From assembly GCA_017436525.1 (NCBI GenBank), contig JAFSCX010000047.1, forward strand, positions 53,198 to 117,197: a DNA stretch of 64,000 nucleotides, written 5' to 3'. Positions within the stretch are counted from its first letter, which is position 1; the number at the start of each line of letters is the position of its first letter. A model generated the notes under the pieces. It saw only the letters and a program-made list of their open reading frames with translations, was not told the DNA's origin and searched no databases. The stretch comes from Clostridia bacterium (GTDB lineage: Bacteria > Bacillota > Clostridia > Oscillospirales > QAKW01). Below are positions 1 to 64,000 of the stretch, one piece after another. A program made the position numbers and the translations under genes.

Positions 1-1590
1 ACTTCGCAAGAACCCTTCTTTATCTGCATCAAGAATCGCAACCAATGCAACCTCGGGAATATCAAGGCCTTCCCGAAGCAGATTAATGCCGACCAATACA
101 TCAAATTCGCCCAAACGCAGCTGACGAACCAGTTCCATCCGTTCAACCGTTTTGACATCATAATGCAAGTATTTTACCTTTACACCCATCGAGGACAAAT
201 AATCTGTAAGATCCTCTGCCATGCGCTTGGTAAGCGTGGTAACAAGGACTCGATTCCCCTTTTCAACGCACAAATGGATCTCTTCAACGAGATCATCCAT
301 CTGCCCCTCAACAGGGCGCACCGATATTTCGGGATCCAAAAGCCCTGTTGGGCGAATCAGCTGCTCTGCAACCTGAGTGCTTCGCTCCATTTCATAGGCC
401 GCAGGAGTTGCGCTCACATATAGAACTTGATCCAAACGATCTGTAAATTCATTAAAATTCAGAGGGCGATTATCATATGCCGAAGGAAGCCGGAAACCAT
501 AGTTGACCAGCATATCCTTTCGGGATCGGTCTCCTCCATACATCCCTCGAACTTGCGGCAAAGTAACATGAGATTCATCCACAATCAGCAGAAAATCATC
601 GCCAAAAAAGTCAAGGAGGGTTGCAGGCGGGCTGCCCGGAGCTCTTCCGCTCAATATTCGTGAATAATTCTCAATTCCATTGCAAAACCCGATCTCACGC
701 AGCATTTCAAGATCGTAGCGGGTCCTCTGCTCAATTCGCTGCGCTTCAATCAATTTCCCATTTTCCGTAAAATAATCTACTCTTTCTTGAAGCTCACGTT
801 CAATTTCTTTAAGCGCAAGTTCTCGTTTTTCATCTCCAATAACATAATGGGAAGCAGGATAGATCGCAACATGGCTCATCTCTCGCAACACTTCACCGGT
901 CAAGCTATCAATTTCCGAAATACGATCGATCTCATCGCCGAAAAACTCCACCCGAACCACAACATCAGAAGATGCCGCAGGGAAAATCTCCAAAACGTCT
1001 CCACGAACGCGAAATTTATTGCGGGAAAAATCGAAGTCATTTCGCTCATACTGAACGCGCACAAGATGCTCAATCACCTCATCGCGATCCTTGATCATCC
1101 CCGGCCGCAAAGAAAGGACCAAATTCTTATATTCGTCGGGATCTCCCAAACCATAAATGCAGGATACGGAAGAAACCACAATGACATCCTTCCGCTCTAA
1201 TAGAGAAAAAGTGGCGCTATGGCGAAGTTTATCAATTTCATCGTTGATAGAACTATCTTTTTCAATATAGGTATCCGATGAGGGAATATATGCCTCGGGC
1301 TGATAGTAATCATAGTAAGAAACAAAATACTCCACCGCGTTTTCGGGGAAAAATTCCTTAAACTCGGTGCAAAGCTGTGCGGCGAGGGTTTTATTGTGAG
1401 CGAGAATGAGTGTGGGCTTATTTACATTAGCAATAATATTGGCCATGGTAAAGGTTTTACCCGAGCCGGTTACACCCAGCAAAACCTGCTCTTTCAAACC
1501 GTTTTGGATGCCTTCGCTGAGTTTTTCAATCGCTTGCGGTTGGTCGCCTGTAGGCTTAAATTTTGAGTGTAAAATAAATTGATCCGGCAT
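1..1590 (-). CDS. uvrB: Excinuclease ABC subunit B, N-terminal ~530 aa (C-terminus beyond window start)
   Basis: Absent from the ORF track because it runs off the window. My minus-strand translation from ATG 1590-1588 gives [51 protein letters not shown] (Walker A). Near position 1 it reads [47 protein letters not shown] lies upstream. Confidence 0.9.
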
Positions 1591-1666
1591 ATTCTCACTC
1601 CTTTCTTTATTCTTTCCCAAAGAAAAATAGATGCTCATTTTCTTCAATAAGCACCTATTATTTCAT

Positions 1667-1993
1667 TTAACCCTCCGCTTGCTGCAACAAACTAAGGATT
1701 TTCGCTTTAGATGCAGCACCAATAATTTTATTGACCGCCTTTCCCTCTTTAAGCACGATAAGGGTGGGGATGCTCATAACATTAAACGCTGCTGCTAAAT
1801 CAGGCTGATCGTCCACATTGATTTTTCCCACCAAGTATTCAGGATGCTCTTGCGCAATTTTATCGACAATGGGAGAAACCATTCGGCAAGGGCCGCACCA
1901 ATCGGCATAAAAATCAAGCAAAACAATTTTACTGCTTTTTAAGATTTCATTTTCAAAAACATACTTATCCACTTTTACTACAGACATTTTCAT
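1667..1993 (-). CDS. trxA: Thioredoxin
   Basis: 108 aa with a WCGPC active site and thioredoxin length and layout. Confidence 0.9.
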   Translation of the reverse strand: MKMSVVKVDKYVFENEILKSSKIVLLDFYADWCGPCRMVSPIVDKIAQEHPEYLVGKINVDDQPDLAAAFNVMSIPTLIVLKEGKAVNKIIGAASKAKILSLLQQAEG

Positions 1994-2559
1994 TCTCCTT
2001 TTCCTTTGATCAACGAAATGCCTTTTTCAAGATTTTCATCGCTGAGCATTCCATTGGCATATGTTACAAGATCGCCATTTTTATCAATAAAAATGGTCAT
2101 TGGCAGACCGCTGGCGCCGTAGGCGGTTGCCGCTTCAAGCTTCGTATCATAAAAAACGGGGAAAGTATACCCTTCGTCTTTAATGTATTGCGAAGCACTA
2201 TCCATTGTCTCTTGATGACCGTCTGTTACATTGATCATCAAAAATTGCACATCGCTATGCTTTTGATAGGCTTTTTCAAAATCAGGCATTTCCACCTTAC
2301 AATAATAGCACCAAGAGGCCCAAAAATTCAAGACGATCGGTTTGCCGAAATAATCAGAAAGTTTTACTTCCCTGCCTTCCCCATCCAAAACGGTAAAATC
2401 CGGCGCCTTATGGTCTTGATTTTGCTGCGTACTATTTTCATCTCCTGCCAGTTGCTCCGGTTGATAATGATCTTTCAAATAACCATATAGAAAATAGATC
2501 CCAACAAATACAATTGCGCAAACAATCGCAAGAATAATCCATTTAATACTCTTTTTCAT
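1990..2559 (-). CDS. TlpA/ResA-like membrane-anchored thiol-disulfide oxidoreductase
   Basis: 189 aa with an N-terminal TM helix and a WASWCYYC CxxC motif. It overlaps the trxA start by 4 nt. Confidence 0.8.
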   Translation of the reverse strand: MKKSIKWIILAIVCAIVFVGIYFLYGYLKDHYQPEQLAGDENSTQQNQDHKAPDFTVLDGEGREVKLSDYFGKPIVLNFWASWCYYCKVEMPDFEKAYQKHSDVQFLMINVTDGHQETMDSASQYIKDEGYTFPVFYDTKLEAATAYGASGLPMTIFIDKNGDLVTYANGMLSDENLEKGISLIKGKGE

Positions 2560-2570
2560 ATTTTTCCCTC

Positions 2571-3233
2571 TTAATCAAATAATGTCATAACATTACCAAG
2601 AAGCCCTGTCATCATTAAAACACCCACTATGATCAAGAGAATTCCGCAAATTCGATTAATCCAAGTATAGTTTCTTTTGATCCAATCGAAAGCAGATTTC
2701 AGCTTATTGATCAATAGAGCGCTGGCTACAAACGGGATCCCAAGGCCTATTGAATAAAGCAAAAGCATTATAATTCCGCGTAGCGCATGCCCTTGCTGAG
2801 ACGCAAGCAACAATGCAGATCCAAGAAAAGCGCCAACACAAGGCGTCCATCCCACTGAAAAGACAATACCAAAAAGTATTGACGAAAAGAAACCAAGCTC
2901 ACCTTCGCTTTTTTTGCTTATTCCCTTCAAAAAACCAAGATTGAAAACGCCTAAAAAATGCAATCCAAAAAAGATTACAATCAGGCCTGTTACAATGTTC
3001 ACAGCAAGTTGATAACGTTTCAAAAGGCTGCCGAGTGTGCCCGCCATTGCTCCCATCGCTACAAATACTAAAGTAAATCCCAATACAAACCCAAGGGCAT
3101 TAATAAAGGTCTTGCGGGAATTTTGAGCGCCGTTACCGCCCGCAAAGTAAGAGACATAGATTGGAAGCATGGGTAAAAGGCAAGGAGAAATAAAGGTAAC
3201 AACCCCCTCCAAAAAAGCAATTAAATACTGCAT
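2571..3233 (-). CDS. ccdA: Cytochrome c biogenesis/thiol:disulfide electron transfer protein CcdA (DsbD-type membrane domain)
   Basis: Polytopic membrane protein with the FISPCLLPMLPIY motif and a second conserved Cys (GWTPCVG). I prefer the ATG at 3233 (MQYLIAF) because GGAAGGA lies about 8 nt upstream. The track ORF extends to a TTG at 3254. Confidence 0.8.
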   Translation of the reverse strand: MQYLIAFLEGVVTFISPCLLPMLPIYVSYFAGGNGAQNSRKTFINALGFVLGFTLVFVAMGAMAGTLGSLLKRYQLAVNIVTGLIVIFFGLHFLGVFNLGFLKGISKKSEGELGFFSSILFGIVFSVGWTPCVGAFLGSALLLASQQGHALRGIIMLLLYSIGLGIPFVASALLINKLKSAFDWIKRNYTWINRICGILLIIVGVLMMTGLLGNVMTLFD

Positions 3234-3342
3234 CCGCTTCATCCTTCCCACCAAGAATATTCCAGACTTATTTTAACACATTTTTTTGCTTACAACAACA
3301 AAATTAATAAAAAATATAAAATAAATATTCAAAAATAAAACT

Positions 3343-3426
3343 TGACATTTTAATATTTTATAGTATAATTATATGGTCCTTGCTCATTGGATAAATGAGC
3401 CAAATGTCCATAAGGAGGTGTAAATC
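3343..3426 (+). promoter_or_regulatory. rpsF promoter (TTGACA ... TATAAT) plus 5' leader hairpin, possible S6:S18 autoregulatory leader
   Basis: TTGACA at 3343-3348 is followed about 16 nt later by TATAAT. The leader contains the hairpin GCTCATT-ggataa-AATGAGC just before the RBS AAGGAGG. Assignment to the known rpsF leader class is not verified. Confidence 0.35.
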
Positions 3427-3726
3427 ATGGCTGAAGCAAATCGCAAGTATGAGACTATTCTCATCACCAAGCCTAATCTTACAGAGGAGGAGCACGCTGC
3501 ACTTATCGAGAAATTCACCAAATTGATCGATAAAAACGGCGCTGTTGAGTCTGTAGATGATTGGGGCGTCAAGAAGCTTGCATATCCCATCGACTTCATC
3601 AACGAGGGCCACTATGTGCTGATCAATTTTGAAGCACCTGCGGCTTTCCCCGCTGAGCTCGAGCGGATCTACGGCATCACTGACGGTATTCTGCGTTCCA
3701 TCGTTGTGAGCAAAGAAGAAAAGTAA
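3427..3726 (+). CDS. rpsF: 30S ribosomal protein S6
   Basis: 99 aa starting MAEANRKYETILITKP; sits in the canonical rpsF-ssb-rpsR order. Confidence 0.95.
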   Translation: MAEANRKYETILITKPNLTEEEHAALIEKFTKLIDKNGAVESVDDWGVKKLAYPIDFINEGHYVLINFEAPAAFPAELERIYGITDGILRSIVVSKEEK

Positions 3727-3740
3727 GGAAGGATTCTGCT

Positions 3741-4169
3741 ATGTTAAACAAAGTTATCTTAACTGGTCGTTTAACCGCTACACCGGAGCTTAAAAAGACA
3801 TCTACCGATGTCTCTGTTACCTCTTTTTCTATCGCTGTTCAGCGTCAGTATAAGGGGCCGGATGGCAACTATCCCACTGATTTTATCAACATTGTTGCTT
3901 GGAGAAGCACCGCAGATTTTATCTGCCGTTTCTTTGAGAAAGGCAATTTGATTGCATTGGTTGGCAGTTTGCAGTCCCGAAACTATGAAGATAAGACCGG
4001 TGCCAAGAGAACCGCTTTCGAGGTGGTTGTTGATGAAGCGCATTTCGTGGAATCCAAAAAAGAAGCTTCTGCTGCTCGCCCTGCCGCGCCCGAGTTTAAG
4101 GCTCCGCCTGTAACCGGCGGCAACACTGTCGAGTTTGAAGAAGTTCAAGACGACGAATTGCCCTTCTAA
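3741..4169 (+). CDS. ssb: Single-stranded DNA-binding protein
   Basis: 142 aa starting MLNKVILTGRLT (OB fold) with an acidic C-terminal tail DDELPF. Confidence 0.95.
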   Translation: MLNKVILTGRLTATPELKKTSTDVSVTSFSIAVQRQYKGPDGNYPTDFINIVAWRSTADFICRFFEKGNLIALVGSLQSRNYEDKTGAKRTAFEVVVDEAHFVESKKEASAARPAAPEFKAPPVTGGNTVEFEEVQDDELPF

Positions 4170-4190
4170 TCTTATAAGGAGGATTTAGCT

Positions 4191-4433
4191 GTGGAAAGAG
4201 AAAAGAATTACAAGCCCAACAGAAAGCCCCGCCGCAAGGTATGCGCATTCTGCATGGATAAAGTAACTGAAATTGATTACAAGGATACCGCAAAGCTCAG
4301 AAAGTTTATCTCTGAGCGTGCAAAGATCCTGCCCCGCCGCGTAACCGGCACTTGCGCTAAGCATCAGCGTCAGCTGACCAGTGCGATCAAGCGTGCGCGT
4401 GTAATCGCTCTGCTCCCCTATGTGAGCGACTAA
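4191..4433 (+). CDS. rpsR: 30S ribosomal protein S18
   Basis: 80 aa with a GTG start after AAGGAGGA; contains the CAFCMDK and [11 protein letters not shown] motifs. Confidence 0.95.
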
Positions 4434-4445
4434 TTAAATAAAGAA

Positions 4446-4476
4446 GAGACGATCCGAAAGGATCGTCTCTTTTTAT
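4446..4476 (+). terminator. Rho-independent terminator of rpsF-ssb-rpsR
   Basis: GAGACGATCC-gaaa-GGATCGTCTC stem followed by a T-run. Confidence 0.8.
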
Positions 4477-4480
4477 TATT

Positions 4481-4606
4481 TTAGCATCCGCAAGAATTGC
4501 CGCAATTATTATTGCCGCAACCATGATTGTGATAACCGCAATTGTTATCGCCAAGGAAGGAAACAACGATCAATGCGACAATCAACCATACAATGCAATC
4601 ATTCAT
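4481..4606 (-). CDS. 41-aa Cys/Gly/Asn-rich small membrane peptide (below ORF-track cutoff)
   Basis: My translation is MNDCIVWLIVALIVVSFLGDNNCGYHNHGCGNNNCGNSCGC*. GAGGTG RBS lies 6 nt upstream of the ATG (4606-4604). One TM helix is followed by a tail of CG(x)n repeats. Confidence 0.45.
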   Translation of the reverse strand: MNDCIVWLIVALIVVSFLGDNNCGYHNHGCGNNNCGNSCGC

Positions 4607-4638
4607 TATTATCACCTCGACCCATTATATGCCGCACC

Positions 4639-5676
4639 TCAATCAAAGTTGAAATAAAAATTCGTATCCCAAGCAGGGAGATACGGAAAATGCCGAATAT
4701 ATAATTTTCCGCCGGCGGCAATCGAATCCACCAAAAGAGGAAGATCATAAAGATCCTCTGGGCGATGATATGCAGAAATCAGTATTTTCGGGCGATAGCG
4801 CGCGATGCTTTCCTTGGCTCCAAGGATAGCTTTTCGCTCCATTCCCTCTACATCCATTTTAATATAGGAAACTCTACGCCCACTTAAAATTTCATCCACC
4901 GTATAGGAAGAAACTGCAACGCCCCCTTCGCTGAGAACCGCAGATTTTCGACCGCCATCCATCAGAAATCTCTGCTCACCCTGCTTTTCATCGATACATC
5001 CATGATATATTTCAATACGGGGATAATCCCTTAAATTTTCTACGCATTTTTTATAATTTTTTCGATCCGGCTCAACCGCAATAATGCGCTCATAATCCAC
5101 AGTTTCTTTTATAAAATCCAGAACCGTATCTCCTGTATATGCGCCAAGATCCAGATAAACCTCGTTGCTTTGGAGCTTAAGAAGCCGCCATGCTTCCTCG
5201 GGATCAGATTCAGCCGCATATAGATAGCGCGGCTCTCCGGTCAGCTTTCCTTTGATTATATTTTCATAAACTACCTTCGAAAAATCATCCGATAACATTT
5301 CAAATACTTTTTTGAAGAATGGCAAGTGTTCTTTTACAAATGTCTCATCAAACAAAGTATCCCCCGCCACAGGGATATCCGGCACATATAATTCTTGCTC
5401 TGAAGCGATTTTTTTAATATTATCCAAAACCTCGGGGCGCTGCGTTCCAAAAGCGACCAATACCATCATTTCGCCGAATTGCTGCTGAAGTTCTTGATAG
5501 CTACACACCATAAACCCGCGAAAATTCTGATGACGTACAAATCCATCACTGGCAAATACGCCCTGAACCTCAACACCCATTTCATTTAATACATCGAGAA
5601 TACGATCTGCTCCATTTCCCATGCCATATAGCACAATTGGCTTCTTCGCATTTTTCAGCCTTTGCCAAAGTTCCAT
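4639..5676 (-). CDS. FkbM-family SAM-dependent methyltransferase
   Basis: 345 aa with a LDLGAYTGDT SAM-binding-like motif, an IKMDVEGMERKAILGA FkbM-type segment and an N-terminal Rossmann-like extension. Confidence 0.7.
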   Translation of the reverse strand: MELWQRLKNAKKPIVLYGMGNGADRILDVLNEMGVEVQGVFASDGFVRHQNFRGFMVCSYQELQQQFGEMMVLVAFGTQRPEVLDNIKKIASEQELYVPDIPVAGDTLFDETFVKEHLPFFKKVFEMLSDDFSKVVYENIIKGKLTGEPRYLYAAESDPEEAWRLLKLQSNEVYLDLGAYTGDTVLDFIKETVDYERIIAVEPDRKNYKKCVENLRDYPRIEIYHGCIDEKQGEQRFLMDGGRKSAVLSEGGVAVSSYTVDEILSGRRVSYIKMDVEGMERKAILGAKESIARYRPKILISAYHRPEDLYDLPLLVDSIAAGGKLYIRHFPYLPAWDTNFYFNFD

Positions 5677-5752
5677 TTTTCATTCCTCTCTATTGAAATG
5701 CTTTTATATTTATGTTAGAATTTATTTAAGTATAACCAAGGAGGTTGCGCCA

Positions 5753-6319
5753 ATGAAGCTCAGAAAAGATCCGCTGTTTATCGGCGCAGCACTTTGCTTA
5801 TTCTTCCCGATTGGATTCATCTTGCTATTAAGATCCGATTGTAAGAAAAAATATAAAATCATTTTTTCTCTTTTGGGCGCGCTTCTATTTTTAGCATTAA
5901 CCATTTCGCTTGGAACCATCAAAAATAAAGCACCGATGCCCGATTATCAACTCATTGTTTCAAAAGACACCTTGAAGGTGGGAGAATCCGGCTCCCTTGC
6001 AGTAATGGACGGAAACCATCTGTATTCCGATATAACTATAGATAAAGAAAACGATTGCTTATCCCTGCAAGGAACTGTCTTTACCGCAGAAAAAATCGGA
6101 AGCTGCTTGCTTACTGCAACATACGGAGAAGAGCAAGATACTGTTGAAATTCATATCACCGCCGATGATGGCGGAAATGAAATTGTCTACTGCTCGGCCA
6201 AGGGCGCAAAATACCATCGCACAAAATCTCACGGCGGCAAAAATTCAGTCGAAATGTCCCGCGAAGATGCAGTGCAATCTGCCAAGACCCCTTGCAAGAT
6301 CTGTTATCCAACATTTTAA
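5753..6319 (+). CDS. Membrane-anchored protein with Ig-like segment and C-terminal KYH...CKIC motif
   Basis: AAGGAGG RBS precedes the ATG at 5753 (MKLRKDPLFIGAALCL). It has two N-terminal hydrophobic helices and a Big_2-like middle (LKVGESGSLAV ... TATYGEEQDTVEIHI). The track ORF start at 5621 overlaps the neighbouring gene and is unlikely. Confidence 0.55.
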   Translation: MKLRKDPLFIGAALCLFFPIGFILLLRSDCKKKYKIIFSLLGALLFLALTISLGTIKNKAPMPDYQLIVSKDTLKVGESGSLAVMDGNHLYSDITIDKENDCLSLQGTVFTAEKIGSCLLTATYGEEQDTVEIHITADDGGNEIVYCSAKGAKYHRTKSHGGKNSVEMSREDAVQSAKTPCKICYPTF

Positions 6320-6356
6320 CCAATTTCTATAAATTCGTCAAGTAAGGAGAATTCAA

Positions 6357-7241
6357 ATGAAGCTGAAAGATCTCTTAAATAGCGAAGACCTCACACTTTC
6401 TTTCGAAGTATTCCCGCCCAAAACCGACAGCAATTTTGAGAGTGTGCGCTATGCGACCGAGGAAATTGCCGCATTAAAGCCCGCCTTTATGAGTGTAACC
6501 TATGGTGCGGGAGGCGGCACCAGCAAATATACATTGGAAATTGCAAAAAACATTAAAGCCCGCCATGGTGTTGAGACCCTTGCCCATCTCACCTGCGTCT
6601 CCTCTACCAAAGAAACGGTATCGCAGAAGATCCAAGAGATCCGTGAATCGGGTATTGAAAATGTAATGGCATTGCGCGGAGATCTCACGCCCGAACTCCA
6701 AAATACCGATCGCGCGCAATGGCACTATCAGCACGCAGTAGATCTGATTTATGATCTGAAAGCGCAAGCACCGGAGCTTTGCATCGGTGGTGCTTGCTAC
6801 CCCGAAATCCATCCCGAGAGTGCCAATCAAAAAGAAGATATTCGATATCTCAAAGAGAAAGTGGATGCCGGATGCGATTTTCTTACTACGCAAATGTTTT
6901 TTGATAATAATCTGCTTTATAATTTTTTATATAAAATTCGAGAAGCAGGTATTACCGTCCCCATCATCCCCGGCATCATGCCGATTACCAATGCCAACCA
7001 ATTAGATCGCGCCCTTCACCTTTCCGGCTCATTCATTCCTCAGCGCTTCAAGAGCTTGGTTGATAAATTCGGCTCCTCTCCCGACTCCATGAAGCAAGCC
7101 GGCATTGCTTATGCAACCGATCAGATCATTGATCTTTATGCCAATGGCATTACCAATGTACATGTCTATTCCATGAACAAGCCGGATATTGCCGCAAGTA
7201 TTCAAAATAATCTCTCTGCAATTATTAAAAAACATGAATGA
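6357..7241 (+). CDS. metF: 5,10-methylenetetrahydrofolate reductase
   Basis: 294 aa with MetF-type motifs SFEVFPPKT, VTYGAGG, HLTC and ALRGD. Confidence 0.9.
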   Translation: MKLKDLLNSEDLTLSFEVFPPKTDSNFESVRYATEEIAALKPAFMSVTYGAGGGTSKYTLEIAKNIKARHGVETLAHLTCVSSTKETVSQKIQEIRESGIENVMALRGDLTPELQNTDRAQWHYQHAVDLIYDLKAQAPELCIGGACYPEIHPESANQKEDIRYLKEKVDAGCDFLTTQMFFDNNLLYNFLYKIREAGITVPIIPGIMPITNANQLDRALHLSGSFIPQRFKSLVDKFGSSPDSMKQAGIAYATDQIIDLYANGITNVHVYSMNKPDIAASIQNNLSAIIKKHE

Positions 7242-7842
7242 TACGATTTTTCTAAAAAATTTTATTGAGCCGCCTGTTGATCGCAAAAAGATTCTTCATT
7301 ATGCCAAAAGTGGAGCAGAAGATCAAATATTATTGCAAATACAGCAGCTTTTGGAAGAAAGCCTTCCGCATTTCAGCTATAAAATTGCCTATGGCCGATT
7401 CCCTATAAATTCAGACGGCAATGCCTTGGATCTCGGCTTTGCAAGGGTTCATTCAAATGACCTCAAAAATGCCCTGCTCGGCTGCAAGGAGATCATCCTT
7501 TTTGCAGCAACAATCGGAATTCAAGCCGATCGGCTGATATCAAAATACAGCCGCTTCTCCCCTGCCAAAGGGCTTTTGCTGCAAGCAATCGGCACCGAGC
7601 GAGTGGAAAGCCTTTGCGATCTTTTTTGCCTTGAAATGAAGGAGCAATTAAAAAGAGACGGCCTTGCCACACGCCCAAGATTCAGCCCCGGCTATGGGGA
7701 CCTTCCTCTCACTCTTCAAAAAGAAATTATCCGCAAATTGGATTGCACCAAAAATATTGGAATCTCTCTTAATCAGCAACTACTGATGACCCCCTCAAAA
7801 TCAATCACGGCCATTATCGGTCTGGAGGAAAGAAAAGCATGA
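7234..7842 (+). CDS. Stand-alone methionine synthase activation (AdoMet-binding) domain protein
   Basis: About 202 aa from the ATG at 7234, which overlaps the metF stop (ATGAATGA). Contains an RFSPGYGD motif typical of the MetH reactivation domain. Its stop overlaps the metH start (ATGA at 7839-7842). Confidence 0.75.
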   Translation: MNDTIFLKNFIEPPVDRKKILHYAKSGAEDQILLQIQQLLEESLPHFSYKIAYGRFPINSDGNALDLGFARVHSNDLKNALLGCKEIILFAATIGIQADRLISKYSRFSPAKGLLLQAIGTERVESLCDLFCLEMKEQLKRDGLATRPRFSPGYGDLPLTLQKEIIRKLDCTKNIGISLNQQLLMTPSKSITAIIGLEERKA

Positions 7843-10232
7843 CCATCAAGCAATTGATTCAAACCAAAAACATCCTCTTGGATGGCGGAATGGGCACCCT
7901 TTTGCAAGCCAAAGGCCTTGCAGCAGGTGAATATCCGGAAACATGGAATCTGAAACACCCTGAAATCATTCAAGATATTCATAAAGCCTATTTCGACGCA
8001 GGCAGCAATATGATCTGCACCAATACATTCGGCGCAAATACCCTTAAATTCCCCAAAAATGAGCTTAGAGAGATCGTTAAGGCAGCCGTCCAAAATGCAA
8101 AAACTGCCTTGAAAAATTCATGTGGAAAACAAGAAAAATTCATCGCACTTGATATCGGGCCCACAGGCAAACTCTTAAAACCCTATGGTGATTTAGAGTT
8201 TGAAGACGCGGTAAGTATCTTCGCAGAAACGGTCCGATTAGGGAATGAATTCGGCGCCGACTTGATTTTCATCGAAACAATGAACGATAGCTATGAAACC
8301 AAAGCAGCCCTCCTTGCAGCAAAAGAGTATTCCAACCTCCCTGTATTTGTATCCAATGCCTATGACGAAAGCGGAAAACTCATGACCGGCGCCACCCCTT
8401 CGGCAATGATTGCAATGCTGGAAGGATTAGGCGCAGATTGCATCGGCGTAAACTGCTCTCTTGGCCCTAAAGCGCTAAGACCGGTTGTGGAGCAATACTT
8501 AGCCTATTCTTCCCTGCCTGTATTAGTAAAACCCAACGCAGGATTGCCAAAGAGCGTCAATGGTAAAACCATTTATGATCTCTCGGAGCGGGAATTTGCT
8601 GATGAAATCAAAGAAATGATGAAAGCAGGCGTTCATCTTGCAGGCGGCTGTTGCGGTACAACTCCCGCCTATATAAAAGCCCTTCATGATTTGACAGCAG
8701 ATCTCCCACCTGCTCCTATTTCTCAAAAAAACATCTCTATGGTCAGCTCTTATACCCACGCTGTCGTCTTTGATCAAAATCCTATTTTAATTGGGGAACG
8801 AATCAATCCTACCGGCAAAAAGCGCTTTAAGCAAGCGTTGGTGGAAAAGGATATGGATTATATCCTAAAAGAGGGCGTTGCTCAGCAAGATCTCGGAGCA
8901 GACATTTTAGATGTAAATGTCGGTCTTCCTGAGATTGATGAATCGCTGATGCTGCGTAACACTGTTTTTGAATTGCAATCCATTTGCAATCTCCCCTTAC
9001 AGATCGATACTGCCGATACGGGCGCTTTGGAAACTGCTTTGAGGATCTACAACGGCAAAGCAATGATCAATTCCGTCAACGGCAAATTAGAGAGTATGGA
9101 ATCGATCTTCCCTCTTGCAAAGAAATATGGCGGAATGATTGTGGCTCTCACCTTAGATGAAGGCGGAATCCCCGCAAACGCCGAAGGTCGCTTGGAAATT
9201 GCTAAGAAAATTCTTCAAACCGCCGCGCAATATGGGATTCATAAGAAAGATCTGATCTTTGATCCTCTTTGCATGGCAGTGAGCGCTGATGATCAGGCCG
9301 CCTTAGAAACATTAAAAGCTATTGAACTGATTAACACAGAGCTTGGATGCCATACATCCTTGGGCGTATCCAATGTATCCTTCGGCTTACCTGAGCGAGA
9401 TCGAATCAATAGCATCTTTTTTGCATCTGCATTGGAGCGTGGGATGTCTGCCGCAATCATGAACCCCTATTCAACCAACATGATGAATACATACCATAGC
9501 TGGCGGGCTCTTCATGGTCTGGATCAAAATTGCGAGGCTTATATTACCTTCGCTCAAAATAACCCCTCTTTCTCCCAAGGAATTCCTATCCCAAAAGAAG
9601 CGGAGCAATCCAAGGAGTATGCTTCAGCCCTTCAAAAAAGCATCATTAAAGGTCTAAAAGAAGACGCTGCAGTTCAAACCAAAGAAATACTTGCGGAAAG
9701 AAACCCATTGGAGATTGTAAATCAAGAAATCATTCCCGCTCTTAACATTGTGGGGGACGGTTTTGAAAAGAAGATGGTCTATCTCCCCCAGCTTCTTATG
9801 GCAGCAGAAGCGGCAAAAGCTTCCTTTGAAATCATTAAAGAATCCACCATCACATCAGAATCCCCTTCGGATTCTAAATGCACCATTGTATTGGCAACGG
9901 TAAAGGGTGATATTCATGATATCGGGAAAAATATCGTAAAGCTGCTTTTGGAGAATTATGGATATAAAATCATCGATCTTGGAAAGGATGTACCGCCGCA
10001 AGAGATATTAGATGCTGCGCTAAAATCGAATGCGAAATATGTAGGGTTGAGTGCTTTGATGACCACTACCGTGCCTGCTATGGAAGAGACCATCAAGCTA
10101 CTTCGCAATAACCATCCCCATTGCAAAATACTTGTTGGCGGTGCTGTCTTAAATCAAGATTATGCTGATATGATTGGTGCTGATTTTTATGCCAAAGATG
10201 CCATGGAAGCAGTTCGTTATTTGGAAAAATAA
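7839..10232 (+). CDS. metH: Cobalamin-dependent methionine synthase (Hcy-binding, pterin-binding, B12-binding modules; no activation domain)
   Basis: 797 aa with a Hcy S-methyltransferase module (GGCCGTTP), a pterin-binding module and the B12 motif GDIHDIGKN (DxHxxG). Confidence 0.9.
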   Translation: MTIKQLIQTKNILLDGGMGTLLQAKGLAAGEYPETWNLKHPEIIQDIHKAYFDAGSNMICTNTFGANTLKFPKNELREIVKAAVQNAKTALKNSCGKQEKFIALDIGPTGKLLKPYGDLEFEDAVSIFAETVRLGNEFGADLIFIETMNDSYETKAALLAAKEYSNLPVFVSNAYDESGKLMTGATPSAMIAMLEGLGADCIGVNCSLGPKALRPVVEQYLAYSSLPVLVKPNAGLPKSVNGKTIYDLSEREFADEIKEMMKAGVHLAGGCCGTTPAYIKALHDLTADLPPAPISQKNISMVSSYTHAVVFDQNPILIGERINPTGKKRFKQALVEKDMDYILKEGVAQQDLGADILDVNVGLPEIDESLMLRNTVFELQSICNLPLQIDTADTGALETALRIYNGKAMINSVNGKLESMESIFPLAKKYGGMIVALTLDEGGIPANAEGRLEIAKKILQTAAQYGIHKKDLIFDPLCMAVSADDQAALETLKAIELINTELGCHTSLGVSNVSFGLPERDRINSIFFASALERGMSAAIMNPYSTNMMNTYHSWRALHGLDQNCEAYITFAQNNPSFSQGIPIPKEAEQSKEYASALQKSIIKGLKEDAAVQTKEILAERNPLEIVNQEIIPALNIVGDGFEKKMVYLPQLLMAAEAAKASFEIIKESTITSESPSDSKCTIVLATVKGDIHDIGKNIVKLLLENYGYKIIDLGKDVPPQEILDAALKSNAKYVGLSALMTTTVPAMEETIKLLRNNHPHCKILVGGAVLNQDYADMIGADFYAKDAMEAVRYLEK

Positions 10233-10236
10233 AAAA

Positions 10237-10270
10237 ATGTGGAAGGTCCATTCACCTTCCACATTTTCAT
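10237..10270. terminator. Bidirectional terminator between metH and a convergent membrane-protein gene
   Basis: ATGTGGAAGGT-ccattc-ACCTTCCACAT, flanked by an A-run and a T-run. Confidence 0.8.
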
Positions 10271-11028
10271 TTTCTTAGTTTTTGGCAATATTGGGTACAA
10301 AGCTTATCGGTGCATTGCGCGCATTGCAAGGCTTCGTTGGTCTGATCCCAGAAACGTTCCGGATGAAATGCAACAAAAAGCTCCCAAATTCCCCATATAA
10401 TGAATGCTAAAATCAGCAAAGATGCGCTAAAAAATCCATTAACATAAATCATTGGGGTAAACATCATCATATGATCCCAATTAAAGATCCGGCAGGTTGT
10501 GCAGCATCGATTTCGCATAATCAGCCGAAACGGGCACCAAATTAATACGCAAATCAGATCACAAACATAGAAGATCACACTGATCAAAAAAAGGATCTTT
10601 CCCGAGATCACCTTTAGATAATATAAAGCACCCAAAGCAATAATCAGCGCCGCCCAGATCAAAAACACTTTATAGGCAGATCTGGTCGTTGATGCGATAT
10701 GATTTTTCAGAGCTTGATAATTCATCTTCTCGCGGATCGGCTTGAATCTCAGCTTAAATAGTTTTTGAGAGCCGAGAGGAAGAAGCTCTTTAATGGGAAT
10801 CAGCTGATATATCATATCAATAACCCAGATAATCCAAAGAAGATGCAATAAGGAGAACCGATCAAAAAAACGCCATCCATCAAGAATATCGAGTTGATCG
10901 GGGCTCAGCCAAAATAAAAGAATAGTGATTAATAAAATCAAACACCGGCCAACCAAACGAGCAAAATAAGTTTTCCGCACTCTCGACATTGGCTCTCGTA
11001 CATTCGAGCGACTACTCTTATTCGGCAT
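10267..11028 (-). CDS. Polytopic membrane protein with Cys-rich motifs, function unknown
   Basis: 253 aa with about 6 hydrophobic helices plus the CCTTCRIFNWDH and CAQCTDKLCTQYC motifs. GGAGGG RBS precedes the ATG at 11028. I recognise no family. Confidence 0.55.
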   Translation of the reverse strand: MPNKSSRSNVREPMSRVRKTYFARLVGRCLILLITILLFWLSPDQLDILDGWRFFDRFSLLHLLWIIWVIDMIYQLIPIKELLPLGSQKLFKLRFKPIREKMNYQALKNHIASTTRSAYKVFLIWAALIIALGALYYLKVISGKILFLISVIFYVCDLICVLIWCPFRLIMRNRCCTTCRIFNWDHMMMFTPMIYVNGFFSASLLILAFIIWGIWELFVAFHPERFWDQTNEALQCAQCTDKLCTQYCQKLRK

Positions 11029-11506
11029 TGAGCTCCCTCCCCAACATTATGATATAAAAAAACGACTTGTAGAAGCAAGCCGTTTTGGGTGCAACTGAGC
11101 ATTCTATAATCGAACCGTTCACCTCTTTTAAGGTTACGGTTTTGCTTGCTTCCTTATAATTAAATGTTATGACCAATTTGTCGTCGTAAAGATATACGGC
11201 ATTTACAAAAATGTCGATTAGTCTTTGTTTGTGTTCCTTCGTTTCTAAGCTCATGTTCTGAATGTGCCTGAGCCATAATACTAAGCCCTCTTTCGTAATG
11301 GTGGGCTTCTTCATTTCTTCCTTGATGAGCTTTAATTTTATCTCATCTCTTGTCTGCTCCAACTCAATCATTCTTTGTTTTGTGGTCGGAGTTATAATTC
11401 CTTCTTCTATTGCTCTAAGCAAATTATTAAGTGCGTTCTCTGTTTCACTAAGCCGTTGTTTAAGTAGTTGTATTGCGGGATTTTCTTTCTTTGCATTTCT
11501 AAACAC
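11018..11506 (-). pseudogene. C-terminal remnant of a large serine recombinase
   Basis: The 162-aa ORF matches the typical coiled-coil/C-terminal region of large serine recombinases (LSETENALNNLLRAIEEGIITPTTKQRMIELEQ ... LIDIFVNAVYLYDDKLVITFNYKE). There is no resolvase catalytic domain. An in-frame TAA lies 12 nt upstream of its GTG, and upstream frames are broken. Confidence 0.65.
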
Positions 11507-11926
11507 AATACTTGTGTTTTAAACAATCGGCAACACCTTTTTGAGCATTTTTACTCTCCATTCTACACATTCCCACGTATTAAAAATAATTCTTCCAACC
11601 GTTTTGCCTGATCGGGATATTCAACAAAACAAGGGCATCGAGTATCAACACATAAATGTATATCTACTTATAGAAGTGACAGATTTTCCTTTCTTTTTTA
11701 CCCTAAAATTATTTTGTATTAAGCAATCCTCCATCTAAAAAGTGAGAGCGATGACGGATTATACTCCATCACCGTCCGTTCGGGTGGATTGTTCTGTTTT
11801 GCTGTAATTTCCCCTATATGCGTCTATTACAGACACATTGTAACATAATCTTCCTACCGGAATTTGTCGGTCTTTGTTGTCGAGGGAAAATATTTTATTT
11901 TCTTATCGAAAGTAGGTTCATAAAGT

Positions 11927-11970
11927 CGAAAGGCGGTGGCGGATTTGAGTCCATCACCGCCTTTCGTTAT
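11927..11970. terminator. Hairpin terminator downstream of the giant surface-protein gene
   Basis: 12-bp stem CGAAAGGCGGTG ... CACCGCCTTTCG immediately 3' of the stop at 11983. Confidence 0.5.
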
Positions 11971-11982
11971 GGGTTTAGATGA

Positions 11983-14900
11983 TTATTTATTTGCCGTTTT
12001 TCTCTTACGGTCATACAGTGTAATTCCGAAGATTCCTGTGCCGCTGATGAAGAGCAGAGCAATCCAGAGGAATATATTGCTGTTGTCACCGGTTGCAGGA
12101 GAATTTGTCTTTGCGTGGACGTTGAAGGTTCCTTCGGTTTCACCATCGGTATAAAGCACGGTAATGGTGTGTTCACCGGCTTTGAGGGTATCCAGATAGG
12201 ATGCCTTCAGCGTAATGATAGTGCTACCGGCCTTGGTTTCGTAGTTAGCCTTATCAACAACCTTACCATCAACCTTGATGCCAACGAACTTGCTGAACAA
12301 ACCGTTGACGACGAAGGTGATGTTATGGTCGCTATCCTCTGTCCAGGAGCTGCCGTCGCCCTCTACGATGTCGTAGGCCACGAGTGCTGCCACCAGCTTA
12401 TCCAAGCTTGCCTTGGTAGCTTCATCCACAAGGGACTTTTCATATTCGGACAAAGCGTTGTAGGCGGTCTGTGCATCGGTAATCGCCTTAATCGCTTCTT
12501 CGTCATCAGGCTTCACGGTATCGACCGCAGGCAGCTTGGAGATGGTTTCTTCAATTTCCTCCACATTGCCGATAACTTCAAGAGCATCGTCGATACGCTT
12601 AATTTCGTCCTCTATGGCTTTCTTTTCGTCTTCGGTCATATTGTTGCCGTGTTCGTCAAGAGCTTTTTCGAGGTCAGCCTTTGACTTTTCCAAATCGGTC
12701 TTGTTATCCGGTGTTACGTTCTCAGCGGTAACATCTTCGACCTTTTTGGTGTTCTCGGTGTCGGTTGCTTCGGCTGCATCGGTGATTTCCTTAATCAGGT
12801 CTTCAACCTGCTTCTTCACTTCCTCCATGGCGTTCTTGCCATTGGTGGTGATGGTTTCATCGCCAAGGATCGTGTTGATCTCGTCAAGCATATCCTGAAG
12901 CTCGTCTTTATCCTCGCTCGTTACGGTTGCAGGATCGTAGTCCTTTAGTTCCTCGGTGTAGCCTGCTGCCACATCTACTACGTTATCGGTCAAAACGGTC
13001 AGTTTGGCAGGTACGTACTTGATGGAATAGTTTCCGCCCGCATCTGCATCGGAAGCAGTAATGTCATACTCACCAACAACAGCAATGTTCGCATTGCAGG
13101 TAAGTGTAGGCACCGTTACAAGCGCATCAACGCCCACCAGACCTTCTACCTTGTAAGTGTAGGTCGGAAGTGTCGTGTTGACAACGGTGTTCTTTGCATC
13201 AACGATAATAGTGATCTCACGCTTGGTGATCTCGTATTCACCGCTTGCCGTACCGCTGTAGTTGCCCTTGCCGGTTACGGTAACGGTTGCAGTACCTGCA
13301 TTAACATTTTCAGTATAAGAAACGGTATAGTCCCTATCTTTTACCAAGGTTTCGCCGTTCAGAACGACCACAGGATCGGGTGTTTTGGCATTGCCGTCGT
13401 AGGTGAACGTACTGTCTACAGTTACGGTTGCACCTGCGATGCTTGTCGGCTCCACCTTAACGGTGAAAGTCGTTGTCAGATCGGTCACGCCGGAATTCTC
13501 AAAGCCCATCGGGTTATAAGAAACGGTAAAGGTGTATTCACCGGCGTTCAGAGTATCCAAATAAGTAGATTTCAGAACGATTTTACCGGATTCGTAATCC
13601 ACGGAGTAATCGGTGTTTGCTGCAAGGACTTTTTCGCCGCAAGTGATGGATTTTACGGTGTTGCCGTTGAACTCCACAGCAATGCCCTTATTGCTGTTTT
13701 CCTTGTAGGTGTAGGTTGCCTCGGTATCAATTGCCTTGCTGTCCTCATAGACCACGATACCGTCGGAGTTGATGATGGTTACGTTGCCGCCTTCATCGGT
13801 AATGCGGACATAAACCGCAACCTTGCTCTTAGGCTGGATGCGGAACTTGTAGGCATTGCCGTCTTTGGTAAGAGCAGTCCAGCCATCATTGGGAATGTTG
13901 TTTTCCTCCATTACTGTGTTGGAAAGCAGGTATTCTACCTTCGTCACATTGGAGCCGGTACCGTCGGCGGTAATGGTTACATCCACATGATCCTTGCAGA
14001 ACAGGCCGAAGGAAATCCAGTTCCAGAACTCTCTCCAACTGTTTTCCTTGATCAGAATCGTTCCGGTAGGTGCGGTTGTATCTGTGATGGTGTAGGTTTT
14101 TGTGACAGTACCCGCATAATTACCTTTGCCAGTGATGGTCATGGTAATCGTTCCTGCATTTACGGTGCTGTTACCACCGTTGGAATTGCTGAACGTAACC
14201 GTATAGTCTGTTCCCGCCACCAAGGTGGTTTCGCCACACTTCACACCCGGTTCTTGGGCAGTTCCGTCATAGACATAGCCCTCAGTAGGGATGCCGGAGA
14301 GTGTAACGCGGTCCTCCGTCAATCCAGTCTTGACAGGACCTCCGGAAATGATTACACCATTCAGCGTTAACCCCTCATCTATGATCGTACCATCATTGAT
14401 GATTTCAACTTCCCAAGAGCCATGCTCATCATTGGTAATAGTTACATTCTTAAATGTAACCACCGCATCCTCTTCAACAATGCCCTCGTGCCACATTGAA
14501 ATAGTACCGTTTTGAATTGTACAGGAATTGCGGATATGAAGCATCATTGGCTCCACACTATGACCATTCAAATCCAATACACTACCGTCAGGGGCATCCA
14601 TATGTTCTAAGCGGAAGTCATCTGAATACACTGTCAGCGTTCCACCATTACGAGTCCAATCCTCTTGAGCGCGGAAACCATCCGAATAATATTGCACATT
14701 TCCGTTGCTGTCTGTAATGGTTGCAACAATATCCGAATAATTGGCCTTTACGATTACGCAGCCTTTAGGCATTGTAAAAGTAGTCTCTGCCTTGGTACTG
14801 TCTGTCAAAGTGATTGTTCCAAGTTCAATCGTCCAGCCGGTAAACATCATTCCGCTTGCGGGAGCATCAGCGGTGATCGTCACAGTGCTGCCCTCGGTAT

Positions 14901-17820
14901 AGTTGCCAGTACCGCTGCCGTTGTTGACCTTTACATACTGCTCATATACAGTTCCACCCACATTGGCAGGAAGTGTGCCCTTGTTGTAGATCGTACCCTC
15001 ATTGACAAGATTGCCGGAGATCGTACCATCATTCACAATGACACCTTTGTTTGTCAAGGTGAAACCATCTGCAATTATCAGCTTTGTGCCCTCTGCAACT
15101 GTCAGCTTGCCATCGGTCGCAATGGTCAAATCCCGGCTAAGGGTATAATCGCTGAAAACTGTAAAGGTCTTACCGCCATCGGTAGAAACCAATCCACCGG
15201 TGGGCGTACTTCCTTTATAGGAGTTTGTGGTCACCATACCGCCGGCAATGGAAGAATCCTTTACACCCTGCCAGTTATCCGTATTGGCTCCGATGCCGGG
15301 GGAGCCGCTGGCTGAAATATTGCCGCCATTGATCACGATATTCCAGGTAGAGCCGTCGTTGGAGGAACCAATGCCGGCTGCCCATCCTTTGCCCGTTGCA
15401 GAAATAGTACCGCTATTGATGATAATATTGTGGGTATCGCCTCGGTGACCACCGCCGCCGATACCCGCCGCATTGCTACCGCCAACAGCAGTTAGGGAAC
15501 CGGAACCATTGATCGTCAAGGTTGCGGCATCGGAGCTGGTTGCCTGCTGACCTCTCGTTTTATGGATAGCTGCCTTGTTCGCTGTCTGGGAAATCAGCGT
15601 ATTGTTACCGCTTAATGTTAAGGTCACATTGGTATCGTTATAATCCCGAATCTCAATAGGCGCACCGGTGGTGGTGGAGATATTCACGCCATCCAGCGTC
15701 ACATTGGCTGTGCCCTGAATATAGATCCGGTGGCTGGTAGCCGTATTCTTGTCCTTGTTGGAAACCGTCACATTGCCGCCGTTAATGGTCAATACTTTAT
15801 TGGTTTTATCCCAAGAATAATTTGCTGGGTCGCCGGTCACAATGAAATCACAGCCATACATCGGATCTTCCGCAGTACAGACACAGGCACCGTTTTCGTA
15901 TTCGTGTGTTGCATCAAAGGAGATTCCATGCGTACACGCCACTGTGTGGTTCTGCGCGTCCTTCTTTGTATAGGCCACATGGTTAGATCCCATATACTCA
16001 AAGTATGCACCGGACGCAGTCACAACATCGCTAAAGGCTCCATCCTCGCTTGTACGGCACAGACCACCTGTTGCGCTTAAGGTGCCCGACACAGCCGCAG
16101 AACTGTGAGTGACTTTCAAATGAGAGGAACTTCCCAAAACAACGGTATTTGCAACAATGCCATTGCCACTTGCACCGCCGTTGGCAGACACATATCCGCC
16201 ATTGAAGGTAAGTGTATTACCTTCTGCTTTAATGCCATAACTGGATTCGCCAGTAGATGTAATTGAGCCGCTGTTTACGGTTACATTTCCATGAGCCTGA
16301 ATGCCATCCCAATGACCAACAACAGACAAACTGCCGTCACCGGAAATATTCACTGTAGAATTGGCATAGATACCGTAGTTGGCACCGCTGGAGACAGTAT
16401 TGCTACCGTTCAGTACGATATTCAGAGCTTCCTTGGCATAAATGCTTGCATCTGCATAGCTGCCGCTGGTGATGGATGCGCCATTCAAGGTCAGAGTGTT
16501 GGTAGCATAGTCATAACTCCAACCCTCACCGCTGGTATTTTGACTTGTTACTGCTGTGCCGCCAACCCACAGAACGGGTGGTGCCAACACCGTAAGCGGG
16601 ATATTCGCAAATCCGCTTGCATAATCAGTCATTTTATCCCCGTTGTGCTGCTCGCTGAACACTTTCAGCGTATAGCTGCCCACTGCAAGATCAGACGGTA
16701 TGGTAATGGTTGCCGTACCACTTTCGCTGTTATTTGCGATCCGTCCATAGTAGAGGACGGTATCGTTGCTGTCTACTAACATAGCAGAAACATATTCGTT
16801 ATTGCCTGTGTTCGCACCAGAATAGGTAACATCAACCGTCCAATCCGAATATCCCACGGTTTGTGTGGTAGCACTGCTCGTAGAAGCAGTAAAACTGCGA
16901 CTATCGTCCAAAAGCGTCATCTTCCATTCCGTTCCGGCTGTACCAACTTCCGTTAAGCTGCCGTCCACCGACGTATCTGCTTTGCCGCCTACGGCGGCAG
17001 ATGTGAAGATGACAGAGTTCAGATTTAAGTTAAAAGCGGGGCGAGCCGCATACTCAGAAATAAAGATCGATCCGTCTACGTATTCACCATTCACCATACC
17101 GGAGTCACTGACCGCGCCCGCCTGGTCAGTTGAGTATAATGGTTCGAAAAGAGAACGGAGCCACCAATAGCTCGCGCTCTGCGCGGTGTCTGTTGCACTT
17201 AGTCCCGGTGCGTCATTATAATCACCTACATAGTCTGCAAGTTCCCTCACAGACAGGAAAAATACTTTGTCATTTTCTGTCAAGCTGCTTGTGCCCCAAC
17301 TCCATTTGTACAAAATCATTTCGGCATTATCAGTTTTCTCAACGCCGAGGAAAGCCGCCTGTTCTGCCATTGAAAAAGCACTGCTTTGTGCAAAGGTATT
17401 GCACCATTCCTGTGCTTTGCTGCCTTGATATGTATTCCCGTCATCTGTCGAAGCATTAAACATCACGTTGCCGCGATCCAATAAATACTCCGACAGCAGG
17501 AACATTCCGCCGCTTGCTCCATTGTTTGCCGCATCCGCGTCCAGTACCCGCCACTTCATCGGGTCGCTGCCATTCACGCCAAAATAGACATAATCACTTG
17601 GCGTATAATATGTCGTATATTGCGTCCCCATTTGACCTTTTATTGCGGTCGGGTCGCTGATCCCGCTTGTGCCAAGCATGATGGCTTTGTCTGCTGATGG
17701 CGTGGTATCCACCGCAAATGCCGGCAGCGCCGTCATCGGCATCATACTGAATACCATTACAAGTGCCAAAAATAGGCTTAAAATTCTTTTTGAGTTAAAT
17801 ACATTCGTTTTCATATCCAT
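11983..17820 (-). CDS. Giant (~1,945 aa) sortase-anchored surface protein/adhesin
   Basis: Signal peptide MDMKTNVFNSKRILSLFLALVMVFSMMPMTALPAFA follows a GGAAGGA RBS. The N-terminal module carries KWRVLD / FFLSVRELA / YWWLRS motifs (DUF6273-like). Beta-helix-like G/N/S/T-rich repeats and Ig-like modules follow (YDG.A..P ... DYTV.Y..N.N.GTA.V.V.GKGNY.G). An acidic coiled-coil stalk precedes a C-terminal SPATG, a hydrophobic helix and RKRK. The track ORF extends to 17913. Confidence 0.85.
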   Translation of the reverse strand: MDMKTNVFNSKRILSLFLALVMVFSMMPMTALPAFAVDTTPSADKAIMLGTSGISDPTAIKGQMGTQYTTYYTPSDYVYFGVNGSDPMKWRVLDADAANNGASGGMFLLSEYLLDRGNVMFNASTDDGNTYQGSKAQEWCNTFAQSSAFSMAEQAAFLGVEKTDNAEMILYKWSWGTSSLTENDKVFFLSVRELADYVGDYNDAPGLSATDTAQSASYWWLRSLFEPLYSTDQAGAVSDSGMVNGEYVDGSIFISEYAARPAFNLNLNSVIFTSAAVGGKADTSVDGSLTEVGTAGTEWKMTLLDDSRSFTASTSSATTQTVGYSDWTVDVTYSGANTGNNEYVSAMLVDSNDTVLYYGRIANNSESGTATITIPSDLAVGSYTLKVFSEQHNGDKMTDYASGFANIPLTVLAPPVLWVGGTAVTSQNTSGEGWSYDYATNTLTLNGASITSGSYADASIYAKEALNIVLNGSNTVSSGANYGIYANSTVNISGDGSLSVVGHWDGIQAHGNVTVNSGSITSTGESSYGIKAEGNTLTFNGGYVSANGGASGNGIVANTVVLGSSSHLKVTHSSAAVSGTLSATGGLCRTSEDGAFSDVVTASGAYFEYMGSNHVAYTKKDAQNHTVACTHGISFDATHEYENGACVCTAEDPMYGCDFIVTGDPANYSWDKTNKVLTINGGNVTVSNKDKNTATSHRIYIQGTANVTLDGVNISTTTGAPIEIRDYNDTNVTLTLSGNNTLISQTANKAAIHKTRGQQATSSDAATLTINGSGSLTAVGGSNAAGIGGGGHRGDTHNIIINSGTISATGKGWAAGIGSSNDGSTWNIVINGGNISASGSPGIGANTDNWQGVKDSSIAGGMVTTNSYKGSTPTGGLVSTDGGKTFTVFSDYTLSRDLTIATDGKLTVAEGTKLIIADGFTLTNKGVIVNDGTISGNLVNEGTIYNKGTLPANVGGTVYEQYVKVNNGSGTGNYTEGSTVTITADAPASGMMFTGWTIELGTITLTDSTKAETTFTMPKGCVIVKANYSDIVATITDSNGNVQYYSDGFRAQEDWTRNGGTLTVYSDDFRLEHMDAPDGSVLDLNGHSVEPMMLHIRNSCTIQNGTISMWHEGIVEEDAVVTFKNVTITNDEHGSWEVEIINDGTIIDEGLTLNGVIISGGPVKTGLTEDRVTLSGIPTEGYVYDGTAQEPGVKCGETTLVAGTDYTVTFSNSNGGNSTVNAGTITMTITGKGNYAGTVTKTYTITDTTAPTGTILIKENSWREFWNWISFGLFCKDHVDVTITADGTGSNVTKVEYLLSNTVMEENNIPNDGWTALTKDGNAYKFRIQPKSKVAVYVRITDEGGNVTIINSDGIVVYEDSKAIDTEATYTYKENSNKGIAVEFNGNTVKSITCGEKVLAANTDYSVDYESGKIVLKSTYLDTLNAGEYTFTVSYNPMGFENSGVTDLTTTFTVKVEPTSIAGATVTVDSTFTYDGNAKTPDPVVVLNGETLVKDRDYTVSYTENVNAGTATVTVTGKGNYSGTASGEYEITKREITIIVDAKNTVVNTTLPTYTYKVEGLVGVDALVTVPTLTCNANIAVVGEYDITASDADAGGNYSIKYVPAKLTVLTDNVVDVAAGYTEELKDYDPATVTSEDKDELQDMLDEINTILGDETITTNGKNAMEEVKKQVEDLIKEITDAAEATDTENTKKVEDVTAENVTPDNKTDLEKSKADLEKALDEHGNNMTEDEKKAIEDEIKRIDDALEVIGNVEEIEETISKLPAVDTVKPDDEEAIKAITDAQTAYNALSEYEKSLVDEATKASLDKLVAALVAYDIVEGDGSSWTEDSDHNITFVVNGLFSKFVGIKVDGKVVDKANYETKAGSTIITLKASYLDTLKAGEHTITVLYTDGETEGTFNVHAKTNSPATGDNSNIFLWIALLFISGTGIFGITLYDRKRKTANK

Positions 17821-17900
17821 TATCCTTCCGGTTGTTTTATATGTATTACGCCGTTCCGGCTCTCGCTGGAGGGTATCTTTATACAGGTATCGTATCCGTC

Positions 17901-18059
17901 TCATATAAAACACCCCTTTCCGAAACGCAAAAAGCCACTTGGTTCAGGGCGTGGAAATAACGCCCATTCATCGAATGGCTCATAGCATCGGTATTTACTT
18001 ATGTATGCAAAGAAGGAACAGTTAGTCCTTGCGTTGCGGATTTTATATTGCTTGCTCAT
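17901..18059 (-). CDS. Possible 52-aa upstream ORF translationally coupled to the surface-protein ORF
   Basis: My translation is MSKQYKIRNARTNCSFFAYISKYRCYEPFDEWALFPRPEPSGFLRFGKGCFI*. AAGGAGG lies 9 nt upstream of the ATG (18059-18057). Its TGA overlaps an in-frame ATG of the downstream ORF (ATGA at 17901-17904). No family recognised. Confidence 0.3.
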   Translation of the reverse strand: MSKQYKIRNARTNCSFFAYISKYRCYEPFDEWALFPRPEPSGFLRFGKGCFI

Positions 18060-18157
18060 CTATGTCAACCTCCTTGTGAGGATTATTTCTATATACAATA
18101 TATACAATAAGTCGATATTATATTATAGCAGAATTCTCTCGACTTTTCAATGCATTT

Positions 18158-18202
18158 CGCGCTGAAAATCACTATTGTCGCGCTGAAAATCACTATTGTC
18201 GC
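18158..18202. repeat. Perfect 21-bp tandem duplication (2 copies + 3 nt)
   Basis: CGCGCTGAAAATCACTATTGT occurs at 18158-18178 and 18179-18199, followed by CGC. Confidence 0.95.
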
Positions 18203-18431
18203 AAAAAAGTTACTAATCATAGTTATTAAAGGTTTTGAACCTCAGCACTTTCCGCCTTTTTAAGTATTTTTTCATCCGGTATTACATCGGGACTGTATTC
18301 CAAAACATAACTTGTTTCCGGTGTGTCATTCCAACAGAGATATGAGATTTCATCGAACTCATAGAGCGATTGAATAACACACCGAGAGCATCTAATACAA
18401 TTGTTGAATATTTTTTTAATTATTTGGCGTG

Positions 18432-18923
18432 TTAAGTGCGATATACATTCACAACGGGGACATTGACGCGGTTAGCATAGTCCACGGTGTTCTTGGTTCC
18501 ACTTGGTTTGCCGTTCCAGACGGCGATTACTCTTGACGAATGATCCACCATCCACTCATTTCGGATTTGATAGACACCTCTTTTGTAACCGTCGCAAATA
18601 TCTCTTGTGAGATCTGCGGCATTCATAATTGCTATGTATCTCTTTTTCCATTCCGGCCAACGCTCAATAAAGTTCGGATGAGGATTGGTGGAGATCAGCT
18701 TCAACGGCAATTTTTCTTTATCCCGCAATCGTAGGATAATCTCTGCCGCCCAAATGTCAACGCCGGGTGCCATACCGGTGATGAATACATTAAAGCCATC
18801 GTCGATTGCCTTGCGGATAGCTACCTCTAACTCTTTGATAACCTGCTTTTCGGTCATTATCATCTTTTCGGGACGATGCCCTGTGAAACAGCAACGGTGC
18901 ATCCTTTTTTCTGCTTCTGTCAT
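18432..18923 (-). CDS. DUF1273 (SLOG-fold, YoqJ-like) family protein
   Basis: 163 aa with the characteristic CCFTGHRPEK N-terminal motif, then GMAPGVDIWAAE. This family is common on phages and conjugative elements. Confidence 0.75.
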   Translation of the reverse strand: MTEAEKRMHRCCFTGHRPEKMIMTEKQVIKELEVAIRKAIDDGFNVFITGMAPGVDIWAAEIILRLRDKEKLPLKLISTNPHPNFIERWPEWKKRYIAIMNAADLTRDICDGYKRGVYQIRNEWMVDHSSRVIAVWNGKPSGTKNTVDYANRVNVPVVNVYRT

Positions 18924-18932
18924 TTTCTCACC

Positions 18933-19454
18933 TTATTTCTTTGGCTCAAACGGAGCAGCGCTCTCTGCCATCTTGAAAATATCTGCCCTTGTTACAGAGG
19001 CAGGGCTATATTCTATCACACAACTTATCTCCGGCGAAATTGTCCAACAACGGAAGGCGCGGTCATCTTTTTCAAACCACGCACCAACCATCTCTCCGAC
19101 AGTACAATTTTCGTATTCGTCCGGCAAAGTAACCACAGATTCAATGGACGCAATATGCAGACCTATTACCTCTGCAGAATCGGATTCATAGTATTTCGTA
19201 TGGCATTGTGTGAATATAATGGTGTTACCGTTTGCGTCACTGTATGTCAGAGGTGAGGTGATAATCTCAACCTGTTTCTTGTAGCTGTCATCCACTGAGA
19301 GGATAGCCTACTCCTCGCGATCTGCCATCTCTCGCATTTTTTCAGCATCGGATTTATCGTTACCTGCGGAGTCTTTAGTCGCTGCGAATGAAACCAATGC
19401 AACAATCACGGCTAAAGCACAACACAGGATGGTCAACAATTTCTTTTTGCTCAT
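18933..19454 (-). pseudogene. Secreted/membrane-anchored protein ORF interrupted by one in-frame TAG
   Basis: ATG 19454-19452 (RBS GGAGGG) encodes MSKKKLLTILCCALAVIVALVSFAATKDSAGNDKSDAEKMREMADREE, then TAG (19310-19308). The same frame continues as AILSV-DDSYKKQVEII into the 120-aa track ORF (18933-19295). Confidence 0.45.
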
Positions 19455-19774
19455 GGATATCCCTCCGGTATAAAAACACCCACCGAACCGTTTTGTGCGG
19501 AGTGGGTTATTCTAATGACTCCGCTATCTTTCAAAAACAGTCCGGTTGAACTGCAACAGCCTCACTCTACAAAGGATGTGAATGTACCTTCTCAAAAGAC
19601 GGATGCCCAAAATTGTTATGTGTATAGAGGTCATTTGGGGAATATTTATAGGTTTATTTCCGATATTTTTTGTATTATATCATATATAAACCAATATTGC
19701 AACAACTTTACCGCCTTACAACCAATAATATTGCCGCCTGTATGGGTTAAAATATAATAAAGGGTGGTGAGATT

Positions 19775-20086
19775 ATGGACGAAAAAGATTTTGCTTTGCG
19801 ATTAGCACAACTGCGTGAAAAGAAGAATGTATCCGCACGAGAAATGAGTCTGGCAATCGGACAAAACGCAGGATATATTAACAATATCGAATCCGGGAAA
19901 TCGTTGCCGTCTTTACCTGGTGTTTTCTATATATGTGATTATTTAGGTATTTCTGTAGGCGAGTTCTTTGATCTCGAAGCCAAGAACCCCACCAAATTGG
20001 ATGCAATCATCAAGGATTTGAAAAAACTTGATGATCAACAGTTAGATAACATTGCAAATTTGATAAAAGGTTTAATTAAGAAATAA
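19775..20086 (+). CDS. XRE-family helix-turn-helix transcriptional regulator
   Basis: 103 aa with the LAQLREKKNVSAREMSLAIGQNAGYINNIESGK HTH_3 pattern. A TATAAT-type -10 lies upstream. Confidence 0.85.
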   Translation: MDEKDFALRLAQLREKKNVSAREMSLAIGQNAGYINNIESGKSLPSLPGVFYICDYLGISVGEFFDLEAKNPTKLDAIIKDLKKLDDQQLDNIANLIKGLIKK

Positions 20087-20095
20087 ACTATAAGT

Positions 20096-20123
20096 AAAGC
20101 CGCCCGAGTGGGCGGCTTTTATT
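20096..20123. terminator. Bidirectional terminator between convergent genes
   Basis: AAGCCGCCC-gagt-GGGCGGCTT with flanking A and T runs. Confidence 0.8.
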
Positions 20124-20130
20124 AATGATC

Positions 20131-21033
20131 TTAATATATTTTTGTAATGAGATATTCTTCACACTCAACAAACGCATCATCAATTGCGCGAATACCGTAA
20201 AGTTCTCCTTGATTTTTAGTTTGAACAATATCAAAGGTAACGTCCATACTCCACCAAGAACCATCAAAGTAAACTCGATTCCAAGTGTGGTGATATCGAG
20301 TGTTATCACGCTTATCACCATCGATAACATAGCAATGAATGTTCTGACTCCGACATAGTGCGGCAAACAGATGAGAAAAGTCATAACAGATTCCTTTTCG
20401 CGTGCTTAAGGTTTTACGAACATTGAAATACTGTATTAGAGGTTCGCAGTCATAGTCATACTCAAAATTATGTATCATCCATTCGTATATTGCTTTTGCT
20501 TTTTCTTCATCGGTATCATAATCGGAGCAAATTTCATCAGCAAGTTCTACAGTGTTTGTATCCCACAGCGTTGCTTGACCGTTTGTAAGAGAAACATCAA
20601 CCTGTCTGTAGACAAAAATATATGCTGAGAAAAGTAATACGATTATAAGAATTGATAATATTAAAACATATATTTTCGTCAGCGGTTTATCTTTACCCAT
20701 ATTATCGGCGAAAGCGATAAAATACATAAAAACGATAGCAAGTGGAATAAGTGCCAAAAACGGAAATACTCTGCGACAATAAATCGCATAAGCAATGTTC
20801 ATACAAGCAATGAGTATCAGCAAGATATAAACCACTGCTCTCATTGTTTTTGAGTTTATTTTAACCATTAAAAATAAAGTTGGTAAGACTGATAGCAGAT
20901 AGAATACCTGTAGAATGGGAGAGAGTACAAGGAAGTCTTTTAGGTATAATCCAAGTAACAGATTATATGTAAGTGCAATGGTAAATAAAATAAGTCTTGT
21001 TATATTAGTTTTAGGTGCTTTTGTAGTCTTCAT
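20131..21033 (-). CDS. Transglutaminase-like (Cys protease fold) membrane protein
   Basis: 300 aa with about 5 N-terminal TM helices. The C-terminal core reads GICYDFSHLFAALCRSQNIHCYVIDG ... HHTWNRVYFDGSWWSMDVT (Cys-His-Asp transglutaminase-core pattern). The gene is AT-rich compared with its neighbours. Confidence 0.7.
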   Translation of the reverse strand: MKTTKAPKTNITRLILFTIALTYNLLLGLYLKDFLVLSPILQVFYLLSVLPTLFLMVKINSKTMRAVVYILLILIACMNIAYAIYCRRVFPFLALIPLAIVFMYFIAFADNMGKDKPLTKIYVLILSILIIVLLFSAYIFVYRQVDVSLTNGQATLWDTNTVELADEICSDYDTDEEKAKAIYEWMIHNFEYDYDCEPLIQYFNVRKTLSTRKGICYDFSHLFAALCRSQNIHCYVIDGDKRDNTRYHHTWNRVYFDGSWWSMDVTFDIVQTKNQGELYGIRAIDDAFVECEEYLITKIY

Positions 21034-21138
21034 TTCAAAATCTCCTTTTGTGTACGAATTTATTGAAACGAAGAAGTAGCAGTACGGAACAAAACACTCT
21101 GTACTGCCACAAACAAAGGATTATTTAACATCTTTTAA

Positions 21139-21187
21139 GAAAACAACAAACCCGAACGTTTCACCAATCGGTAAAAGGTTCGGGTTT
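21139..21187 (-). terminator. Terminator downstream of tRNA-Leu(CAG)
   Basis: 10-bp stem AAACCCGAAC ... GTTCGGGTTT, followed on the minus strand by TTTGTTGTTTT. Confidence 0.5.
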
Positions 21188-21195
21188 GAATGCTT

Positions 21196-21282
21196 TGGTG
21201 CGGATAAGAGGACTTGAACCTCCACCGAGTTGCCCCGACTAGAACCTGAATCTAGCGCGTCTGCCAATTCCGCCATATCCGC
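21196..21282 (-). tRNA. tRNA-Leu (anticodon CAG), type II with long variable arm, CCA encoded
   Basis: Sense strand reads GCGGATATGGCGGAATTGGCAGACGCG-CTAGA-TTCAGGT-TCTAG ... GGTTCAAGTCC ... TATCCGCACCA. Confidence 0.9.
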
Positions 21283-21354
21283 ATATGACCATTGCCTTTT
21301 GACAACGCTAATATATTAGCAAAAGCAAAGGAAAAAGTCAATAGGTTTTTGAAA

Positions 21355-21741
21355 TTATTTTTCAAGTTTTTGATAAGTTTTTTCCTTGAAGGGCTTGGAA
21401 TATACAATAAAGCGATCATGTTCTCCTTTACCGATCAAGCCACTCTCATCCCAAGCCTCCAATGTAAAATGCAAAGACCGCCCTTCTGCTTTCTTAAGAA
21501 CGATTTTACATACCACCTCCATACCGATTGGTGTAGCAGACAAATGCTGCACATCAATATGGGTCCCAACAGTGGTCGTGCCCTCTTCCAGCAATCCCGC
21601 CACACTTTCGGCTGCGCAACCTTCCATGAGCGCAATCATTGCGGGGGTGGCAAATACAGGAAGATCACCGCTTCCCATGCTCTGGGCAGTAAGTTCTTTG
21701 GTTACGATACATTTCTTTTCATTAGTCAATCCAATATTCAT
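21355..21741 (-). CDS. Hotdog-fold thioesterase family protein
   Basis: 128 aa; MNIGLTNEKKCIVTKELTAQSMGSGDLPVFATPAMIALME ... resembles the small thioesterase superfamily (fluoroacetyl-CoA thioesterase-like) proteins. Confidence 0.65.
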   Translation of the reverse strand: MNIGLTNEKKCIVTKELTAQSMGSGDLPVFATPAMIALMEGCAAESVAGLLEEGTTTVGTHIDVQHLSATPIGMEVVCKIVLKKAEGRSLHFTLEAWDESGLIGKGEHDRFIVYSKPFKEKTYQKLEK

Positions 21742-21886
21742 ACTCTTCTCCTTTATTATTTTTTAATCGCGACACTTGTGGAGATTTTTCTTATAAGTTG
21801 CAAATATGGTATATGAAAGCGATCTCATTATAACATAAAAAAGAGAAATATGATATAAATAAATTGCCAAGATGCAAAAATTTTAT

Positions 21887-22090
21887 TGGTGCGAAAGACG
21901 GGACAGGCGCATCTGGCGCCTTCCTGCTCGATGACCGCTCCGCATTGCTCGCGGTGCCCATCTCGCACCATCCGTCTATAAAACAGCCGCACCGGGATGT
22001 TTTATTTTACGACGGCCGCCCCCCTTGGGGTTCAAGTCCCTTTCAATTTTGACGCAATAAAAAAGACACCCGACTGGGTGTCTTTTTTAT
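21887..22090. repeat. Copy 1 of a ~204-bp direct repeat built around tRNA-Leu(GAG) 3'-end fragments
   Basis: The first 18 nt (TGGTGCGAAAGACGGGAC) equal positions 24084-24101 of the tRNA-Leu(GAG) gene. It also holds an inverted 10-mer TCTCGCACCA (21961-21970) and a T-arm-like GGGGTTCAAGTCCC (22027-22040) in the opposite orientation. It ends with the palindromic terminator GACACCC-gact-GGGTGTC flanked by A6/T6. Confidence 0.9.
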
Positions 22091-22097
22091 TGGTGCG

Positions 22098-23880
22098 GGT
22101 GTTCATAAGGGATTTACTTAGAAATAAGTACGAACGGTATTTATAATCTTAAACTTGTTAGTACTATTTATAGACCAAAAACGATACGTTTTTGCCTCTG
22201 TGGGATATCAAAATGGTATATACATTAAATGTTTTTAATATAGTTCGCCATAGAAATCCACGCACATGCTTCTGCATTGTTGGCTGCTATTTGTGACCAT
22301 TGTGTTGTGCTTAATGTATTATTTGCAATTTCCTGTGTATTTTGTGAAATTTTCTCAGTATTATGTTCTATCGATGAAAGTCTACCCAATATCTCTTGAT
22401 TTTGAGTAATAATGCTCTTGTTTTGAGCAATTTGAATAGCTTGATTGATTATAATTTTCTGTTGATTCTTAATTATGTTATCCAGTTTTTCCTTGATCTC
22501 ATCAAGATCTAAATGTACTAAGATTTCTGAAAGTGATTCAGTAGAAGAATCAAAATAATCACATATATACCAGATAGATTCTAAGTTTCTAAATTTATTT
22601 GGAATGATGTTAAGGTCATATTGCTTTTTTAGAAGTTCTGAAGCTTTTGTCAAATCATCTTCAATTTCAGTAAGTTGTTTCGGACATTGTTCTAAATTGT
22701 TTTGAGCTGATTCATAATCTTTAGAAAGCTCAACTTTTGCTGTTTGTAATAAATCCAAAAAAATCGGTCGCCAATCTGCAGCAAAAGAAGCTTGACCTGA
22801 ATAATATTCTTCTCCGGTATAATTCCAAAGATTTACAGGAATTTTTTTAGTTTTTCCGAACCATGTTGTTTCTTCTCTTGTGACAGGCTCTGAAAGTTGT
22901 TGTAATCTTTCTTCAGTGAGCTTATGTTCGTTTTTAAAATCAATTGGTGGATAATATTGTACCCATTCTTCATCGATAATACGTTGTTGTTTAGATTGTA
23001 TGTAAAAATAAAAATCCGTTCCGTCAAAGCCAAAATTAAACATTATTTCATTATCAACACCCTTATATCTTTTTTCGTAGGGCAATCCATAACTATGATC
23101 CCAAAAATAAGTTTTTGAATAACATCTGATTGTTTTACTATTTTCAATTAGCTTTTCTACCTCTTCTTTTTTCACTTGCAAAGCATTTTTTATAAACTCA
23201 AGGCGACAAATGTCATTGAAATATATACTCATTCCGTTGCGCTCATCGTTAGTTAGTCTCCTAGTTGACTTTTGTTCAATTGTATTATCGCTTTTAACTT
23301 TGAAACCACAGTTAGAGCAATATATTGAATTATCTGTTATATGAGTTCCACATTGTGAGCAAAACATAATTATAACCTCCTAAAAATATTATTATGCAAA
23401 CTATTCGCTACAAAAAAAATAAATGTATTATTAATTTAATTACAACTCCTTTCCGCAAAATAAAAAAGTGTGAGCAACCGAAGCCACCCACACCGAAAAA
23501 TGCAAACCCCGATTGCTGCTACACAAAACCAGATAAATGGGAATGGCAAACATTACACACTATCTGTTGGAATTTGCATTTTTACCAAATTCAAAAATAG
23601 TGTGCACAAAAAAGGATATAGCATCCCCGTAAAAATGAAAATACCATTTCCCAAAATCTTTATTCGGTTTTGTGTAGCATAATTAGTTTATCATAAATTT
23701 GAATGTTTTTCAATAGTTTTCAGCAATTATATTGTCTGTGAGTTTAGCGAGCATCGGATTTTGACACCAAAATCCAAACACACCGAAAAGAACAAGCCTT
23801 TCTCGAAAAAGAGAAAGGCTTGTTGCTATAATGATAAAAATCGAGTGTCCATAACTCAAATCCGTTATGAACACTCGATA
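22098..23880. mobile_element. Candidate 1.78-kb insertion bounded by imperfect terminal inverted repeats and 7-bp direct repeat TGGTGCG
   Basis: Left end is GTGTTCATAAGGGATTT (22099-22115). The right end reverse-complements to GTGTTCATAACGGATTT (23858-23874), a 16/17 match. TGGTGCG occurs at 22091-22097 and 23881-23887. Removing the segment would join the two 204-bp units into a perfect tandem. The segment is AT-rich, and I see no transposase or integrase. Confidence 0.4.
22225..23367 (-). CDS. Zinc-ribbon domain protein with long C-terminal coiled coil, function unknown
   Basis: 380 aa with an AGGAGG RBS and an N-terminal zinc ribbon, CSQCGTHITDNSIYCSNCG. The C-terminal ~130 aa are heptad-like and Q/N/I-rich (IIKNQQKIIINQAIQIAQNKSIITQNQEIL...). 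Confidence 0.65.
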   Translation of the reverse strand: MFCSQCGTHITDNSIYCSNCGFKVKSDNTIEQKSTRRLTNDERNGMSIYFNDICRLEFIKNALQVKKEEVEKLIENSKTIRCYSKTYFWDHSYGLPYEKRYKGVDNEIMFNFGFDGTDFYFYIQSKQQRIIDEEWVQYYPPIDFKNEHKLTEERLQQLSEPVTREETTWFGKTKKIPVNLWNYTGEEYYSGQASFAADWRPIFLDLLQTAKVELSKDYESAQNNLEQCPKQLTEIEDDLTKASELLKKQYDLNIIPNKFRNLESIWYICDYFDSSTESLSEILVHLDLDEIKEKLDNIIKNQQKIIINQAIQIAQNKSIITQNQEILGRLSSIEHNTEKISQNTQEIANNTLSTTQWSQIAANNAEACAWISMANYIKNI

Positions 23881-24083
23881 TGGTGCGAAAGACGAGACAG
23901 GCGCATCTGGCGCCTTCCTGCTCGATGACCGCTCCGCATTGCTCGCGGTTCCCATCTCGCACCATCCGTCTATAAAACAGCCGCACCGGGCTGTTTTATT
24001 TTACGACGGCTGCCCCCTTGGGGTTCAAGTCCCTTTCAATTTTGACGCAATAAAAAAGACACCCGACTGGGTGTCTTTTTTAT
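23881..24083. repeat. Copy 2 of the ~204-bp tRNA-fragment repeat, abutting the intact tRNA-Leu(GAG)
   Basis: Differs from copy 1 by 4 substitutions and a 1-nt indel (about 97.5% identity by my alignment). It has the same internal architecture as copy 1. Confidence 0.9.
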
Positions 24084-24168
24084 TGGTGCGAAAGACGGGA
24101 CTTGAACCCGTACGGTGTAAACCACACGCCCCTCAAACGTGCGCGTCTGCCAGTTCCGCCACTCTCGC
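24084..24168 (-). tRNA. tRNA-Leu (anticodon GAG), type II, CCA encoded
   Basis: Sense strand reads GCGAGAGTGGCGGAACTGGCAGACGCG-CACGT-TTGAGGG-GCGTG ... GGGTTCAAGTCCCGTCTTTCGCACCA. Confidence 0.9.
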
Positions 24169-24261
24169 GTAAAGTACTTATAGATTATAGCAATCAAAAT
24201 CCAAAAAGTCAATACCAAATTTCAAAAAAACACCTTGAAATAACAAGTTTTTTTTGATATC

Positions 24262-25575
24262 ATGTTGACATCAAGCGCAAAGGCGGAATATAAGAACGTG
24301 AGAGTTGCTTTTTACACCCTTGGGTGCAAAGTTAATCAATATGATACACAGATCATGCGAGATCAATTGGAGCAAAACGGATATGAAACAGTTCCCTTTG
24401 AGCAGGATGCAGATGTATACATCATTAACACCTGCACCGTTACCCAAATCTCCGATAAAAAATCCCGCCAGATGATCTCCCGTGCCAAAAGAAACCACCC
24501 CAAAAGCATCATCATTGTATGCGGTTGTTTCTCTCAGGTTGCCCCTTCTGCGGCGGCTTCAATTGAGGGAGTCGACATTGTGATCGGCACCTCAAATCGA
24601 AAAGAAATCCTCCGCTATATCAATGAATTTCAAGTAAACCAAAAGCAAATTATCGAAGTAGATAATTGCGGCACTTTAGAAAAAGAAGAAATCCATTCAT
24701 TTGGCGATAAAAACCGCGCCATATTAAAAATTGAAGACGGTTGCGAAAACTATTGCAGCTATTGCCTGATTCCATATGCAAGAGGCAGAATTCGATCAAA
24801 GCCCCTTGAGATCATTCAAAAAGAGATCCGCGCTTTAGTAAAGGCAGGATATCGTGAGATTGTTCTGACAGGAATTCACCTTGGTTCCTATGGAAAAGAA
24901 AACGGCACTCCCTGCCTTGAGAAAGCAATTACGGCTGCTGCTGAAATACCGGGAGTTGAAAGAATTCGTCTGGGTTCTTTGGAGCCGAGAATTATCACCC
25001 CTCAATTTTTGGAATCGATCGCTTCTGTTCGTGCTTTATGCCCTCATTTTCATCTTTCCCTGCAAAGCGGATGTGATCGCACCCTCAGGCGTATGAATCG
25101 GCATTATTCCGCAAATGATTATGAGCAAGCGGTAGAGCTCCTGCGCGAAACTTATCCGGATTGCTCCATCACTACGGATATCATTGTAGGCTTCCCGGGA
25201 GAAACCGAAGAAGATTTCAACGATAGCCTCTCATTTGCTAAAAGAATCGGCTTTGCAAAAATTCATATCTTCCCCTACTCTCCTCGCAAAGGTACGCGCG
25301 CAGCCGCTATGGATGGGCAACTGACAAAAGAGATAAAGGCAAAGCGGGTAAAAGAGATGGAAAAAATTGAGCAATCCTCTCGCCATGCCTTTTGGAGCAA
25401 GATGGTTGGAACGATTCAGGAAGTACTTCCGGAAGAAGAAAAGAACGAGAATCTTCATGGCTTTACAAAAAATTACTGCCCTGTATTATGGAAAGGGAAA
25501 AAGCCTTCTGCTCCCATCCCGCTGAAAATTATCGACTATACCGACGAAGGGCTGATTGGCGAGCAAATCAAATAA
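24262..25575 (+). CDS. mtaB: Radical SAM methylthiotransferase, MtaB-like (tRNA ms2t6A)
   Basis: 437 aa with an MTTase N-domain (YTLGCKVNQYD), a radical SAM CSYCLIPYARG motif and a C-terminal TRAM-like domain. Confidence 0.8.
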   Translation: MLTSSAKAEYKNVRVAFYTLGCKVNQYDTQIMRDQLEQNGYETVPFEQDADVYIINTCTVTQISDKKSRQMISRAKRNHPKSIIIVCGCFSQVAPSAAASIEGVDIVIGTSNRKEILRYINEFQVNQKQIIEVDNCGTLEKEEIHSFGDKNRAILKIEDGCENYCSYCLIPYARGRIRSKPLEIIQKEIRALVKAGYREIVLTGIHLGSYGKENGTPCLEKAITAAAEIPGVERIRLGSLEPRIITPQFLESIASVRALCPHFHLSLQSGCDRTLRRMNRHYSANDYEQAVELLRETYPDCSITTDIIVGFPGETEEDFNDSLSFAKRIGFAKIHIFPYSPRKGTRAAAMDGQLTKEIKAKRVKEMEKIEQSSRHAFWSKMVGTIQEVLPEEEKNENLHGFTKNYCPVLWKGKKPSAPIPLKIIDYTDEGLIGEQIK

Positions 25576-25577
25576 AG

Positions 25578-25612
25578 AACTCCTGCAGTTTGAAGCTGCA
25601 GGAGTTTCATTT
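25578..25612. terminator. Bidirectional terminator
   Basis: AACTCCTGCAG-tttgaag-CTGCAGGAGTT. Confidence 0.8.
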
Positions 25613-26315
25613 ATATTTTACGAATAATTCCCATAGGAGTCTGCTGACCGCTTTGGCCCAAAGGATTATCCTTAAGAATTTTGGCATAGAGCTCGCGGCT
25701 CATGGATTCATCTGAAACACCGAGAATCACGCCATCAATATCGTTGATATCCACCACGCAAACATCAAAGCCGATTCTCGCTTTTATATCGCGGGATACT
25801 TTATCGGGATCCTTGGGCCCCAAGACAACATAATGGTTATAAGGCGGAATGGTGCAATCGCAAGGCCCATCAATAGAGCGTGCCTTAGCACCTGCAATAT
25901 TATAAAAAACACCGCGCTTGCCGACCATCTTTCCGAGAGCTGAGCAAAAAGCGGCAAAGAGGATCTTCAAAGTGCCGCACTCCTGCAGGGCCATCTCCAT
26001 GGTTTGAGGAATGCTCAAGCCGATTCCATAGGGAGATTTATATACAAATTTACAAAGGAATTTTGCTAAGGGGCGTGGATGAATCTCTTCCATGGGGATT
26101 GCCCGCTTTTGGGTGCAAGCAACGCACTTTTCGGAAATAAAGAGAACATCCCCTTCCTCCATCATTCCCTTTGCATATTGCTCCGCCACATCCTCAATTT
26201 TATCTTGATCGGTAATTACATGGGTCTTAATCGGCAGACGGCGATAGGATACGCCCTCAACCTCAATTATTTCATTTTTTCCTTCATTGGGTTTTAATTC
26301 AGCCATTTTCAACAT
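25611..26315 (-). CDS. CofE-like (F420-0:gamma-glutamyl ligase family) protein
   Basis: 234 aa. IKTHVITDQDKIEDV ... GDVLFISEKCVACTQKRA ... VVDINDIDG resembles the CofE/FbiB N-domain fold family. No other F420 genes are in the window. Confidence 0.55.
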   Translation of the reverse strand: MLKMAELKPNEGKNEIIEVEGVSYRRLPIKTHVITDQDKIEDVAEQYAKGMMEEGDVLFISEKCVACTQKRAIPMEEIHPRPLAKFLCKFVYKSPYGIGLSIPQTMEMALQECGTLKILFAAFCSALGKMVGKRGVFYNIAGAKARSIDGPCDCTIPPYNHYVVLGPKDPDKVSRDIKARIGFDVCVVDINDIDGVILGVSDESMSRELYAKILKDNPLGQSGQQTPMGIIRKI

Positions 26316-26323
26316 CCTCCTAA

Positions 26324-26869
26324 TTACTTAAAGAATAAAGGCAACGGTGCTAAGGTAATAATATCATCGCGCTCGATCGCATCCCCTTCTGCAAGGATCG
26401 CCATTTTAGCCACGATCTCACCGCCGGCCTTTTCTACCAATGTCTCAAGCGCTTTTAGGGATTCACCGGTGGATATTACATCATCTACAATGACAACACG
26501 CTTCCCACGCATCAATTCAACATCCTCTCCATCAATACAGAGGATCTGCTTATTAACCGTAGTGATAGAATCCACCTCGACAGTAAAAACGTCTTTCATG
26601 TAAAGCTTTGGAGCTTTACGGGCAAGAACATAGCGATTTACACCGCTTTGCCGCGCGATCTCATGAATCAGAGGAATCCCCTTGGATTCTGCAGTGATAA
26701 TCACATCATGGGGCGGCATCTTTTCGATCAATTCTTTAGCGCAGGCAACGGTCAACTCTACATCGCCGAAAATTACAAACGCCGCAATATCCAAATGCTC
26801 ATTAACCGGGCAGATTGGCAGATCTCGCTCAAGACCTGCAACCTTTAACTTATAAGTATTCATCGCCAT
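26324..26869 (-). CDS. Phosphoribosyltransferase (purine PRT-like)
   Basis: 181 aa with the PRPP-binding loop VVIVDDVISTGES. Confidence 0.75.
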   Translation of the reverse strand: MAMNTYKLKVAGLERDLPICPVNEHLDIAAFVIFGDVELTVACAKELIEKMPPHDVIITAESKGIPLIHEIARQSGVNRYVLARKAPKLYMKDVFTVEVDSITTVNKQILCIDGEDVELMRGKRVVIVDDVISTGESLKALETLVEKAGGEIVAKMAILAEGDAIERDDIITLAPLPLFFK

Positions 26870-26876
26870 TCCTCCT

Positions 26877-27218
26877 TCAGCACATTTTCACATCCAACTG
26901 CTCGCCGCCGATCAGATGGAAATGCAAATGAAAAACCGATTGACCGCCGAATTCGTTGCAATTGCTTACAACGCGAAAACCTTGCTCCAGCTTTAGTTCT
27001 TTAGCAAGATACGCAATCACTTCAAATATATGTGCAACAATTCCACTATTTTCCTCGTTAATTTCCATCACATTGGCAATATGCTTTTTAGGGATCACCA
27101 ATACATGAACCTTTGCCGCAGGGCTGAGATCATGAAAAGCAATCACTTGATCATCTTCATAGACCTTATTGGAAGGGATTTCCCCGCTTGCGATCTTGCA
27201 AAAAATACAGTCCTTCAT
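26877..27218 (-). CDS. HIT-family (histidine triad) nucleotide hydrolase/transferase
   Basis: 113 aa with CIFCKI and the histidine triad HLHFHLIGG. Confidence 0.85.
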   Translation of the reverse strand: MKDCIFCKIASGEIPSNKVYEDDQVIAFHDLSPAAKVHVLVIPKKHIANVMEINEENSGIVAHIFEVIAYLAKELKLEQGFRVVSNCNEFGGQSVFHLHFHLIGGEQLDVKMC

Positions 27219-27228
27219 GACGCACTCC

Positions 27229-29853
27229 TTATTTTTTCATTTCTTTCACAAAAGCCACAACCCGATTCAATGCTTCCTGCACTTTGGCAGCATCACCAAT
27301 ACCTGCCATTGCACTATCAGGTTTGCCGCCGCCTTTACCGCCGGTAACGCCGGCAACCAAACCAACCAGTTTTCCGGCCATTACACCCTTTGCCACAGCA
27401 TCTTTTCCGCATACAACCAGAAGGTTTCCTTTTTCTTCTCCCACATTTGCCAGCACCGCGCAAAGGTCATTATGGTTTGCCTTCAGATCATCGCCAAGTT
27501 CGCGAAGGGTCTTCACATCGGCATTATCAAAGATCGCAGTTACTACTCGAATTCCGTCAACCACAACTGCATCATCAAGCAAAGAGCCGGTCTGCTGCTC
27601 TGCCATCTTCTTATTAGCGGCTGCAAGTGCGTGATTTAAGGTTTTAACCTCTTCCATCAAAGATACGCACTTGGGCACCAAATTCTGCGCATTATTGCAC
27701 TTTAAGGCTGCTGCGGCGGATTCAATCTCCTTGCGATAATCCCTCAGAAGATCCAATACACCGGCGCCGGTTACTGCCTCAATTCTGCGAACACCGGAGG
27801 CGATACCGTTTTCACTGAGAATTTTGAAAAGACCCATCTTGGCAGTATTGCCCACATGGGTACCGCCGCAAAGTTCAACCGAAGCACCCGCAATTTCAAC
27901 CACTCGTACCCGATTACCGTATTTTTCACCAAAGAGCGCCATAGCGCCTTTCGCCCGAGCCTCTTCGATATCGGTCTCATAATTCAAAACATCAATTCCG
28001 CTGAGGATCACTTCATTTACGCGATCCTCCACTGCCTGCAGCTCATCTGCAGTGAGGGCGGCAAAATGAGTAAAATCGAAACGTACAGCCCGATCATTTA
28101 CCAGCTGACCCGCCTGCTCCACATGGTTGCCGAGAATCTCTCTCAAAGCACCCTGCAGCAAATGAGCGGCAGTGTGATTACGGCGGATCGCATTCCGACG
28201 TGCTACATCAATAGCAGCGGTTACGCGATCCCCCAAGGAGAGAATTCCCTCCTCTAAAGTACCAAAATGCAGATAAACACCGCCTGCAGTCTTAGTCGTA
28301 TTTTCTACTGCAAAGCGGGCATCGGCCATGGTAATGATACCGGTATCACCCACCTGACCGCCGCCTTCGCCGTAGAAAGGAGTCTCTTTCAATACAACAA
28401 CCGCTTTCTCGCCGGCAGAAACCGCATTTTTTCGCTCACCTTCTACCACCAAAACAAGAATCTCACTCTCAGAAGAATCGGCGGTATAGCCCAAAAATAC
28501 GGTCTTATCTACGTCCTCCAAAGAAAGTTCATCACTCTTCCAGCTCTCAGCATCCGCCGCTTTACGGGATTCGCGCGCCTTTTTACGCTGCTCTTCCATC
28601 AGCTTCGCAAAACCTTCTTCATCCACCTTCATTCCCTTTTCTTCCAGAATATCACGGGTAAGATCAAGGGGGAATCCATAGGTATCGTAAAGCTTGAACG
28701 CATCAGCGCCGGAGAGTATGCCGCCTTCTGCAGTCAATTCCTCCAAAATAGCAAGACCCTGATCGATGGTCTTGGCGAAGGAATCTTCTTCAAAGGAGAT
28801 TACCTTTTTGATCAGGCTTTCTTTCTCTTCCAGCTCAGGATAGCCACTCTTATTTTCACGAATCACCACATCGCAAAGCAAGGGCAAAAATGCATCATTA
28901 ATTCCGAGCAATTTGCCATGGCGGGCAGCGCGACGAATCAAGCGGCGCAATACATATCCACGGCCCTCATTGGATGGAATGATTCCATCGCAAATCATAA
29001 AAGTAGCAGCGCGAGCATGGTCCGTAATAGCGCGGATAGAAATATCTTTTCCCGCATCTTTGCCATAGGTAACCCCCGCAATCTCGCATACCCGATCAAG
29101 GGTATTGCGGATAGTATCCACCTCAAACATATTATCGACGCCCTGCATTACACAGGCAAGGCGCTCCAGACCCATGCCGGTATCAATATTTTTATGCTCC
29201 AACTCGGTATAAGTACCATCGCCCATATTGTTGAACTGAGAAAATACGTTATTCCAAATCTCCATATAACGATCGCAATCACAGCCGGGCTTGCAATCAG
29301 GAGAGCCACAGCCGTATTTTTCGCCGCGATCAAAATAAATTTCACTGCAAGGGCCGCAAGGACCGGTACCATGCTCCCAGAAATTATCGGCTTTCCCCAA
29401 ACGCACAATTCGCTCTGCGGGCACACCAATCTGCTCACGCCAGATCTGATAAGCCTCATCGTCGCTCTCATAAATAGAAGGCCAAAGCAGATCACCCGGA
29501 ATTTCCATTACTTCGGTTAAAAATTCCCAAGCCCATGCAATTGCCTGCTCCTTAAAATAATCACCAAAAGAGAAATTACCCAGCATCTCAAAGAAGGTGC
29601 CGTGGCGTGCAGTATGACCGACCCGCTCCAGATCGGGGGTGCGGATACATTTCTGGCAGGTTGTTACCCGATTGCAAGGAGGAGTTACCTCTCCCGTAAA
29701 ATACTTTTTCATCGGAGCCATGCCCGAATTGATCAGCAAAAGAGATTTATCATTTTGCGGAACCAAGGAAAAACTATTTAATCTCAAATGCCCTTTGGAT
29801 TCAAAGAAAGATAAATACTTTTCTCTGATCTCATTTAATCCCATATACTTCAT
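27229..29853 (-). CDS. alaS: Alanine--tRNA ligase
   Basis: 874 aa starting MKYMGLNEIREKYLSFFESKGH, with editing-domain HTAAHLL and a C-terminal GGKGGGKPD motif. Confidence 0.95.
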   Translation of the reverse strand: MKYMGLNEIREKYLSFFESKGHLRLNSFSLVPQNDKSLLLINSGMAPMKKYFTGEVTPPCNRVTTCQKCIRTPDLERVGHTARHGTFFEMLGNFSFGDYFKEQAIAWAWEFLTEVMEIPGDLLWPSIYESDDEAYQIWREQIGVPAERIVRLGKADNFWEHGTGPCGPCSEIYFDRGEKYGCGSPDCKPGCDCDRYMEIWNNVFSQFNNMGDGTYTELEHKNIDTGMGLERLACVMQGVDNMFEVDTIRNTLDRVCEIAGVTYGKDAGKDISIRAITDHARAATFMICDGIIPSNEGRGYVLRRLIRRAARHGKLLGINDAFLPLLCDVVIRENKSGYPELEEKESLIKKVISFEEDSFAKTIDQGLAILEELTAEGGILSGADAFKLYDTYGFPLDLTRDILEEKGMKVDEEGFAKLMEEQRKKARESRKAADAESWKSDELSLEDVDKTVFLGYTADSSESEILVLVVEGERKNAVSAGEKAVVVLKETPFYGEGGGQVGDTGIITMADARFAVENTTKTAGGVYLHFGTLEEGILSLGDRVTAAIDVARRNAIRRNHTAAHLLQGALREILGNHVEQAGQLVNDRAVRFDFTHFAALTADELQAVEDRVNEVILSGIDVLNYETDIEEARAKGAMALFGEKYGNRVRVVEIAGASVELCGGTHVGNTAKMGLFKILSENGIASGVRRIEAVTGAGVLDLLRDYRKEIESAAAALKCNNAQNLVPKCVSLMEEVKTLNHALAAANKKMAEQQTGSLLDDAVVVDGIRVVTAIFDNADVKTLRELGDDLKANHNDLCAVLANVGEEKGNLLVVCGKDAVAKGVMAGKLVGLVAGVTGGKGGGKPDSAMAGIGDAAKVQEALNRVVAFVKEMKK

Positions 29854-29865
29854 ACGCTTTTCTCC

Positions 29866-30095
29866 TTACCAAAATATAAAAGCACCCCTCGAACAAATAG
29901 GGACGGAATCCAATTCCGCGGTACCACCCTAATTGCACGAAAAGTGCCACTCTTACTTTAGTCGCTAACGCAGACATTGCGGTATGATTCAGAAAAACAG
30001 CCACCGCACTCCCCCTCTCGCTTTGGAAAGCTCTCACCATTACCTTCCTCTCTGTACCGCGGAAAAAAAGACGGGATTTTTCATCATTATCATAC
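29866..30095 (-). promoter_or_regulatory. T-box leader upstream of alaS
   Basis: The minus strand carries the T-box sequence AATTAGGGTGGTACCGCGGAATT (rc of about 29921-29943) upstream of the alaS RBS. I did not resolve the specifier confidently. Confidence 0.7.
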
Positions 30096-30117
30096 TATTT
30101 TAGTATATCATATATTT

Positions 30118-31719
30118 TTACTCTGTCAAGCAATTTTCGCCGATAAAATCGCAGATTTCGCGAAATACCGGTCCGCAGGTTTTTCCGCCCGAAATCCCGT
30201 CTTCGGCAAATACCGTGATGACATATTGAGGGTCCTCTGCCGGATAAAATCCGGTAAAATACACATTGAGTTGTTCTTTCTCATTTTTGAAAATTCCGGT
30301 TTGTGCGCTGGAGGTTTTCCCGCCGGCGTTCCCTTTTGAGGGTTTTGCATCGGCTCCGGTTCCCTTCTCCACCGTCTGAATACAAAAAGATTGCAGTTTT
30401 CTTGCGACTTCTTCCGAGAGAATCCGCACGCCTTGCCGGCCTTCCCCCGATTTTTTGATTTTTCCGCTCAGGTACAGCCCTTCATATACCGTGATATCCG
30501 GCAGAATTCCACCGTTTGCAACCGTTGCTGTCATCCGTGCAATCTGCAAAGGTGAGGCCATCAGCTTTCCCTGCCCAATACTGAGATTGGCAAGCGCCAG
30601 CCCGCCTCCTTCCTCGGGAAAAATCCCCGCAGATGCCTTAATTGATCCAATGATCTCGATTTGCTCCCCAAAGCCGAAGCGCTCTGCCATTTCTTTAATG
30701 CACGGATATCCCAGCATTTGCCCCAAAGCAATAAAATATGAATTACAAGAGTTTGCAAAAGCATCAGCAAGCCCTAATGCACCATGGCCGGAATGATTAT
30801 GACAGGCGATAGTTTGATCGCTGATTACAATCCCGCCGCTGCAGCTGTAGGTGAATCCTTCCAATCCGCGCTCCAGCGCACATGCAGCAAGAATAATCTT
30901 AAATACCGATCCCACTGCCTGAGAAGAAAGGGCGCGATTAATCAACTCTCCTTCGGTCGATTCCAGATAATCGGAAATTCTTTCCTCTTCATAATCAGGC
31001 CGTGAACAGATCGACTTCATTTCTCCGCTTTTACAATCAAGAATGACCGCCGCGCCCTTTTCAATATGCTGCTTCATCGCCTCTTCCAGTGCAACACACC
31101 ATTCTTTATCAAGCGTCAATATCAATCCATTTTTTGATGGGTTTTCTTTTTGTTCTTCAAGCCCGTTTGGGGGAATGATTCCTCCCAAAGCATCAGCGCT
31201 ATATTGAATTCCTACCTCCGTAGAAAATAGCCCCAAATAATCGCTGAATTCCTTTTCTATTCCCGAGAGGCCTAATTGACCATCGCTGTCTAAATAGCCC
31301 AGAAGATGAGATGCAATTCCGCTATAGCGCTCTTCTCCTTCATATATCGTGGCCCCCTCTATTTGAGGCGGTTTATTCTTACATTTGACAACAAAGGGAG
31401 TTTCTTTTCCCAATTTTTGCAAAAGATCTTCTCGTTCCTCATCACAAATATTTTCCAAATCATCCAATGATTCTCTTTGAAAATTCCGAGGATCGACCAC
31501 CATATAATAGCATTTTTGATTTCCTGCAATCGGCTGAAGATTCTTATCATAGATCAGCCCCTTGGTTCGATATAAAATCAAAGAACTTTTTCGACTGCTT
31601 ATTACCTTTTGAGAGAGATTTGCATTATCCCCCATCGACAGCCAAAAAGTCCTAAATAAAATTGCCATAAAGGCCATTATCAATGCAAGATAAAACCATC
31701 CGGTCCTACGAATCGACAT
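30118..31719 (-). CDS. Class B penicillin-binding protein (PBP2/FtsI/SpoVD-type transpeptidase)
   Basis: 533 aa with an N-terminal TM anchor and the SVFK (SxxK), SCN (SxN) and GKTSS (KTG-like) motifs. Confidence 0.85.
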   Translation of the reverse strand: MSIRRTGWFYLALIMAFMAILFRTFWLSMGDNANLSQKVISSRKSSLILYRTKGLIYDKNLQPIAGNQKCYYMVVDPRNFQRESLDDLENICDEEREDLLQKLGKETPFVVKCKNKPPQIEGATIYEGEERYSGIASHLLGYLDSDGQLGLSGIEKEFSDYLGLFSTEVGIQYSADALGGIIPPNGLEEQKENPSKNGLILTLDKEWCVALEEAMKQHIEKGAAVILDCKSGEMKSICSRPDYEEERISDYLESTEGELINRALSSQAVGSVFKIILAACALERGLEGFTYSCSGGIVISDQTIACHNHSGHGALGLADAFANSCNSYFIALGQMLGYPCIKEMAERFGFGEQIEIIGSIKASAGIFPEEGGGLALANLSIGQGKLMASPLQIARMTATVANGGILPDITVYEGLYLSGKIKKSGEGRQGVRILSEEVARKLQSFCIQTVEKGTGADAKPSKGNAGGKTSSAQTGIFKNEKEQLNVYFTGFYPAEDPQYVITVFAEDGISGGKTCGPVFREICDFIGENCLTE

Positions 31720-31837
31720 TTCACATCACCCGCATTAGTATGCGCGTTTTCAAAGGATAAATTCACCATTGACTTTACTCTTTGAAAGAGGTATAATCAT
31801 TATAGAACATTTGTTCTTTAATGAAAAGAGGAATTAT

Positions 31838-33091
31838 ATGGACCGCATCATTTTACATTCCGATCTGAATAATTTTTTTGCCTCGGTAGAGGCGGCTAAA
31901 AACCCGCTTCTGCGAGGCAAAGTTTTTGCGGTGGCAGGAGATCCCGAAAAGCGCCACGGCATTATTTTAGCCAAGAGTCAGCCCGCCAAAGAGCTTGGGA
32001 TCTCCACCGGCGAAGTCATTTGGCAAGCTAAATTAAAATGCCCTGATCTGATTTTGGTTAAGCCGGATATGGTCTCTTATCATCGCTATTCCAAGCGTGT
32101 CCATGAAATTTACCGTCGGTTCACCGATACCATTGAGCCATTCGGCATCGATGAAGCATGGCTGGATGTTACCGGAAGCACGCGGCTGTTCGGAAGCGGT
32201 GAAGAGATCGCTCGCAAGATTCGCCATGCTGTAAAAGAAGAGCTGGGGCTTACTGTATCGATCGGGGTCTCATTTAATAAAATTTTTGCAAAGCTGGGAA
32301 GTGATTTGAAAAAGCCCGATGCCACTACCATAATTTCTCGGGATAATTTCAAAGCAGTGGTTCACCCCCTTCCCATTACCGCCTTATTATTTGTAGGAAG
32401 ATCCACACGTGAAAAGTTAGAGCGTTACGGCATCAAAAAAATCGGCCATTTAGCAAATGCTGATCCCAATTTTCTGAAAAACCTTTTGGGAAAAAACGGC
32501 CTTCTTCTCTATCATTACGCCAATGGCTCTGATATTGGATCCACTTTACTTTCTCAAACACCGCCTGCAAAATCCATCGGCAATTCGGTTACCACCGCTT
32601 ATGATCTCACCACCGAGCAAGAAATCCGAATTCAGCTGATGATGCTGGCAGAGCATATCGCCGCTCGCTTACGAGAGCAGAATGTTGCAGGCGCGCTGAT
32701 TCATATTTCGATCCGTGATCGCAATCTGCGCACCATCACCCGTCAAAAGCAATTAGAGCTCCCCACCAATCATGCACCGGCAATCGCAGATGCAGCATTT
32801 TCTCTTTTTCAGCAGCATTATGATCTTTCCACTCCGGTGCGCAGCATCGGAATCGGCGTAGGAAATCTTTCTTCCGATACCGGAAATCTGCAGTTAAGCT
32901 TATGGGATCCGGAGCACAAGCGTGTAAACGAGCAAAATTTAGATCATGCAGTAGATCACTTAAGAAATCGCTATGGGTTTAATTGTGTAGTGCGGGCAGG
33001 ATGCCTCCACCATCAGCTGAAAAATTACACCCTCACCAATGATCCTCAAGCACCTTCTTCCCTTTGCACCCTCCCCGGATGCCGCCATTAG
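31838..33091 (+). CDS. dinB: DNA polymerase IV (Y-family)
   Basis: MDRIILHSDLNNFFASVE, DEAWLDVTG and SIGVSFNKIFAKLGSD motifs. The ATG at 31838 follows AAGAGGAA; the track ORF start at 31769 is less likely. Confidence 0.9.
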   Translation: MDRIILHSDLNNFFASVEAAKNPLLRGKVFAVAGDPEKRHGIILAKSQPAKELGISTGEVIWQAKLKCPDLILVKPDMVSYHRYSKRVHEIYRRFTDTIEPFGIDEAWLDVTGSTRLFGSGEEIARKIRHAVKEELGLTVSIGVSFNKIFAKLGSDLKKPDATTIISRDNFKAVVHPLPITALLFVGRSTREKLERYGIKKIGHLANADPNFLKNLLGKNGLLLYHYANGSDIGSTLLSQTPPAKSIGNSVTTAYDLTTEQEIRIQLMMLAEHIAARLREQNVAGALIHISIRDRNLRTITRQKQLELPTNHAPAIADAAFSLFQQHYDLSTPVRSIGIGVGNLSSDTGNLQLSLWDPEHKRVNEQNLDHAVDHLRNRYGFNCVVRAGCLHHQLKNYTLTNDPQAPSSLCTLPGCRH

Positions 33092-33093
33092 AA

Positions 33094-33130
33094 AAGCGGA
33101 GAGATTTGAAATCTCTCCGCTTATATTATT
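33094..33130. terminator. Bidirectional terminator (dinB / DivIVA-like gene)
   Basis: AAGCGGAGAGATT-tga-AATCTCTCCGCTT. Confidence 0.8.
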
Positions 33131-33824
33131 CGAATAAATGTTTTTGAGAATGAGCTACATCCTGATCAGCAAATGAAAAACATTTTTCAAATTCATTCAA
33201 GGTTTTCATCGCGCCGGTCAGCTTATCTGCTGCTTCTGTTTTTGCAGTCAAAAGATTGGATTTCAGCAACTCATAATCCGATATCAGCAACCTGAACCGT
33301 TGCTCCGCCTCTTCGCGCAATGCTTTGGCATGGGCCTCCGCATCCTGAATAATGCCGGCCGCATCATTTTTAGCCTTAATCATCAATTCTGCCAAAACCT
33401 CACGATTTTCATCATAAAGCTGCGCACGATGACGCAGATCCTGAAGTTCCTCTGCTTGAAGCTGCGCACGATGAGATACTTCAGTGCGCACAATTTCTTC
33501 ATATTTCGGAGTAAGCTCTCCTTCTACCTGCTTGCGAACCTGCTTTTCAATTTCAGGACGCAGTTCCTCCTCAAGATCTTTACGGAGCTGCTCACTCAGG
33601 ACAGGGGTCAATTCCTCTGTCAAAGCATTTCTTAATGCTTCCTCATCAGCACAAGCTTCGCTTACTTCTTGCGCAGCATCTTCCAGCTGCTGAATGCGGC
33701 TCAGGGCAACACTAAGCTCATCCTGAAGCTGCACCATCTGACGATTCAACTGATCAATGTATGCAACAACCTCACCTTTATGATATCCCTTAAACGATGT
33801 CTTAAAAATTTCAGAATTAGCCAT
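33126..33824 (-). CDS. DivIVA-domain coiled-coil protein
   Basis: 232 aa. The N-terminus FKTSFKGYHKGEVVAYIDQL is DivIVA-like, and the rest is a long coiled coil. Confidence 0.7.
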   Translation of the reverse strand: MANSEIFKTSFKGYHKGEVVAYIDQLNRQMVQLQDELSVALSRIQQLEDAAQEVSEACADEEALRNALTEELTPVLSEQLRKDLEEELRPEIEKQVRKQVEGELTPKYEEIVRTEVSHRAQLQAEELQDLRHRAQLYDENREVLAELMIKAKNDAAGIIQDAEAHAKALREEAEQRFRLLISDYELLKSNLLTAKTEAADKLTGAMKTLNEFEKCFSFADQDVAHSQKHLFE

Positions 33825-33964
33825 TATGCGGCATCCTCCATCCTATATTGTTTTTTAATCATAACATATCTGATAAAAAATTGCAACCTTTTTCGATTTT
33901 GAAGAAGTTTTCAAAAAAAGGTTGCTTTTTTCATATTAAGATAGTATAATAGTTTCTCGTAAAT

Positions 33965-34041
33965 GCGCCCGTAGCGCAGTTGGATAGCGCGTCAGACTCC
34001 GACTCTGAAGGCCGCTGGTTCGAATCCAGTCGGGCGTACCA
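33965..34041 (+). tRNA. tRNA-Arg (anticodon CCG), CCA encoded
   Basis: GCGCCCGTAGCGCAGTTGGATAGCGCG-TCAGA-CTCCGAC-TCTGA ... GGTTCGAATCC ... CGGGCGTACCA. The promoter TTGCTT-17-TATAAT lies upstream. Confidence 0.9.
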
Positions 34042-34044
34042 AAG

Positions 34045-34080
34045 AAAGCGACAAGTTTCGGCAGAAACTTGTCGCTTTCA
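34045..34080 (+). terminator. Terminator after tRNA-Arg
   Basis: 15-bp stem AAAGCGACAAGTTTC-ggca-GAAACTTGTCGCTTT. Confidence 0.8.
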
Positions 34081-34201
34081 GTTATATTGCCTTTTGGCGA
34101 GTGATATTGCTTTGCAGTTATATTTGCTTCGTGCGTTTCGGAATATATTCCCATACATATGTTAGCATAGAGTGAACATCCTGTTTATGGAGGCACTTTT
34201 T

Positions 34202-34354
34202 ATGAAATCTGATAAGAAAAAAGACGTTATTCCGCTTTATACCACTCTTCCTCTTGTCCAACCCGAAAAAAAGACAAAGGATGCCAAGGTATCAATCCCC
34301 TCGGATGAAGCGGTAAGCTGGACAAAAGGATGGAGTGAAGAGTTGAAACTCTAA
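34202..34354 (+). CDS. 50-aa hypothetical protein (possibly DUF3787-like)
   Basis: The ATG at 34202 sits 8 nt after GGAGG: MKSDKKKDVIPLYTTLPLVQPEKKTKDAKVSIPSDEAVSWTKGWSEELKL. A terminator follows (GGGCTGC-tttattt-GCAGCCC + T-run). The family call is from memory only. Confidence 0.35.
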   Translation: MKSDKKKDVIPLYTTLPLVQPEKKTKDAKVSIPSDEAVSWTKGWSEELKL

Positions 34355-34482
34355 GAAAAGGGCTGCTTTATTTGCAGCCCTTTTCTTAAAAATCATTTAC
34401 ACATCGATGTAATTATGATATAATATCCCCATAAAGTCCGTGCATAATTGATATTTAACGGTATAGAAGAAGGAGAAGTTTT

Positions 34483-34827
34483 ATGGCTAAAAAGAAATAT
34501 CAGATGTCTCGCCTTGAAATGCTTGATACTTTTCTCCCCATTTTCGGGGGCTGTTGGGCGCTGGCATTCACCTACATATCTTATTTTGCAGAAAGCAGCC
34601 TATTGGCTTATCTTACCGTGGTCCCCGTATTCTTTCTCTATGCACTTTATCTATTAGGCAGTGCAATATATGTTTATAAAGAAGCGGAAATTCTGGAGGC
34701 ATTGGGAAAAGATACTGCTGATATAAAAGCAAAACACAGAAAAAAAGCCCCTATCCTCAGCAAGAAAAAGCTGATCTTTGCCGCCATCTTCTTTCTTTGC
34801 GGCATCTTAATTTGCATTCTCTTATAA
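34483..34827 (+). CDS. Small membrane protein, function unknown
   Basis: 114 aa with three hydrophobic helices. GGAGAAG RBS lies upstream and a strong terminator at 34829-34866 follows. Confidence 0.5.
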   Translation: MAKKKYQMSRLEMLDTFLPIFGGCWALAFTYISYFAESSLLAYLTVVPVFFLYALYLLGSAIYVYKEAEILEALGKDTADIKAKHRKKAPILSKKKLIFAAIFFLCGILICILL

Positions 34828-34861
34828 TAAAAATTGCGGAAGGAAATTCCTTCCGCAATTT

Positions 34862-35518
34862 TTATTGCTCTTCATTCAAATCAATTTTTGGTAATCGCCA
34901 ATGCAACTTTGCGGCAAGAATTCGAATCAAAACAGTGAAAATAATTACAAAGAAGGTGGCAAAAACCTCAAGACCCGCTCTAAAGCCGACCAGATAATAA
35001 AAGCAACACCCAACAATCGATACAACTGCATAAATATGCTTAGTAAGAACATATGGCTTTTCATTTACCAATACATCGCGGAGGATTCCGCCTCCCACAC
35101 CGGTTATAACGCCCAATGTAATCGCCAAAAGAGCATTGTTTTCATAGGAAGATCTGCAGGCAATCTCCACACCGGTGATAGAAAAAGCTGCAAGGCCCAA
35201 AGCATCGAAGAAAATATTGATCACATCAATTGATTCACTCAATTTTTTGAAATTTCTTCGATGAATATCCGTAATAATAAAGACCAAAACCGAAGTTACT
35301 ACCGCAACGCAAAAAATCAACGGATTAAAAAAGATCTTCGGCGGAGTATTACCCAGCAAAACATCTCTGATGACCCCACCACCGACAGCTGTTATGCATC
35401 CAACAGTTGCAACTCCAAAAAGATCAAGGCTGCAGCGAATTGCCACCAAAGATCCCGAGACGGCAAAAGAGATGGTACCAATCCATTCCATGATTAAAAT
35501 AATAATATCGCTGATCAT
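34862..35518 (-). CDS. TRIC/UPF0126 (YadS-like) cation channel family membrane protein
   Basis: 218 aa with the duplicated signature GGGVIRDVLLG / GGGILRDVLVN. Confidence 0.8.
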   Translation of the reverse strand: MISDIIILIMEWIGTISFAVSGSLVAIRCSLDLFGVATVGCITAVGGGVIRDVLLGNTPPKIFFNPLIFCVAVVTSVLVFIITDIHRRNFKKLSESIDVINIFFDALGLAAFSITGVEIACRSSYENNALLAITLGVITGVGGGILRDVLVNEKPYVLTKHIYAVVSIVGCCFYYLVGFRAGLEVFATFFVIIFTVLIRILAAKLHWRLPKIDLNEEQ

Positions 35519-35571
35519 TCATTATCACCACCTAATCAATACTATAGCACAATAATAGCATCGGTGCAAGC

Positions 35572-35607
35572 AAAAAAGCAGACCTATCCACTTCGATAGG
35601 TCTGCTT
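35572..35607 (-). terminator. Terminator of the T-box(Leu) operon
   Basis: GCAGACCTATC ... GATAGGTCTGC, followed by T6 on the minus strand. Confidence 0.75.
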
Positions 35608-35613
35608 TTAAGA

Positions 35614-38127
35614 TTATTCTTGATTGCTTTTTGCAGTATCGGCACCATCGCCCACAAGGCCGAGCTCCCTTGCGGCCTGCTCCCGCATTTTATATTTCAG
35701 GATTTTACCTGCAGCATTCATGGGGAAGCTATCAACAAAGGAAATATACTTTGGAACCTTATGGCGCGCCATACTTGCTTTAATAAACTCAGTCATTTCC
35801 TCGGCAGATACACTACCGGGCTCCTTGAGAATAATGCAAGCCATAATTTCTTCGCCGTATTTTTTATCCGGCACGCCAATTACCTGGACATCTTTCACAT
35901 CGGGATGGGTATAAATAAATTCTTCAATCTCTTTGGGATAAATATTTTCACCACCGCGAATGATCATATCCTTCAAGCGGCCGGTAATACGATAATTTCC
36001 GTGCTCATCACGGCAAGCCAAATCCCCGGAATGAAGCCATCCTTCTGCGTCCACTGTATCAGCAGTAGCCTGAGGCATCTTATAGTATCCCTTCATTGTA
36101 TTATAACCTTTAGAGCAAAATTCGCCATTCACACCGCTGGGCAGCTCTGCTCCTGTTTCCGGATCAACGATTTTGCATTGGACATGCGGGAAAGCATAGC
36201 CTACTGTATCGGTTCTTACTTCCAGGCTATCCGTCCATGCAGACATGGTAGAGCCGGGTGCCGATTCTGTCTGACCATAGACGCTTACAATCCCCGTCAT
36301 ATTCATTTCATCCGGCTGGGCCGCCCGCCGCATCAGCTCAGGCGGACATCCCGCTCCTGCCATAATGCCGGTGCGCATATGGGAAAAATCAGTCTTGCGA
36401 TAGTCCGGATGGTTAAACATCGCAATGAACATCGTAGGGACACCGTTAAAGCAGGTGATCTTTTCCTGATTGATGCAAGCCAACGATTGCTTTGCCGAAA
36501 AATAAGGCAACGGACAAATGGTGGCACCATGGGTCATGGAAGAGGTCATGGAAAGCACCATGCCAAAGCAATGGAACATCGGCACTTGAATCATCATGCG
36601 ATCGGCCGTCGATAACCCCATTCGATCGCCGATACACTTCCCATTGTTGACTACATTATAATGAGTCAGCATTACACCCTTCGGAAATCCGGTTGTACCG
36701 GACGTGTATTGCATATTGCAGACATCATCAGGCCGCACCGCAGCCGCCATTTGGGCAACGGTCTCAGAGCTGACCATCGATGCTCTCTCCATCGCTTCCC
36801 CAAAGGTCAGGCAACCGGGGAGCTTAAAGCCAACGGTGATCACATTGCGCAAAAAGGGTAATCTCTTGCAATGCAAGCTCTCCCCCGCCTTGCTTTTTTC
36901 CATTTCCGGGCAAAGCTCTTGGATAATACTCTTATAATTGGAATCAAGGCAGCTTTCGATCATAATCAGAGTATGGGTATCGGACTGCCGCAGCAGATAT
37001 TCTGCCTCATGAATTTTATAAGCAGTATTCACCGTTACCAATACAGCGCCGATCTTGGTAGTGGCCCAAAAAGCGATATACCATTCCGGCACATTGGTAG
37101 CCCATACCGCCACCTTACTGCCCGCTTTAACACCCATAGATACAAGGGCGCGAGCAAAAGTATCTACATCTTTTTGAAATTCTTTATAGGTCCTTGTATA
37201 ATCCAGCGTTGTATACTTAATGGCATATTGATCCGGAAATTCCTCTGCCATGCGATCCAATACTTGAGAGAAGGTCAGATCAATCAGCTCATCCTTTTTC
37301 CATACATATTGGCCGGAACCGTCATGATTGAAATACAAACTTTTTTTCTTTCCCCGCGGATTATCATAGCGATTCATATAATTGATAAAATACGGAAAAA
37401 TTACTTCCATATCCTTGAGATCTTCAATCCAATCGGGCTTCCATTCCAAGGAAATAAAGCCATTATAATTTACAGAAGAAAGGGCAAGCATAAATTCCGC
37501 AATGGGAGCAGTCCCCTCGCCGATCAGATCATATTCGCCCTGATCATCGGAATCCCGCAGATGAACATGGCGCACATAATCGCCCAGGTTTTTGATGGTT
37601 GCATCTGCTTTTTCGCCAAAATCCCGAAAGGGATGATGGACATCCCATAAAACCGCCAGCTCATCGCAAGCAAATTCATCCAATAATTTCCGCAATCTTG
37701 CCGTATCGGCATAAATTCCGCTGGTTTTAATTAAAATGGTTACTTCTTTTTCCCTTGCATCTGCAATCAACGTTTTAAGATTCTCTTTTACAGCATCTTC
37801 ATTCTCTTTTAATGCCACAACTGCTACATAAGGCACGCGAGCATTGCGAGCGACCTCCATCAAAGTTTGCAGATAAGAGATACATTCAGGATCTGATGAA
37901 AGATCATAAGAGGTATCAAAACAAGGGATGGTGAGATTCTTTTCTTTCAACTGCCGCACTGTAGCGGCGGCCTGATATTTATGAAACGGACCGCTGCGAT
38001 CCATCATAGGATCAAATTTCGGCAAATTATAAACTTCGATACCGCCGAATCCCATATCGGCGGCCACAGCCACGGTATCCTCCCAGCTCAGATCGTTCCA
38101 ACCACGGGTGGAAAAGGAGAGATTCAT
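35614..38127 (-). CDS. Fusion protein: N-terminal xylose-isomerase-like TIM barrel (sugar-phosphate isomerase/epimerase family) + C-terminal AMP-forming acyl-CoA ligase
   Basis: 837 aa. Residues 1 to about 270 show the AP-endonuclease-2/TIM-barrel pattern (FGGIEVYN ... HVHLRD ... ISLEWKP). The rest has adenylation motifs YTSGTTGFPKGVMLTH, GYNTMKGYY, WLHSGDL, GRLKDMIIRGGENIYPKEIE and AAGKILK. Its start overlaps the upstream gene's stop by 4 nt. Confidence 0.8.
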   Translation of the reverse strand: MNLSFSTRGWNDLSWEDTVAVAADMGFGGIEVYNLPKFDPMMDRSGPFHKYQAAATVRQLKEKNLTIPCFDTSYDLSSDPECISYLQTLMEVARNARVPYVAVVALKENEDAVKENLKTLIADAREKEVTILIKTSGIYADTARLRKLLDEFACDELAVLWDVHHPFRDFGEKADATIKNLGDYVRHVHLRDSDDQGEYDLIGEGTAPIAEFMLALSSVNYNGFISLEWKPDWIEDLKDMEVIFPYFINYMNRYDNPRGKKKSLYFNHDGSGQYVWKKDELIDLTFSQVLDRMAEEFPDQYAIKYTTLDYTRTYKEFQKDVDTFARALVSMGVKAGSKVAVWATNVPEWYIAFWATTKIGAVLVTVNTAYKIHEAEYLLRQSDTHTLIMIESCLDSNYKSIIQELCPEMEKSKAGESLHCKRLPFLRNVITVGFKLPGCLTFGEAMERASMVSSETVAQMAAAVRPDDVCNMQYTSGTTGFPKGVMLTHYNVVNNGKCIGDRMGLSTADRMMIQVPMFHCFGMVLSMTSSMTHGATICPLPYFSAKQSLACINQEKITCFNGVPTMFIAMFNHPDYRKTDFSHMRTGIMAGAGCPPELMRRAAQPDEMNMTGIVSVYGQTESAPGSTMSAWTDSLEVRTDTVGYAFPHVQCKIVDPETGAELPSGVNGEFCSKGYNTMKGYYKMPQATADTVDAEGWLHSGDLACRDEHGNYRITGRLKDMIIRGGENIYPKEIEEFIYTHPDVKDVQVIGVPDKKYGEEIMACIILKEPGSVSAEEMTEFIKASMARHKVPKYISFVDSFPMNAAGKILKYKMREQAARELGLVGDGADTAKSNQE

Positions 38128-39533
38128 ATTTCCTCCTCCTCATAAACAATTTTGTTCAATGCGCTCAGATATGCATTGATACCGGCGCACACAATATCAG
38201 TGGAAATGCCGCGGCCGGAATATAATTTTCCGCCGCTCCGCAAGCGCACAATCGTTTGCCCCATTGCTTCTCGCCCTTCAGTAACTGCTTTCAACTGAAA
38301 ATCATCCAATTCATAATGACGGCCGGTGATGCTTTCAATGGCGCGGAAAGCAGCATCAATCGATCCATCCCCCAAAGAGACGCCTTCCAAAATCTGCCCC
38401 TCTTTTTTCAACCGCATATGCGCAGTTGCAGCAATGGTATTGCCCGAATTGATTACATAGGTTTCCAATTGATAAGTTGGCGGGACCTGCATAGCTGCAG
38501 AGGCAACAATTGCATCTAATTCGCGGATTCCGACGCGCTCTTTCTTTGCTGCAATTCGGCGGAATGCCTCCACCACCTTAGGTTGATCTTCTTCTGAAAG
38601 ATCATATCCCAGCTGCTCTACCGCCTTCAAAATAGACTCGGCTTGATCATGGAATGTAAGATAAACGCTCTCGTCATCTTGACGAGCACCGCCATCAAAG
38701 GTGGATGATTTTTTATGCTCAGCATCACATATCCATCTGATCTGATCCATTGTGCGGCTCAATTGCGCCACCGAAACATCGGTAGTAATATTCATTGCAG
38801 CGCTGCGAGCATGGATAATCTTAGCGATCTTTGCCAAAGAGGCAGTCCCTTGCGGATAGGCGGCCGCCTTGATTTCCAATGCCCCCTGCTCCACAGCAGC
38901 GATCGCACAAGCGTCGGCCAAAAATAACGCATCATTGCAGCTGACACCAAGCTTCACATCCTTTAAGATCGGGATCGCCTTAAATAAATCGGAAATAAAG
39001 CCCGCAAATTCCTGAGGAAGCATAGTACCTGCCGAATCACATATGGTTACCGTTGCGGCACCGGCTTCCACCGCCGCATGGATTACAGTATTCAAAAATG
39101 CAGGATCACTGCGGGTGGCATCATCGGCCACAAACTCCACATCCTCGCACAAAGCGCTGCAAGCAGCAACATTCTGCCGAATCTCTTCCAGCATCGCTTC
39201 CGGTTTTTTATGATATAAATATTCCATTTGGACCGAAGAAATAGGGGCAAAAACCTGCAACCGAGGATGTTTTGCACTCTTAAGAGCGTTCCATACTGTA
39301 TCTACATTTCCCTGCTTCAGTGCAACCGGCACAGCTACAACGCTGTTTTTTACAGCAGCGGCTATGGATTTTACGCGCAACGCATCAGTTCTTGAATCGC
39401 CTACCCCTTCTAATTCAATCACAGAGACACCAAGATGATCAAGTAGCTTTGCCAGCTCAATCTTCTCGCGGAAAGATAATAATTCTCCTGCCGCTTGCCT
39501 CATGGTTACATCACTGATTCTGATTTGTTTCAT
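38124..39533 (-). CDS. 2-isopropylmalate/homocitrate synthase-family protein with LeuA-dimer C-terminal domain; canonical metal ligands apparently substituted
   Basis: 469 aa with an HMGL-like barrel plus a C-terminal regulatory domain (GDGSIDAAFRAIESITG ... GISTDIVCAGINAYLSALNKI). The N-terminus reads ISDVTMRQAAGE where family members have DTTLRDGEQ. LGVSCNDALFLADA sits where H-x-H-N-D is expected. Confidence 0.75.
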   Translation of the reverse strand: MKQIRISDVTMRQAAGELLSFREKIELAKLLDHLGVSVIELEGVGDSRTDALRVKSIAAAVKNSVVAVPVALKQGNVDTVWNALKSAKHPRLQVFAPISSVQMEYLYHKKPEAMLEEIRQNVAACSALCEDVEFVADDATRSDPAFLNTVIHAAVEAGAATVTICDSAGTMLPQEFAGFISDLFKAIPILKDVKLGVSCNDALFLADACAIAAVEQGALEIKAAAYPQGTASLAKIAKIIHARSAAMNITTDVSVAQLSRTMDQIRWICDAEHKKSSTFDGGARQDDESVYLTFHDQAESILKAVEQLGYDLSEEDQPKVVEAFRRIAAKKERVGIRELDAIVASAAMQVPPTYQLETYVINSGNTIAATAHMRLKKEGQILEGVSLGDGSIDAAFRAIESITGRHYELDDFQLKAVTEGREAMGQTIVRLRSGGKLYSGRGISTDIVCAGINAYLSALNKIVYEEEEI

Positions 39534-39552
39534 ACAATCACCTCACAAGAAA

Positions 39553-39835
39553 TAAAAAAGCCCCGAGGCCAAAAAGCCTCAGGGACGAAAATGCATTTCG
39601 CGGTACCACCCTGTTTATCTTCGCTAAAAGAAGATCACTCGTCGGACTTCCATCAAAGTCCCAGCCCGTAACGGGGGCAACCGTGCTCCATTACAGCCGC
39701 TAATATACGGTTTCACAGAGCCGACTCAGGAAGGAGACTGCACCATCTTTCGCACCGATTCACACCAACCATCGGCTCTCTGAAGCGTCCAAAAGGAGCA
39801 GATTTTCCGTCAACATCTTTGGTTTATGAAAGAAT
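39553..39835 (-). promoter_or_regulatory. T-box leader, specifier read as CUC (Leu), with terminator
   Basis: On the minus strand the promoter is TTGACA-17-TTAAAT. The K-turn is GAU-GUU-GA-C-GGAA / UUCC-U-GA-GUC, followed by an AGAGA box and a distal loop GGTTGGTGTGA. The specifier loop is U-CUC-C (CUC = rc of 39734-39736) and the T-box is AACAGGGTGGTACCGCGAAAT. The terminator is CCCTGAGGC ... GCCTCGGGG + T6 (39553-39584). Confidence 0.75.
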
Positions 39836-39924
39836 TTAACCATAAAGCAAATAATTTGTCAAGAAAAATTTTGGTTTTTTCAAAAAAAGGTTTGACAATT
39901 CAAAAAAAATGTGTTAAAGTTTGA

Positions 39925-40196
39925 AAAAAGTGTTAGAAATGGCTAAGACGAAGACGGCAAGGTTCATCGGATCTTCAGAGAATCGACGGTTGGTGCAAGT
40001 CGATGATCGGTAACCAATTTGCCCATCACTTCCGAGCCGGTGAGCCGAGTGATTATCACCAGGCTTTCCCGTTTGCCCGCGTTAAGGGATAGGGATTATT
40101 GGATCCTGAAGCGATGGTATGATTACCATAATTTGAGTGGTACCGCGGGTATTGATTTTGCTCGTCTCAAGAGTTTTCTTGAGGCGATTTTTTATT
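39925..40196 (+). promoter_or_regulatory. T-box leader, specifier read as AUC (Ile), with terminator
   Basis: The promoter is TTGACA (39892-39897)-17-TAAAGT (39915-39920). The K-turn is GGC-UAA-GA-C-GAAG / CUUC-C-GA-GCC. AGAGA lies at 39977-39981 and the distal loop GGTTGGTGCAA at 39988-39998. The specifier loop is C-AUC-A (AUC at 40025-40027) and the T-box TTGAGTGGTACCGCGGG at about 40133-40149. The terminator is CGTCTCAAG ... CTTGAGGCG + T-run (40163-40196). Confidence 0.8.
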
Positions 40197-40217
40197 TTCT
40201 AAGAAAGGATGACAACA

Positions 40218-42482
40218 ATGAGTAACACGAATCCTACAACCCAATTAATGGACATCGCGGCCCGTATCCGCGATATGCGTGATATTTTGGGCTATAGCAC
40301 ACAAAAGATGGCAGAGCTTACTGAAGTCTCCGAGGGTGATTATCGGACCTATGAGACGGGAACGGTTGATTTGCCCTTCACCTTTTTGCATAAATGTGCC
40401 GCTGCATTCGGCGTAGAAATTACTGTACTCTTAGAAGGGCGCAGCGCCAAGCTTTCCGGCTATACCATTACAAGAAAAGGAAAAGGACTTGTAACTGCAA
40501 GCGAAGATGGCATCACCATTCAGGATATGGCACCCATGTTTCGCAAAAAGCTTGCCACTCCCTATTGGGTTACTTATCAATATTCCGAAGATCTGCAAAA
40601 TAAACCCATCCATACCGTAACCCATGCAGGCCAAGAGTTTGATATGGTCATTAAAGGTACCATGCGGATCCGTGTCGGAGATCATGAAGAAATCCTGCGG
40701 GAGGGAGACAGCATTTTCTATAAATCCTCCACTCCCCATGGTATGATTGCTATCGATGGGCAGGATTGCGTATTTCTCGCCATTATTATGGCAAGCGACA
40801 CAACCGATCAAAAGCTCTTTATCGGCTCCGGCAAAAAGGCTGAACACGAAAATCTCCTTTGCCATAAATATATCAAAACGGAAGAAGACGATAACGGAGC
40901 GCTCAAGGCTATTTCCTTTGAAGATGCCGATACCTATAATTTTGCTTTCGATACAGTAGATGCAATTGCTCGGCGTGAGCCCGAAAAGCTTGCAATGCTC
41001 CATGTGGCCAACGATATGACCGAGCGCCGTTTCACCTTCAAGGATATCAAAGATGCATCCTCTCAAAGCGCCAACTATTTCAAGTCCCTCGGCATCAAAC
41101 GCGGCGATCGTGTCATGCTGGTGCTCAAGCGGCATTATCAATTCTGGTTTGCAATTCTCGGCCTACATAAACTCGGTGCCATCGCAATTCCCGCCACCAA
41201 TCAGCTGGTTGAAAAAGATTTCAGTTACCGTTTCCAATCTGCAGGAGTCAGTGCGGTCCTTTGCACTGCCGATGGGGATACCGCCCATCAAATTGAATTG
41301 GCAGAGCAGCAAACAGGCATTACCCTCAACAAGATCCTTGTCGGCGATGATCGAGAGGGATGGCATAATTATAATAAGGAATATCCCCTTTTCTCCCGCC
41401 GCTATGTGCGCGAGGAAAATGCGCCTTGCGGCGATGATCCCATGCTGATGTTCTTCACCTCCGGTACCACCGGCTATCCCAAGATTGCAGTCCATAGTTA
41501 TAAATATGCTTTAGGCCATTATGTAACCGCAAAATATTGGCACATGGCCGAAAAGGATGGCTTGCACTTTACGATCTCCGAAACCGGCTGGGGAAAAGCA
41601 CTTTGGGGCAAGCTTTATGGCCAATGGCTCTGCGAAGGCGCCGTATTCACTTATGATTTCGATCGTTTTGATGCAGAGAAAATCCTACCCATGTTTGCAA
41701 AATACAATATCACCACCTTCTGCGCTCCCCCCACTATGTATCGCATGCTGATCAAGCAGGATCTCAGCCGCTTTGATCTATCCTCTATCCATCATGCAAC
41801 CACTGCCGGTGAAGCGCTGAACCCCGAAGTATTCTATCAATTTGAAAAAGCCACCGGCCTGCGCATCGCAGAAGGCTTTGGTCAGACAGAGATGACCTTG
41901 GGCATCGCAAATCTGGTAGGCACCATGCTCAAGCCCGGCGCTATGGGTAAGCCTGTGCCCGGTTATGGAATTGATCTTGTTGATCCCGATGGTAATCCCG
42001 TAGCCGATGGCGACAACGGCGAGATCGTTATCCGCACCGAGCCGAAGCCCACTTGCGGTATTTTCCTGGGATATTACAACGAACCGGAAAAGACTGCTGC
42101 TGTATGGCATGATGGTCTTTACCATACCGGTGATCTTGCGTGGCGCGATGAGGACGGCTACTATTGGTATGTAGGCCGTGCAGATGATGTCATCAAATCT
42201 TCCGGCTACCGCATCGGGCCCTTCGAAATCGAAAGCACCATCATGGAGCTTCCCTATGTCTTGGAATGTGGCGTTTCTGCCGCTCCGGATGAAGTCCGCG
42301 GGCAGGTCGTTAAGGCAAGCATTGTCTTGGTAAAAGGCACCGAACCCACCGAGCAGCTCAAAAAAGATATCCAAAACTATGTCAAAACGCGAACTGCTCC
42401 CTATAAATATCCCCGCATTGTAGAGTTCCGCGATGAATTACCCAAAACCATCAGTGGAAAGATTATGCGTAACAAATTATAA
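40218..42482 (+). CDS. HTH(XRE)-cupin-acyl-CoA synthetase (AMP-forming, medium/short-chain type) fusion, paralog 1
   Basis: About 754 aa. The N-terminal HTH_3 reads RDILGYSTQKMAELTEVSEGDYRTYETG and the cupin reads HAGQEFDMVIKGTMRIRVGDHEEILREGDSIFYKSSTPHGM. Adenylation motifs are MFFTSGTTGYPK, DTGW-like ETGWGKALWG, YHTGDLAWRDEDGYYWYVGRADDVIKSSGYRIGPFEIE and ISGKIMR. An alternative ATG lies at 40209. Confidence 0.85.
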   Translation: MSNTNPTTQLMDIAARIRDMRDILGYSTQKMAELTEVSEGDYRTYETGTVDLPFTFLHKCAAAFGVEITVLLEGRSAKLSGYTITRKGKGLVTASEDGITIQDMAPMFRKKLATPYWVTYQYSEDLQNKPIHTVTHAGQEFDMVIKGTMRIRVGDHEEILREGDSIFYKSSTPHGMIAIDGQDCVFLAIIMASDTTDQKLFIGSGKKAEHENLLCHKYIKTEEDDNGALKAISFEDADTYNFAFDTVDAIARREPEKLAMLHVANDMTERRFTFKDIKDASSQSANYFKSLGIKRGDRVMLVLKRHYQFWFAILGLHKLGAIAIPATNQLVEKDFSYRFQSAGVSAVLCTADGDTAHQIELAEQQTGITLNKILVGDDREGWHNYNKEYPLFSRRYVREENAPCGDDPMLMFFTSGTTGYPKIAVHSYKYALGHYVTAKYWHMAEKDGLHFTISETGWGKALWGKLYGQWLCEGAVFTYDFDRFDAEKILPMFAKYNITTFCAPPTMYRMLIKQDLSRFDLSSIHHATTAGEALNPEVFYQFEKATGLRIAEGFGQTEMTLGIANLVGTMLKPGAMGKPVPGYGIDLVDPDGNPVADGDNGEIVIRTEPKPTCGIFLGYYNEPEKTAAVWHDGLYHTGDLAWRDEDGYYWYVGRADDVIKSSGYRIGPFEIESTIMELPYVLECGVSAAPDEVRGQVVKASIVLVKGTEPTEQLKKDIQNYVKTRTAPYKYPRIVEFRDELPKTISGKIMRNKL

Positions 42483-42514
42483 TCCGATCCCTGATAATCA
42501 ATTTGAGGTGTATT

Positions 42515-44803
42515 ATGGAACAACAAATAACAGGAATGACTTATAAAATCAGAGAAATGGCGGCGCGCATTAAAGAATTGCGTGAAATCACAGGCCTGAC
42601 CGTTGAGGAAATGGCCGAGCGCACCGGCATCAGTGTAGAAGAATATATCCAAAGCGAAGCGGGCAACCGCAATCTCAGCGTATCGTTCTTATACCACTGC
42701 ACCCTCTCCTTCGGCGTTGATATGGGCGACCTTTTGGAAGGCCGCAGCCCCAAGCTGCGCTCCTATGCCCTGACCAGAAAAGGGCAAGGCCAGCGTATTG
42801 AAGAAGCGCACCATATGGTAGGCTATAACCTTGCGGCAGATTTCCGCAACCGTATCGCCCTCCCCTTGTATATGGAGCTCAACTACCGCCCCGGCGCTGA
42901 ATACGAAGATATTGAGCTGACTACCCATGAAGGGCAGGAATGTGATATTGTGATCCGCGGCCATATGCGGATCCAGATCGGCGGGCATACCGAAATTTTG
43001 CACCCCGGCGATACCATTTATTATGATTCTTCAACCCCTCACGGTATGATTGCTGTAGATGGAGAAGATTGCGCTTTTTATGCCATTGTACTTCGGAATC
43101 TTGCCGCCCGCGCGGAAGAGCAGGCGGCCGCCGAAGCTAAGCCTATTCCCAAAGCGCAGCAGGATGAAGGGAAGGAACGGATCTATCGTAATTTCATCCT
43201 CCCCACCGAGCAGGATGGTAAGCTGACCGCTATTACATTCAAAAATGAAGAAAAATTCAATTTTGCCTACGATATTGTAGACGCTCTGGCAAAACGCAAG
43301 CCGGAAAAGTTGGCAATGATTCACCTGCGTGAAAGCGGAGAAGAGCACCGTTTCACCTTCAACGATATAAAAAAAGAATCTGCCCGAGCCGCCAATTACT
43401 TCAAATCTTTGGGCATTCAAAAAGGCGACCGTGTCATGCTGGTGCTCAAGCGGCACTATCAATTCTGGTTTTCAATCTTGGGCTTGCATAAATTGGGAGC
43501 AGTAGTCATTCCCGCTACCAATCAATTGCAAGAAAAAGATTTCACCTATCGATTTGAAGCAGGCAATGTAAAAGCCATTGTCTGCACAGCAGACGGTGAT
43601 GTTGCAGCGGCAGTAGATGCGGCCGCAGAAAAAACGCCTCATCTCACCACCAAAATTATGGTAGGTGGTTCTCGGGAAGGCTGGCATAATTTCAATGAAG
43701 AATATACCATGTATAGCAGCAGATTCGCCCGCACAGAGGATACTCCCTGCGGATCGGATCCCATGCTGATGTTCTTCACCTCCGGCACCTCCGGATATCC
43801 CAAATTGGCAGCACACAACTATAAATATCCTTTGGGCCATTTCATCACCGCCAAGTATTGGCATCAGGTGAATCCCGATGGCCTGCACCTTACCATTTCC
43901 GATACAGGATGGGCCAAATCCCTTTGGGGCAAGCTCTATGGCCAATGGCTGTGCGAGGCGCCCATCTTTGTATATGATTTCGATCGATTTGACGCAGAGA
44001 AGATTCTGCCCCTCTTCAAGAAATACGGCATCACCACTTTCTGCGCACCGCCCACCATGTATCGTATGCTGATCAAGCAAGATCTCAGCCGCTTTGATCT
44101 TTCATCCATTGAGCACGCGTCCATCGCCGGTGAAGCCCTCAACCCTGAGGTATTCCGCCAATTCAAAAAAGCAACCGGCTTAGAGATTATGGAAGGCTTC
44201 GGCCAATCCGAAAGCACCTTGATTATCGGTAATCTCAGAGGATCCAGCCATAAGGTTGGCTCGATGGGTAAGCCTGTCCCCTTATATGACATTCATCTTT
44301 TGGATGCAGAAGGCAATGAAGTGGCAACCGGTGAAAACGGTGAGGTTTGCATCAATATCAAAGATGGTCTCCCCTGCGGCCTCAGCTATGGCTATGAAGG
44401 CAACGCCGAAACCACCGCCGAGGTATGGAAGGATGGCTGGTATCATACCGGTGATCTTGCGTGGAAAGATGAGGACGGTTTCTTCTGGTATGTGGGCCGC
44501 GTAGATGATGTCATTAAATCTTCCGGCTACCGTATCGGGCCCTTTGAAATTGAAAATGTTATTATGGAATTGCCCTATGTCTTGGAATGCGGCGTTTCTG
44601 CCGCTCCCGATGAAGTCCGCGGGCAGGTCGTAAAAGCCAGCATTGTGTTGGTTAAGAATTTCAAGGGTACCGAAGAATTGAAGAAGGAAATTCAAAATTA
44701 CGTAAAATCCCGCACCGCTCCCTATAAATATCCTCGCATTGTGGAGTTTAGAGAGAGTCTGCCGAAGACTACCAGCGGTAAAATTATTCGCAAGCAACTG
44801 TAA
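42515..44803 (+). CDS. HTH(XRE)-cupin-acyl-CoA synthetase fusion, paralog 2
   Basis: About 762 aa with the same three-module layout as paralog 1. I estimate about 65-70% aa identity by eye. The ATG at 42515 follows GAGGTG. Confidence 0.85.
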   Translation: MEQQITGMTYKIREMAARIKELREITGLTVEEMAERTGISVEEYIQSEAGNRNLSVSFLYHCTLSFGVDMGDLLEGRSPKLRSYALTRKGQGQRIEEAHHMVGYNLAADFRNRIALPLYMELNYRPGAEYEDIELTTHEGQECDIVIRGHMRIQIGGHTEILHPGDTIYYDSSTPHGMIAVDGEDCAFYAIVLRNLAARAEEQAAAEAKPIPKAQQDEGKERIYRNFILPTEQDGKLTAITFKNEEKFNFAYDIVDALAKRKPEKLAMIHLRESGEEHRFTFNDIKKESARAANYFKSLGIQKGDRVMLVLKRHYQFWFSILGLHKLGAVVIPATNQLQEKDFTYRFEAGNVKAIVCTADGDVAAAVDAAAEKTPHLTTKIMVGGSREGWHNFNEEYTMYSSRFARTEDTPCGSDPMLMFFTSGTSGYPKLAAHNYKYPLGHFITAKYWHQVNPDGLHLTISDTGWAKSLWGKLYGQWLCEAPIFVYDFDRFDAEKILPLFKKYGITTFCAPPTMYRMLIKQDLSRFDLSSIEHASIAGEALNPEVFRQFKKATGLEIMEGFGQSESTLIIGNLRGSSHKVGSMGKPVPLYDIHLLDAEGNEVATGENGEVCINIKDGLPCGLSYGYEGNAETTAEVWKDGWYHTGDLAWKDEDGFFWYVGRVDDVIKSSGYRIGPFEIENVIMELPYVLECGVSAAPDEVRGQVVKASIVLVKNFKGTEELKKEIQNYVKSRTAPYKYPRIVEFRESLPKTTSGKIIRKQL

Positions 44804-44814
44804 AAGGTGATATT

Positions 44815-45477
44815 ATGGAGCATAAACGTCTAACCCTCTTTGCCGGCCATTACGGAAGCGGAAAAACCAATATAGCGGTCAACTATGCCTTGATGCTGGC
44901 AAATGAGGGAAAGAAGGTTTGCATTGCAGACTTGGATATTGTAAACCCCTATTTTCGCACAAAGGATAGTGCAGACGAATTGGAAAAAGCAGGTGTGGCA
45001 TTAGTTTCGCCGCAATTTGCCAATTCAAATGTTGATCTGCCGGCTCTTCCGGCCGAAGCCTATCGATTGGTAACAGATAAAGCAACCTATGGTATAATGG
45101 ATATCGGCGGAGATGATCGGGGCGCCTATGCCTTGGGTCGATATGTCCCTTCCATTATTGAGGAGAATTGCTATCGCTTAGTATATGTAGCCAACTGTTA
45201 TCGCCCTCTGACCCGTACCCCCGAGGAGGCGTTGGAGGTCATGAGAGAAATCGAAGCAGCATGCGGATTGCAGTTTACCGATATCATCAATAATTCCAAT
45301 CTCGGAGAAGAAACCACAGCCGAAACGCTGCTGGCATCCCTTGATTATATCGATCAGCTTTGCAAAATCAGCGGGCTTCCCCTCTTTGCCCACACCGCAA
45401 TTCCGCCGGTTGCTGCGGAATTATCAAAAGAATTAACCCCTGTAATTTCTCTGCATCTGCAGAAGAAAATATTTTGA
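44815..45477 (+). CDS. P-loop NTPase (MinD/ParA/CooC-like SIMIBI class), function unknown
   Basis: 220 aa with a deviant Walker A, GHYGSGKTNIAVNYAL, and CIADLDIVNPYFRT. Confidence 0.65.
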   Translation: MEHKRLTLFAGHYGSGKTNIAVNYALMLANEGKKVCIADLDIVNPYFRTKDSADELEKAGVALVSPQFANSNVDLPALPAEAYRLVTDKATYGIMDIGGDDRGAYALGRYVPSIIEENCYRLVYVANCYRPLTRTPEEALEVMREIEAACGLQFTDIINNSNLGEETTAETLLASLDYIDQLCKISGLPLFAHTAIPPVAAELSKELTPVISLHLQKKIF

Positions 45478-45534
45478 TCCACCACCTAATAGGTCGTATG
45501 CCCGACCCAGTGAAAACCCAAGGAGGAATCTTAA

Positions 45535-45741
45535 ATGGCAAAAGTAACATTCCGAACCGATTGGTGCAAAGGCTGTGGCCTGTGCGTCGATGCCTGCCCC
45601 AAAAAATGCTTGGCAATCGATTCCGGCACCATCAACAAAAAGGGATATTCTCCCGCTGTAATGACCCAACCGGATAATTGCATCGGTTGCGCTTTTTGCG
45701 CCACCATGTGCCCCGATTGTATCATCACGGTCGAACGATAA
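45535..45741 (+). CDS. 2-oxoacid:ferredoxin oxidoreductase delta subunit (2x[4Fe-4S] ferredoxin)
   Basis: 68 aa with two CxxCxxCxxxCP motifs (CKGCGLCVDACP, CIGCAFCATMCP). AAGGAGG RBS upstream. Confidence 0.85.
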   Translation: MAKVTFRTDWCKGCGLCVDACPKKCLAIDSGTINKKGYSPAVMTQPDNCIGCAFCATMCPDCIITVER

Positions 45742-45753
45742 AGGAGGCGCAAC

Positions 45754-46815
45754 ATGGCAGAAAGAGTATTAATGAAGGGCAACGAAGCCATTGCGGAAGC
45801 TGCTATTCGCGCAGGCTGCCGCCATTACTTCGGCTACCCCATCACCCCGCAAACGGAAATTGCTGCATATATGGCAAAGAAAATGCCGAAAATCGGCGGT
45901 GTTTTCCTTCAGGCTGAAAGTGAGATCGCATCCATTAATATGGTATATGGCGCGGCGGCAGCAGGTGTAAGAGTAATGACCTCCTCCTCCAGCCCGGGTA
46001 TTTCCCTTAAAGCAGAAGGATTGAGCTATATTGCAGGATCTGATGTGCCCGCATTGGTTGTCAATGTTCAGCGCGGCGGCCCCGGCTTAGGCGGTATTCA
46101 GCCCTCTCAATCCGATTATTTCCAAGCCACAAAAGGCGGCGGCCATGGCGATTATAAAATGATCGTTTTGGCGCCCGCTTCCGTGCAGGAAATGGCAAGC
46201 CTCACCATTAAAGGTTTTAATTTGGCAGATAAATATCTGATGACCTCCATGATTCTGGCAGATGGTACAATCGGCCAAATGATGGAGCCCATCACCTTTG
46301 AAGATGCAGAAATCGAGAATTACGATAAGCCTTGGGCGCTGACCGGAACCAACTGCGAAAGAGCCCATAATATTGTAAATTCCCTGTATCTGAAGCCGGA
46401 TGAGCTTGAGATGAAAAACATCGAGCGCTTTGAGCGCTATAAGCTGATCGAAGAGCGGGAAGCAATGTGGGAAGAATATATGATGGAAGATGCTGAATTT
46501 TGCGTAGTCGCCTTTGGTATCGCCGCCCGTGTAGCTAAAAACGCGGTTGTAGCCGCCCGTAATGAAGGCATTAAGGTTGGCCTTATTCGCCCCATTACCC
46601 TATGGCCTTTCCCCAAAGATGCTTTACTGGCTGCTGCCGATCAGGTTAAGGGCTTTATCTCTGTAGAGCTGAATATGGGTCAGATGATCGAAGATATCCG
46701 CTTGTATACCCAATCCAAAAAACCGGTTGGCCTTTGCAACCGTTGCGGCGGTATGATTCCCGAGCCGGATGAAATTTTAGAGAGCATTCGCAATGCTCAG
46801 AAAGGAGTGTTCTGA
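45754..46815 (+). CDS. 2-oxoacid:ferredoxin oxidoreductase alpha subunit (VorB/KorA-type)
   Basis: 353 aa: MKGNEAIAEAAIRAGCRHYFGYPITPQTEI ... Confidence 0.85.
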   Translation: MAERVLMKGNEAIAEAAIRAGCRHYFGYPITPQTEIAAYMAKKMPKIGGVFLQAESEIASINMVYGAAAAGVRVMTSSSSPGISLKAEGLSYIAGSDVPALVVNVQRGGPGLGGIQPSQSDYFQATKGGGHGDYKMIVLAPASVQEMASLTIKGFNLADKYLMTSMILADGTIGQMMEPITFEDAEIENYDKPWALTGTNCERAHNIVNSLYLKPDELEMKNIERFERYKLIEEREAMWEEYMMEDAEFCVVAFGIAARVAKNAVVAARNEGIKVGLIRPITLWPFPKDALLAAADQVKGFISVELNMGQMIEDIRLYTQSKKPVGLCNRCGGMIPEPDEILESIRNAQKGVF

Positions 46816-46817
46816 TC

Positions 46818-47579
46818 ATGGCAGTCGTATTTAAGAAACCCAACGCTTTGGCAGACATTCCTCTGCACTATTGCCCCGGTTGCCCCCACGGCATTATTCA
46901 CCGCTTAGTTGCGGAAGTAATGGATGAGCTGGGAATCGAAGGGAAAGCCATCGGTGTAGCCCCTGTGGGCTGCGCAGTAATGGCATACGATTATTTTGCA
47001 TGCGATATGATCGAAGCTGCCCATGGCAGAGCGCCTGCTGTGGCAACCGGTATCAAGCGCTCTCGGCCGGAAAATATTGTCTTTACTTATCAAGGGGATG
47101 GCGATCTGGCCTCTATTGGTATGGCCGAGACCGTACATGCCGCAGCGCGCAACGAGAACATTACCGTTATCTTTGTCAACAATGCAATCTATGGTATGAC
47201 CGGCGGTCAGATGGCTCCTACCAGCCTCCCCGGTCAGGTAACCCAGACCTCTCCCTATGGTCGGGATGTAAACCATTGCGGATGGCCCATCAAGGTCTCC
47301 GAAATGCTTTCTACCCTCGACGGACCGGAATATATTGCACGCGTTGCTGCAAACAATGTTAAAAATATTAACCAAGCAAAGAAAGCCATCAAAAAGGCCT
47401 TCCAAAACCAAATTGATGGAAAAGGCTTCTCCCTTGTAGAGGTCGTCTCCGCTTGCCCCACAAACTGGGGTATGACGCCTCAAAAAGCGCTGGAATGGGT
47501 AGAAAGCGATATGCTCCCCTACTATCCGATCGGCGTTTATAAGGACAGAACTGCTGCAAAGGAGGCTGAGCAAAAATGA
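46818..47579 (+). CDS. 2-oxoacid:ferredoxin oxidoreductase beta subunit (TPP-binding)
   Basis: 253 aa with HYCPGCPHGIIHR and a GDGD-type TPP motif (YQGDGDLASIG). Confidence 0.85.
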   Translation: MAVVFKKPNALADIPLHYCPGCPHGIIHRLVAEVMDELGIEGKAIGVAPVGCAVMAYDYFACDMIEAAHGRAPAVATGIKRSRPENIVFTYQGDGDLASIGMAETVHAAARNENITVIFVNNAIYGMTGGQMAPTSLPGQVTQTSPYGRDVNHCGWPIKVSEMLSTLDGPEYIARVAANNVKNINQAKKAIKKAFQNQIDGKGFSLVEVVSACPTNWGMTPQKALEWVESDMLPYYPIGVYKDRTAAKEAEQK

Positions 47580-48112
47580 AGACAACTCAAATTCTGATTG
47601 CCGGCTTCGGCGGGCAGGGAATCTTATTTGCCGGCAAATTTTTGGCATATAAAGGATTGACAGAAGAATTGCAGGTATCTTGGCTTCCTTCCTATGGCCC
47701 CGAGATGCGCGGCGGCACCGCAAACTGCAATGTAATTCTATCCGACACTCCCGTCGGCAGCCCGATCATTACCCAACCGGATGTCCTGATCGCCATGAAT
47801 CTTCCTTCCCTGCAAAAATATGTAGATACCGTCGTATCGGGTGGGCAGATTTATGTAGACAGCGCCCTGATTGATGAAAAGGTAGCCCGCGAAGATGTAG
47901 AAGTTTTTTATATCCCCGCCACTCAGATCGCTAAAAGCGAAGGAATTGCAACGCTGGCCAATATGATTATGATCGGCCATCTCTTGGAAAATAATCCTCA
48001 GCTTTCTTTTGATGGCACAGAAGAAGTTGTAAAAAAATTAGTCCCCCCCGCAAAGGCAGCGCTGGTTGAATTAAATCTTAAAGCGCTGACTCTCGGAAAA
48101 GAATACAAATAA
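47576..48112 (+). CDS. 2-oxoacid:ferredoxin oxidoreductase gamma subunit
   Basis: 178 aa with ILIAGFGGQGILFAGKFLA and GPEMRGG. It overlaps the beta-subunit stop by 4 nt. Confidence 0.85.
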   Translation: MKTTQILIAGFGGQGILFAGKFLAYKGLTEELQVSWLPSYGPEMRGGTANCNVILSDTPVGSPIITQPDVLIAMNLPSLQKYVDTVVSGGQIYVDSALIDEKVAREDVEVFYIPATQIAKSEGIATLANMIMIGHLLENNPQLSFDGTEEVVKKLVPPAKAALVELNLKALTLGKEYK

Positions 48113-48159
48113 TTGTAAATTATGCCCGTCGAGGCAAGAATATTTTGGAGGTAAATACT

Positions 48160-49191
48160 ATGAATGCAATGACAGAAATGACCAACTATCGCCATGAAAA
48201 GGTGCTCTTTGTCAACAACGAGAAAGCCGGCCTTAAGGCAATTATCGCTGTCCACAACACCAACCTTGGCCCCGCCATCGGCGGTTGCCGCCTTTTCCCT
48301 TATGAATCTTATGACGCAGCTCTTTTCGATGTATTGCGTCTTTCTCGCGGTATGTCCCATAAAAATGCTGTTGCCGGCCTGCCCCATGGCGGCGGTAAGG
48401 GTGTAATCATTGCTGATCCTTCTCAAAAGACTGAAGCAATGTTTGAAGCCTTTGCTGAGGCAGTAGAGAACCTGGGTGGCCAATATATCACCGCCGAGGA
48501 TGTAAATACCACCTGCGATGATGCTATGGTAATGCTTCGCAAGACCAAGCATCTCTGCGGCCTGCCCATGAATAGCGGCGATCCCTCCCCCTTCACCGCA
48601 AGAGGTGTATGGCAGGGCATCAAGGCCACTGCAAAGGTTGCTTTAGGCAGCGATAATCTGGATGGCCTTACCATCGCTGTGCAGGGTCTTGGTAAAGTTG
48701 GTTATGATCTTTGCCGTCTGCTCCATGAAAGCGGCGCAAAGTTGATTGTTGCCAATCGGAGCAATAAGGAAATGCTGGCGAAAGCGCAGGCGGAATTTGG
48801 CGCTAAGGTTGTGGATACCAAAGACATTATGGCTCAGGAATGTGATATCTTCTCCCCCAATGCCATGGGCGCTATTCTGAACCCCAATACCATCCCCACC
48901 CTGCGCTGCAAGGCGGTTGCCGGTGGTGCCAACAATCAGATTCTGGATGATGCTTCCGGCCTTGCACTGAAGGCACGCGGCATCTTCTACGCTCCTGATT
49001 TTGTCATCAATGGTGGTGGTGTTATCAATGCTGCTGCCGAGGTAGACGGCCCCTACAACAAAGAGGTTGTTCTTGAGAAGGTAGATAATATTTATAATAC
49101 CATCGAGCATATCCTCACTGAGTCCAAGAAGACCGGTGAGCCTGAGGGTGTTATTGCAACTCGCTATGCAGAGTCTATCATCTATCGTTAA
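48160..49191 (+). CDS. Leucine/valine/isoleucine (Glu/Leu/Phe/Val family) dehydrogenase
   Basis: About 343 aa with the catalytic-Lys region LPHGGGKGVIIADP and the Rossmann motif VQGLGKVGYDL. The ATG at 48160 follows GGAGGT; the track start at 48145 is a TTG. Confidence 0.85.
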   Translation: MNAMTEMTNYRHEKVLFVNNEKAGLKAIIAVHNTNLGPAIGGCRLFPYESYDAALFDVLRLSRGMSHKNAVAGLPHGGGKGVIIADPSQKTEAMFEAFAEAVENLGGQYITAEDVNTTCDDAMVMLRKTKHLCGLPMNSGDPSPFTARGVWQGIKATAKVALGSDNLDGLTIAVQGLGKVGYDLCRLLHESGAKLIVANRSNKEMLAKAQAEFGAKVVDTKDIMAQECDIFSPNAMGAILNPNTIPTLRCKAVAGGANNQILDDASGLALKARGIFYAPDFVINGGGVINAAAEVDGPYNKEVVLEKVDNIYNTIEHILTESKKTGEPEGVIATRYAESIIYR

Positions 49192-49211
49192 AAATTAGGT
49201 TATCAACATAT

Positions 49212-49250
49212 AAATCCCCTTAGGGTCAATCTCTTGCCCTAAGGGGATTT
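49212..49250. terminator. Bidirectional terminator ending the T-box(Ile) operon
   Basis: 14-bp stem AAATCCCCTTAGGG ... CCCTAAGGGGATTT. Confidence 0.85.
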
Positions 49251-49266
49251 ATTCATATCATTTAAT

Positions 49267-49593
49267 TTATAAAAGTTCCTTTAATTTATCAAGAAATGCA
49301 TTTTCGCCCCAAGTGTTCAATTTGAAGAAAACCGCTTGGCTTCCTCCGGCTGTTATCGCAGAAAGGTAAATCGGACTATCACCATTTTGAAAGAGTGTTA
49401 TGCTCATGCTGACGCGATTTCCGCCCGCGTAGCTGAATCGTTCAAATACGCGAACACTGCATCTGGCATCACCGCTCTGAAAATCGCTGGACTCTTCAAG
49501 AGAGGCAGAAATACTTCCATTTAATATTCCTGCTTCAATTTTTTGAAGCCAGTGCGAAAAATCACCGTTCAGCGAACATTGTAATTTAGCCAT
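49267..49593 (-). CDS. 108-aa hypothetical protein
   Basis: The ATG at 49593 is preceded by GGAGGA: MAKLQCSLNGDFSHWLQKIEAGILNG ... The promoter TTGATT-17-TATAAT lies upstream. The upstream part of the 176-aa track ORF lacks an RBS. Confidence 0.5.
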   Translation of the reverse strand: MAKLQCSLNGDFSHWLQKIEAGILNGSISASLEESSDFQSGDARCSVRVFERFSYAGGNRVSMSITLFQNGDSPIYLSAITAGGSQAVFFKLNTWGENAFLDKLKELL

Positions 49594-49674
49594 ATGATAT
49601 CCTCCATGTATCTTAATAAAAACTTTTTCGATATTATTATTTTTGATTATTATAGCATAAAAGCGGCGAAAAAT

Positions 49675-49853
49675 CAATGCAAAGCATTGTATGTAATCCG
49701 CAACTTGTTGCGGAATGTAATCCACCGTAGGTGGTATGTAATCAATCTGAAGGAAGAAACATACAAAGCTTACGCTTTGATGACATACCGTTTGCAACGC
49801 AAACGGATTACATACTCGCTCACGCGAGATTACATACCAATCCTTCGGATTGG
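49675..49853. repeat. Mirror-symmetric array of 7 distinct GC-rich hairpins separated by conserved heptamers (ATGTAAT x3, then ATTACAT-type x3)
   Basis: Hairpins: CAATGC/GCATTG 49675-49689, CCGCAA/TTGCGG 49698-49713, CCACC/GGTGG 49722-49734, CAAAGC/GCTTTG 49764-49779, CCGTTTGC/GCAAACGG 49788-49806, CTCGC/GCGAG 49815-49828 and CCAATCC/GGATTGG 49837-49853. Heptamers: ATGTAAT at 49691, 49715 and 49736; ATGACAT at 49780; ATTACAT at 49807 and 49829. Confidence 0.9.
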
Positions 49854-49860
49854 ATAAAAA

Positions 49861-49889
49861 TAAGACAGTCCGAAGACTGTCTTATTTTT
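49861..49889. terminator. Bidirectional terminator abutting the tRNA-Thr 3' end
   Basis: AAGACAGTC-cgaa-GACTGTCTT with T-runs on both strands. Confidence 0.8.
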
Positions 49890-49965
49890 TGGAGCTGCTA
49901 ACCAGATTTGAACTGGTGACCTCATCCTTACCAAGGATGCACTCTACCACCTGAGCTATAGCAGC
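49890..49965 (-). tRNA. tRNA-Thr (anticodon GGT), CCA encoded
   Basis: Sense strand reads GCTGCTATAGCTCAGGTGGTAGAGTG-CATCC-TTGGTAA-GGATG ... CCAGTTCAAATCTGG ... TAGCAGCTCCA. Confidence 0.9.
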
Positions 49966-49968
49966 AAA

Positions 49969-50045
49969 TGGCGACCCGGATGGGGCTCGAACCCACGACC
50001 TCTAGCGTGACAGGCTAGCGTTCTAACCAACTGAACTACCGGGCC
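49969..50045 (-). tRNA. tRNA-Asp (anticodon GTC), CCA encoded
   Basis: Sense strand reads GGCCCGGTAGTTCAGTTGGTTAGAACG-CTAGC-CTGTCAC-GCTAG ... GTGGGTTCGAGCCCCAT ... CCGGGTCGCCA. The promoter is TTTACA (rc 50100-50105)-17-TATAAT (rc 50077-50082). Confidence 0.9.
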
Positions 50046-50154
50046 AATGAAGCATTTTTCTTCAAAATGCTTCATTATTATACACAACTCTTTGATGTTT
50101 GTAAAGACATTTTTTCAAAAAAATAGACTTTTTTCAAAAAAAGGTTGACACACG

Positions 50155-50320
50155 CTGTTCTCTGTGGTATCCTAAATGAGCAAAAAGAAGTAGGATAGAT
50201 TGTTCTGTTCTCACCCTGCGTTATGAAACAGCAGCGGTTAACATGGTTTCACTTGATATTTTCAGGTGTTTTTATGTTTTGAGACGAGCAATTTATTTTG
50301 CTCGTTTTATTATTTTTTCG
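50155..50320 (+). promoter_or_regulatory. infC-rpmI-rplT leader with attenuator terminator (L20-leader type)
   Basis: The promoter is TTGACA (50143-50148)-17-TATCCT, followed by a ~170-nt leader. The leader ends in ACGAGCAA-tttatt-TTGCTCGT + T-run (50283-50320) just before the infC RBS. This matches the known L20 autoregulatory arrangement in Firmicutes, but the Rfam class was not verified. Confidence 0.5.
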
Positions 50321-50333
50321 GAGGTGTGGAAAC

Positions 50334-50864
50334 ATTAACGCTAAAGAAGCAAAAGGATTAAGCATCAATGATGCGATCCGCGAGAAAGAAATCCGTGTTG
50401 TAGATTCCGACGGAAGCCAGCTTGGGATTATGTCCTCTGCCGATGCGCTGAAAATTGCCGAGAGCAAAAGCTTGGATTTGGTAATGATCGCGCCTAAGGC
50501 TCAACCCCCTGTCTGCAAAATTATCGATTTCGGTAAATATTGCTATGAGCAGGCTAAAAAGGAAAAAGAGGCCAAGAAAAACCAAAATATTGTTTCTGTC
50601 AAGGAAATACAGTTGACCCTGAAAATTGATACCCACGATATTCAAACCAAGGCATCTCATGCCAATCGGTTTTTGAAATCCGGCGATAAGGTGAAGGTTG
50701 TGGTAAAATTCAAGGGCCGCGAAATGGCTCATACCGAGCTGGGATACGATATCGCAAAGCGTTTTTGTTCCCTGACCGAAGAAAATTGCGTGATCGAAAA
50801 GCCCGCCAAATTGGAAGGGCGTAATATGATCATGGTACTGGCGCCAAAGAAAGAAAAAAAATAA
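50334..50864 (+). CDS. infC: Translation initiation factor IF-3 (ATT start codon)
   Basis: GGAGGTG RBS lies 7 nt before ATT (50334-50336). The product reads [33 protein letters not shown] ... A non-canonical AUU start is the conserved autoregulatory feature of infC. The track ORF starts upstream, inside the terminator. Confidence 0.85.
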
Positions 50865-50877
50865 GGGAGGCTATAAA

Positions 50878-51075
50878 ATGGCTAAGGTAAAGACCCATAG
50901 TGGTGCAAAAAAACGTTTCAAGATTACAAAGGGCGGCAAGATCAAGAGAAGCCACGCTTTCAGATCTCACATCTTGAATAAGAAGACAACCAAGCGCAAG
51001 AGAACTTTGCGCAAAGAGGCTTATGTAGATGCAACCAATGTTGCAGGTCTCAAGAAGCTGATCCCCTACAAATAA
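50878..51075 (+). CDS. rpmI: 50S ribosomal protein L35
   Basis: 65 aa: [24 protein letters not shown]. Confidence 0.95.
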
Positions 51076-51102
51076 TTTCAAAAAATACGGAGGCTGAAAT
51101 AA

Positions 51103-51462
51103 ATGGCTAGAATTAAAGGTGCGGTTACTACCCGCAAGAGAAGAAAAAAGATTTTGAAGCTCGCTAAAGGTTTCTACGGCGCAAAGAGCAAGCAGTTCAG
51201 AACTGCCAATCAGGCTGTAATGCGTTCTTTGACCAATGCATACATCGGAAGAAAGCAGAAGAAGAGAGATTTCCGTTCCCTCTGGATCACCAGAATCTCC
51301 GCTGCTTGCAAGATGAACGATATCAATTATTCTCAGTTCATGCATGGTTTGAAGCTTGCTAAAATCAACCTTAATAGAAAAATGCTGGCTGAAATCGCAG
51401 TTACCGATGCAGCTGCTTTCACTGTTTTGGTCAACAATGCAAAGAAAGCTTTGAACAAATAA
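51103..51462 (+). CDS. rplT: 50S ribosomal protein L20
   Basis: 119 aa: [26 protein letters not shown]. Confidence 0.95.
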
Positions 51463-51472
51463 ATTCAATATC

Positions 51473-51503
51473 AAACAGAGCAGATTTTCTGCTCTGTTTT
51501 TCT
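51473..51503 (+). terminator. Terminator after rplT
   Basis: AACAGAGCAGA-ttt-TCTGCTCTGTT + T-run. Confidence 0.8.
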
Positions 51504-51605
51504 TATTTACAAAAAACTATTGCATTTTCTCCCAGTTCTCTTTATAATAGAGCAGGTATCCCCTTTATATAATATATGTAGGTTTTTGAAAGAAGAGCAT
51601 TTTGA

Positions 51606-52373
51606 TTGATGAATAGAATCACCAGTTTGCAAAACGAATATATTAAGCAGCTTGCAAAGCTCAAGACACCATCGGGGCGTAAACTTGCCGGCCAATTTAT
51701 GGTAGAAGGGAAAAAACTTTGCGAGGAAGCATTGCGCAGCGGGCAGAAAATCGAAAAGTGCCTGGTAGTGGAAAGCGAAATTTCAAATCCCCTTTTGGAT
51801 AAGATAGAGGATGAGAAAATCATCTGCATCAGCGACCACATTGCCAAAAAGCTTTCGCAGATGGATACCTGCCCCGGAATCTTTTTCATTCTTCAATTGC
51901 CTGAAGAAAAAACGATGCACCTCCCTCCTTTTATCCTGGCTTTGGATCATCTTTCCGATCCCGCAAATTTAGGAGCTGTATTGCGCTCAGCAGAAGCCTT
52001 TGGCACTGAGCTGATTTATTTAAGCGAAGGATGCGTAGACCTTTATTCCTCAAAAACCCTTCGTGGCGCAATGGGCAGCGCTTTTCGCGTTGCAACTCAG
52101 CGAGGTGATCTCGCAAAATTTCTTGAAGCCCGAAAAGCAGATGGTTATCGAATTTTGGGGGCGGGATTGGATCGCAATTTCAAAGAATTGCCCGAAATTA
52201 CCTTTGATCAACCTACTGTTGTGGTGATCGGAAATGAAGCCAATGGGATCAGCCAAGAGATTCTTCATCTATGCGATCATGGGCTCTTTATTCCCATGAA
52301 GGGCGAAAATGAATCCCTCAACGCAGCGGTTGCAGCCTCCATCATTTTATGGGAGCAATCAAAATGGAAATAA
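51606..52373 (+). CDS. TrmH/SpoU-family RNA 2'-O-methyltransferase
   Basis: 255 aa with SpoU motifs LDHLSDPANLGAVLRSAEAFG, VVIGNEANGIS and IPMKGENESLNAAVAASIILWE. Confidence 0.8.
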   Translation: MMNRITSLQNEYIKQLAKLKTPSGRKLAGQFMVEGKKLCEEALRSGQKIEKCLVVESEISNPLLDKIEDEKIICISDHIAKKLSQMDTCPGIFFILQLPEEKTMHLPPFILALDHLSDPANLGAVLRSAEAFGTELIYLSEGCVDLYSSKTLRGAMGSAFRVATQRGDLAKFLEARKADGYRILGAGLDRNFKELPEITFDQPTVVVIGNEANGISQEILHLCDHGLFIPMKGENESLNAAVAASIILWEQSKWK

Positions 52374-53518
52374 ATCACCAGATCCTTTGGCTTTGGATCA
52401 AAGAGAGCTTGAATTTCAATAATAAGAAAACCTTGCAATTGATTAATGCATTAGGCAGCGTAGAAGAAGTATATGAAGCGCAGGATTTTGCAGATTGCCC
52501 CTTTATAACTCCTGATGAAACAAAGCTTTTACTCAAAAAAGATTTACGATCCGCTTGGGAGGTCTATGGCGATTGCAATGAGAATAGCATTGGAATCTTC
52601 ACATTGGATGATCGGCTTTATCCGGAGCTTCTGCGCGAGATTGATAATCCGCCCTCTCCCCTCTTTTATAAAGGCCATTTGATCAGTTCTCTTGAAAAGC
52701 CCGCTATCACCATTGCAGGCACCAGAAGAAATAATGGCTACGGTGAAAAGATGACCAAGGAGCTGACTACCGCACTTTCGCTTTGCGGCTTTACCATCAT
52801 CTGCGGTGTGGCCGATGGAATAGATTCTATCGCCTATGAATCCGCTCTGCAAGCAGATGGAAATATAATTTTAGTGCTTCCCTTTGGTCTGCTATCCAAT
52901 TCCGGCTGGAAAACCCGCCATTTCAAGGATGTATTGGCGCGAGGCGCTTTGATCAGCGAAATCTACCCGCGCAAATCCTCTCATCGCCACGCCTATCATG
53001 AGCGTAACCGCATCTTAAGCGGCTTAAGCGATGCCACCTTGATCACCCAAGCGCCTGCCAAGAGCGGTGCGATCATGACCGCCAATTACGCCATCGAGCA
53101 AAATCGCGATTTATACGCAGTAATGGCAAATGCCGATATGGAGGAATCGATCGGCTCTAATCAGCTCATCAAAGACGGTTGCTTCCCCGTAACCGAATTT
53201 AATGATATATTGCAGCATTTTCTTCCTGAATACGAAGAAGAATTGGACCCTGTATCATGCAAGCAAGAAAAGGTTCTCTCCCTTCAAGAAGAATTGCAAA
53301 TGGAAAAATTGGATGAATTCAAAAAGAAGCATCTGAAAAAACTCAATGATCATGAGCAAAAAATCTTCTCGATCATGGATCTTGAAGAAAAAACTGCCGA
53401 TACCATCATAGAGCAAGCAGGCCTTCCGATCAGTGAAGCCCTGCAGATTCTCACCACGCTGGAATATAAGAGATTAATTGTCTCCTGCCCCGGCGGGAAA
53501 TTCAAAGTTATCCTATAA
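52364..53518 (+). CDS. dprA: DNA-processing protein DprA (Smf)
   Basis: About 384 aa with ITIAGTRRNNGYGEK, GVADGIDSIAYESAL and the SGAIMTANYAIEQNRDLYAV Rossmann-like DprA core. An alternative start lies at 52349. Confidence 0.8.
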   Translation: MEINHQILWLWIKESLNFNNKKTLQLINALGSVEEVYEAQDFADCPFITPDETKLLLKKDLRSAWEVYGDCNENSIGIFTLDDRLYPELLREIDNPPSPLFYKGHLISSLEKPAITIAGTRRNNGYGEKMTKELTTALSLCGFTIICGVADGIDSIAYESALQADGNIILVLPFGLLSNSGWKTRHFKDVLARGALISEIYPRKSSHRHAYHERNRILSGLSDATLITQAPAKSGAIMTANYAIEQNRDLYAVMANADMEESIGSNQLIKDGCFPVTEFNDILQHFLPEYEEELDPVSCKQEKVLSLQEELQMEKLDEFKKKHLKKLNDHEQKIFSIMDLEEKTADTIIEQAGLPISEALQILTTLEYKRLIVSCPGGKFKVIL

Positions 53519-53530
53519 GAGAGGTCCCTT

Positions 53531-55603
53531 ATGTCGAATTTATTTATTGTAGAGTCCCCGTCTAAAGCTAAAACCATCGAAAAATATTTAGGAAAGAAAT
53601 TCAAAGTCATGGCATCTATGGGCCATATTCGCGATCTGCCAAAAAGCGATTTCGGTATTGATGTCGAAAATGACTTTGCACCTAAATATATTTCCATTCG
53701 CGGAAAAAGCGATTTAATCCGCTCTTTGAAAAAGGAAGCGCAAAAGGCCGATATGGTCTATCTTGCCACTGACCCTGATCGCGAAGGAGAGGCCATTTCT
53801 TGGCATCTTTCCACCCTATTAGGGTTGGAGCCGGATCGTTGCAAACGAGTTGTATTCAACGAAATTACGAAGACCGCTTTGAAATCTGCTGTGGCCGCTC
53901 CCACCGATATCAATATGAATCTTGTAAATGCCCAGCAGGCCCGGCGCGTATTAGATCGCATTGTAGGTTATAAGCTCAGCCCCTTCCTTTGGAGAAAGGT
54001 CAAAAAGGGCCTTTCTGCAGGGCGTGTGCAATCAGTGGCTACCGCTATGATTGTTGATCGCGAGGAAGAAATCCGCGCATTTGTGCCCAAAGAATATTGG
54101 ACCCTCAACGCTGATTTTACCGATTCCGACGGAAGCAATAAAATCGAAGCAAAATTCTACGGCACCCCGAAGGGAAGCATTGAAATCAATAATGAAACCG
54201 ATGCCACCCGCATCTATAATGAACTCCAAGAAAGTACCTTCAAAATCAGCAGTATCAAGCGAGCTGAAAAGAGAAAATCCCCTGCCCCTCCGTTTATCAC
54301 CTCTACCTTGCAGCAAGAGGCCTCCCGCCGCTTTAATTTCCAAGCAAAGCGTACGATGAAGGCTGCGCAGGAATTATATGAAGGTGTGAATATTAAGGGA
54401 GTTGGCCTTGTGGGTCTTATCACCTATATGAGAACCGATTCATTGAGAATTTCCGACGAAGCAGCAAACGCCGCCAAAGAGCATATCATCTCCACCTACG
54501 GCGAAAGTTATTATCCCCCTGCTCGCCGCTATTTCAAGACCAAGAAGAGTGCGCAGGATGCCCACGAAGCCATCCGCCCCTCCAATATTACGATCACTCC
54601 CGAGCAAGCAAAACTTACCTGCACGCCCGATCAATACCGCATTTATAAGCTGATCTACGATCGATTCCTCGCTTCTCAGATGGCTGAAGCGGTTTACGAC
54701 ACCTTAAATGCCGAGATTACAGACGGTAAATATGTATTCAAAGCCGCCTGCCAGGTATTAAAATTCAAGGGTTTTACCGCCGCTTATCAGGAGACTGAAA
54801 AGGAAAAGAATCACCGCAAGCTTTATAAGGTGGAAGAGGGAGATGAAATGACTCTGCAAGCCCTCTCTAAGGATCAAAACTTTACTCAACCGCCCTCCCG
54901 CTATACCGAAGCATCTCTCATCAAGGCTTTGGAAGAAAATGAGATAGGCCGTCCTTCCACTTTTGTACCCATCATTACGACCATTCTTGCAAGAGAATAT
55001 GTAGAGCGGGACGGTAAAACCTTAAAGCCTACTGCTTTAGGCGAGGTTACTACTAAGCTGATGAAGGATCATTTTGCATCCATTGTGGATTATGATTTTA
55101 CTGCCCAGCTTGAGACAGAGCTGGATAAGGTAGAAGAAGGGTCTGCTGAATGGCAAGCAATCGTCGGGCATTTCTACGACCTTTTTATCAAAACCTTAGA
55201 GCAAGCTGAAAAAAACTTGACAGAGCGTGTGAAACTGCCCGAAGAGGTTACCGAGGAGATCTGCCCCAACTGCGGCAAAAACCTTGTTGTAAAAAGTGGC
55301 CGATTCGGAAAGTTTTTAGCTTGCCCCGGTTATCCGGAGTGTCGATTCACTAAAACCATAGTAATTGATACCCAAGTACCCTGCCCCAAATGCGGCGGAA
55401 AAATTTTGCAAAAACGCTCCAAATCCGGAAAGACATATTACGGATGCGAGCATAATCCCACCTGCGATTTTATGACATGGGATGAACCGCTGACGCAAAG
55501 ATGCGAAAAATGCGGCGCCCCCTTATTCAAAAGAAGCGGCAGAGGAAGAGAAACCTACTGCTCCAATTCCGCTTGCGGCAAGCAGGAGGCATCCAATGAA
55601 TAA
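53531..55603 (+). CDS. topA: DNA topoisomerase I
   Basis: 690 aa with Toprim [30 protein letters not shown] and C-terminal zinc ribbons (CPNCG, CPKCGG, CEKCG). Confidence 0.95.
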
Positions 55604-56921
55604 AAAAGCCACGGTTGTGGGCGCGGGTCTTGCAGGCTGCGAGGCAGCATACCAACTGGCAAAACGCGGCATTGAGGTTACCCTCTATGAGATGAAACCC
55701 CAAAAAATGTCGCCCGCCCACCATAGTGAGAATTTTGCCGAATTGGTTTGCTCCAATTCATTAAGAGGTGCATCTCTTTCCAATGCAGTCGGGCTGTTAA
55801 AAGAAGAGATGCGGCGCTTGGATTCCATCATTATGCAAGCAGCAGATGCAACCCAAGTTCCTGCAGGGGGCGCTTTGGCGGTCGATCGCGAAGCCTTTTC
55901 AAAAAATATTACAGACGCCATTTCAGCCCATCCTCTCATCACCGTAGTTCAGAAAGAAATCACCTCTCTTCCCGAAGATGAAAATGTAATTATTGCGACA
56001 GGCCCTCTCACCAGCGATGCTCTCTCTGAATCGATCCATTCATACTTTGGAAAAGAATATCTATCCTTCTTTGATGCGGCAGCTCCGATTGTAACCTACG
56101 AAAGCATTAATATGGACAAAGCCTTCTTTGCTTCCCGCTACAATAAGGGTACACCGGATTATATCAATTGCCCCATGACAAAAGAAGAATATTTAGCGTT
56201 CTATCACGCTTTGAGAGCGGCCGAATGTGCAGAGCTTCATGATTTTGATCATCAAGTCTTCGAAGGCTGTATGCCCATTGAAGAAATGGCACGCCGCGGC
56301 GAAGATACCATGCGCTATGGCCCTCTAAAGCCGGTGGGGCTTGTAGATGATCGGACCGGTCTTAAATCTTATGGAGTCGTTCAGCTGCGAAAAGACAACG
56401 CTGCAGGCAGCCTCTATAATATCGTAGGCTTTCAGACTCATCTGAAATTCCCCGAGCAAAAGCGTGTATTTTCCATGATACCGGGGCTTGAGAATGCCGA
56501 CTTTGTCCGCTATGGTGTGATGCACCGCAACACCTATCTCCATTCCCCCTCTCTTCTTCATGCCGATTTCAGCGTAAAAGGAAAAGAGACTCTATACTTT
56601 GCAGGGCAGATGACCGGCGTGGAGGGCTATGTGGAATCCGCTTCTTCCGGCTTGATGGCCGGGCTCTCCCTTGCAGCAAAAATTTTAGAGCTCTCTCTTC
56701 CCCGTTTTTCCAATATCCATGCGATTGGTGCCATGGGCCAATATATCAGCACACCCAACGATCATTTTCAGCCCATGAACATAAATTTTGGAATCATTGC
56801 TCCTCTTGAGCAAAGAATTCGCGTCAAGCAAGAGCGATACATGGCAATTTCCCGGCGCAGCCTTGATGCGTTGGATAAAATCATCGGCGAATCCCAATTA
56901 TTGAAAGGAGAAAACCAATGA
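55596..56921 (+). CDS. trmFO: Methylenetetrahydrofolate--tRNA-(uracil54-C5)-methyltransferase TrmFO
   Basis: 441 aa with the FAD motif [19 protein letters not shown] and LVCSNSLR. The topA-trmFO synteny is typical of Firmicutes. Confidence 0.9.
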
Positions 56922-57913
56922 GAATCGTAGTTGATGCTCACGGCGGTGATCATGCACCGCTTGAAATTATTAAAGGTTGCTGCATGGCAGCTGATGAATT
57001 AAAAGATGTAACCATCCTCTTAGTCGGCCGGAAAAACGAGCTGACTCAATTAATGAGCGACCATGGTCTCCCTGCCAATCGCTTTGAAATTGTGGATGCT
57101 CCGGATGTACTGACAATGGAAGATGAACCCACTTCTGTATTAAAAGAGAAGCAATACAGCTCCATGGCAGTTGCCTTCAAGCTTTTGAAAGAGGATAAAG
57201 CCGATGCTTTTGTAAGCGCAGGCAATAGCGGTGCTGTCTTGGTGGGCGCCACCCTCTTAGTCAAGAGAATTCGCGGCATCAAGAGAGCGGCTCTCGCTGC
57301 CGTAATGCCTTCTCTTAATGGGCCTTATATGATGCTGGATTGCGGCGCAAATGTTGAATGTAAACCCGAATATCTTGATCAATTTGCAACCATGGGCAGC
57401 ATTTATATGAAATCCTGCCTGAATATTGAGAACCCCCGCGTTGGAATGCTCAACAACGGGACTGAAGAATGCAAAGGCCTTGATTTGCAGCAGCAAGCAT
57501 ATAAGCTCTTAAAAGAAAACAACAACATCAATTTTATCGGAAATATAGAAGGTCGTGATATGCCCCTCGGCGGCGCTGATGTTGTAGTCGCTGATGGATT
57601 TTCCGGCAATATTGCCCTGAAGGTATCGGAGGGATGGGGCAAAATGTTTGCCACCACTCTGAAAGAAATGCTCACCAAAAATCTCAAAACCAAGCTGGGT
57701 GCATTGTTGATCATGGATCAGATCAATGATTTCCGCAAAAAGATGGATTATAAAGAATATGGCGGCGCGCCTCTGCTCGGCATTTCAAAGCCGGTCGTTA
57801 AAGCCCATGGCTCCTCCGATGCGAAAGCCTTTAAGAATGCCATCCGCCAAGCAAATATCTTTGCCCAAAGCGGAATGATTCAAACTATTGAAGCCGCATT
57901 AAACAATAATTAA
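56918..57913 (+). CDS. plsX: Phosphate:acyl-ACP acyltransferase PlsX
   Basis: 331 aa: [14 protein letters not shown] ... SAGNSGA ... KAHGSSD. Confidence 0.9.
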
Positions 57914-57984
57914 CTTGACATTTTTTCATAAAATAGGTACTATATTAATTGTGTAATTACACAAACAGAAAGGAATTTTTGAAT

Positions 57985-58203
57985 ATGTTTGAAAAAGTAA
58001 AAGCAATCGTTATGGATCAACTGTCTATCTCCGATGAGGATATGATTACCTTGAATACTACCTTAGAGGATCTGGGTGCTGATTCTTTGGATATGGTAGA
58101 AGTAATTATGGCCATTGAAGACGAATTCGACGTGCAGATCAAAGATGAAGATCTGGAAAGCCTTAAGACTCTTGCCGATTTGATCGACTACATCAACAAA
58201 TAA
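57985..58203 (+). CDS. acpP: Acyl carrier protein
   Basis: 72 aa from the ATG at 57985 (RBS GAAAGGAA) with the phosphopantetheine site LGADSLDMVE. Confidence 0.9.
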   Translation: MFEKVKAIVMDQLSISDEDMITLNTTLEDLGADSLDMVEVIMAIEDEFDVQIKDEDLESLKTLADLIDYINK

Positions 58204-58204
58204 A

Positions 58205-58900
58205 ATGCAGGATCTTCAATCACTGCAAAATCAAATGGGCTATACCTTTCGGGATGAGCAGCTTTTGCGCCATGCCCTTGCCCACTCCAGCTATGCCAAT
58301 GAGCATCGAGGAGAGGTCCCCGGCTCTAATGAGCGATTGGAATTTTTAGGCGATTCGGTATTGGGTGTTATTACCGCTGAATACCTTTACAGCCACTTTC
58401 AAGCATTGCCGGAAGGAAATCTCACTAAAATGCGCGCAGCATTGGTCTGCGAAAATTCCCTCTTTGAATTTGCAAAGGAATTAAAGCTTGGAGATTATCT
58501 TCTTTTGGGCCATGGGGAAGAGCGTTCCGGAAGCAGAAATCGCCCTTCTATTCTTTCGGATGCTTTTGAGGCGGTATTGGCTGCTGTCTATTTAGACGGC
58601 GGCTTTGAAGCGGCAAAAAAATATGTACTCCCCTTTATAATGGAGGGTGCAAAAAAACTCCATGCAGGAAACCAAGATCATGATTATAAAACCACGTTGC
58701 AAGAAATTGCGCAGCAAAATCCGGGCGAGCTGATTCACTATGAATTGATTGGCTCCACCGGCCCCGATCATGCAAAGGTTTTTGAGGTTCATTGCTACTT
58801 AAACAGTAATCTTCTCGGAAAAGGAAAAGGCCGCAGCAAAAAAGAAGCCGAGCAAATGGCAGCAAAGGAAGCGCTGAAGTTGATGGGCGAGCAACTATGA
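58205..58900 (+). CDS. rnc: Ribonuclease III
   Basis: 231 aa with the signature ERLEFLGDSVL and a C-terminal dsRBD (GKGRSKKEAEQMAAKEAL). Confidence 0.9.
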   Translation: MQDLQSLQNQMGYTFRDEQLLRHALAHSSYANEHRGEVPGSNERLEFLGDSVLGVITAEYLYSHFQALPEGNLTKMRAALVCENSLFEFAKELKLGDYLLLGHGEERSGSRNRPSILSDAFEAVLAAVYLDGGFEAAKKYVLPFIMEGAKKLHAGNQDHDYKTTLQEIAQQNPGELIHYELIGSTGPDHAKVFEVHCYLNSNLLGKGKGRSKKEAEQMAAKEALKLMGEQL

Positions 58901-59859
58901 AGCACGCAAATCTTGCTATCTTTATCCCCTTTGCAGGCTGCCCTCATCAATGCAGCTTCTGCGATCAGCATTTGATTACAGGCGCTCAGAGAATGCCCTC
59001 CATCCAATTAATAGAAGATATGATTAAGCTCTGCGTCAGCCGCCCGAACCATCGGCGCGATCTGGCGCAGATCGCTTTTTTCGGCGGATCGTTTACTTGT
59101 ATTCCAAAAGAGCAAATGATTGCATTGCTGGAGGCGGCTTCCCCCTATGTAGAGAAAGGCTTATTCAGCGGCATCAGGATCTCAACAAGGCCCGACGGAA
59201 TCAATGAAGAAATGCTGAATCTTCTAAAAAAATATCATGTAACCTCTATTGAGTTGGGCGCTCAAAGCATGGATCCTGCAGTGCTTCAAGCGGCAAGGCG
59301 CGGCCACACACCGGAGGACACGATTCAAGCCTCAAAGCAAATTAAAGATGCCGGTTTTACCTTAGGCCTTCAAATGCTCCCGGGGCTTCCCTTGGACACC
59401 CCAGAAAAAGCATTGGATACAGCAATGCGGCTGATTGCTCTGAAACCGCAAGAAATGCGTGTATATCCCGCTGTTGTATTTCCGGGCACTTCTCTTTATG
59501 AGCAATATAAAAACGGCTCATATCGCCCATTATCGGTCGATGAGGCGTTGCAATGGACCATTCCCATTGCCGACGAAATTCTAAAGCATAAAATCACTCT
59601 TCTTAAGGTGGGGCTCCACCAGGCCGACGGAGCTGTTGCAGGCGCTTTTCACCCTGCATTCGGAGAAATGGTTCGCACAGGAGTGTTCAATAAACGGCTT
59701 TTAGAACGCCTGCCCCAAAAAGGCGTCTATACCATAAAGGTTCATCCAAAAGAGCTTTCTATCGCCTTAGGGCAAAAAAGAAGCAATTTGGATTATTGGA
59801 AATCCCTTGGGTATGAGCTTCATTTTTCCCCCGATACTACTGCTGAATTCATTATATAA
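58897..59859 (+). CDS. Radical SAM protein (ELP3/HemN-like fold), function unknown
   Basis: 320 aa with an N-terminal CPHQCSFC (CxxxCxxC) motif; overlaps the rnc stop by 4 nt. Confidence 0.7.
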   Translation: MKHANLAIFIPFAGCPHQCSFCDQHLITGAQRMPSIQLIEDMIKLCVSRPNHRRDLAQIAFFGGSFTCIPKEQMIALLEAASPYVEKGLFSGIRISTRPDGINEEMLNLLKKYHVTSIELGAQSMDPAVLQAARRGHTPEDTIQASKQIKDAGFTLGLQMLPGLPLDTPEKALDTAMRLIALKPQEMRVYPAVVFPGTSLYEQYKNGSYRPLSVDEALQWTIPIADEILKHKITLLKVGLHQADGAVAGAFHPAFGEMVRTGVFNKRLLERLPQKGVYTIKVHPKELSIALGQKRSNLDYWKSLGYELHFSPDTTAEFII

Positions 59860-60166
59860 AAAGGCTGTAAAAACCAATGGTTTTTACAGCCTCAGCGTGT
59901 CAAAAAACTCCTGCGGAGGTTTTTGACACGCTGGTAGACTCTCAAAAAAGAGTGCAGATTTCGTCGATCTGTTCTCGTCGGCGTACATGGGTACGGTAGA
60001 GAGCAGATCGGCGGAAAGCAGAAAATTTTAATCAAAATCCGCATCATCATGCGGATTTTTTCCTTATAATAAGAAAGCAAGGAAAAAAGTGTAAGTTTTT
60101 TCCTTGCTGATTTATAGAATCGGCAGAATTCTTTTATTCTCTTATTTTCTGTGGTCTGTGCCTTTT

Positions 60167-60643
60167 TTACATTGTTATGTCCTCAAATTTACAGGGTATT
60201 ACGAGGGGAAGATCCTGCGGATCAAGAAGGATCTGCGCACCGATGCGGCCGCCGCTGATGATAATTTCATCAAAAAGAATAGCCGTCTCATCAAATACTG
60301 CGGGAAATTGCTTTTTCAGCCCAATGGCGGTGCAGCCCCCTCTCACATAGCCGGTAAGAGAAAATAGTTCCTTTACGGGGATTAATTCCACCGCCTTCTC
60401 CCCTACTGCTTTTGCTGCCTTTTTAAGATCCAGCTCTTCCGCAACAGGAAGAGCAAATACATAATGCGCCCCGCTTTTCCCCGCTGCAATCAGCGATTTG
60501 AAGGAGCGCTCTTTTTCTTGCCCCAACTGCTCAGCGATATGAACACCATCTATGAATTCATCACATTCATAAAGATTCATTCGAAAAGGAATCTTCTTTT
60601 GCTCCAGAATTCGCATGGCATTGGTTTTTACTTCCTTGCCCAT
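60167..60643 (-). CDS. ybaK: Cys-tRNA(Pro)/Cys-tRNA(Cys) deacylase YbaK/EbsC family
   Basis: 158 aa: KTNAMRILEQKKIPF ... KSLIAAGKSG ... GGCTAIGLKK. Its ATG shares one base (60643) with the tyrS stop. Confidence 0.8.
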   Translation of the reverse strand: MGKEVKTNAMRILEQKKIPFRMNLYECDEFIDGVHIAEQLGQEKERSFKSLIAAGKSGAHYVFALPVAEELDLKKAAKAVGEKAVELIPVKELFSLTGYVRGGCTAIGLKKQFPAVFDETAILFDEIIISGGRIGAQILLDPQDLPLVIPCKFEDITM

Positions 60644-61863
60644 TATTTTGCAGAAATTTTGATAAACTTTTTCTTGCCGCGCTTTAATACAAAGCTATTT
60701 TCTACCTGCTTCTTGGTGAAGGTCTTTTTCACATCCAAAACCTTCTCCCCTTCTACAGTTACACCGCCCTGCTCTACAGCACGACGCCCTTCGGAACGGG
60801 AAGGTACAAGCCCGCTTTTAACCAGCAAGGTGATTACATCGACTGCTCCGTCGGTATAATCGCCTTCTTCCACTACATAGGTAGGCATATTCTCCGCATT
60901 TCCGGCGCCAAAGAGCGCGCGAGCGCTTTCCTCTGCCTTGCGCGCTTCTTCCTCGCCATGCACAAGAGCTGTAAGCTCATAAGCAAGGATTTCTTTTGCG
61001 CGATTAAGCTGGCTTCCTTCCCATGTATCCATCTCATTGATCTGCTCCAGCGGCAGGAAAGTCAGCATGCGGATGCACTTTAATACATCGGCATCATTTA
61101 CATTTCTCCAATATTGATAGAAATCAAAGGGAGAGGTTTTATTGGGATCCAGCCATACTGCGCCGCCGGCAGTTTTACCCATCTTCTTTCCTTCGCTGGT
61201 CAAAAGAAGGGTGATGGTCATCGCGTGAGCATCTTTGCCCAGCTTTCTGCGAATCAGCTCTGTACCACCCAGCATGTTGCTCCATTGATCATTGCCGCCA
61301 AATTGCATATTGCAGCCATATTTTTGGAAAAGATAATAGAAATCATAAGATTGCATGATCATATAGTTGAATTCCAAGAAGGAAAGGCCTTTTTCCATTC
61401 TCTGCTTATAACACTCTGCACGAAGCATATTATTTACAGAGAAACAAGCGCCGACCTCTCTCAATACATCTACATAATTGAGATCCATCAACCAATCGGC
61501 GTTATTGACCATCTGCGCTTTTCCTTCACCGAATTCAATAAAGCGCTCCATTTGCTTCTTAAAGCAATCGCAATTATGCTGAATGGTCTCTTTGGTCATC
61601 ATAGAGCGCATATCGGTACGGCCGGAAGGATCGCCGATCATCGCGGTACCGCCGCCGATCAGAGCGATAGGGCGGTTGCCTGCCATCTGCAGCCGTTTCA
61701 TCAAGCAAAGCGCCATAAAATGGCCAACATGCAGGCTATCGGCAGTGGGATCAAAGCCAATATAGAAGGTGGCTTTCCCATTATTTACAAGCTCTCTGAT
61801 TTCCTCTTCATTGGTTACCTGAGCAATCAGCCCACGGGCAACAAGTTCGTCATAAATCTGCAT
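60643..61863 (-). CDS. tyrS: Tyrosine--tRNA ligase
   Basis: About 406 aa from the ATG at 61863 ([24 protein letters not shown]). It has the HIGH motif LHVGHF, the KMSKS-type KMGKT and a C-terminal S4 domain. The track ORF start at 61962 lies inside the T-box leader. Confidence 0.95.
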
Positions 61864-61869
61864 GATTCT

Positions 61870-62150
61870 CATCCTTTCAATATAAAAGCCCTCTGCTCCC
61901 CAATCGGGAGCAGAGGGCAAAAATTCTTTTGCGGTACCACCTCTGCGGCAAATACTTCTCACAAAGTATTCCTCAGCGCGTTCCTTATCAACGCCGCCCT
62001 GCTAACGGAAGGCTTCCGCTGCCGCCTACTCTTCCTTCGGGGCAGATGCTCCGGGATGTATTCGCAAAGCACCTTCTTCTCCGCCTTACACCAGCCGGCG
62101 GCTCTCTTTGCAAGAAAAATGCTGCTACTTGTTCCCTTCTCAGCTTGAAT
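61870..62150 (-). promoter_or_regulatory. T-box leader upstream of tyrS, specifier UAC (Tyr)
   Basis: On the minus strand the promoter is TTGACA-17-TAAAAT, followed by an AGAGA box and a distal loop GGCTGGTGTAA. The specifier context is GAA-UAC-A-UCCC and the T-box is GAGGTGGTACCGCAAAAG. Confidence 0.8.
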
Positions 62151-62184
62151 AATTTTAACCTTTTTTATTCTCTTTGTCAAGCCC

Positions 62185-64000
62185 TTATGATGAAATCCCC
62201 TCACCATAATATAAATAATGGATCGAAGAATTTCCTTCCACATCAGATATCCTGATTTTTTCAGCCGACTTTTGATCAATATTAAAAATCAGGGGGCGAT
62301 ACTTTTGATATCGGTAGTTTGCAACCCGCCCATCCGAGGTAGAAAGGGCGATCTTATTCTCCCCCGATATATTGGGTACATAATCATTAAGATATGCAAT
62401 CAATCCAAAATTCAAAAGCGGATTATCTTTATCATTCTTCATGAGAAAGCGGAGAACACCCTCGCTGTAATTAAGGCTGAGCCGACCGCAAAGAATAGAG
62501 AAGGCACCGCTCAGCTCGTCCTGCACTTCACCATCAACTGAAATATACCGTAGCTCATCATCACCCGATAAATAGGCCTTAATATGCTGATTTGCGATAT
62601 ATTCCGCGGTGGTATAATCGCCGCCGTATGCAAAACCGAGAGCCAGGTAGCTCCATTCTTCCGTCGAAAAATCGGATCCATTTTTATAAAAAGACTGCAG
62701 ATCTGATAATACCGGCTTTCTTAAAGCAGATAGCCCGAAGCAAGCAATGATCCGATCCGTTTGAGAGGCATAGCGATTATTAAGATACTGCTCGAAATAA
62801 TCCGAAAGAATATCAGCATCGCAAAATTCCGGTGCTACAGCCGCAAAAGCAGCGCTAAGCCTTAAATCACCATGCTCTGCGTCTTTTTTAAGCTTGATTC
62901 CGTCCATTCCCATAAAAGAGGATATAGCTGATACATCTAAACCTTCTTTATCGGACCAACTACCATTTTCATGCATTTTCCGGATCAAGGCGGAGGACAA
63001 TATTTGATCAATACGCTCGCCTTTGCTCTCAGCCAAATGGGACAACGCTTCCAACCAAAAGCCAAAGTTTTCATCGGTAATCGTTAAGGTAACATCCCCC
63101 TTCACGGGAGACAGCATTAAATCAGATCCATCCGAAGCATAAAACCCTTGGATTCTTATAACATCATTATTTCCGCCAACTTGGAAAGATTTTATTACAC
63201 TATAGGTAAAATTCCCGCTGCCGGCATGAATGTATGCTGTATATAAGCCGGCGGATAATTTACCGAAATTGAGCGTTGCATAGTTTCCCTTTTTCGATGT
63301 TGCTTCAAGGGTTTTGATCTCCGCGCCATCTCGATCGGTAATCCCTACTTTGAAATAGCAAGAGGCACCCTCAGCAAGGTAAGAACCCTCCGCCCGCAAA
63401 GCGATCATACAATCTTCTGAGCTTTTAAGATTTTCAGAAACTACCACATTGGTATAAAAGCCTTGCGTTGTAGGAAGATCATAAAAGTGAATTCCGCCCT
63501 GTGCTTCTGCAGATACTGCGCGAGCTACTACCTTCCAATGTGTAAGGCTATCCGGCAATTCAAAGGTTACAGAAGCTTCCCCTTGAGAATTGGTAGAGAC
63601 CGTTTCAAAATAAGGCGATGGCTCATAATTACAATTTACGACACTAAAACCATCCCAATCCTCATGTAAATATTCCTGCTTGATTTCCCTGAAATCACGA
63701 TGAGATTCCATGGTATAGGCAAAATCATAGTATGGAGAATAAGCATAAAAATCATGAATCGGATCGGTGGCATTATGATTTGCAAGATATAGATCTCGAT
63801 CCATAAGGCTCACATTCAAAGTTGCCTCCACGGGATTACCCTCTTGATCTGAAACCTTAAAGTTTAATACCGGCTTCTCCCCCGCCTTATATTGCTCCTG
63901 ATCGCTTTCAACCTCAATCTTAAGGGAAGAATCCATATGATGATAAGAGAGCGATTCGCGGCCAAGGGAGTAGATATGCTTTCCATCAAAATATGCACCA
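62185..64000 (-). CDS. Large alpha-2-macroglobulin-like (MG-domain + alpha/alpha-toroid) protein, C-terminal ~600 aa; N-terminus beyond window end
   Basis: The frame stays open upstream of the track's ATG (63936) to position 64000 (... GAYFDGKHIYSLGRESLSYHH-MDSS). An MG-like segment reads IEVESDQEQYKAGEKPVLNFKVSDQEGNPVEATLNVSLMD. I saw no CGEQ thioester motif. Confidence 0.55.
   Translation of the reverse strand, partial: GAYFDGKHIYSLGRESLSYHHMDSSLKIEVESDQEQYKAGEKPVLNFKVSDQEGNPVEATLNVSLMDRDLYLANHNATDPIHDFYAYSPYYDFAYTMESHRDFREIKQEYLHEDWDGFSVVNCNYEPSPYFETVSTNSQGEASVTFELPDSLTHWKVVARAVSAEAQGGIHFYDLPTTQGFYTNVVVSENLKSSEDCMIALRAEGSYLAEGASCYFKVGITDRDGAEIKTLEATSKKGNYATLNFGKLSAGLYTAYIHAGSGNFTYSVIKSFQVGGNNDVIRIQGFYASDGSDLMLSPVKGDVTLTITDENFGFWLEALSHLAESKGERIDQILSSALIRKMHENGSWSDKEGLDVSAISSFMGMDGIKLKKDAEHGDLRLSAAFAAVAPEFCDADILSDYFEQYLNNRYASQTDRIIACFGLSALRKPVLSDLQSFYKNGSDFSTEEWSYLALGFAYGGDYTTAEYIANQHIKAYLSGDDELRYISVDGEVQDELSGAFSILCGRLSLNYSEGVLRFLMKNDKDNPLLNFGLIAYLNDYVPNISGENKIALSTSDGRVANYRYQKYRPLIFNIDQKSAEKIRISDVEGNSSIHYLYYGEGISS

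Follow-up and report, generated by a model that had tools for sequence, protein, structure and literature searches.

Behind bacterial tRNA genes, the closest described counterpart of the elements considered here is provided by the 178-bp repeats of the Escherichia coli tyrT operon, which have been known since the 1970s but whose origin and role are still unsettled. Their description is reportedly due to Egan and Landy in 1978, Rossi et al. in 1981 and Bosl and Kersten in 1991. They correspond in Rfam to RtT (RF00391), a model whose consensus ends in the 3' sequence of tRNA-Tyr, and the annotated E. coli RttR sRNA coincides with exactly one unit, ending at the CCA. Besides RtT, other known systems enter the comparison, namely (i) the CIMEs of the streptococcal ICE/CIME work, i.e., att-flanked remnants of integrase-bearing elements, kilobases long, (ii) the integron attC and CTX-phage attP(+) sites, which are recombination sites made of a folded single strand, (iii) the retroviral primer-binding site, the geometry of which is an 18-nt complement of the 3' end of a tRNA, and (iv) dispersed repeats of the REP/REPIN or MITE type. 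Single-stranded DNA motifs resembling attC have been discussed (PMC5737381).

In the window, i.e., the whole stretch of 64,000 nucleotides analysed here, taken from the genome of a gut member of the Clostridia, two repeats of about 204 nt stand downstream of the tRNA-Leu(GAG) gene. With a probability of roughly one half, they are tandem copies of an RtT-like tRNA-trailer element working as a folded single strand of tRNA sense, most likely RNA. The features of the locus, in the direction of the tRNA gene, are as follows:

24184-24212, minus strand: sigma-70-type promoter-like site of tRNA-Leu(GAG) (TTGACT, 17-nt spacer, TATAAT, upstream TG; 11/12 consensus matches)
24084-24168, minus strand: tRNA-Leu(GAG), intact, CCA encoded (ARAGORN; Rfam tRNA model, 45.9 bits)
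23881-24083, minus strand: unit 2, tRNA-proximal RtT-like repeat, 203 nt
24085-24048, minus strand: unit 2, terminator
24037-24020, minus strand: unit 2, inverted tRNA copy
24009-23966, minus strand: unit 2, P-stem and conserved hairpin
23963-23918, minus strand: unit 2, GNNG/CNNC-ACC/GGU domain
23915-23899, minus strand: unit 2, variable hairpin
23898-23881, minus strand: unit 2, direct copy of the tRNA 3' end, one mismatch
22098-23880, minus strand: TIR-bounded insertion element, 1.78 kb (imperfect TIRs at 22098-22115 and 23858-23877; TGGTGCG on both flanks)
22225-23367, minus strand: 380-aa ORF of the insertion element (Pfam Zn_Ribbon_1 only)
21887-22090, minus strand: unit 1, distal RtT-like repeat, 204 nt
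22092-22055, minus strand: unit 1, terminator
22044-22027, minus strand: unit 1, inverted tRNA copy
22003-21980, minus strand: unit 1, hairpin with one U-C mismatch in the stem
21969-21924, minus strand: unit 1, structured domain
21921-21905, minus strand: unit 1, variable hairpin
21904-21887, minus strand: unit 1, direct copy of the tRNA 3' end, perfect over 18 nt
21881-21886, minus strand: AATAAA, the 6 nt past unit 1, repeating the start of each unit and extending the junction repeat to TTTTATTGGTGCG

Aligned over 204 nt, the units at 21887-22090 and 23881-24083 show five differences, four of them substitutions and one an indel, in agreement with the identity of about 97.5% given in a preliminary description of this DNA, all of whose statements on the sequence of the units hold. 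The last 18 nt of the tRNA, GTCCCGTCTTTCGCACCA, are found three times on the minus strand, namely in the tRNA itself (24084-24101), in unit 2 with one mismatch (23881-23898) and without any in unit 1 (21887-21904), where 0.03 matches are expected from shuffles; each unit was indeed said to carry this end in the orientation of the gene. Both also contain, in the expected orientation opposite to that of the tRNA, the T-arm-like segment GGGGTTCAAGTCCC (plus strand, 22027-22040 and 24020-24033). An inverted copy of the terminal 10 nt of the tRNA had been reported as well; the acceptor-like TCTCGCACCA does occur on the plus strand, with nine positions out of ten shared with the tRNA end, but it mostly consists of a GGUGCG motif conserved throughout the family, including in units behind non-Leu tRNAs. 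As this motif pairs with the 3' end for some tRNAs only, a tRNA-like acceptor stem GGUGCGAGA/UCUUUCGCACC was dropped as a general feature.

The hairpins AGGCGC/GCGCCT (21905-21921 and 23899-23915) and AAAACAGCC/GGCTGTTTT (21980-22003 and 23974-23997) are present in both units, the second stem being weakened in unit 1 by a G/T difference as previously noticed, and each unit is closed, also as described, by a palindromic terminator of 17 bp (22055-22092 and 24048-24085). The junction motif TTTTATTGGTGCG, announced at every unit boundary including the distal one, has exactly three occurrences in the window (21881, 22085 and 24078); three matches at up to one mismatch were reached in one of 100 shuffles. 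When 22098-23880, an insert of 1.78 kb, is taken out, the array reads unit-unit-tRNA in tandem, the layout that had been proposed.

The element splitting the array is made of a non-coding leader of about 510 nt and of the 380-aa ORF, which has 49 homologues, mostly in Clostridia. The predicted protein exhibits an N-terminal zinc ribbon, a beta-rich middle domain and long C-terminal helices (AlphaFold2, mean pLDDT 71); it has no match in PADLOC, its PHROGs matches span the zinc ribbon only, and Foldseek against the PDB returned no match at E <0.001. Homologues of this element sit directly after ...GCACCA behind a tRNA-Leu(TAA) (locus L010) and at the end of another unit (L178), so that insertion directly after GCACCA is found in three independent contexts.

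On the minus strand, the site at 24184-24212 is the sole strong promoter-like site upstream of the array. A promoter-like site was searched for within the units and none was found, and some family members leave no room for one inside the unit; lacking a promoter of their own, the units are trailers of tRNA genes rather than free-standing genes. In every unit, moreover, a strong intrinsic terminator separates the tRNA from the structured part, so that co-transcription requires read-through. The proposal of a tRNA-mimicking structured RNA gene family comes near to what is observed, since there is a large family, its fold is supported by covariation, and the resident tRNA is the source of both the closing helix and the 3' tail (see below); it needs amending in that the members are trailers.

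Known RNA families do not account for the units. ARAGORN recognises only the five true tRNAs of the window and none of the units, and the Rfam tRNA, tmRNA and T-box models have no match on them, the three genuine T-boxes of the window lying elsewhere; the cmscan against Rfam that had been asked for was negative, in line with the earlier failure to match them by eye, and the units were rejected as a tRNA, a tmRNA or a member of any Rfam family. Kinship with T-boxes was also discarded: GGGUACCGCGAG resembles a T-box sequence, but there is no T-box match, and units keep this motif whatever the type of tRNA they follow. Regarding the literature, an exact-sequence search for the conserved hairpin described below returned nothing and keyword searches returned no description of a clostridial family.

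The likeness to E. coli RtT lies in the design. Both kinds of repeat are located directly downstream of a tRNA gene and on its strand, in tandem and with about 170-200 nt each, and both end in a direct copy of the last 18-19 nt of the tRNA including the CCA, the 19-nt copy closing each E. coli unit being AATCCTTCCCCCACCACCA (NC_000913.3). In both, the T-arm and inner acceptor segment of the tRNA recur in inverted form, and base pairing of this stretch with the direct copy closes a multi-helix fold; the Rfam RtT consensus displays the same closing helix, P1, together with an 8-nt tail. On the other hand, an intrinsic terminator immediately follows the tRNA or previous unit in the clostridial units and is absent there in E. 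coli, the core helices and the near-invariant hairpin differ from those of RtT, and the clostridial family serves many tRNA species whereas all four RF00391 matches examined correspond to the E. coli tRNA-Tyr operon. RF00391 has no match at 21000-25000 of the window (cmscan, E up to 10) and none in a clostridial unit linked to tRNA-Tyr (L021; E up to 1), while the same tool gives the E. coli units 133-137 bits, the gathering threshold being 45 bits. With nhmmer --max, the RtT profile against 27 clostridial units gave a best E of 0.36 and the reverse search found nothing, i.e., no significant similarity, so that sequence homology to RtT was rejected and the parallel may be one of analogy rather than homology.

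The two units belong to a family present behind at least 15 tRNA isoacceptors in Clostridia of the Oscillospirales type. Twenty-seven distinct units were collected behind tRNAs for Leu, Arg, Tyr, Glu, Ala, Trp, Ser, Pro, Gln and Gly, with Thr in addition, and other tandem arrays occur (e.g., L023, L029, L035 and L084). A unit is composed of a terminator, a stretch repeating in inverted orientation the T-arm and inner acceptor part of the resident tRNA, a multi-helix core and a direct copy of the last 18-19 nt of this tRNA. The copies match the unit's own resident tRNA in each case; the start of the direct one is at a distance of 18-19 nt from the CCA terminus in 14 of the 27 units, and the inverted one spans approximately nt 9-26. 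The core includes a near-invariant 23-nt hairpin, AAAACAG(Y)CCGGTG(N)G(R)CTGTTTT, with matches in more than 120 genome contigs and 20 IMG/VR contigs, annotated to several phyla; a 22-mer taken from the unit had no match among IMG/VR viral contigs. Numerous multi-hairpin elements dispersed in the intergenic DNA between housekeeping genes carry this hairpin too. In one locus (L155), it apparently lies within a gene. The units are not 5' leaders of the next gene, 9 of 26 downstream genes being convergent. This clostridial family is not in Rfam.

In the window units, the inverted copy corresponds to positions ~7-26 of tRNA-Leu(GAG) counted from the CCA end, and GAAAGGGACTTGAACCCC pairs with GTC(C/T)CGTCTTTC, so that the inverted and direct copies close the fold and leave a short single-stranded tail ending in ...CACCA outside the closing helix. 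This long-range helix was recovered by RNAalifold with covariation. Across 16 members of the subfamily, 89.3% of the cells are paired against 78.7% in shuffles, with 0 of 500 shuffles reaching the observed value and slid controls at 34-52%; compensatory changes affect 20 of 35 pairs and involve at least five helices. Folding is more stable than in shuffles by about 6 sd (z about -6), whichever strand of a unit is considered. The tRNA-sense strand is purine-rich, folds better than its complement in 20 of 26 units and has mismatches that are mostly G.G, G.A and A.G; on this strand G.U pairs exceed A.C (14 vs 5), with p about 0.06 for sequences that are related. Covariation alone does not separate an RNA from a folded single-stranded DNA, and the excess of G.U over A.C is modest.

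A working model would run as follows. The unit would act as a folded single strand of tRNA sense, RNA being favoured, made by read-through from the tRNA-Leu(GAG) promoter and trimmed at its tRNA-like ...CCA end by the enzymes of tRNA 3' maturation, as for E. coli RttR. The expected product is an RNA of about 150-200 nt with the end CGCACCA, displaying a copy of the 3' strand of the tRNA. One unit would have become two by unequal crossing-over or slippage between the junction repeats of 18-25 nt, and later on a TIR element targeting ...CGCACCA could have landed at the pseudo-3' end of unit 2. Copy number at this tRNA indeed varies between related species (see below), and in another locus (L006) unit 1 combines parts of both window units, a mosaic pattern suggesting gene conversion. 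As for the putative role of such an RNA, the likeliest class is that of a decoy, sensor or competitor for factors reading the uncharged tRNA 3' end.

Among the other explanations, a serious rival, which we nonetheless hold with limited confidence, is a small non-autonomous module of mobile DNA, in which the tRNA copies would fold in single-stranded DNA into a duplex mimicking part of the tRNA gene, a recombinase encoded elsewhere inserting, excising and stacking the units. Such a module would be comparable to attC or attP(+) sites, or to a cis-mobilisable CIME. The comparison of related species speaks for it: at tRNA-Leu(GAG), with an identical tRNA, one species has no unit (L165), another a partial one (L164) and the window two, the comparison with empty loci being one that the preliminary description had asked for. 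Furthermore, a core 81% identical is found behind a different tRNA with the tRNA-derived segments swapped to match, in a genome whose own tRNA-Leu(GAG) site is empty, which shows a behaviour of mobility or retargeting that a simple trailer RNA does not explain. The tandem stacking, with a core-like 18-nt repeat bounding each unit, the presence in each of a terminator but no promoter, the dispersal of the hairpin in intergenic elements and apparently in a gene, as for REP or MITE DNA, and the fact that tRNA 3' ends are here real insertion hot spots point the same way. So does a mobilome-sequencing preprint (10.1101/2024.07.17.603846), in which the coverage resistant to exonuclease is reported to increase under stress over the tyrT-rttR region of E. 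coli. Like attC and attP(+) sites, the units possess an inverse-core/core pair 100-150 nt apart that can fold into a hairpin reproducing the target duplex, and form arrays where one core is kept per junction.

Against the mobile module stands the want of a recombinase associated with the units. No recombinase-like ORF is annotated at 19000-27000 of the window; tyrosine integrases adjoin units in only 7 of about 160 loci (the L023 group, the members of which are related, L027 and L055, from an iterated integrase profile), no general integrase linkage being found; and no HUH/Y1 transposase-like ORF emerged among the 2144 ORFs of the loci in a crude motif scan of low sensitivity. In the L023 locus the units might have been thought phage-borne, beside attP, but with respect to the prophage junction they belong to the host side, as the far side holds host genes (sigma factor, kinase) and the units are host DNA by a displaced tRNA fragment. 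Different from attC arrays, the units have no ORF cassettes and no conserved ORF, a conserved multi-helix rather than a variable loop stands between the copies, and no association with an IntI- or Xer-type recombinase was seen in the loci examined. They share with REP/REPIN and MITE-like repeats a 23-nt palindromic hairpin with conserved flanks, also present in dispersed intergenic elements, but the tRNA-linked units have neither TIR nor TSD at their ends, no RAYT/Y1 transposase was seen in the same low-sensitivity scan of 2144 ORFs, and their changes are compensatory rather than those of random decay. In addition, the terminator adjoining the tRNA appears homologous across empty, partial and filled loci, which places the structured body beyond a seemingly native terminator and not at a crossover inside the tRNA, and G.U pairs, tandem G.A mismatches and a sense strand rich in purines are features met more typically in RNA.

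That the repeats are fossil attL/attR scars, left when integrase elements repeatedly entered the tRNA-Leu(GAG) 3' end and then decayed, as first suggested for this locus, is improbable. Direct repeats equal to the tRNA 3' end do flank the segment, starting in the T-loop like many att cores, the locus is an insertion hot spot, and true integrase elements, with tRNA repeats of 49 nt, are found at related loci (L017). CIMEs and units are alike in being bounded by such short direct repeats, in standing in tandem next to an intact tRNA and in having other mobile elements gather at the same site. However, the annotated ORFs at 19000-27000 include no integrase or excisionase gene or remnant in or beside the window units, and the same covarying core of about 130 nt recurs behind more than 15 different tRNAs, unlike what independent decay would leave. 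The 97.5% identity of the copies fits duplication better than two separate integrations, and no more than 2 nt of the T-loop fall within the identity block, which is insufficient for a crossover region there. Compared to CIMEs, the units measure 200 bp, have a conserved structured core and no linked integrase, and have their structured body beyond what looks like the native terminator.

Still less credit is given to a function of the opposite strand, where the 18-nt complement of the tRNA-Leu 3' end would be akin to a primer-binding site and, together with a T-arm in sense orientation, would belong to the template of a tRNA-primed, reverse-transcribed element. Units and retroviral or LTR primer-binding sites use the same 18-nt stretch of the tRNA 3' end, the boundary falling immediately 3' of position 58 of the T-loop for approximately half of the units, and the plus strand also folds well. 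Yet neither a reverse transcriptase nearby, nor an LTR-like organisation, nor a plus-strand promoter was found; the polarity favours the tRNA-sense strand, since on the plus strand the mismatches become pyrimidine-pyrimidine, G.U turns into A.C and folding is poorer in those 20 of 26 units, and the E. coli analogue is annotated as transcribed in the direction of the tRNA. Finally, a neutral duplication of the tRNA spacer or a decayed tRNA pseudogene, devoid of function and mobility, is barely credible: short repeats often give rise to tandem duplications and polymorphism exists at the locus, but compensatory changes in at least five helices, a hairpin nearly invariant in matches annotated to several phyla and one design fitted behind many tRNAs, each time to the tRNA concerned, contradict it.

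Returning to the tRNA-trailer element favoured above, the clostridial units and E. coli RtT could, more speculatively, be two instances of one general, as yet undescribed process, by which a structured module becomes established downstream of a tRNA gene and its antisense and sense segments are rewritten to match that tRNA. Such a module might be either an element that takes the tRNA as template and can be retargeted, whether as mobile DNA or as self-propagating RNA, or an RNA sensing its cognate tRNA and programmed by both segments; we regard this generalisation as doubtful rather than probable.

As a whole, the tyrT 178-bp repeat design now has a second, independent and much larger family, in gut and rumen Clostridia and on at least 15 tRNA isoacceptors, and its presence in an independent clostridial family means that it is not an accident of one locus. 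Hundreds of natural variants, including related cores on different tRNAs, make comparative testing possible. If the units are RNAs, they would form an unannotated class of tRNA-end mimics, with aminoacyl-tRNA synthetases, RelA/ribosome, 3'-processing enzymes and CCA-reading toxins as possible partners; if they are DNA elements, they would represent a new kind of miniature tRNA-targeting module. In practice, the units cause metagenome assemblies to break at tRNA loci, and their decoy ...CCA ends serve as landing sites for other mobile elements.

Behind tRNA-Leu(GAG), two near-identical repeats, namely unit 1 and unit 2, are stacked on the minus strand and separated by an insert.

21887-22090, minus strand: unit 1
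22098-23880: discrete element of 1.78 kb, between the units
23881-24083, minus strand: unit 2
24084-24168, minus strand: intact tRNA-Leu(GAG)
39578-39822, minus strand: T-box leader, above the Rfam gathering score
39936-40172, plus strand: T-box leader, above the Rfam gathering score
61910-62150, minus strand: T-box leader, above the Rfam gathering score

The anatomy reported in the preliminary description was borne out: ARAGORN and Rfam place the intact tRNA beside the repeats, a repeat finder gives the two direct repeats as 21887-22097 and 23881-24090, pairwise alignment finds 4 substitutions and 1 indel over 204 nt, and the last 18 nt of tRNA-Leu(GAG) are present three times in 64 kb, for a shuffle expectation of 0.03. 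The junction string TTTTATTGGTGCG has exactly three occurrences in the 64-kb window, and the plus-strand T-arm-like segment, both hairpins and the 17-bp palindromic terminator were all found in place. The plus-strand TCTCGCACCA, described as an inverted copy of the tRNA-Leu end, corresponds to a GGUGCG motif that units at Arg, Trp and Thr tRNAs have kept as well, so that its match to the Leu acceptor end is for the most part a coincidence. On either strand, the units fold ~6 sd better than their own shuffles. Promoter-like sites are absent from the window units on both strands, and a strong one (11/12 matches) lies upstream of tRNA-Leu(GAG). Searched against Rfam, as had been proposed, the unit matches no Rfam family, even at E up to 10. 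Two of the three T-box leaders are arranged back to back, i.e., divergently.

The units belong to a large family; the unit behind tRNA-Arg in comparison locus L013 aligns to those of the window over its whole length. Their most conserved block is the hairpin AAAACAG(Y)CCGGTG(N)G(R)CTGTTTT, a pattern present, among the matches listed, in more than 120 contigs from genomes and in at least 20 from IMG/VR. Most hosts are Ruminococcus, Acutalibacteraceae, Oscillospiraceae and further Clostridia MAGs, and a few records bear the name of another phylum. This hairpin is found in two contexts, (i) tRNA-linked units (class 1), and (ii) dispersed elements (class 2). Class 1 comprises at least 27 distinct units with a tRNA on the locus, namely Leu (gag, caa), Arg (acg, cct, ccg), Tyr, Glu, Ala (cgc, ggc), Trp, Ser (gga, cga), Pro, Gln and Gly, to which Thr is added. 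Ranging from 136 to 284 nt, these units exhibit a terminator hairpin directly 3' of the CCA, followed by the inverted copy, the hairpin, a variable right part and the direct copy, both copies matching the resident tRNA. The inverted copy spans ~nt 9-26 of that tRNA, counted from its 3' end, the conserved hairpin is embedded in a covarying stem, and the direct copy begins 18-19 nt from the tRNA end in 14 of the 27 units, just past T-loop position 58; tandem pairs occur at several loci.

Class 2 elements (L041, L046, L050, L058, L072, L074, L123, L138, L156 and others) lie in ordinary intergenic regions out of any tRNA context and have in common with class 1 the hairpin and its immediate flanks. 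Of ~170-200 nt with 5-6 hairpins, they follow the arrangement ...GGGGTGAAT-hairpin-AGAGGGGA..., where the near-invariant hairpin is 23 nt long; they are present in several copies per genome differing by compensatory changes, and are not in Rfam. Besides these two classes, locus L152 has the family hairpin at the heart of a tandem array, repeated every ~85-92 nt with no tRNA nearby, and at ~7050-7200 of L155 a minimal 55-60-nt hairpin module apparently sits, by eye, inside an IS630-type-looking transposase frame. Behind tRNA-Ser(gct) in L055 and L158 and tRNA-Phe in L092, a direct 3'-end copy lies 150-200 nt downstream without the exact hairpin, accompanied in two of these three loci by an inverted copy of 15-19 nt; there are probably additional RtT-like families. 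On IMG/VR contig L021, a strong match to Rfam RF02440 (SpF59 / ldcC RNA; 65.9 bits; 316-365, minus strand) sits a few hundred nt 3' of an array of tRNA-Tyr units.

Other identities were considered and rejected for the units. Few loci have an integrase adjoining them, Y1/HUH-like ORFs were looked for and not detected, and 9 of 26 downstream genes are convergent, which excludes a leader of the downstream gene. Carriage by phages was set aside on locus L023, where the displaced tRNA fragment comes directly after a prophage end (repressor, ImmA, integrase), and two units and then host genes lie beyond it.

The tRNA-Leu(GAG) locus itself varies between species. The window arrangement is also present in assemblies from several ruminant-gut samples (L003-L006), and unit 1 of L006 (1400-1660) is a mosaic of the window unit 1 and unit 2 states, with the unit-2 state at 3 of 5 distinguishing positions, which suggests gene conversion or recombination between copies. 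Respective to the window, MtaB is 100% identical in L001 and L002, from the same species, and 91% identical in the closest other species. Short-read contigs L001 and L002, as well as L161 and L163 from that closest species, end at the tRNA/unit array, 120-121 nt upstream of mtaB, and L162 ends 35 nt upstream; the unit repeats appear to break assemblies. The comparison with relatives having an empty locus, also proposed beforehand, yielded such a site in L165 (74% MtaB identity), where an identical tRNA 3' end is followed only by the terminator and a thioesterase promoter. In L164 (75%), the terminator, the inverted T-arm copy and a window-type hairpin are present and the right-hand part is missing. 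The terminators of the window, L164 and L165 appear homologous (CACCCA-NNN-GGGTG), which places the structured body past the native terminator. Elsewhere in the genome whose Leu site is empty, at L094, there is a unit with the rare hairpin variant of the window, its core being 81% identical to the window core (86% without the variable hairpin), and the inverted and direct segments of this unit match a different tRNA, ending in CTCCGCCA. As such, a single core lineage occurs at different tRNAs, its tRNA-derived parts having been swapped.

The array was later split by an element with imperfect terminal inverted repeats (TIRs) of 18-20 bp, GGTGTTCATAAGGGATTT and AAATCCGTTATGAACACTCG, bordered by TGGTGCG at either side.

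22225-23367, minus strand: 380-aa ORF
23460-23880, minus strand: leader, ~510 nt, conserved in the alignment of three copies
23859-23831 and 23713-23685, minus strand: promoter-like sites in the leader
23879-23840, 23824-23791 and 23494-23467, minus strand: three terminator-like hairpins in the leader
L017 1575-5532: related context, 3.9-kb integrative element with perfect 49-nt repeats of the tRNA-Arg(ACG) 3' half at both ends

A copy 80% identical and with the same TIRs lies directly 3' of the CCA of tRNA-Leu(TAA) in GCA_054267775.1 (L010, 5537-7222), and another, 86% identical, directly 3' of the pseudo-3' end of another Leu-type unit (L178, 50-1770), the three copies measuring 1.7-1.8 kb. 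In all three, the left junction reads ...GCACCA-TA(T/G)(T/C)-GAGT... and CGCACCA stands directly beyond the right end. Given three independent contexts with common junctions, the TIR element is mobile, with a specificity for ...GCACCA ends of tRNA-Leu type; its insertion in the window took place at the copy that closes unit 2, not at tRNA-Leu(GAG) itself. Its 380-aa protein has an N-terminal zinc ribbon, to which PHROG matches are confined, and belongs to a small family (49 proteins, mainly from Clostridia); it has no PADLOC match, no recognisable transposase fold and, as an AlphaFold2 model (mean pLDDT 71), no significant PDB neighbour. Judging from the leader sequence, a ~200-nt small RNA could be encoded upstream of the ORF. 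More distant homologues (48% identity) adjoin tRNA-Arg(ACG) in L013 and L017, next to a window-type unit and to a small integrase-Rep element with 49-nt tRNA repeats; in L017, this element has genes for a tyrosine integrase, an S24 repressor, an HTH_17 protein and a Viral_Rep/helicase protein, and adjoins an HTH plus zinc-ribbon gene pair.

The fold of the units is conserved. Across 16 members of the window subfamily, whose resident tRNAs have some ten distinct 3' ends, pairing in a seven-helix structure reaches 89.3% versus 78.7% with partners shuffled (0 of 500 shuffles reaching the observed value) and 34-52% with partners slid, and 20 of 35 pairs show both-sided changes, one helix varying as GGCG/CGCC, GACG/CGUC, GAUG/CAUC and GGCU/AGCC. 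RNAalifold recovers the long-range helix between the inverted and direct copies. On the tRNA-sense strand, G.U outnumbers A.C by 14 to 5, other mismatches being mostly G.G, G.A and A.G; this strand is purine-rich and folds better than its complement by 3.9 kcal/mol on average, in 20 of 26 units. Together, these features favour a single-stranded function of that polarity, either as RNA or as single-stranded DNA.

The closest parallel is the E. coli tyrT operon, whose 178-bp repeats each have 19 nt of tRNA-Tyr at their end. By inspection of the locus sequence, each unit ends in AATCCTTCCCCCACCACCA and holds GGGGAAGGAT-GA-GAACCTTCGA, i.e., the reverse complement of the tRNA T-arm and inner acceptor region with two mismatches. 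The Rfam RtT model, scoring 133-137 bits on four E. coli units, has as its closing helix those two segments paired, leaving an 8-nt tail ending in CCA, and the annotated sRNA RttR is one unit long with its end at the CCA. With paired tRNA-derived segments and a CCA tail, the design is the same as in the clostridial family, although the window units are not members of RtT (RF00391) and nhmmer detects no homology between the two. Exonuclease-resistant coverage over tyrT-rttR is reported to be raised under stress in mobilome sequencing, and the mode of action of rttR was called still unknown by the authors (preprint 10.1101/2024.07.17.603846). Rfam 15 does not include the clostridial family, and no description was found in the open-access literature subset, structured-RNA catalogues (e.g., PMC8040213) not being compared motif by motif.

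By analogy with RttR, the unit would most simply be a read-through RNA that starts at the tRNA promoter and undergoes trimming at the tRNA-like end. The strong terminator ahead of every unit and the missing promoter argue against RNA. Added to the swapping of tRNA-specific parts among related cores, they leave as a serious rival a DNA-level mobile module, which would act through a folded strand in the manner of attC or CTX attP(+). Much lower probability attaches to simple att scars, to a tRNA-primed retroelement on the opposite strand and to neutral duplication. RtT-like tRNA-linked repeats are known from one enterobacterial operon; in the clostridial family, the unit would act as a folded tRNA-sense strand, most simply the read-through RNA, and in the window the second copy probably arose via unequal crossing-over between the 18-25-nt junction repeats.

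Follow-up and report, generated by a model that had tools for sequence, protein, structure and literature searches.

What does a protein built like 2-isopropylmalate synthase (IPMS; LeuA) do in a bacterium that lacks the de novo leucine pathway? The question is raised by a gene in the window, the 64,000-nucleotide stretch of DNA from a Clostridia bacterium analysed here, whose genome (99% complete) has no leuA, leuB, leuC, ilvC or ilvD over cut-off. De novo leucine synthesis is absent from this genome: a genuine LeuA works with leuB and leuCD, and neither leuB nor leuC is found in it. That anaerobes of the rumen and gut make leucine, isoleucine and valine from isovalerate, 2-methylbutyrate and isobutyrate has been known since the 1960s. 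Our literature search found no description of genes for the activation step of this branched-acid route, or of its control, and no publication on the LeuA-like family. A preliminary description of the locus had suggested either a non-catalytic paralogue that senses a ligand or an enzyme whose chemistry has changed, in preference to a gene in decay. In this report, we argue that the protein is most likely a non-catalytic, leucine-sensing regulatory partner of the barrel-ligase fusion encoded directly downstream, a putative isovalerate-CoA ligase, and we put the probability of this reading at roughly 0.55.

Architecture of the LeuA-like protein

The protein has an HMGL-like domain (residues 4-260, 2.4e-33; Pfam PF00682) and, as the preliminary description had recognised, an intact C-terminal LeuA_dimer allosteric domain (residues 337-462, 2e-29; PF08502). 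Its closest known counterpart is bacterial short-form LeuA, represented by the models TIGR00973 and NF002086 and the structures 3ewb, 3rmj and 3eeg, with 1sr9 and 3fig as full-length Mycobacterium tuberculosis structures. The AlphaFold2 (AF2) model (pLDDT 86.7, with low confidence at residues 273-289) has the (beta/alpha)8 DRE-TIM fold, with a TM score of 0.93 and an rmsd of 1.8 A against 3ewb, and its barrel superimposes on the three short-form structures at 1.7-1.9 A. The features of the locus are collected in Table 1.

Table 1. Features of the locus, with positions in the window
Feature	Position	Strand	Basis
Partner gene, 837 aa: xylose-isomerase-like TIM barrel (about residues 1-270, nt 37318-38127) fused to AMP-forming acyl-CoA ligase	35614..38127	minus	Pfam
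LeuA-like pseudoenzyme CDS (P0001), 469 aa	38124..39533	minus	stop-free ORF; stop shares 4 nt with ligase start (ATGA)
C-terminal LeuA_dimer regulatory domain	38127..38525	minus	Pfam, model, conservation
Accessory/linker region, shortened, residues 266-336; 27 residues of subdomain I missing	38526..38738	minus	model and alignment
HMGL-like/DRE-TIM barrel, residues 1-265; metal ligands and catalytic residues absent	38739..39533	minus	Pfam, AF2 model, alignments
GVSCNDA, residues 196-202, where LeuA has S-H-C-H-D-D; both metal His missing	38928..38948	minus	alignments
DVTMRQAAG, residues 8-16, where LeuA has DTTLRDGEQ; metal Asp missing	39486..39512	minus	alignments
T-box terminator hairpin, 9-bp GC-rich stem and U run, followed by RBS (GAGG) and ATG at 39533	39550..39584	minus	read from sequence
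T-box leader, specifier CUC (Leu), discriminator-pairing UGGU	39578..39822	minus	Rfam RF00230, 114.5 bits (gathering score 93)
Candidate promoter-like TTGACA-17 nt-TTAAAT upstream of leader	39834..39862	minus	read from sequence
Divergent T-box leader, specifier AUC (Ile)	39936..40172	plus	T-box search
Context operon: two HTH-cupin-acyl-CoA ligase fusions, P-loop NTPase, ferredoxin, VOR-type alpha/beta/gamma subunits, Leu/Val-type amino-acid dehydrogenase (ELFV)	40209..49191	plus	Pfam

Loss of the catalytic machinery

The preliminary description had noted SDVTMRQAAGE in place of DTTLRDGEQ, with the Arg kept and the metal-binding Asp turned into Gln. The motif (residues 7-17, nt 39483-39515) and the loss of the Asp stand, but the substitution depends on the alignment: HMMER against Listeria LeuA (3ewb) pairs DTTLRDGEQ with DVTMR---Q, deleting D-G-E, and MAFFT places Q13 in the metal-Asp column. 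Whichever placement holds, the metal Asp is gone. The Arg is indeed present as Arg12, but it is R, K or C across the family. The reported lack of His in GVSCNDA was borne out, since HCHDD of LeuA pairs with SCNDA and the two metal His positions are therefore Ser and Asn. Beyond the ligands, this protein has Asp in place of the catalytic Glu of AEDATR, a position that varies across the family, as does the Thr of PDTVG; the ERAG of the GERAGN motif is deleted, and accessory subdomain I has lost 27 residues in the HESGIHQ region (FAHESGIHQHGVL...). IPMS catalysis requires subdomain I (PMC9860122).

Orthologues were a further check, and here ligand loss proved to be family-wide without any fixed replacement residue. 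No ligand column is conserved among 107 family representatives of 31-62% identity, so the loss is a family trait and not chance. Seven catalytic columns (R, D and E of RDGEQ, E of AEDATR, T of PDTVG and the two H) are invariant in 21 true LeuAs from the same bacterial order; in the LeuA-like family the same columns have entropies of 2.1-3.2 bits against a barrel mean of 1.74 and rank among the most variable of the barrel. On LeuA equivalog models the protein scores 230-305 bits against cut-offs of 532-748 (NF002086, 305 vs 532; TIGR00973, 272 vs 598.7). Judged from its sequence, every catalytic element of LeuA is lost, and the protein appears to be a LeuA-derived pseudoenzyme that keeps the IPMS fold and cannot carry out the IPMS reaction.

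A functional family with its constraint in the regulatory domain

In a tree with CimA-like proteins as outgroup, the LeuA-like sequences form a single clade (SH-aLRT 99) that arises inside the true LeuAs of this order; the family is a large one, derived from the LeuA of gut Clostridia. Each of the 46 genomes of the order in which the family occurs has an unbroken reading frame. A true LeuA is found in none of these 46, against 68 of the 155 genomes without the family, and genomes with and without it both occur inside at least 10 taxonomic families. Against one 93%-identical relative, dN/dS for the barrel, linker and regulatory domain is 0.10, 0.08 and 0.00, the last reflecting 0 non-synonymous changes across 133 codons. 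Thus, as the preliminary description had supposed, this is a functional and not a decaying gene.

Purifying selection is strong and peaks in the regulatory domain, and constraint has moved to this sensor domain. Mean identities for barrel, linker and regulatory domain are 0.40, 0.35 and 0.67 in the family compared with 0.62, 0.64 and 0.47 in true LeuAs. The ratio of regulatory-domain to barrel identity is 1.68 at the median in the family and never below 1.18, while true LeuAs have a median of 0.75 and never exceed 1.00. The family regulatory domain shares a mean identity of 39% with those of true LeuAs, and residues 316-466 hold most of the family-specific conserved residues. GDGP (388-391) and G-x-G-x-S-T-D (440-446), which lie at the N-termini of the two helices of this domain, are invariant in the family; in LeuA, helix N-termini of the regulatory domain bind the leucine carboxylate (PMC11057210), and a LeuA_dimer domain can act alone as an amino-acid sensor (PMC13381585). 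Because the active-site columns are hypervariable and the regulatory domain is hyper-conserved, the sequences favour the non-catalytic ligand sensor over altered chemistry.

Linkage to an acyl-CoA ligase under leucine T-box control

The earlier suggestion that the gene is the first of a regulated operon was confirmed by a T-box leader directly upstream, which exceeds the Rfam gathering score, carries a Leu specifier and ends in a terminator. A Leu T-box occupies this position in 15 of 21 loci (specifier CUC or CUG in 15/15 orthologous leaders), and a CUC T-box also precedes 13 of 13 unpartnered ligases. The partner protein combines AP_endonuc_2, AMP-binding and AMP-binding_C domains and scores 679 bits against NF009233, under that model's cut-off. 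The LeuA-like gene lies directly before the fusion gene in 21/21 loci (the window and 20 others) and in 3 further close relatives that were looked up; fused LeuA-like/ligase forms were looked for and none was found. The partnered ligases form one clade (SH-aLRT 100), whose topology agrees with that of the LeuA-like tree. Linkage is strict, and the two genes have co-diversified within one ligase clade. The LeuA-like protein thus combines catalytic residues lost under purifying selection with stable linkage to, and co-evolution with, a catalytic partner, as pseudoenzyme regulators do. About 30 of the 201 sampled genomes carry the fusion without a LeuA-like partner, so the latter is dispensable for ligase activity. 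Taken as a whole, the locus offers a candidate gene for each of the three ligases, with a T-box to match (Leu, Ile, Val).

A proposed role in leucine synthesis from isovalerate

Since the gene always directly precedes a leucine-starvation-induced acyl-CoA ligase gene, the most likely role of its product is to sense leucine for a pathway that makes leucine from a gut fermentation acid. We propose that uncharged tRNA-Leu would let the T-box permit transcription of the LeuA-like and ligase genes, which are probably translated as a coupled pair through their ATGA overlap. The ligase would act on a branched short-chain acid, for which isovalerate is the most likely candidate, and form the CoA ester, the neighbouring VOR-type oxidoreductase would reductively carboxylate the ester to 2-oxoisocaproate, and the neighbouring amino-acid dehydrogenase would aminate this to leucine. 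The dead LeuA would bind leucine in a dimer of its conserved regulatory domain, as LeuA does, and would relay this to the ligase. We infer that leucine is bound, that protein and ligase are in physical contact and that isovalerate is the substrate, and likewise the sign of the effect; because a LeuA_dimer domain may instead be specific for Ile, as that of CimA is, only ancestry and the T-box point to leucine as the ligand.

Alternative explanations

A simple sensor model does not predict one feature of the partner ligase. Its N-terminal barrel has a degenerate metal signature (K134), and this signature is intact in 0/21 partnered but 20/20 unpartnered fusions. A loss confined to the partnered clade, like the strict synteny and co-diversification, would suit a structural or activating subunit, a stabiliser of the fusion or a stand-in for its decayed N-terminal barrel, that senses no leucine and uses the regulatory domain for dimerisation or docking; dimerisation is what this domain serves in LeuA, as its Pfam name indicates. 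We consider such a subunit unlikely, because docking alone would not need the two invariant glycine-rich helix N-terminal motifs, which in LeuA make up the amino-acid pocket, and the unchanged 133 codons suggest more than a dimer interface.

The barrel does something, since purifying selection continues to act on it (omega about 0.1) and a small number of polar residues are conserved specifically in the family (E104, H108, K110 and K222, the last being Glu in all LeuAs) in addition to the family-specific F21 and P97; this retained role could be ligand binding or residual chemistry. These six residues, the barrel dN/dS and a ligase-barrel active site that decays only where the LeuA-like protein is present would also fit a new metal-independent enzyme in the old barrel, acting on a salvage intermediate (isovaleryl-CoA or 2-oxoisocaproate) and perhaps replacing the catalytic job of the ligase's N-terminal barrel. 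We judge this somewhat less likely again, given that all LeuA active-site-lining positions are hypervariable with no new conserved residue substituted, that the active-site cap (subdomain I) is deleted, that the barrel evolves about 5-7 times faster than the regulatory domain and that the encoded salvage route requires no extra step.

The conserved sensor domain could, in principle, serve a leucine sensor with another target, such as the VOR-type oxidoreductase, the amino-acid dehydrogenase, a transporter or the HTH-cupin ligases, and the remaining pathway genes do sit in the divergent operon. This is improbable, as the barrel-ligase fusion is the only invariable neighbour, HTH-cupin ligases being nearby in only 13 of 20 loci, and it is with the fusion that the family has co-diversified. 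The last rival, an ordinary IPMS whose ligands have shifted or else a pseudogene in decay, has only the LeuA architecture and fold in its favour and is hardly tenable: there is no leuB or leuC to use the product, HMMER, MAFFT and the structure model all put non-ligand residues at the ligand positions, and purifying selection and the wide family rule out decay.

Returning to the leucine-sensing partner of the ligase, we tentatively extend it to an evolutionary account. In these gut Clostridia, the LeuA sensor may have been kept after de novo leucine synthesis was lost, moved before the salvage ligase and stripped of catalysis, and may then have replaced the metal-dependent N-terminal barrel of the ligase in its role. 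Such a history could have yielded an undescribed allosteric module, consisting of two dead TIM barrels and a leucine-binding domain, that exerts end-product control over the first step of isovalerate-to-leucine salvage.

Comparison with known systems

The protein shares with LeuA its three parts (DRE-TIM barrel, accessory region and LeuA_dimer), a barrel rmsd of about 1.8 A and the pocket motifs. In contrast to LeuA, the family lacks the metal ligands, the catalytic Arg/Glu/Thr, GERAGN and subdomain I, scores at roughly half the level of the curated cut-offs, is confined to genomes that have no true LeuA, shows inverted inter-domain conservation and has an acyl-CoA ligase, not leuBCD, as its fixed gene partner. 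Proteins of this kind in metagenome-assembled genomes are annotated as "hypothetical protein" or "2-isopropylmalate synthase"; if the present reading is confirmed, this would be a systematic annotation trap, in which a LeuA call would wrongly suggest leucine prototrophy. CimA (3f6g/3f6h) has the same LeuA_dimer domain, which works in isolation as an amino-acid recognition module (PMC13381585), and its regulatory domain is the only solved one matched by sequence (E = 0.017); however, CimA is an active enzyme that senses isoleucine, and the CimA-like proteins of the order fall outside the LeuA-like family. The predicted leucine-binding module described here might, being natural, suit biosensor design.

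The leader resembles those of known Leu T-box regulons (leuS, ilv-leu operons and BCAA transporters) in its canonical form, CUC specifier and terminator, but it controls a pseudoenzyme and an acyl-CoA ligase instead of a synthetase, a de novo enzyme or a transporter. For the proposed activity of the partner ligase, a precedent, by description and not by sequence, is Staphylococcus aureus MbcS, an AMP-forming synthetase reported to activate branched short-chain carboxylic acids (PMC13584741). MbcS, however, supplies membrane branched-chain fatty-acid synthesis. We know of no N-terminal barrel, LeuA-like partner or T-box for MbcS.

In concept, the closest likeness is to HisZ, described as an inactive histidyl-tRNA-synthetase paralogue serving as regulatory subunit of the short-form ATP phosphoribosyltransferase HisG(S) (PMC9734150, PMC10795190). 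In both cases, by these accounts, an inactive copy of an enzyme able to recognise the amino acid of the pathway would, recruited as a separate subunit, confer end-product sensitivity on the first committed enzyme. Fold and pathway are unrelated, and the HisZ-HisG complex and histidine binding are experimental, whereas both binding events are predicted for the LeuA-like protein. For the leucine branch, the latter is a candidate feedback sensor built from a dead biosynthetic enzyme. If confirmed, it would show clearly, in bacteria, how the allosteric domain of a lost pathway can survive and be put to use in controlling what took that pathway's place, and it would be a LeuA-derived newcomer among the few pseudoenzyme regulators of which HisZ is one.

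Loss of catalytic residues in the LeuA-like protein

Every NCBIfam LeuA equivalog model detects the LeuA-like protein of the window, yet with scores of 230-305 bits where the cut-offs stand at 532-748. Pairwise alignment with Listeria LeuA (3ewb) places DVTMR---Q opposite DTTLRDGEQ, SCNDA opposite HCHDD, and a gapped AYPQGT opposite INGIGERAGN. The preliminary description had reported the first two motifs as altered, and both changes are real and lie where it had placed them; for SDVTMRQAAGE, the loss of the metal-binding Asp stands, while the substitution of Asp by Gln is better read as a deletion of Asp-Gly-Glu. Its observation that the leucine feedback domain is retained agrees with the Pfam LeuA_dimer match.

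The same losses emerged when 21 family members were compared by domain with 21 true LeuAs (catalytic 2-isopropylmalate synthases, IPMS) from genomes of the same order. The family has neither the ERAG of GERAGN nor a 27-residue stretch of accessory subdomain I (FAHESGIHQHGVL...); IPMS activity is known to require subdomain I together with the Arg and Glu (PMC9860122; mutant table in PMC10464499). Seven columns are invariant in the true LeuAs (Arg, Asp and Glu of RDGEQ, Glu of AEDATR, Thr of PDTVG and the two His), and their entropy in the family is 2.1-3.2 bits against a barrel average of 1.74. The AF2 model is confident (pLDDT 86.7), and its barrel superposes with LeuA barrels at 1.7-1.9 Å. 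The protein thus appears to have kept the LeuA fold and lost the chemistry, and, to the extent that sequence is able to decide it, ordinary IPMS activity is excluded.

Features of the LeuA-like locus and its neighbourhood in the window
Feature	Position	Strand	Basis or remark
LeuA-like CDS, 469 aa	38124-39533	minus	translated ORF
HMGL-like (DRE-TIM) barrel, LeuA-like protein	residues 4-260	minus	Pfam
LeuA_dimer domain, LeuA-like protein	residues 337-462	minus	Pfam
Partner ligase, 837-aa fusion: AP_endonuc_2 (xylose-isomerase-like) barrel + AMP-forming acyl-CoA ligase	35614-38127	minus	Pfam; 4-nt overlap with LeuA-like CDS
Ligase xylose-isomerase-like barrel	37318-38127	minus	N-terminal part of the 837-aa fusion
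T-box leader, specifier CUC	39578-39822	minus	114.5 bits against gathering score 93; clear terminator before start codon
Divergent T-box leader, specifier AUC (Ile)	39936-40172	plus	
Two HTH-cupin-acyl-CoA ligase fusions	40209-44803	plus	

Extent, origin and selection of the family

In an exhaustive profile-free search with the LeuA-like protein, the cluster representatives numbered about 120, were 453-497 aa long and ranged down to 31% identity; true LeuAs (502-516 aa) appeared only under about 230 bits. More than 100 closer clusters derive from Clostridia and Oscillospiraceae metagenome-assembled genomes, and the source names, where given, are "hypothetical protein", with one 2-isopropylmalate synthase. 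When 107 members were aligned with five true LeuAs, the metal Asp column held E, Q, N, K, S or D in the family, the first His column E, Q, S, C or R, and the second mostly S. The preliminary description had proposed looking for the substitutions in orthologs, and across these 107 members the ligand columns are without conservation; ligand loss is therefore characteristic of the family and no accident. In a tree with a CimA-like protein as outgroup (CimA is citramalate synthase, CMS), the family members group together (SH-aLRT 99) behind a long stem branch and sit within or next to the order's own true LeuAs; the family therefore arose a single time, from a LeuA.

Constraint on the family has moved to its regulatory domain. 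A comparison with a 93%-identical relative gave dN/dS values of 0.10 (barrel), 0.08 (linker) and 0.00 (regulatory domain); the zero for the regulatory domain reflects the lack of any amino-acid change over 133 codons at a pS of 0.18. Between more distant pairs, dN in the barrel exceeds dN in the regulatory domain 5- to 7-fold. These values uphold the earlier suggestion that the gene is not decaying, and decay is rejected within what sequence comparison can establish. Mean identity in the family is 0.40 for the barrel, 0.35 for the linker and 0.67 for the regulatory domain, against 0.62, 0.64 and 0.47 in true LeuAs; the regulatory-to-barrel ratio has a minimum of 1.18 in the family and a maximum of 1.00 in true LeuAs, so that the groups do not overlap. 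Family-specific conserved residues fall mostly within 316-466, and GDGP (388-391) and G-x-G-x-S-T-D (440-446), both invariant, lie at the N-termini of two helices in the beta-beta-beta-alpha repeats of the AF2 model. Leucine carboxylate is gripped between two such helix ends in M. tuberculosis LeuA (PMC11057210). A PDB sequence search with residues 290-469 matched only the regulatory domain of Leptospira CMS (E = 0.017), so the likeness to leucine-bound M. tuberculosis LeuA is one of helix ends. A LeuA_dimer domain alone can serve as an amino-acid sensor (PMC13381585), and the main selected function of the LeuA-like protein resides in its putative leucine-binding regulatory domain.

Linkage to the ligase and T-box control

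The barrel-ligase fusion directly follows the LeuA-like gene in 20/20 other loci from different genera, and the order is the same in the three close relatives examined. Partnered ligases, those directly preceded by a LeuA-like gene, form one clade in the ligase tree (SH-aLRT 100) whose internal order matches that of the LeuA-like tree: in either one, L046 branches at the base and the groups window/L035/L036, L049/L052/L053/L054 and L040/L045 appear. Among sequences of 822-2345 aa, none that combines the LeuA-like part and the ligase in one polypeptide was found at E <= 1e-30, which is weak evidence. Co-folding of the LeuA-like protein with the N-terminal barrel of the ligase scored 0.25 and 0.22 against a mark of 0.32, a result that speaks neither for nor against contact. 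The solved relatives of the ligase domain are generic ANL ligases, and its substrate is therefore not readable from homology. Downstream of the ligase by 95 nt, on the same strand, lies a Gly_transporter-family (PF03458) membrane protein gene (34862-35518, minus); it is probably outside the module, since in the close relative L095 its place after the ligase is taken by a peptidase M20 gene that runs in the opposite direction.

The preliminary description had placed the LeuA-like gene first in a regulated operon, and a leucine T-box does precede its start codon. Such a leader lies directly upstream of 15 of 21 orthologous LeuA-like genes, with CUC in 13 and CUG in two (synonymous Leu codons), and a CUC T-box was present in 13/13 leaders read for unpartnered ligases. 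The HTH-cupin-ligase kinds have T-boxes of their own in other genomes (L036, L038, L041-L044, L048, L049 and L051), one kind reading AUC in 5/5 cases and the other reading GUA or GUC (Val) in 7/7. Taken together, the specifiers indicate three ligases, one per branched-chain amino acid tRNA. Within the window, the second HTH-cupin ligase begins 20 nt after the first without its own leader, placing both under the Ile T-box. Within 60167-62150 (minus), a third T-box leader (97.9 bits) precedes the genes for tyrosyl-tRNA synthetase and for a YbaK-type aminoacyl-tRNA editing domain, which looks like an ordinary T-box regulon. Public sequencing runs listed for the stretch comprise gut-metagenome DNA only, with no RNA run.

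Pathway context and genome content

The two HTH-cupin ligase genes are followed by genes for a P-loop NTPase, a ferredoxin, a three-subunit VOR-type 2-oxoacid:ferredoxin oxidoreductase and a Leu/Val-type amino-acid dehydrogenase; combined with a ligase, these would cover the whole conversion of a branched short-chain acid into the amino acid. The NTPase (ParA/NUBPL-like; 44815-45477, plus) stands between the ligases and the ferredoxin and VOR genes in the Ile-T-box operon, and may serve to deliver Fe-S clusters to the oxidoreductase. The window's own genome (1.75 Mb, 99% complete) has no LeuA, leuB or leuC over cut-off and no ilvC or ilvD; the leuB-like and leuC-like matches that it does have are weak, fall below cut-off and lie in one cluster (contig C54, 4649-9564), adjoining the genome's only other HMGL-like gene. 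Our guess is that these are isocitrate dehydrogenase and aconitase, and the cluster probably encodes a Re-citrate-synthase-type path to glutamate, not a leucine pathway.

Among 201 genomes of the order, the family is present in 46, and true LeuA occurs in 0/46 of these versus 68/155 of the others (Fisher p = 4e-10, a figure that overstates the significance, as related genomes are not independent); at least 10 taxonomic families contain both states side by side. The unpartnered fusion is present in many genomes of the order, and at least seven sampled genomes (e.g. G038, G064, G085, G101, G104, G152 and G171) carry it with neither true LeuA nor dead copy; five of these show nothing beyond a CimA-like protein (about 530-560 aa), and G064 and G104 have no listed match. 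A rule that the ligase always comes with one or the other was therefore rejected. One locus (L055; G091:C35:6500-20500) carries, consecutively on one strand, true leuA followed by a CimA-like gene and, behind a Leu T-box, an unpartnered fusion, an order that may resemble the arrangement ancestral to the dead LeuA-ligase pair.

Discussion

By its sequence, the LeuA-like protein is a conserved non-catalytic LeuA descendant, and its evolution is bound to a single acyl-CoA ligase within a regulon that answers to leucine starvation. The mechanism that asks for the fewest assumptions, to which we assign a probability of roughly 0.55, is that the dead LeuA would sense the end product leucine for the ligase step, the first committed one of isovalerate-to-leucine salvage.

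The N-terminal barrel of the ligase bears on the alternatives. Its eight-residue metal-type signature (E31, E134, D162, H164, H165, H189, D192 and E228) is complete in 20/20 unpartnered ligases and in 0/21 partnered ones (the window and loci compared from L035-L074; the window has K134), and barrel identity is 0.40 in the partnered clade versus 0.57 in the unpartnered. As the signature is also complete in unpartnered genomes without true LeuA, its decay follows the presence of the dead LeuA and not loss of the de novo pathway. A fold search with this barrel returned generic sugar isomerase/epimerase neighbours only (TM about 0.7) and gave no pointer to its function. The split between partnered and unpartnered signatures would suit a structural or activating subunit that works independently of leucine, an explanation we consider unlikely. 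Slightly less probable still is a new metal-independent chemistry in the LeuA-like barrel, for which the same tracking of decay with the dead LeuA can be cited. That the protein is a sensor acting on some other target seems improbable.

A full-text literature search found no paper describing an IPMS/LeuA pseudoenzyme or a LeuA-like/ligase module. The proposed leucine sensing by a dead LeuA at its partner ligase has an analogue in the pairing of HisZ with HisG(S) (PMC9734150).

Follow-up and report, generated by a model that had tools for sequence, protein, structure and literature searches.

Rumen biochemistry has recognized the conversion of 2-methylbutyrate, an acid arising from gut fermentation, to isoleucine since the 1960s. 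It has also long been clear that gut Oscillospirales, cellulolytic species and others, require or consume branched-chain volatile fatty acids, and the feeding of these acids to ruminants is under exploration. Which genes are responsible, and how cells set the direction in which reversible 2-oxoacid oxidoreductases run, has so far mostly been guessed. Enzymes of the VOR type (2-oxoacid:ferredoxin oxidoreductases), leucine dehydrogenases (LeuDH) and branched-chain aminotransferases (BCAT) all work in both directions and as a rule take any of the three branched-chain substrates, so that sequence alone fixes neither their substrate nor their direction. T-box RNAs, on the other side, induce the genes behind them under amino acid shortage, which fits a role of these genes in synthesis rather than in degradation.

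The window analyzed here, a stretch of 64,000 nucleotides from contig JAFSCX010000047.1 of a Clostridia bacterium (Oscillospirales), contains an operon in which an Ile-specific T-box leader precedes genes for acyl-CoA ligases, a P-loop NTPase, a four-subunit VOR and a leucine-type dehydrogenase. This operon probably serves the salvage of isoleucine from 2-methylbutyrate and would be switched on when tRNA-Ile is uncharged.

The isoleucine T-box leader and its conservation

The elements at and upstream of the 5' end of the operon are the following.

35614-38127 (-): xylose-isomerase-like TIM barrel fused to an acyl-CoA ligase, from domain matches
38124-39533 (-): LeuA-like synthase, served by the Leu T-box
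39578-39822 (-): divergent T-box, Leu-specific (CUC), 114.5 bits against RF00230
39892-39920 (+): sigma-70-type promoter-like site (TTGACA, 17-nt spacer, extended -10 TG-n-TAAAGT)
39936-40172 (+): T-box leader RNA, RF00230, Ile-specific, from the Rfam covariance model
40025-40027 (+): specifier codon AUC (Ile), from the covariance-model alignment
40162-40197 (+): intrinsic terminator of the leader, 11-bp stem (40162-40187) plus T-run TTTTTTATTT

The first-pass annotation of this DNA had recognized a full T-box leader before the gene string, with AUC as specifier followed by an A and the lower helix, and both readings were recovered with the covariance model. The RNA at 39936-40172 scores 99.8 bits (E 8.7e-21) against RF00230, for which the Rfam gathering threshold is 93 bits, and matches the model over its full length (positions 1-219), while the alignment places the specifier at exactly the same three nucleotides. 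On the 3' side of AUC follow an A and then CUUC, paired with GAAG in the lower helix of Stem I. The leader also contains the AGAGA motif, the distal-loop sequence GGUUGGUG and the T-box core UGAGUGGUACCGCGGG, and the antiterminator pairing is seen in the Rfam alignment. As the sequence CGUCUCA is common to the 5' arm of the terminator and the 3' arm of the antiterminator, the two structures are mutually exclusive.

A comparison with 71 homologous leaders from other Oscillospirales genomes shows that the ATC specifier columns are invariant (71/71) and never hold a Val or Leu codon, while the flanking bases vary (C, T, A or G before the codon, and A, C or G after it). Many leaders have C or G next to the specifier on its 3' side, as against the usual purine, and in many members of this lineage the base is not a purine. 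The UGGU bulge (GAGTGGTACC) is likewise invariant in all 71 leaders, and its variable position, being U, implies A as the discriminator base of the tRNA. Compensatory changes were found at 30 of the 49 pairs predicted by RNAalifold from these leaders, which indicates that the leader RNA is under structural selection; the terminator is conserved in the related leaders as well, and its stem covaries. Seven diverse homologous leaders were also scored against RF00230, of which four pass (94-99 bits) and three stay below the gathering score, although all T-box motifs are present in the latter. The 39 related loci that were inspected have equivalents of the promoter-like site, of the form TTGAC(A/T)-17-TAnAAT, immediately 5' of their leaders.

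The first-pass annotation had proposed a survey of related genomes for the co-occurrence of leader and cluster. Among 80 such species-level genomes that were fetched, at least 71 carry both, with ATC retained throughout, and the order leader, ligase(s), NTPase and delta-alpha-beta-gamma subunits is kept in every related locus of sufficient length. The host bacteria belong to the Oscillospirales, with Ruminococcus among them, and come from ruminant and human guts, and the cluster carriers compared are all represented by uncultured metagenome-assembled genomes.

The specifier column of the divergent T-box holds CUC, CUG or CUU in 47 related loci; its variation among synonymous Leu codons validates the way in which specifier columns were read here. 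The LeuA-like gene and the TIM-barrel/ligase gene (35614-39533) accompany the cluster as a two-gene unit in most related loci, where three different arrangements occur. The third T-box of the window is the leader of tyrS (61910-62150, minus strand), to which the first-pass annotation had compared the specifier geometry.

Enzymes encoded in the operon

Eight tightly spaced open reading frames follow the leader on the same strand; the first-pass annotation had spoken of nine genes, but its own list also totals eight, and the domain content which it assigned to the string is matched by the Pfam and NCBIfam domains.

40209-42482 (+): ACS1, XRE-type HTH, cupin and AMP-forming acyl-CoA synthetase
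42503-44803 (+): ACS2, paralogue of ACS1 with identical three-part architecture, from Pfam domains
44815-45477 (+): SIMIBI-class P-loop NTPase, 220 aa, with weak ParA/CbiA matches only
45535-45741 (+): VOR delta subunit, 2x[4Fe-4S] ferredoxin, two CxxCxxCxxxCP motifs, Fer4 families
45754-46815 (+): VOR alpha subunit, VorB type, POR_N and PFOR_II
46818-47579 (+): VOR beta subunit, TPP-binding, TPP_enzyme_C and beta families of 2-oxoacid:ferredoxin oxidoreductases
47576-48112 (+): VOR gamma subunit, Pfam POR (113.6 bits)
48145-49191 (+): leucine/isoleucine/valine dehydrogenase, LeuDH family, ELFV_dehydrog_N and ELFV_dehydrog
49210-49251 (no strand assigned): strong operon-end hairpin, dG -30.7 kcal/mol, z -7.2

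The hairpin after the dehydrogenase gene agrees with the earlier claim that the only strong terminator beyond that of the leader lies at this place, as merely weak terminator-like sites of 5-6 bp were found within the gene string. It is shared with a convergent DUF6054 gene, and its T-tail on the plus strand is weak.

ACS1 matches the Pfam families AMP-binding (208 bits), AMP-binding_C, Cupin_2 and HTH_31, and its start is most likely the second ATG (40218), which gives a protein of 754 aa, the length given in the databases. Its catalytic domain aligns with that of MacsMa (PDB 3ETC) at 625 bits and 52% identity; ACS2 shares 60% identity with ACS1 and 52% with MacsMa and is absent from about nine related loci. 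In the alignment to 3ETC, both ligases keep Gly at the position of Acs Trp414 (EGFGQ(T/S)E), and the Trp of their AKYW motif aligns with MacsMa Trp259, two residues with described roles in the acyl pocket (PMC10455477). MacsMa prefers 2-methylbutyrate and completes the CoA step with it (PMC10455477). This relationship suggests ACS1 and ACS2 as candidate 2-methylbutyrate ligases, although 52% identity is no guarantee of the same preference. A preference of the ligases for unrelated acids such as aryl acids, which the first-pass annotation had named as counting against the pathway, is not indicated, since both are nearest to the 2-methylbutyrate-preferring enzyme and not to aryl-acid ligases. 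An assignment to MbcS was rejected, because the two scores, 428.1 and 432.9 bits, are far below 850, the equivalog cut-off of NF047394. A pathway with a single substrate does not account for two ligase paralogues.

The HTH-cupin ligase is carried by at least 590 species-level genomes. Its N-terminal HTH-cupin module gave no match in a single-sequence search of the PDB, while a profile search retrieved the HTH-cupin regulator 1Y9Q and the HTH-cupin enzyme HppE; as this combination occurs in a regulator as well as in an enzyme, the architecture alone is no proof of DNA binding. A search for an operator palindrome in 40 promoter/leader regions (that of the window and those of 39 related loci) showed only the -35 and -10 elements standing out. 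By analogy with BirA, the modules could make the ligases bifunctional enzyme-regulators, perhaps sensing the branched-chain acid or its adenylate via the invariant triad His139/Glu143/His177, and such sensing could add a signal of substrate availability to that of the tRNA.

The oxidoreductase had been called VOR-type before, in agreement with the score of its alpha subunit against NCBIfam NF005507 (VorB), which is 540.8 bits at a cut-off of 399 for a subfamily model named from annotation rather than assay. Among solved structures, the product of the last gene is closest to LeuDH (6acf, 352 bits; 1leh, 322 bits), followed by TrpDH (285), PheDH (183) and GluDH (at most 83), and the length of its homologues, 343 aa, points to a start some five codons downstream of the listed one. 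Identity with the TrpDH ScyB was rejected (360 against a curated cut-off of 600). The slot directly 3' of the gamma gene is occupied by LeuDH in 11 and by BCAT in 26 of 47 loci, with BCAT within 1.5 kb in six further loci and neither of the two in the remaining four. It is thus shared by two unrelated enzymes, which have in common only that they interconvert branched-chain 2-oxoacids with the amino acids, and the occurrence of one or the other as next gene in 37 of the 47 loci supports a branched-chain 2-oxoacid/acyl-CoA activity of the predicted VOR. As judged from these predicted functions, the operon encodes a complete three-step route with either LeuDH or BCAT.

In all loci of sufficient length, the NTPase gene follows the ligase gene(s) and precedes those of the VOR. 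The P-loop ATPase of the first-pass annotation is indeed a P-loop protein, but not an ATPase of the Fe-S or NifH type: no conserved cysteine column was found among 57 orthologues, which rules out a NifH-like electron-transfer ATPase as well as an Mrp/ApbC Fe-S carrier. A profile search of the PDB returned only matches at the level of the Walker A motif, to MinD and ArsA, and an AF2 model (pLDDT 86), built with an alignment of database homologues, resembles only the generic folds of SRP-GTPases and HypB (TM 0.5-0.6). Among the 120 matches listed, all database homologues are unnamed or called 'MinD-like'. The cysteine-free protein could be a nucleotide-dependent partner or an assembly factor specific to a biosynthetic VOR. 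That the NTPase and the HTH-cupin modules, both strictly conserved, together allow the cell to reverse a VOR of normally catabolic direction when required is a speculative extension to which we give little weight.

The analysis establishes the T-box RNA with its specifier and the gene content of the operon, together with the conservation of all of these.

A predicted route to isoleucine and its alternatives

We infer the flux direction, the identity of the acid and the read-through of the whole operon from the arrangement described above. Transcription from the promoter at about 39892-39920 would normally halt at the leader terminator (40162-40197). Uncharged tRNA-Ile(GAU) would pair with the AUC specifier and, via its free NCCA end, with the UGGU bulge, and the tRNA-bound leader would then form the antiterminator and allow transcription of the eight genes. 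The AMP-forming ligases would spend ATP to activate 2-methylbutyrate, and perhaps a second short acid, as the acyl-CoA; the VOR would carboxylate 2-methylbutyryl-CoA reductively to 3-methyl-2-oxopentanoate with reduced ferredoxin and CO2; and the leucine-type dehydrogenase would form L-isoleucine with NH4+ and NAD(P)H, a step that BCAT would take over in most related genomes. Ligases of the AMP-forming type are driven toward acyl-CoA formation. The anabolic direction proposed in the first-pass annotation is favored by all the computational checks which that annotation had proposed, while its scope, which had comprised three pairs of acids and amino acids, is narrowed to 2-methylbutyrate and isoleucine.

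The broader scope is nevertheless an alternative to be weighed, in which isobutyrate, isovalerate and 2-methylbutyrate would yield Val, Leu and Ile, with the acids divided between the ligase paralogues and Ile merely being the amino acid sensed. It would give a role to two ligases that are 60% identical, it would suit the VOR, LeuDH and BCAT families, whose members in general act on each of the three branched-chain substrates, and the LeuA-like gene under the Leu T-box, which is almost always adjacent, could use 2-oxoisovalerate from the same VOR. We regard it as unlikely, since Ile is specified in 71 of 71 leaders and Val or Leu in none, a single ligase suffices in about nine related loci, and the closest characterized ligase prefers 2-methylbutyrate. 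Control by Ile only would also be compatible with a supply of 2-oxobutyrate from propionyl-CoA, which would then enter the standard pathway via IlvBN, IlvC and IlvD encoded elsewhere and end with the BCAT or LeuDH of the operon. Propionate is abundant in the gut, MacsMa does form propionyl-adenylate (PMC10455477), and BCAT is the last enzyme of the standard pathway too. MacsMa, however, does not complete the CoA step with propionate (PMC10455477), the alpha subunit belongs to the VorB family, no ilv genes were seen beside the cluster in 80 loci, and the three middle enzymes are missing from an operon in which the route from 2-methylbutyrate is complete, all of which makes this reading distinctly improbable.

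Two further explanations concern the fate of 2-methylbutyryl-CoA and of isoleucine itself. The ligases might provide 2-methylbutyryl-CoA from the free acid as a primer of anteiso fatty acids, or LeuDH/BCAT and an oxidative VOR might provide it from Ile. The nearest named NCBIfam family of the ligases is MbcS, which is reported to provide this very primer in S. aureus (PMC10026030, PMC11167679), but the ligase scores amount to about half of the MbcS cut-off, genes for fatty acid synthesis are not present in the cluster, and the consumption of Ile while tRNA-Ile is uncharged would be counter-productive, which leaves this explanation with very little probability. It is even harder to believe that the operon gains energy by oxidizing Ile to 2-methylbutyrate in the manner of Stickland-type fermenters. 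LeuDH or BCAT together with VOR do represent the first two steps of oxidative branched-chain fermentation, and the enzymes are reversible, but catabolism would need the opposite of induction by starvation through a T-box, and the ligases are AMP-forming, in place of the ATP-conserving phosphotransacylase/kinase pair or the ADP-forming synthetases. The salvage of isoleucine from 2-methylbutyrate therefore remains the reading that we prefer.

Relation to known systems

If this reading is correct, the Ile T-box operon would provide both the genetic basis and the direction-setting control of a long-known pathway, and it offers a specific, testable gene set for the salvage of isoleucine from 2-methylbutyrate. 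It may further serve as a sequence marker for the prediction of those uncultured gut bacteria that live by cross-feeding on amino acid fermentation products of others, and would represent a natural case in which regulation alone separates anabolic from catabolic VORs. It would also extend the T-box regulon to a ferredoxin-dependent, CO2-fixing salvage chemistry and flags the SIMIBI NTPase and the HTH-cupin-ligase fusion as components for study. In the literature covered, no paper was found that defines genes for the conversion of 2-methylbutyrate to isoleucine or ties a T-box to a VOR/acyl-CoA ligase operon (the surveys Vitreschak 2008 and Gutierrez-Preciado 2009 lie outside this coverage), and the T-box regulon surveys that were covered make no mention of ligase/VOR salvage targets.

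Among the individual components, the ligases share with MacsMa of Methanosarcina acetivorans (3ETC) 52% identity across the whole catalytic domain as well as the Gly and Trp of the pocket, but MacsMa is devoid of the N-terminal XRE-HTH and cupin module of about 215 residues. MbcS of Staphylococcus aureus, the top-scoring named NCBIfam family, activates 2-methylbutyrate and isobutyrate, but supplies fatty acid synthesis and has no link to a VOR. The oxidoreductase has the same set of delta, alpha, beta and gamma subunits as the four-subunit VORs of anaerobes and archaea, with an alpha subunit above the VorB cut-off; those enzymes are usually discussed as catabolic, whereas context and regulation point to the synthetic direction here, and in this cluster the subunit genes are always preceded by that of the SIMIBI NTPase.

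The leader shares with the T-boxes of branched-chain amino acid genes in Firmicutes (ileS, ilv-leu, leuA and transporters) the RNA family, the Stem I specifier, the UGGN bulge and the competing terminator and antiterminator, as well as the principle that a low level of charged tRNA turns on the supply of the amino acid. It differs from them in its targets, which are an acyl-CoA ligase and a ferredoxin-dependent oxidoreductase of a predicted salvage route instead of a synthetase, the de novo ilv genes or a transporter, and, in many of the related leaders, in the non-purine base after the specifier. The predicted chemistry corresponds to the classical reductive carboxylation of rumen and gut anaerobes and methanogens, consisting of acid activation, ferredoxin-driven carboxylation of the acyl-CoA and amination. 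The labeling work on that pathway defined its chemistry, not a dedicated regulated operon, whereas in the locus described here the steps are tightly clustered behind an RNA switch specific for one amino acid, and an additional NTPase and HTH-cupin fusions go with them.

The isoleucine T-box leader and its gene string

Scanning the entire window against Rfam identified three T-box leaders (RF00230, gathering score 93), one of which precedes a string of genes encoding two HTH-cupin/AMP-forming acyl-CoA synthetases (ACS1 and ACS2, the ligases), an NTPase, a four-subunit 2-oxoacid:ferredoxin oxidoreductase (VOR), and a leucine dehydrogenase (LeuDH).

39892-39920, +: promoter-like site TTGACA-17-TG-n-TAAAGT
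39936-40172, +: Ile T-box leader, 99.8 bits against the gathering score of 93, E 8.7e-21, full model
39977-39981, +: AGAGA motif of the leader
40162-40187, +: leader terminator, 11-bp stem, then TTTTTTATTT
40209-42482, +: ACS1, probable start 40218; HTH, Cupin_2, AMP-binding, and AMP-binding_C domains
42503-44803, +: ACS2, ACS1-type architecture, 60% identical to ACS1
44815-45477, +: NTPase, 220-aa P-loop protein
45535-45741, +: VOR delta, ferredoxin with two CxxCxxCxxxCP motifs
45754-46815, +: VOR alpha, NCBIfam VorB, 540.8 bits (cut-off 399)
46818-47579, +: VOR beta, TPP-binding subunit
47576-48112, +: VOR gamma, Pfam POR
48145-49191, +: LeuDH, ELFV dehydrogenase, closest among solved structures to leucine dehydrogenases (6acf, 352 bits)
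49210-49251: strong hairpin after the operon, dG -30.7 kcal/mol, z -7.2

The covariance-model alignment of the leader places ...GCCC-AUC-A-CUUC on the 3' side of the specifier loop and pairs the CUUC with a GAAG just past the K-turn region, which sets the specifier as AUC (40025-40027), in agreement with the first-pass annotation. The leader is also complete, as had been proposed there, with the K-turn region, AGAGA, the distal loop (GGUUGGUG), the T-box core (UGAGUGGUACCGCGGG), and a terminator whose 5' arm doubles as the 3' arm of the antiterminator. The UGGU bulge in the core implies an A as discriminator base, and the RNA element is an ordinary member of RF00230. Domain and family searches matched the proposed gene content of two HTH-cupin ligases, a P-loop protein, VOR subunits, and a dehydrogenase, but the supposed nine genes were a miscount, as eight ORFs follow the leader on the same strand, with intergenic gaps of -4 to 57 nt. 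The strong hairpin that the first-pass annotation had read as a terminator after the dehydrogenase was recovered, and terminator-like hairpins within the gene string are weak and no more frequent than in shuffled sequence. Note that the hairpin is common to the operon end and a convergent DUF6054 gene (49267-49797, -).

Conservation in gut and rumen genomes

An alignment of the HTH-cupin ligases was used to scan GTDB, with each species represented by a single genome, and yielded at least 590 confirmed stretches. The best 80 all lie in metagenome-assembled genomes from gut or rumen that belong to Oscillospiraceae, Acutalibacteraceae, Faecousia, Ruminococcus, and relatives. Mapping of the window proteins onto these 80 loci revealed a constant gene order of one or two ligases, NTPase, delta, alpha, beta, and gamma wherever the contigs are long enough. 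The co-occurrence of cluster and leader, for which the first-pass annotation had suggested such a survey, is borne out by a T-box core motif that precedes the first ligase gene by 70-280 nt in 70 of the best 80 loci, with AGAGA about 165 nt further upstream. One Ruminococcus metagenome-assembled genome (locus L059) has an Rfam match to the Gut-1 sRNA at 283-355 (51.5 bits against 50), which lies some 9 kb ahead of the cluster.

In an alignment of 71 leaders (the window and these 70 loci), the specifier columns read ATC in all sequences, while the preceding base is C, T, A, or G and the following one A, C, or G; CTTC and GAGTGGTACC do not vary. Of the 49 pairs predicted by RNAalifold, 30 carry compensatory double changes. 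A triplet that stays fixed while the rest of the loop varies is the pattern expected under selection for a single tRNA identity. As a control for this reading, the same column of the adjoining T-box contains the synonymous Leu codons CUC, CUG, or CUU in 47 related loci. Among seven diverse loci, the leader scored above the Rfam gathering threshold in four, and the remaining three fell below it, yet contained all motifs. Unlike in usual T-boxes, the base after the specifier (window position 40028; column 108 of alignment A4) is not restricted to the conserved purine in the Ile lineage, and it is variable in the adjoining Leu T-box as well.

The last gene of the operon was compared in the 47 loci with sequence beyond the gamma subunit. 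LeuDH follows gamma directly in 11 loci, whereas a class IV branched-chain aminotransferase (BCAT) takes its place in 26 (NF009897, 482 bits against 307; ilvE_II, 399 against 250). BCAT is found up to 1.5 kb past gamma, behind a carbon-nitrogen hydrolase gene, in another six, and four loci contain neither enzyme. The exchange in the gamma-adjacent slot is a non-orthologous displacement (examples are loci L005, L010, L024, L029, L037, L045, L059, and L077). Because LeuDH and BCAT are unrelated and have in common only that they convert branched-chain 2-oxoacids and amino acids into one another, their swapping would identify the VOR product as a branched-chain 2-oxoacid and make the operon a complete three-step route, which we consider the most telling result of the sequence comparison. 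The hydrolase of the nitrilase/omega-amidase superfamily, located between gamma and BCAT in one clade (L028:10219-10998, L033:18350-19135), could, speculatively, clear 2-oxoglutaramate if glutamine were the amino donor.

The two other T-box leaders of the window belong to the following features.

35614-38127, -: fusion of a xylose-isomerase-like TIM barrel and an acyl-CoA ligase, 837 aa
38124-39533, -: LeuA-like synthase, IPMS-like, below all equivalog cut-offs
39578-39822, -: Leu T-box, 114.5 bits (Rfam), specifier CUC
60643-61962, -: tyrS, TIGR00234, 431 bits
61910-62150, -: third T-box, 97.9 bits, specifier UAC, before tyrS

The third T-box is the tyrS leader that had served as comparison case for the AUC specifier. 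The Leu T-box controls the LeuA-like synthase and the 837-aa fusion (35614-39822, -), a unit which accompanies the Ile cluster in most related loci, either divergently, as a codirectional unit upstream, or downstream. In L037, L038, and L041, the LeuA-like gene even lies directly after BCAT inside the Ile operon, without a T-box of its own. Because of this linkage, both units appear to form a single module for the supply of branched-chain amino acids, with two tRNA sensors. The window also contains a tRNA-Leu(GAG) gene (24084-24168, -), whose anticodon exactly matches the CUC specifier, and a very large ORF of 1976 aa (11983-17913, -).

Ligases, NTPase, and HTH-cupin modules

The best solved relative of both ligase catalytic domains is PDB 3ETC (625 bits; 52% identity), MacsMa from Methanosarcina acetivorans. 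MacsMa prefers 2-methylbutyrate, with which it completes both half-reactions to 2-methylbutyryl-CoA, and forms only the adenylate with many other acids, including propionate (PMC10455477). Like MacsMa, both ligases carry Gly in place of the acetyl-CoA synthetase pocket Trp (EGFGQT/SE) and keep the Trp of AKYW, which aligns with MacsMa Trp259, a residue critical for substrate binding (PMC10455477). With 428 and 433 bits, they stay below the MbcS cut-off of 850 and are not orthologues of that enzyme.

Both ligases start with a module of about 215 residues consisting of an XRE-type HTH and a cupin (40209-40853 and 42503-43162, +), whose invariant His139, Glu143, and His177 (ACS1 numbering) possibly form a metal or ligand site. 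DNA binding is not assured, because its profile matches not only the regulator 1Y9Q but also the enzyme HppE, both of HTH-plus-cupin layout; no conserved operator was seen in the promoter regions of the operon loci.

The NTPase is present in every complete locus, always between the ligase and VOR genes, and shows the conserved motifs GHYGSGKT, DLDIVNPYFR, DIGGDDRGA, and NNSN. Profile and fold comparisons give a general placement in the SIMIBI class, together with SRP GTPases, ATPase-type HypB, and MinD, and its database homologues bear no informative names. As no cysteine is conserved among the homologues, it is neither a NifH-like electron donor nor an Mrp/ApbC-type Fe-S carrier.

Proposed pathway and comparison with known systems

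The best-supported model is a salvage of isoleucine from 2-methylbutyrate. Uncharged tRNA-Ile(GAU) would stabilize the antiterminator and allow transcription of the operon, the ligase(s) would convert 2-methylbutyrate to 2-methylbutyryl-CoA, and VOR would carboxylate it reductively with CO2 and reduced ferredoxin to 3-methyl-2-oxopentanoate, from which LeuDH, or BCAT in other genomes, would form L-isoleucine. The RNA, specifier, gene content, and conservation are observed features, to which we add by inference the direction, the substrate, and full-length read-through of the operon.

Of four alternatives, the first is that the same pathway might handle all three branched-chain acids, which is favored by the two ligase paralogues and the usually broad range of VOR, LeuDH, and BCAT, but is at odds with the exclusively Ile specifier and the single ligase of some loci. 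Conversion of propionate to 2-oxobutyrate, feeding the normal ilv pathway, is the second; it would agree with BCAT and with control by Ile alone, but would leave the operon incomplete and fits poorly to the behavior of MacsMa. An MbcS-like supply of fatty-acid primers is the third. Catabolism, the fourth, is contradicted by the logic of T-box control and by the AMP-forming ligases. The latter are acid-activating enzymes, in place of which fermentative catabolism employs phosphotransacylase/kinase pairs or ADP-forming synthetases.

Chemically, the salvage model corresponds to the reductive carboxylation of branched-chain acids that is classically known from anaerobes of rumen and gut, a physiological observation sixty years old. 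In the literature searched, we found neither a definition of this gene set nor a T-box linked to an operon for a VOR or an acyl-CoA ligase, and targets of this type are absent from two open T-box regulon surveys; older surveys may hold an earlier mention. With this operon, the T-box regulon would gain a member of a functional type new to it, a salvage route with ferredoxin-dependent CO2 fixation, along with two uncharacterized conserved components, the NTPase and the HTH-cupin module. The result will not shock specialists, but it gives the old physiology a defined operon that is widely distributed and can be tested directly, and offers regulation as a means to tell the direction of VOR in genomes.
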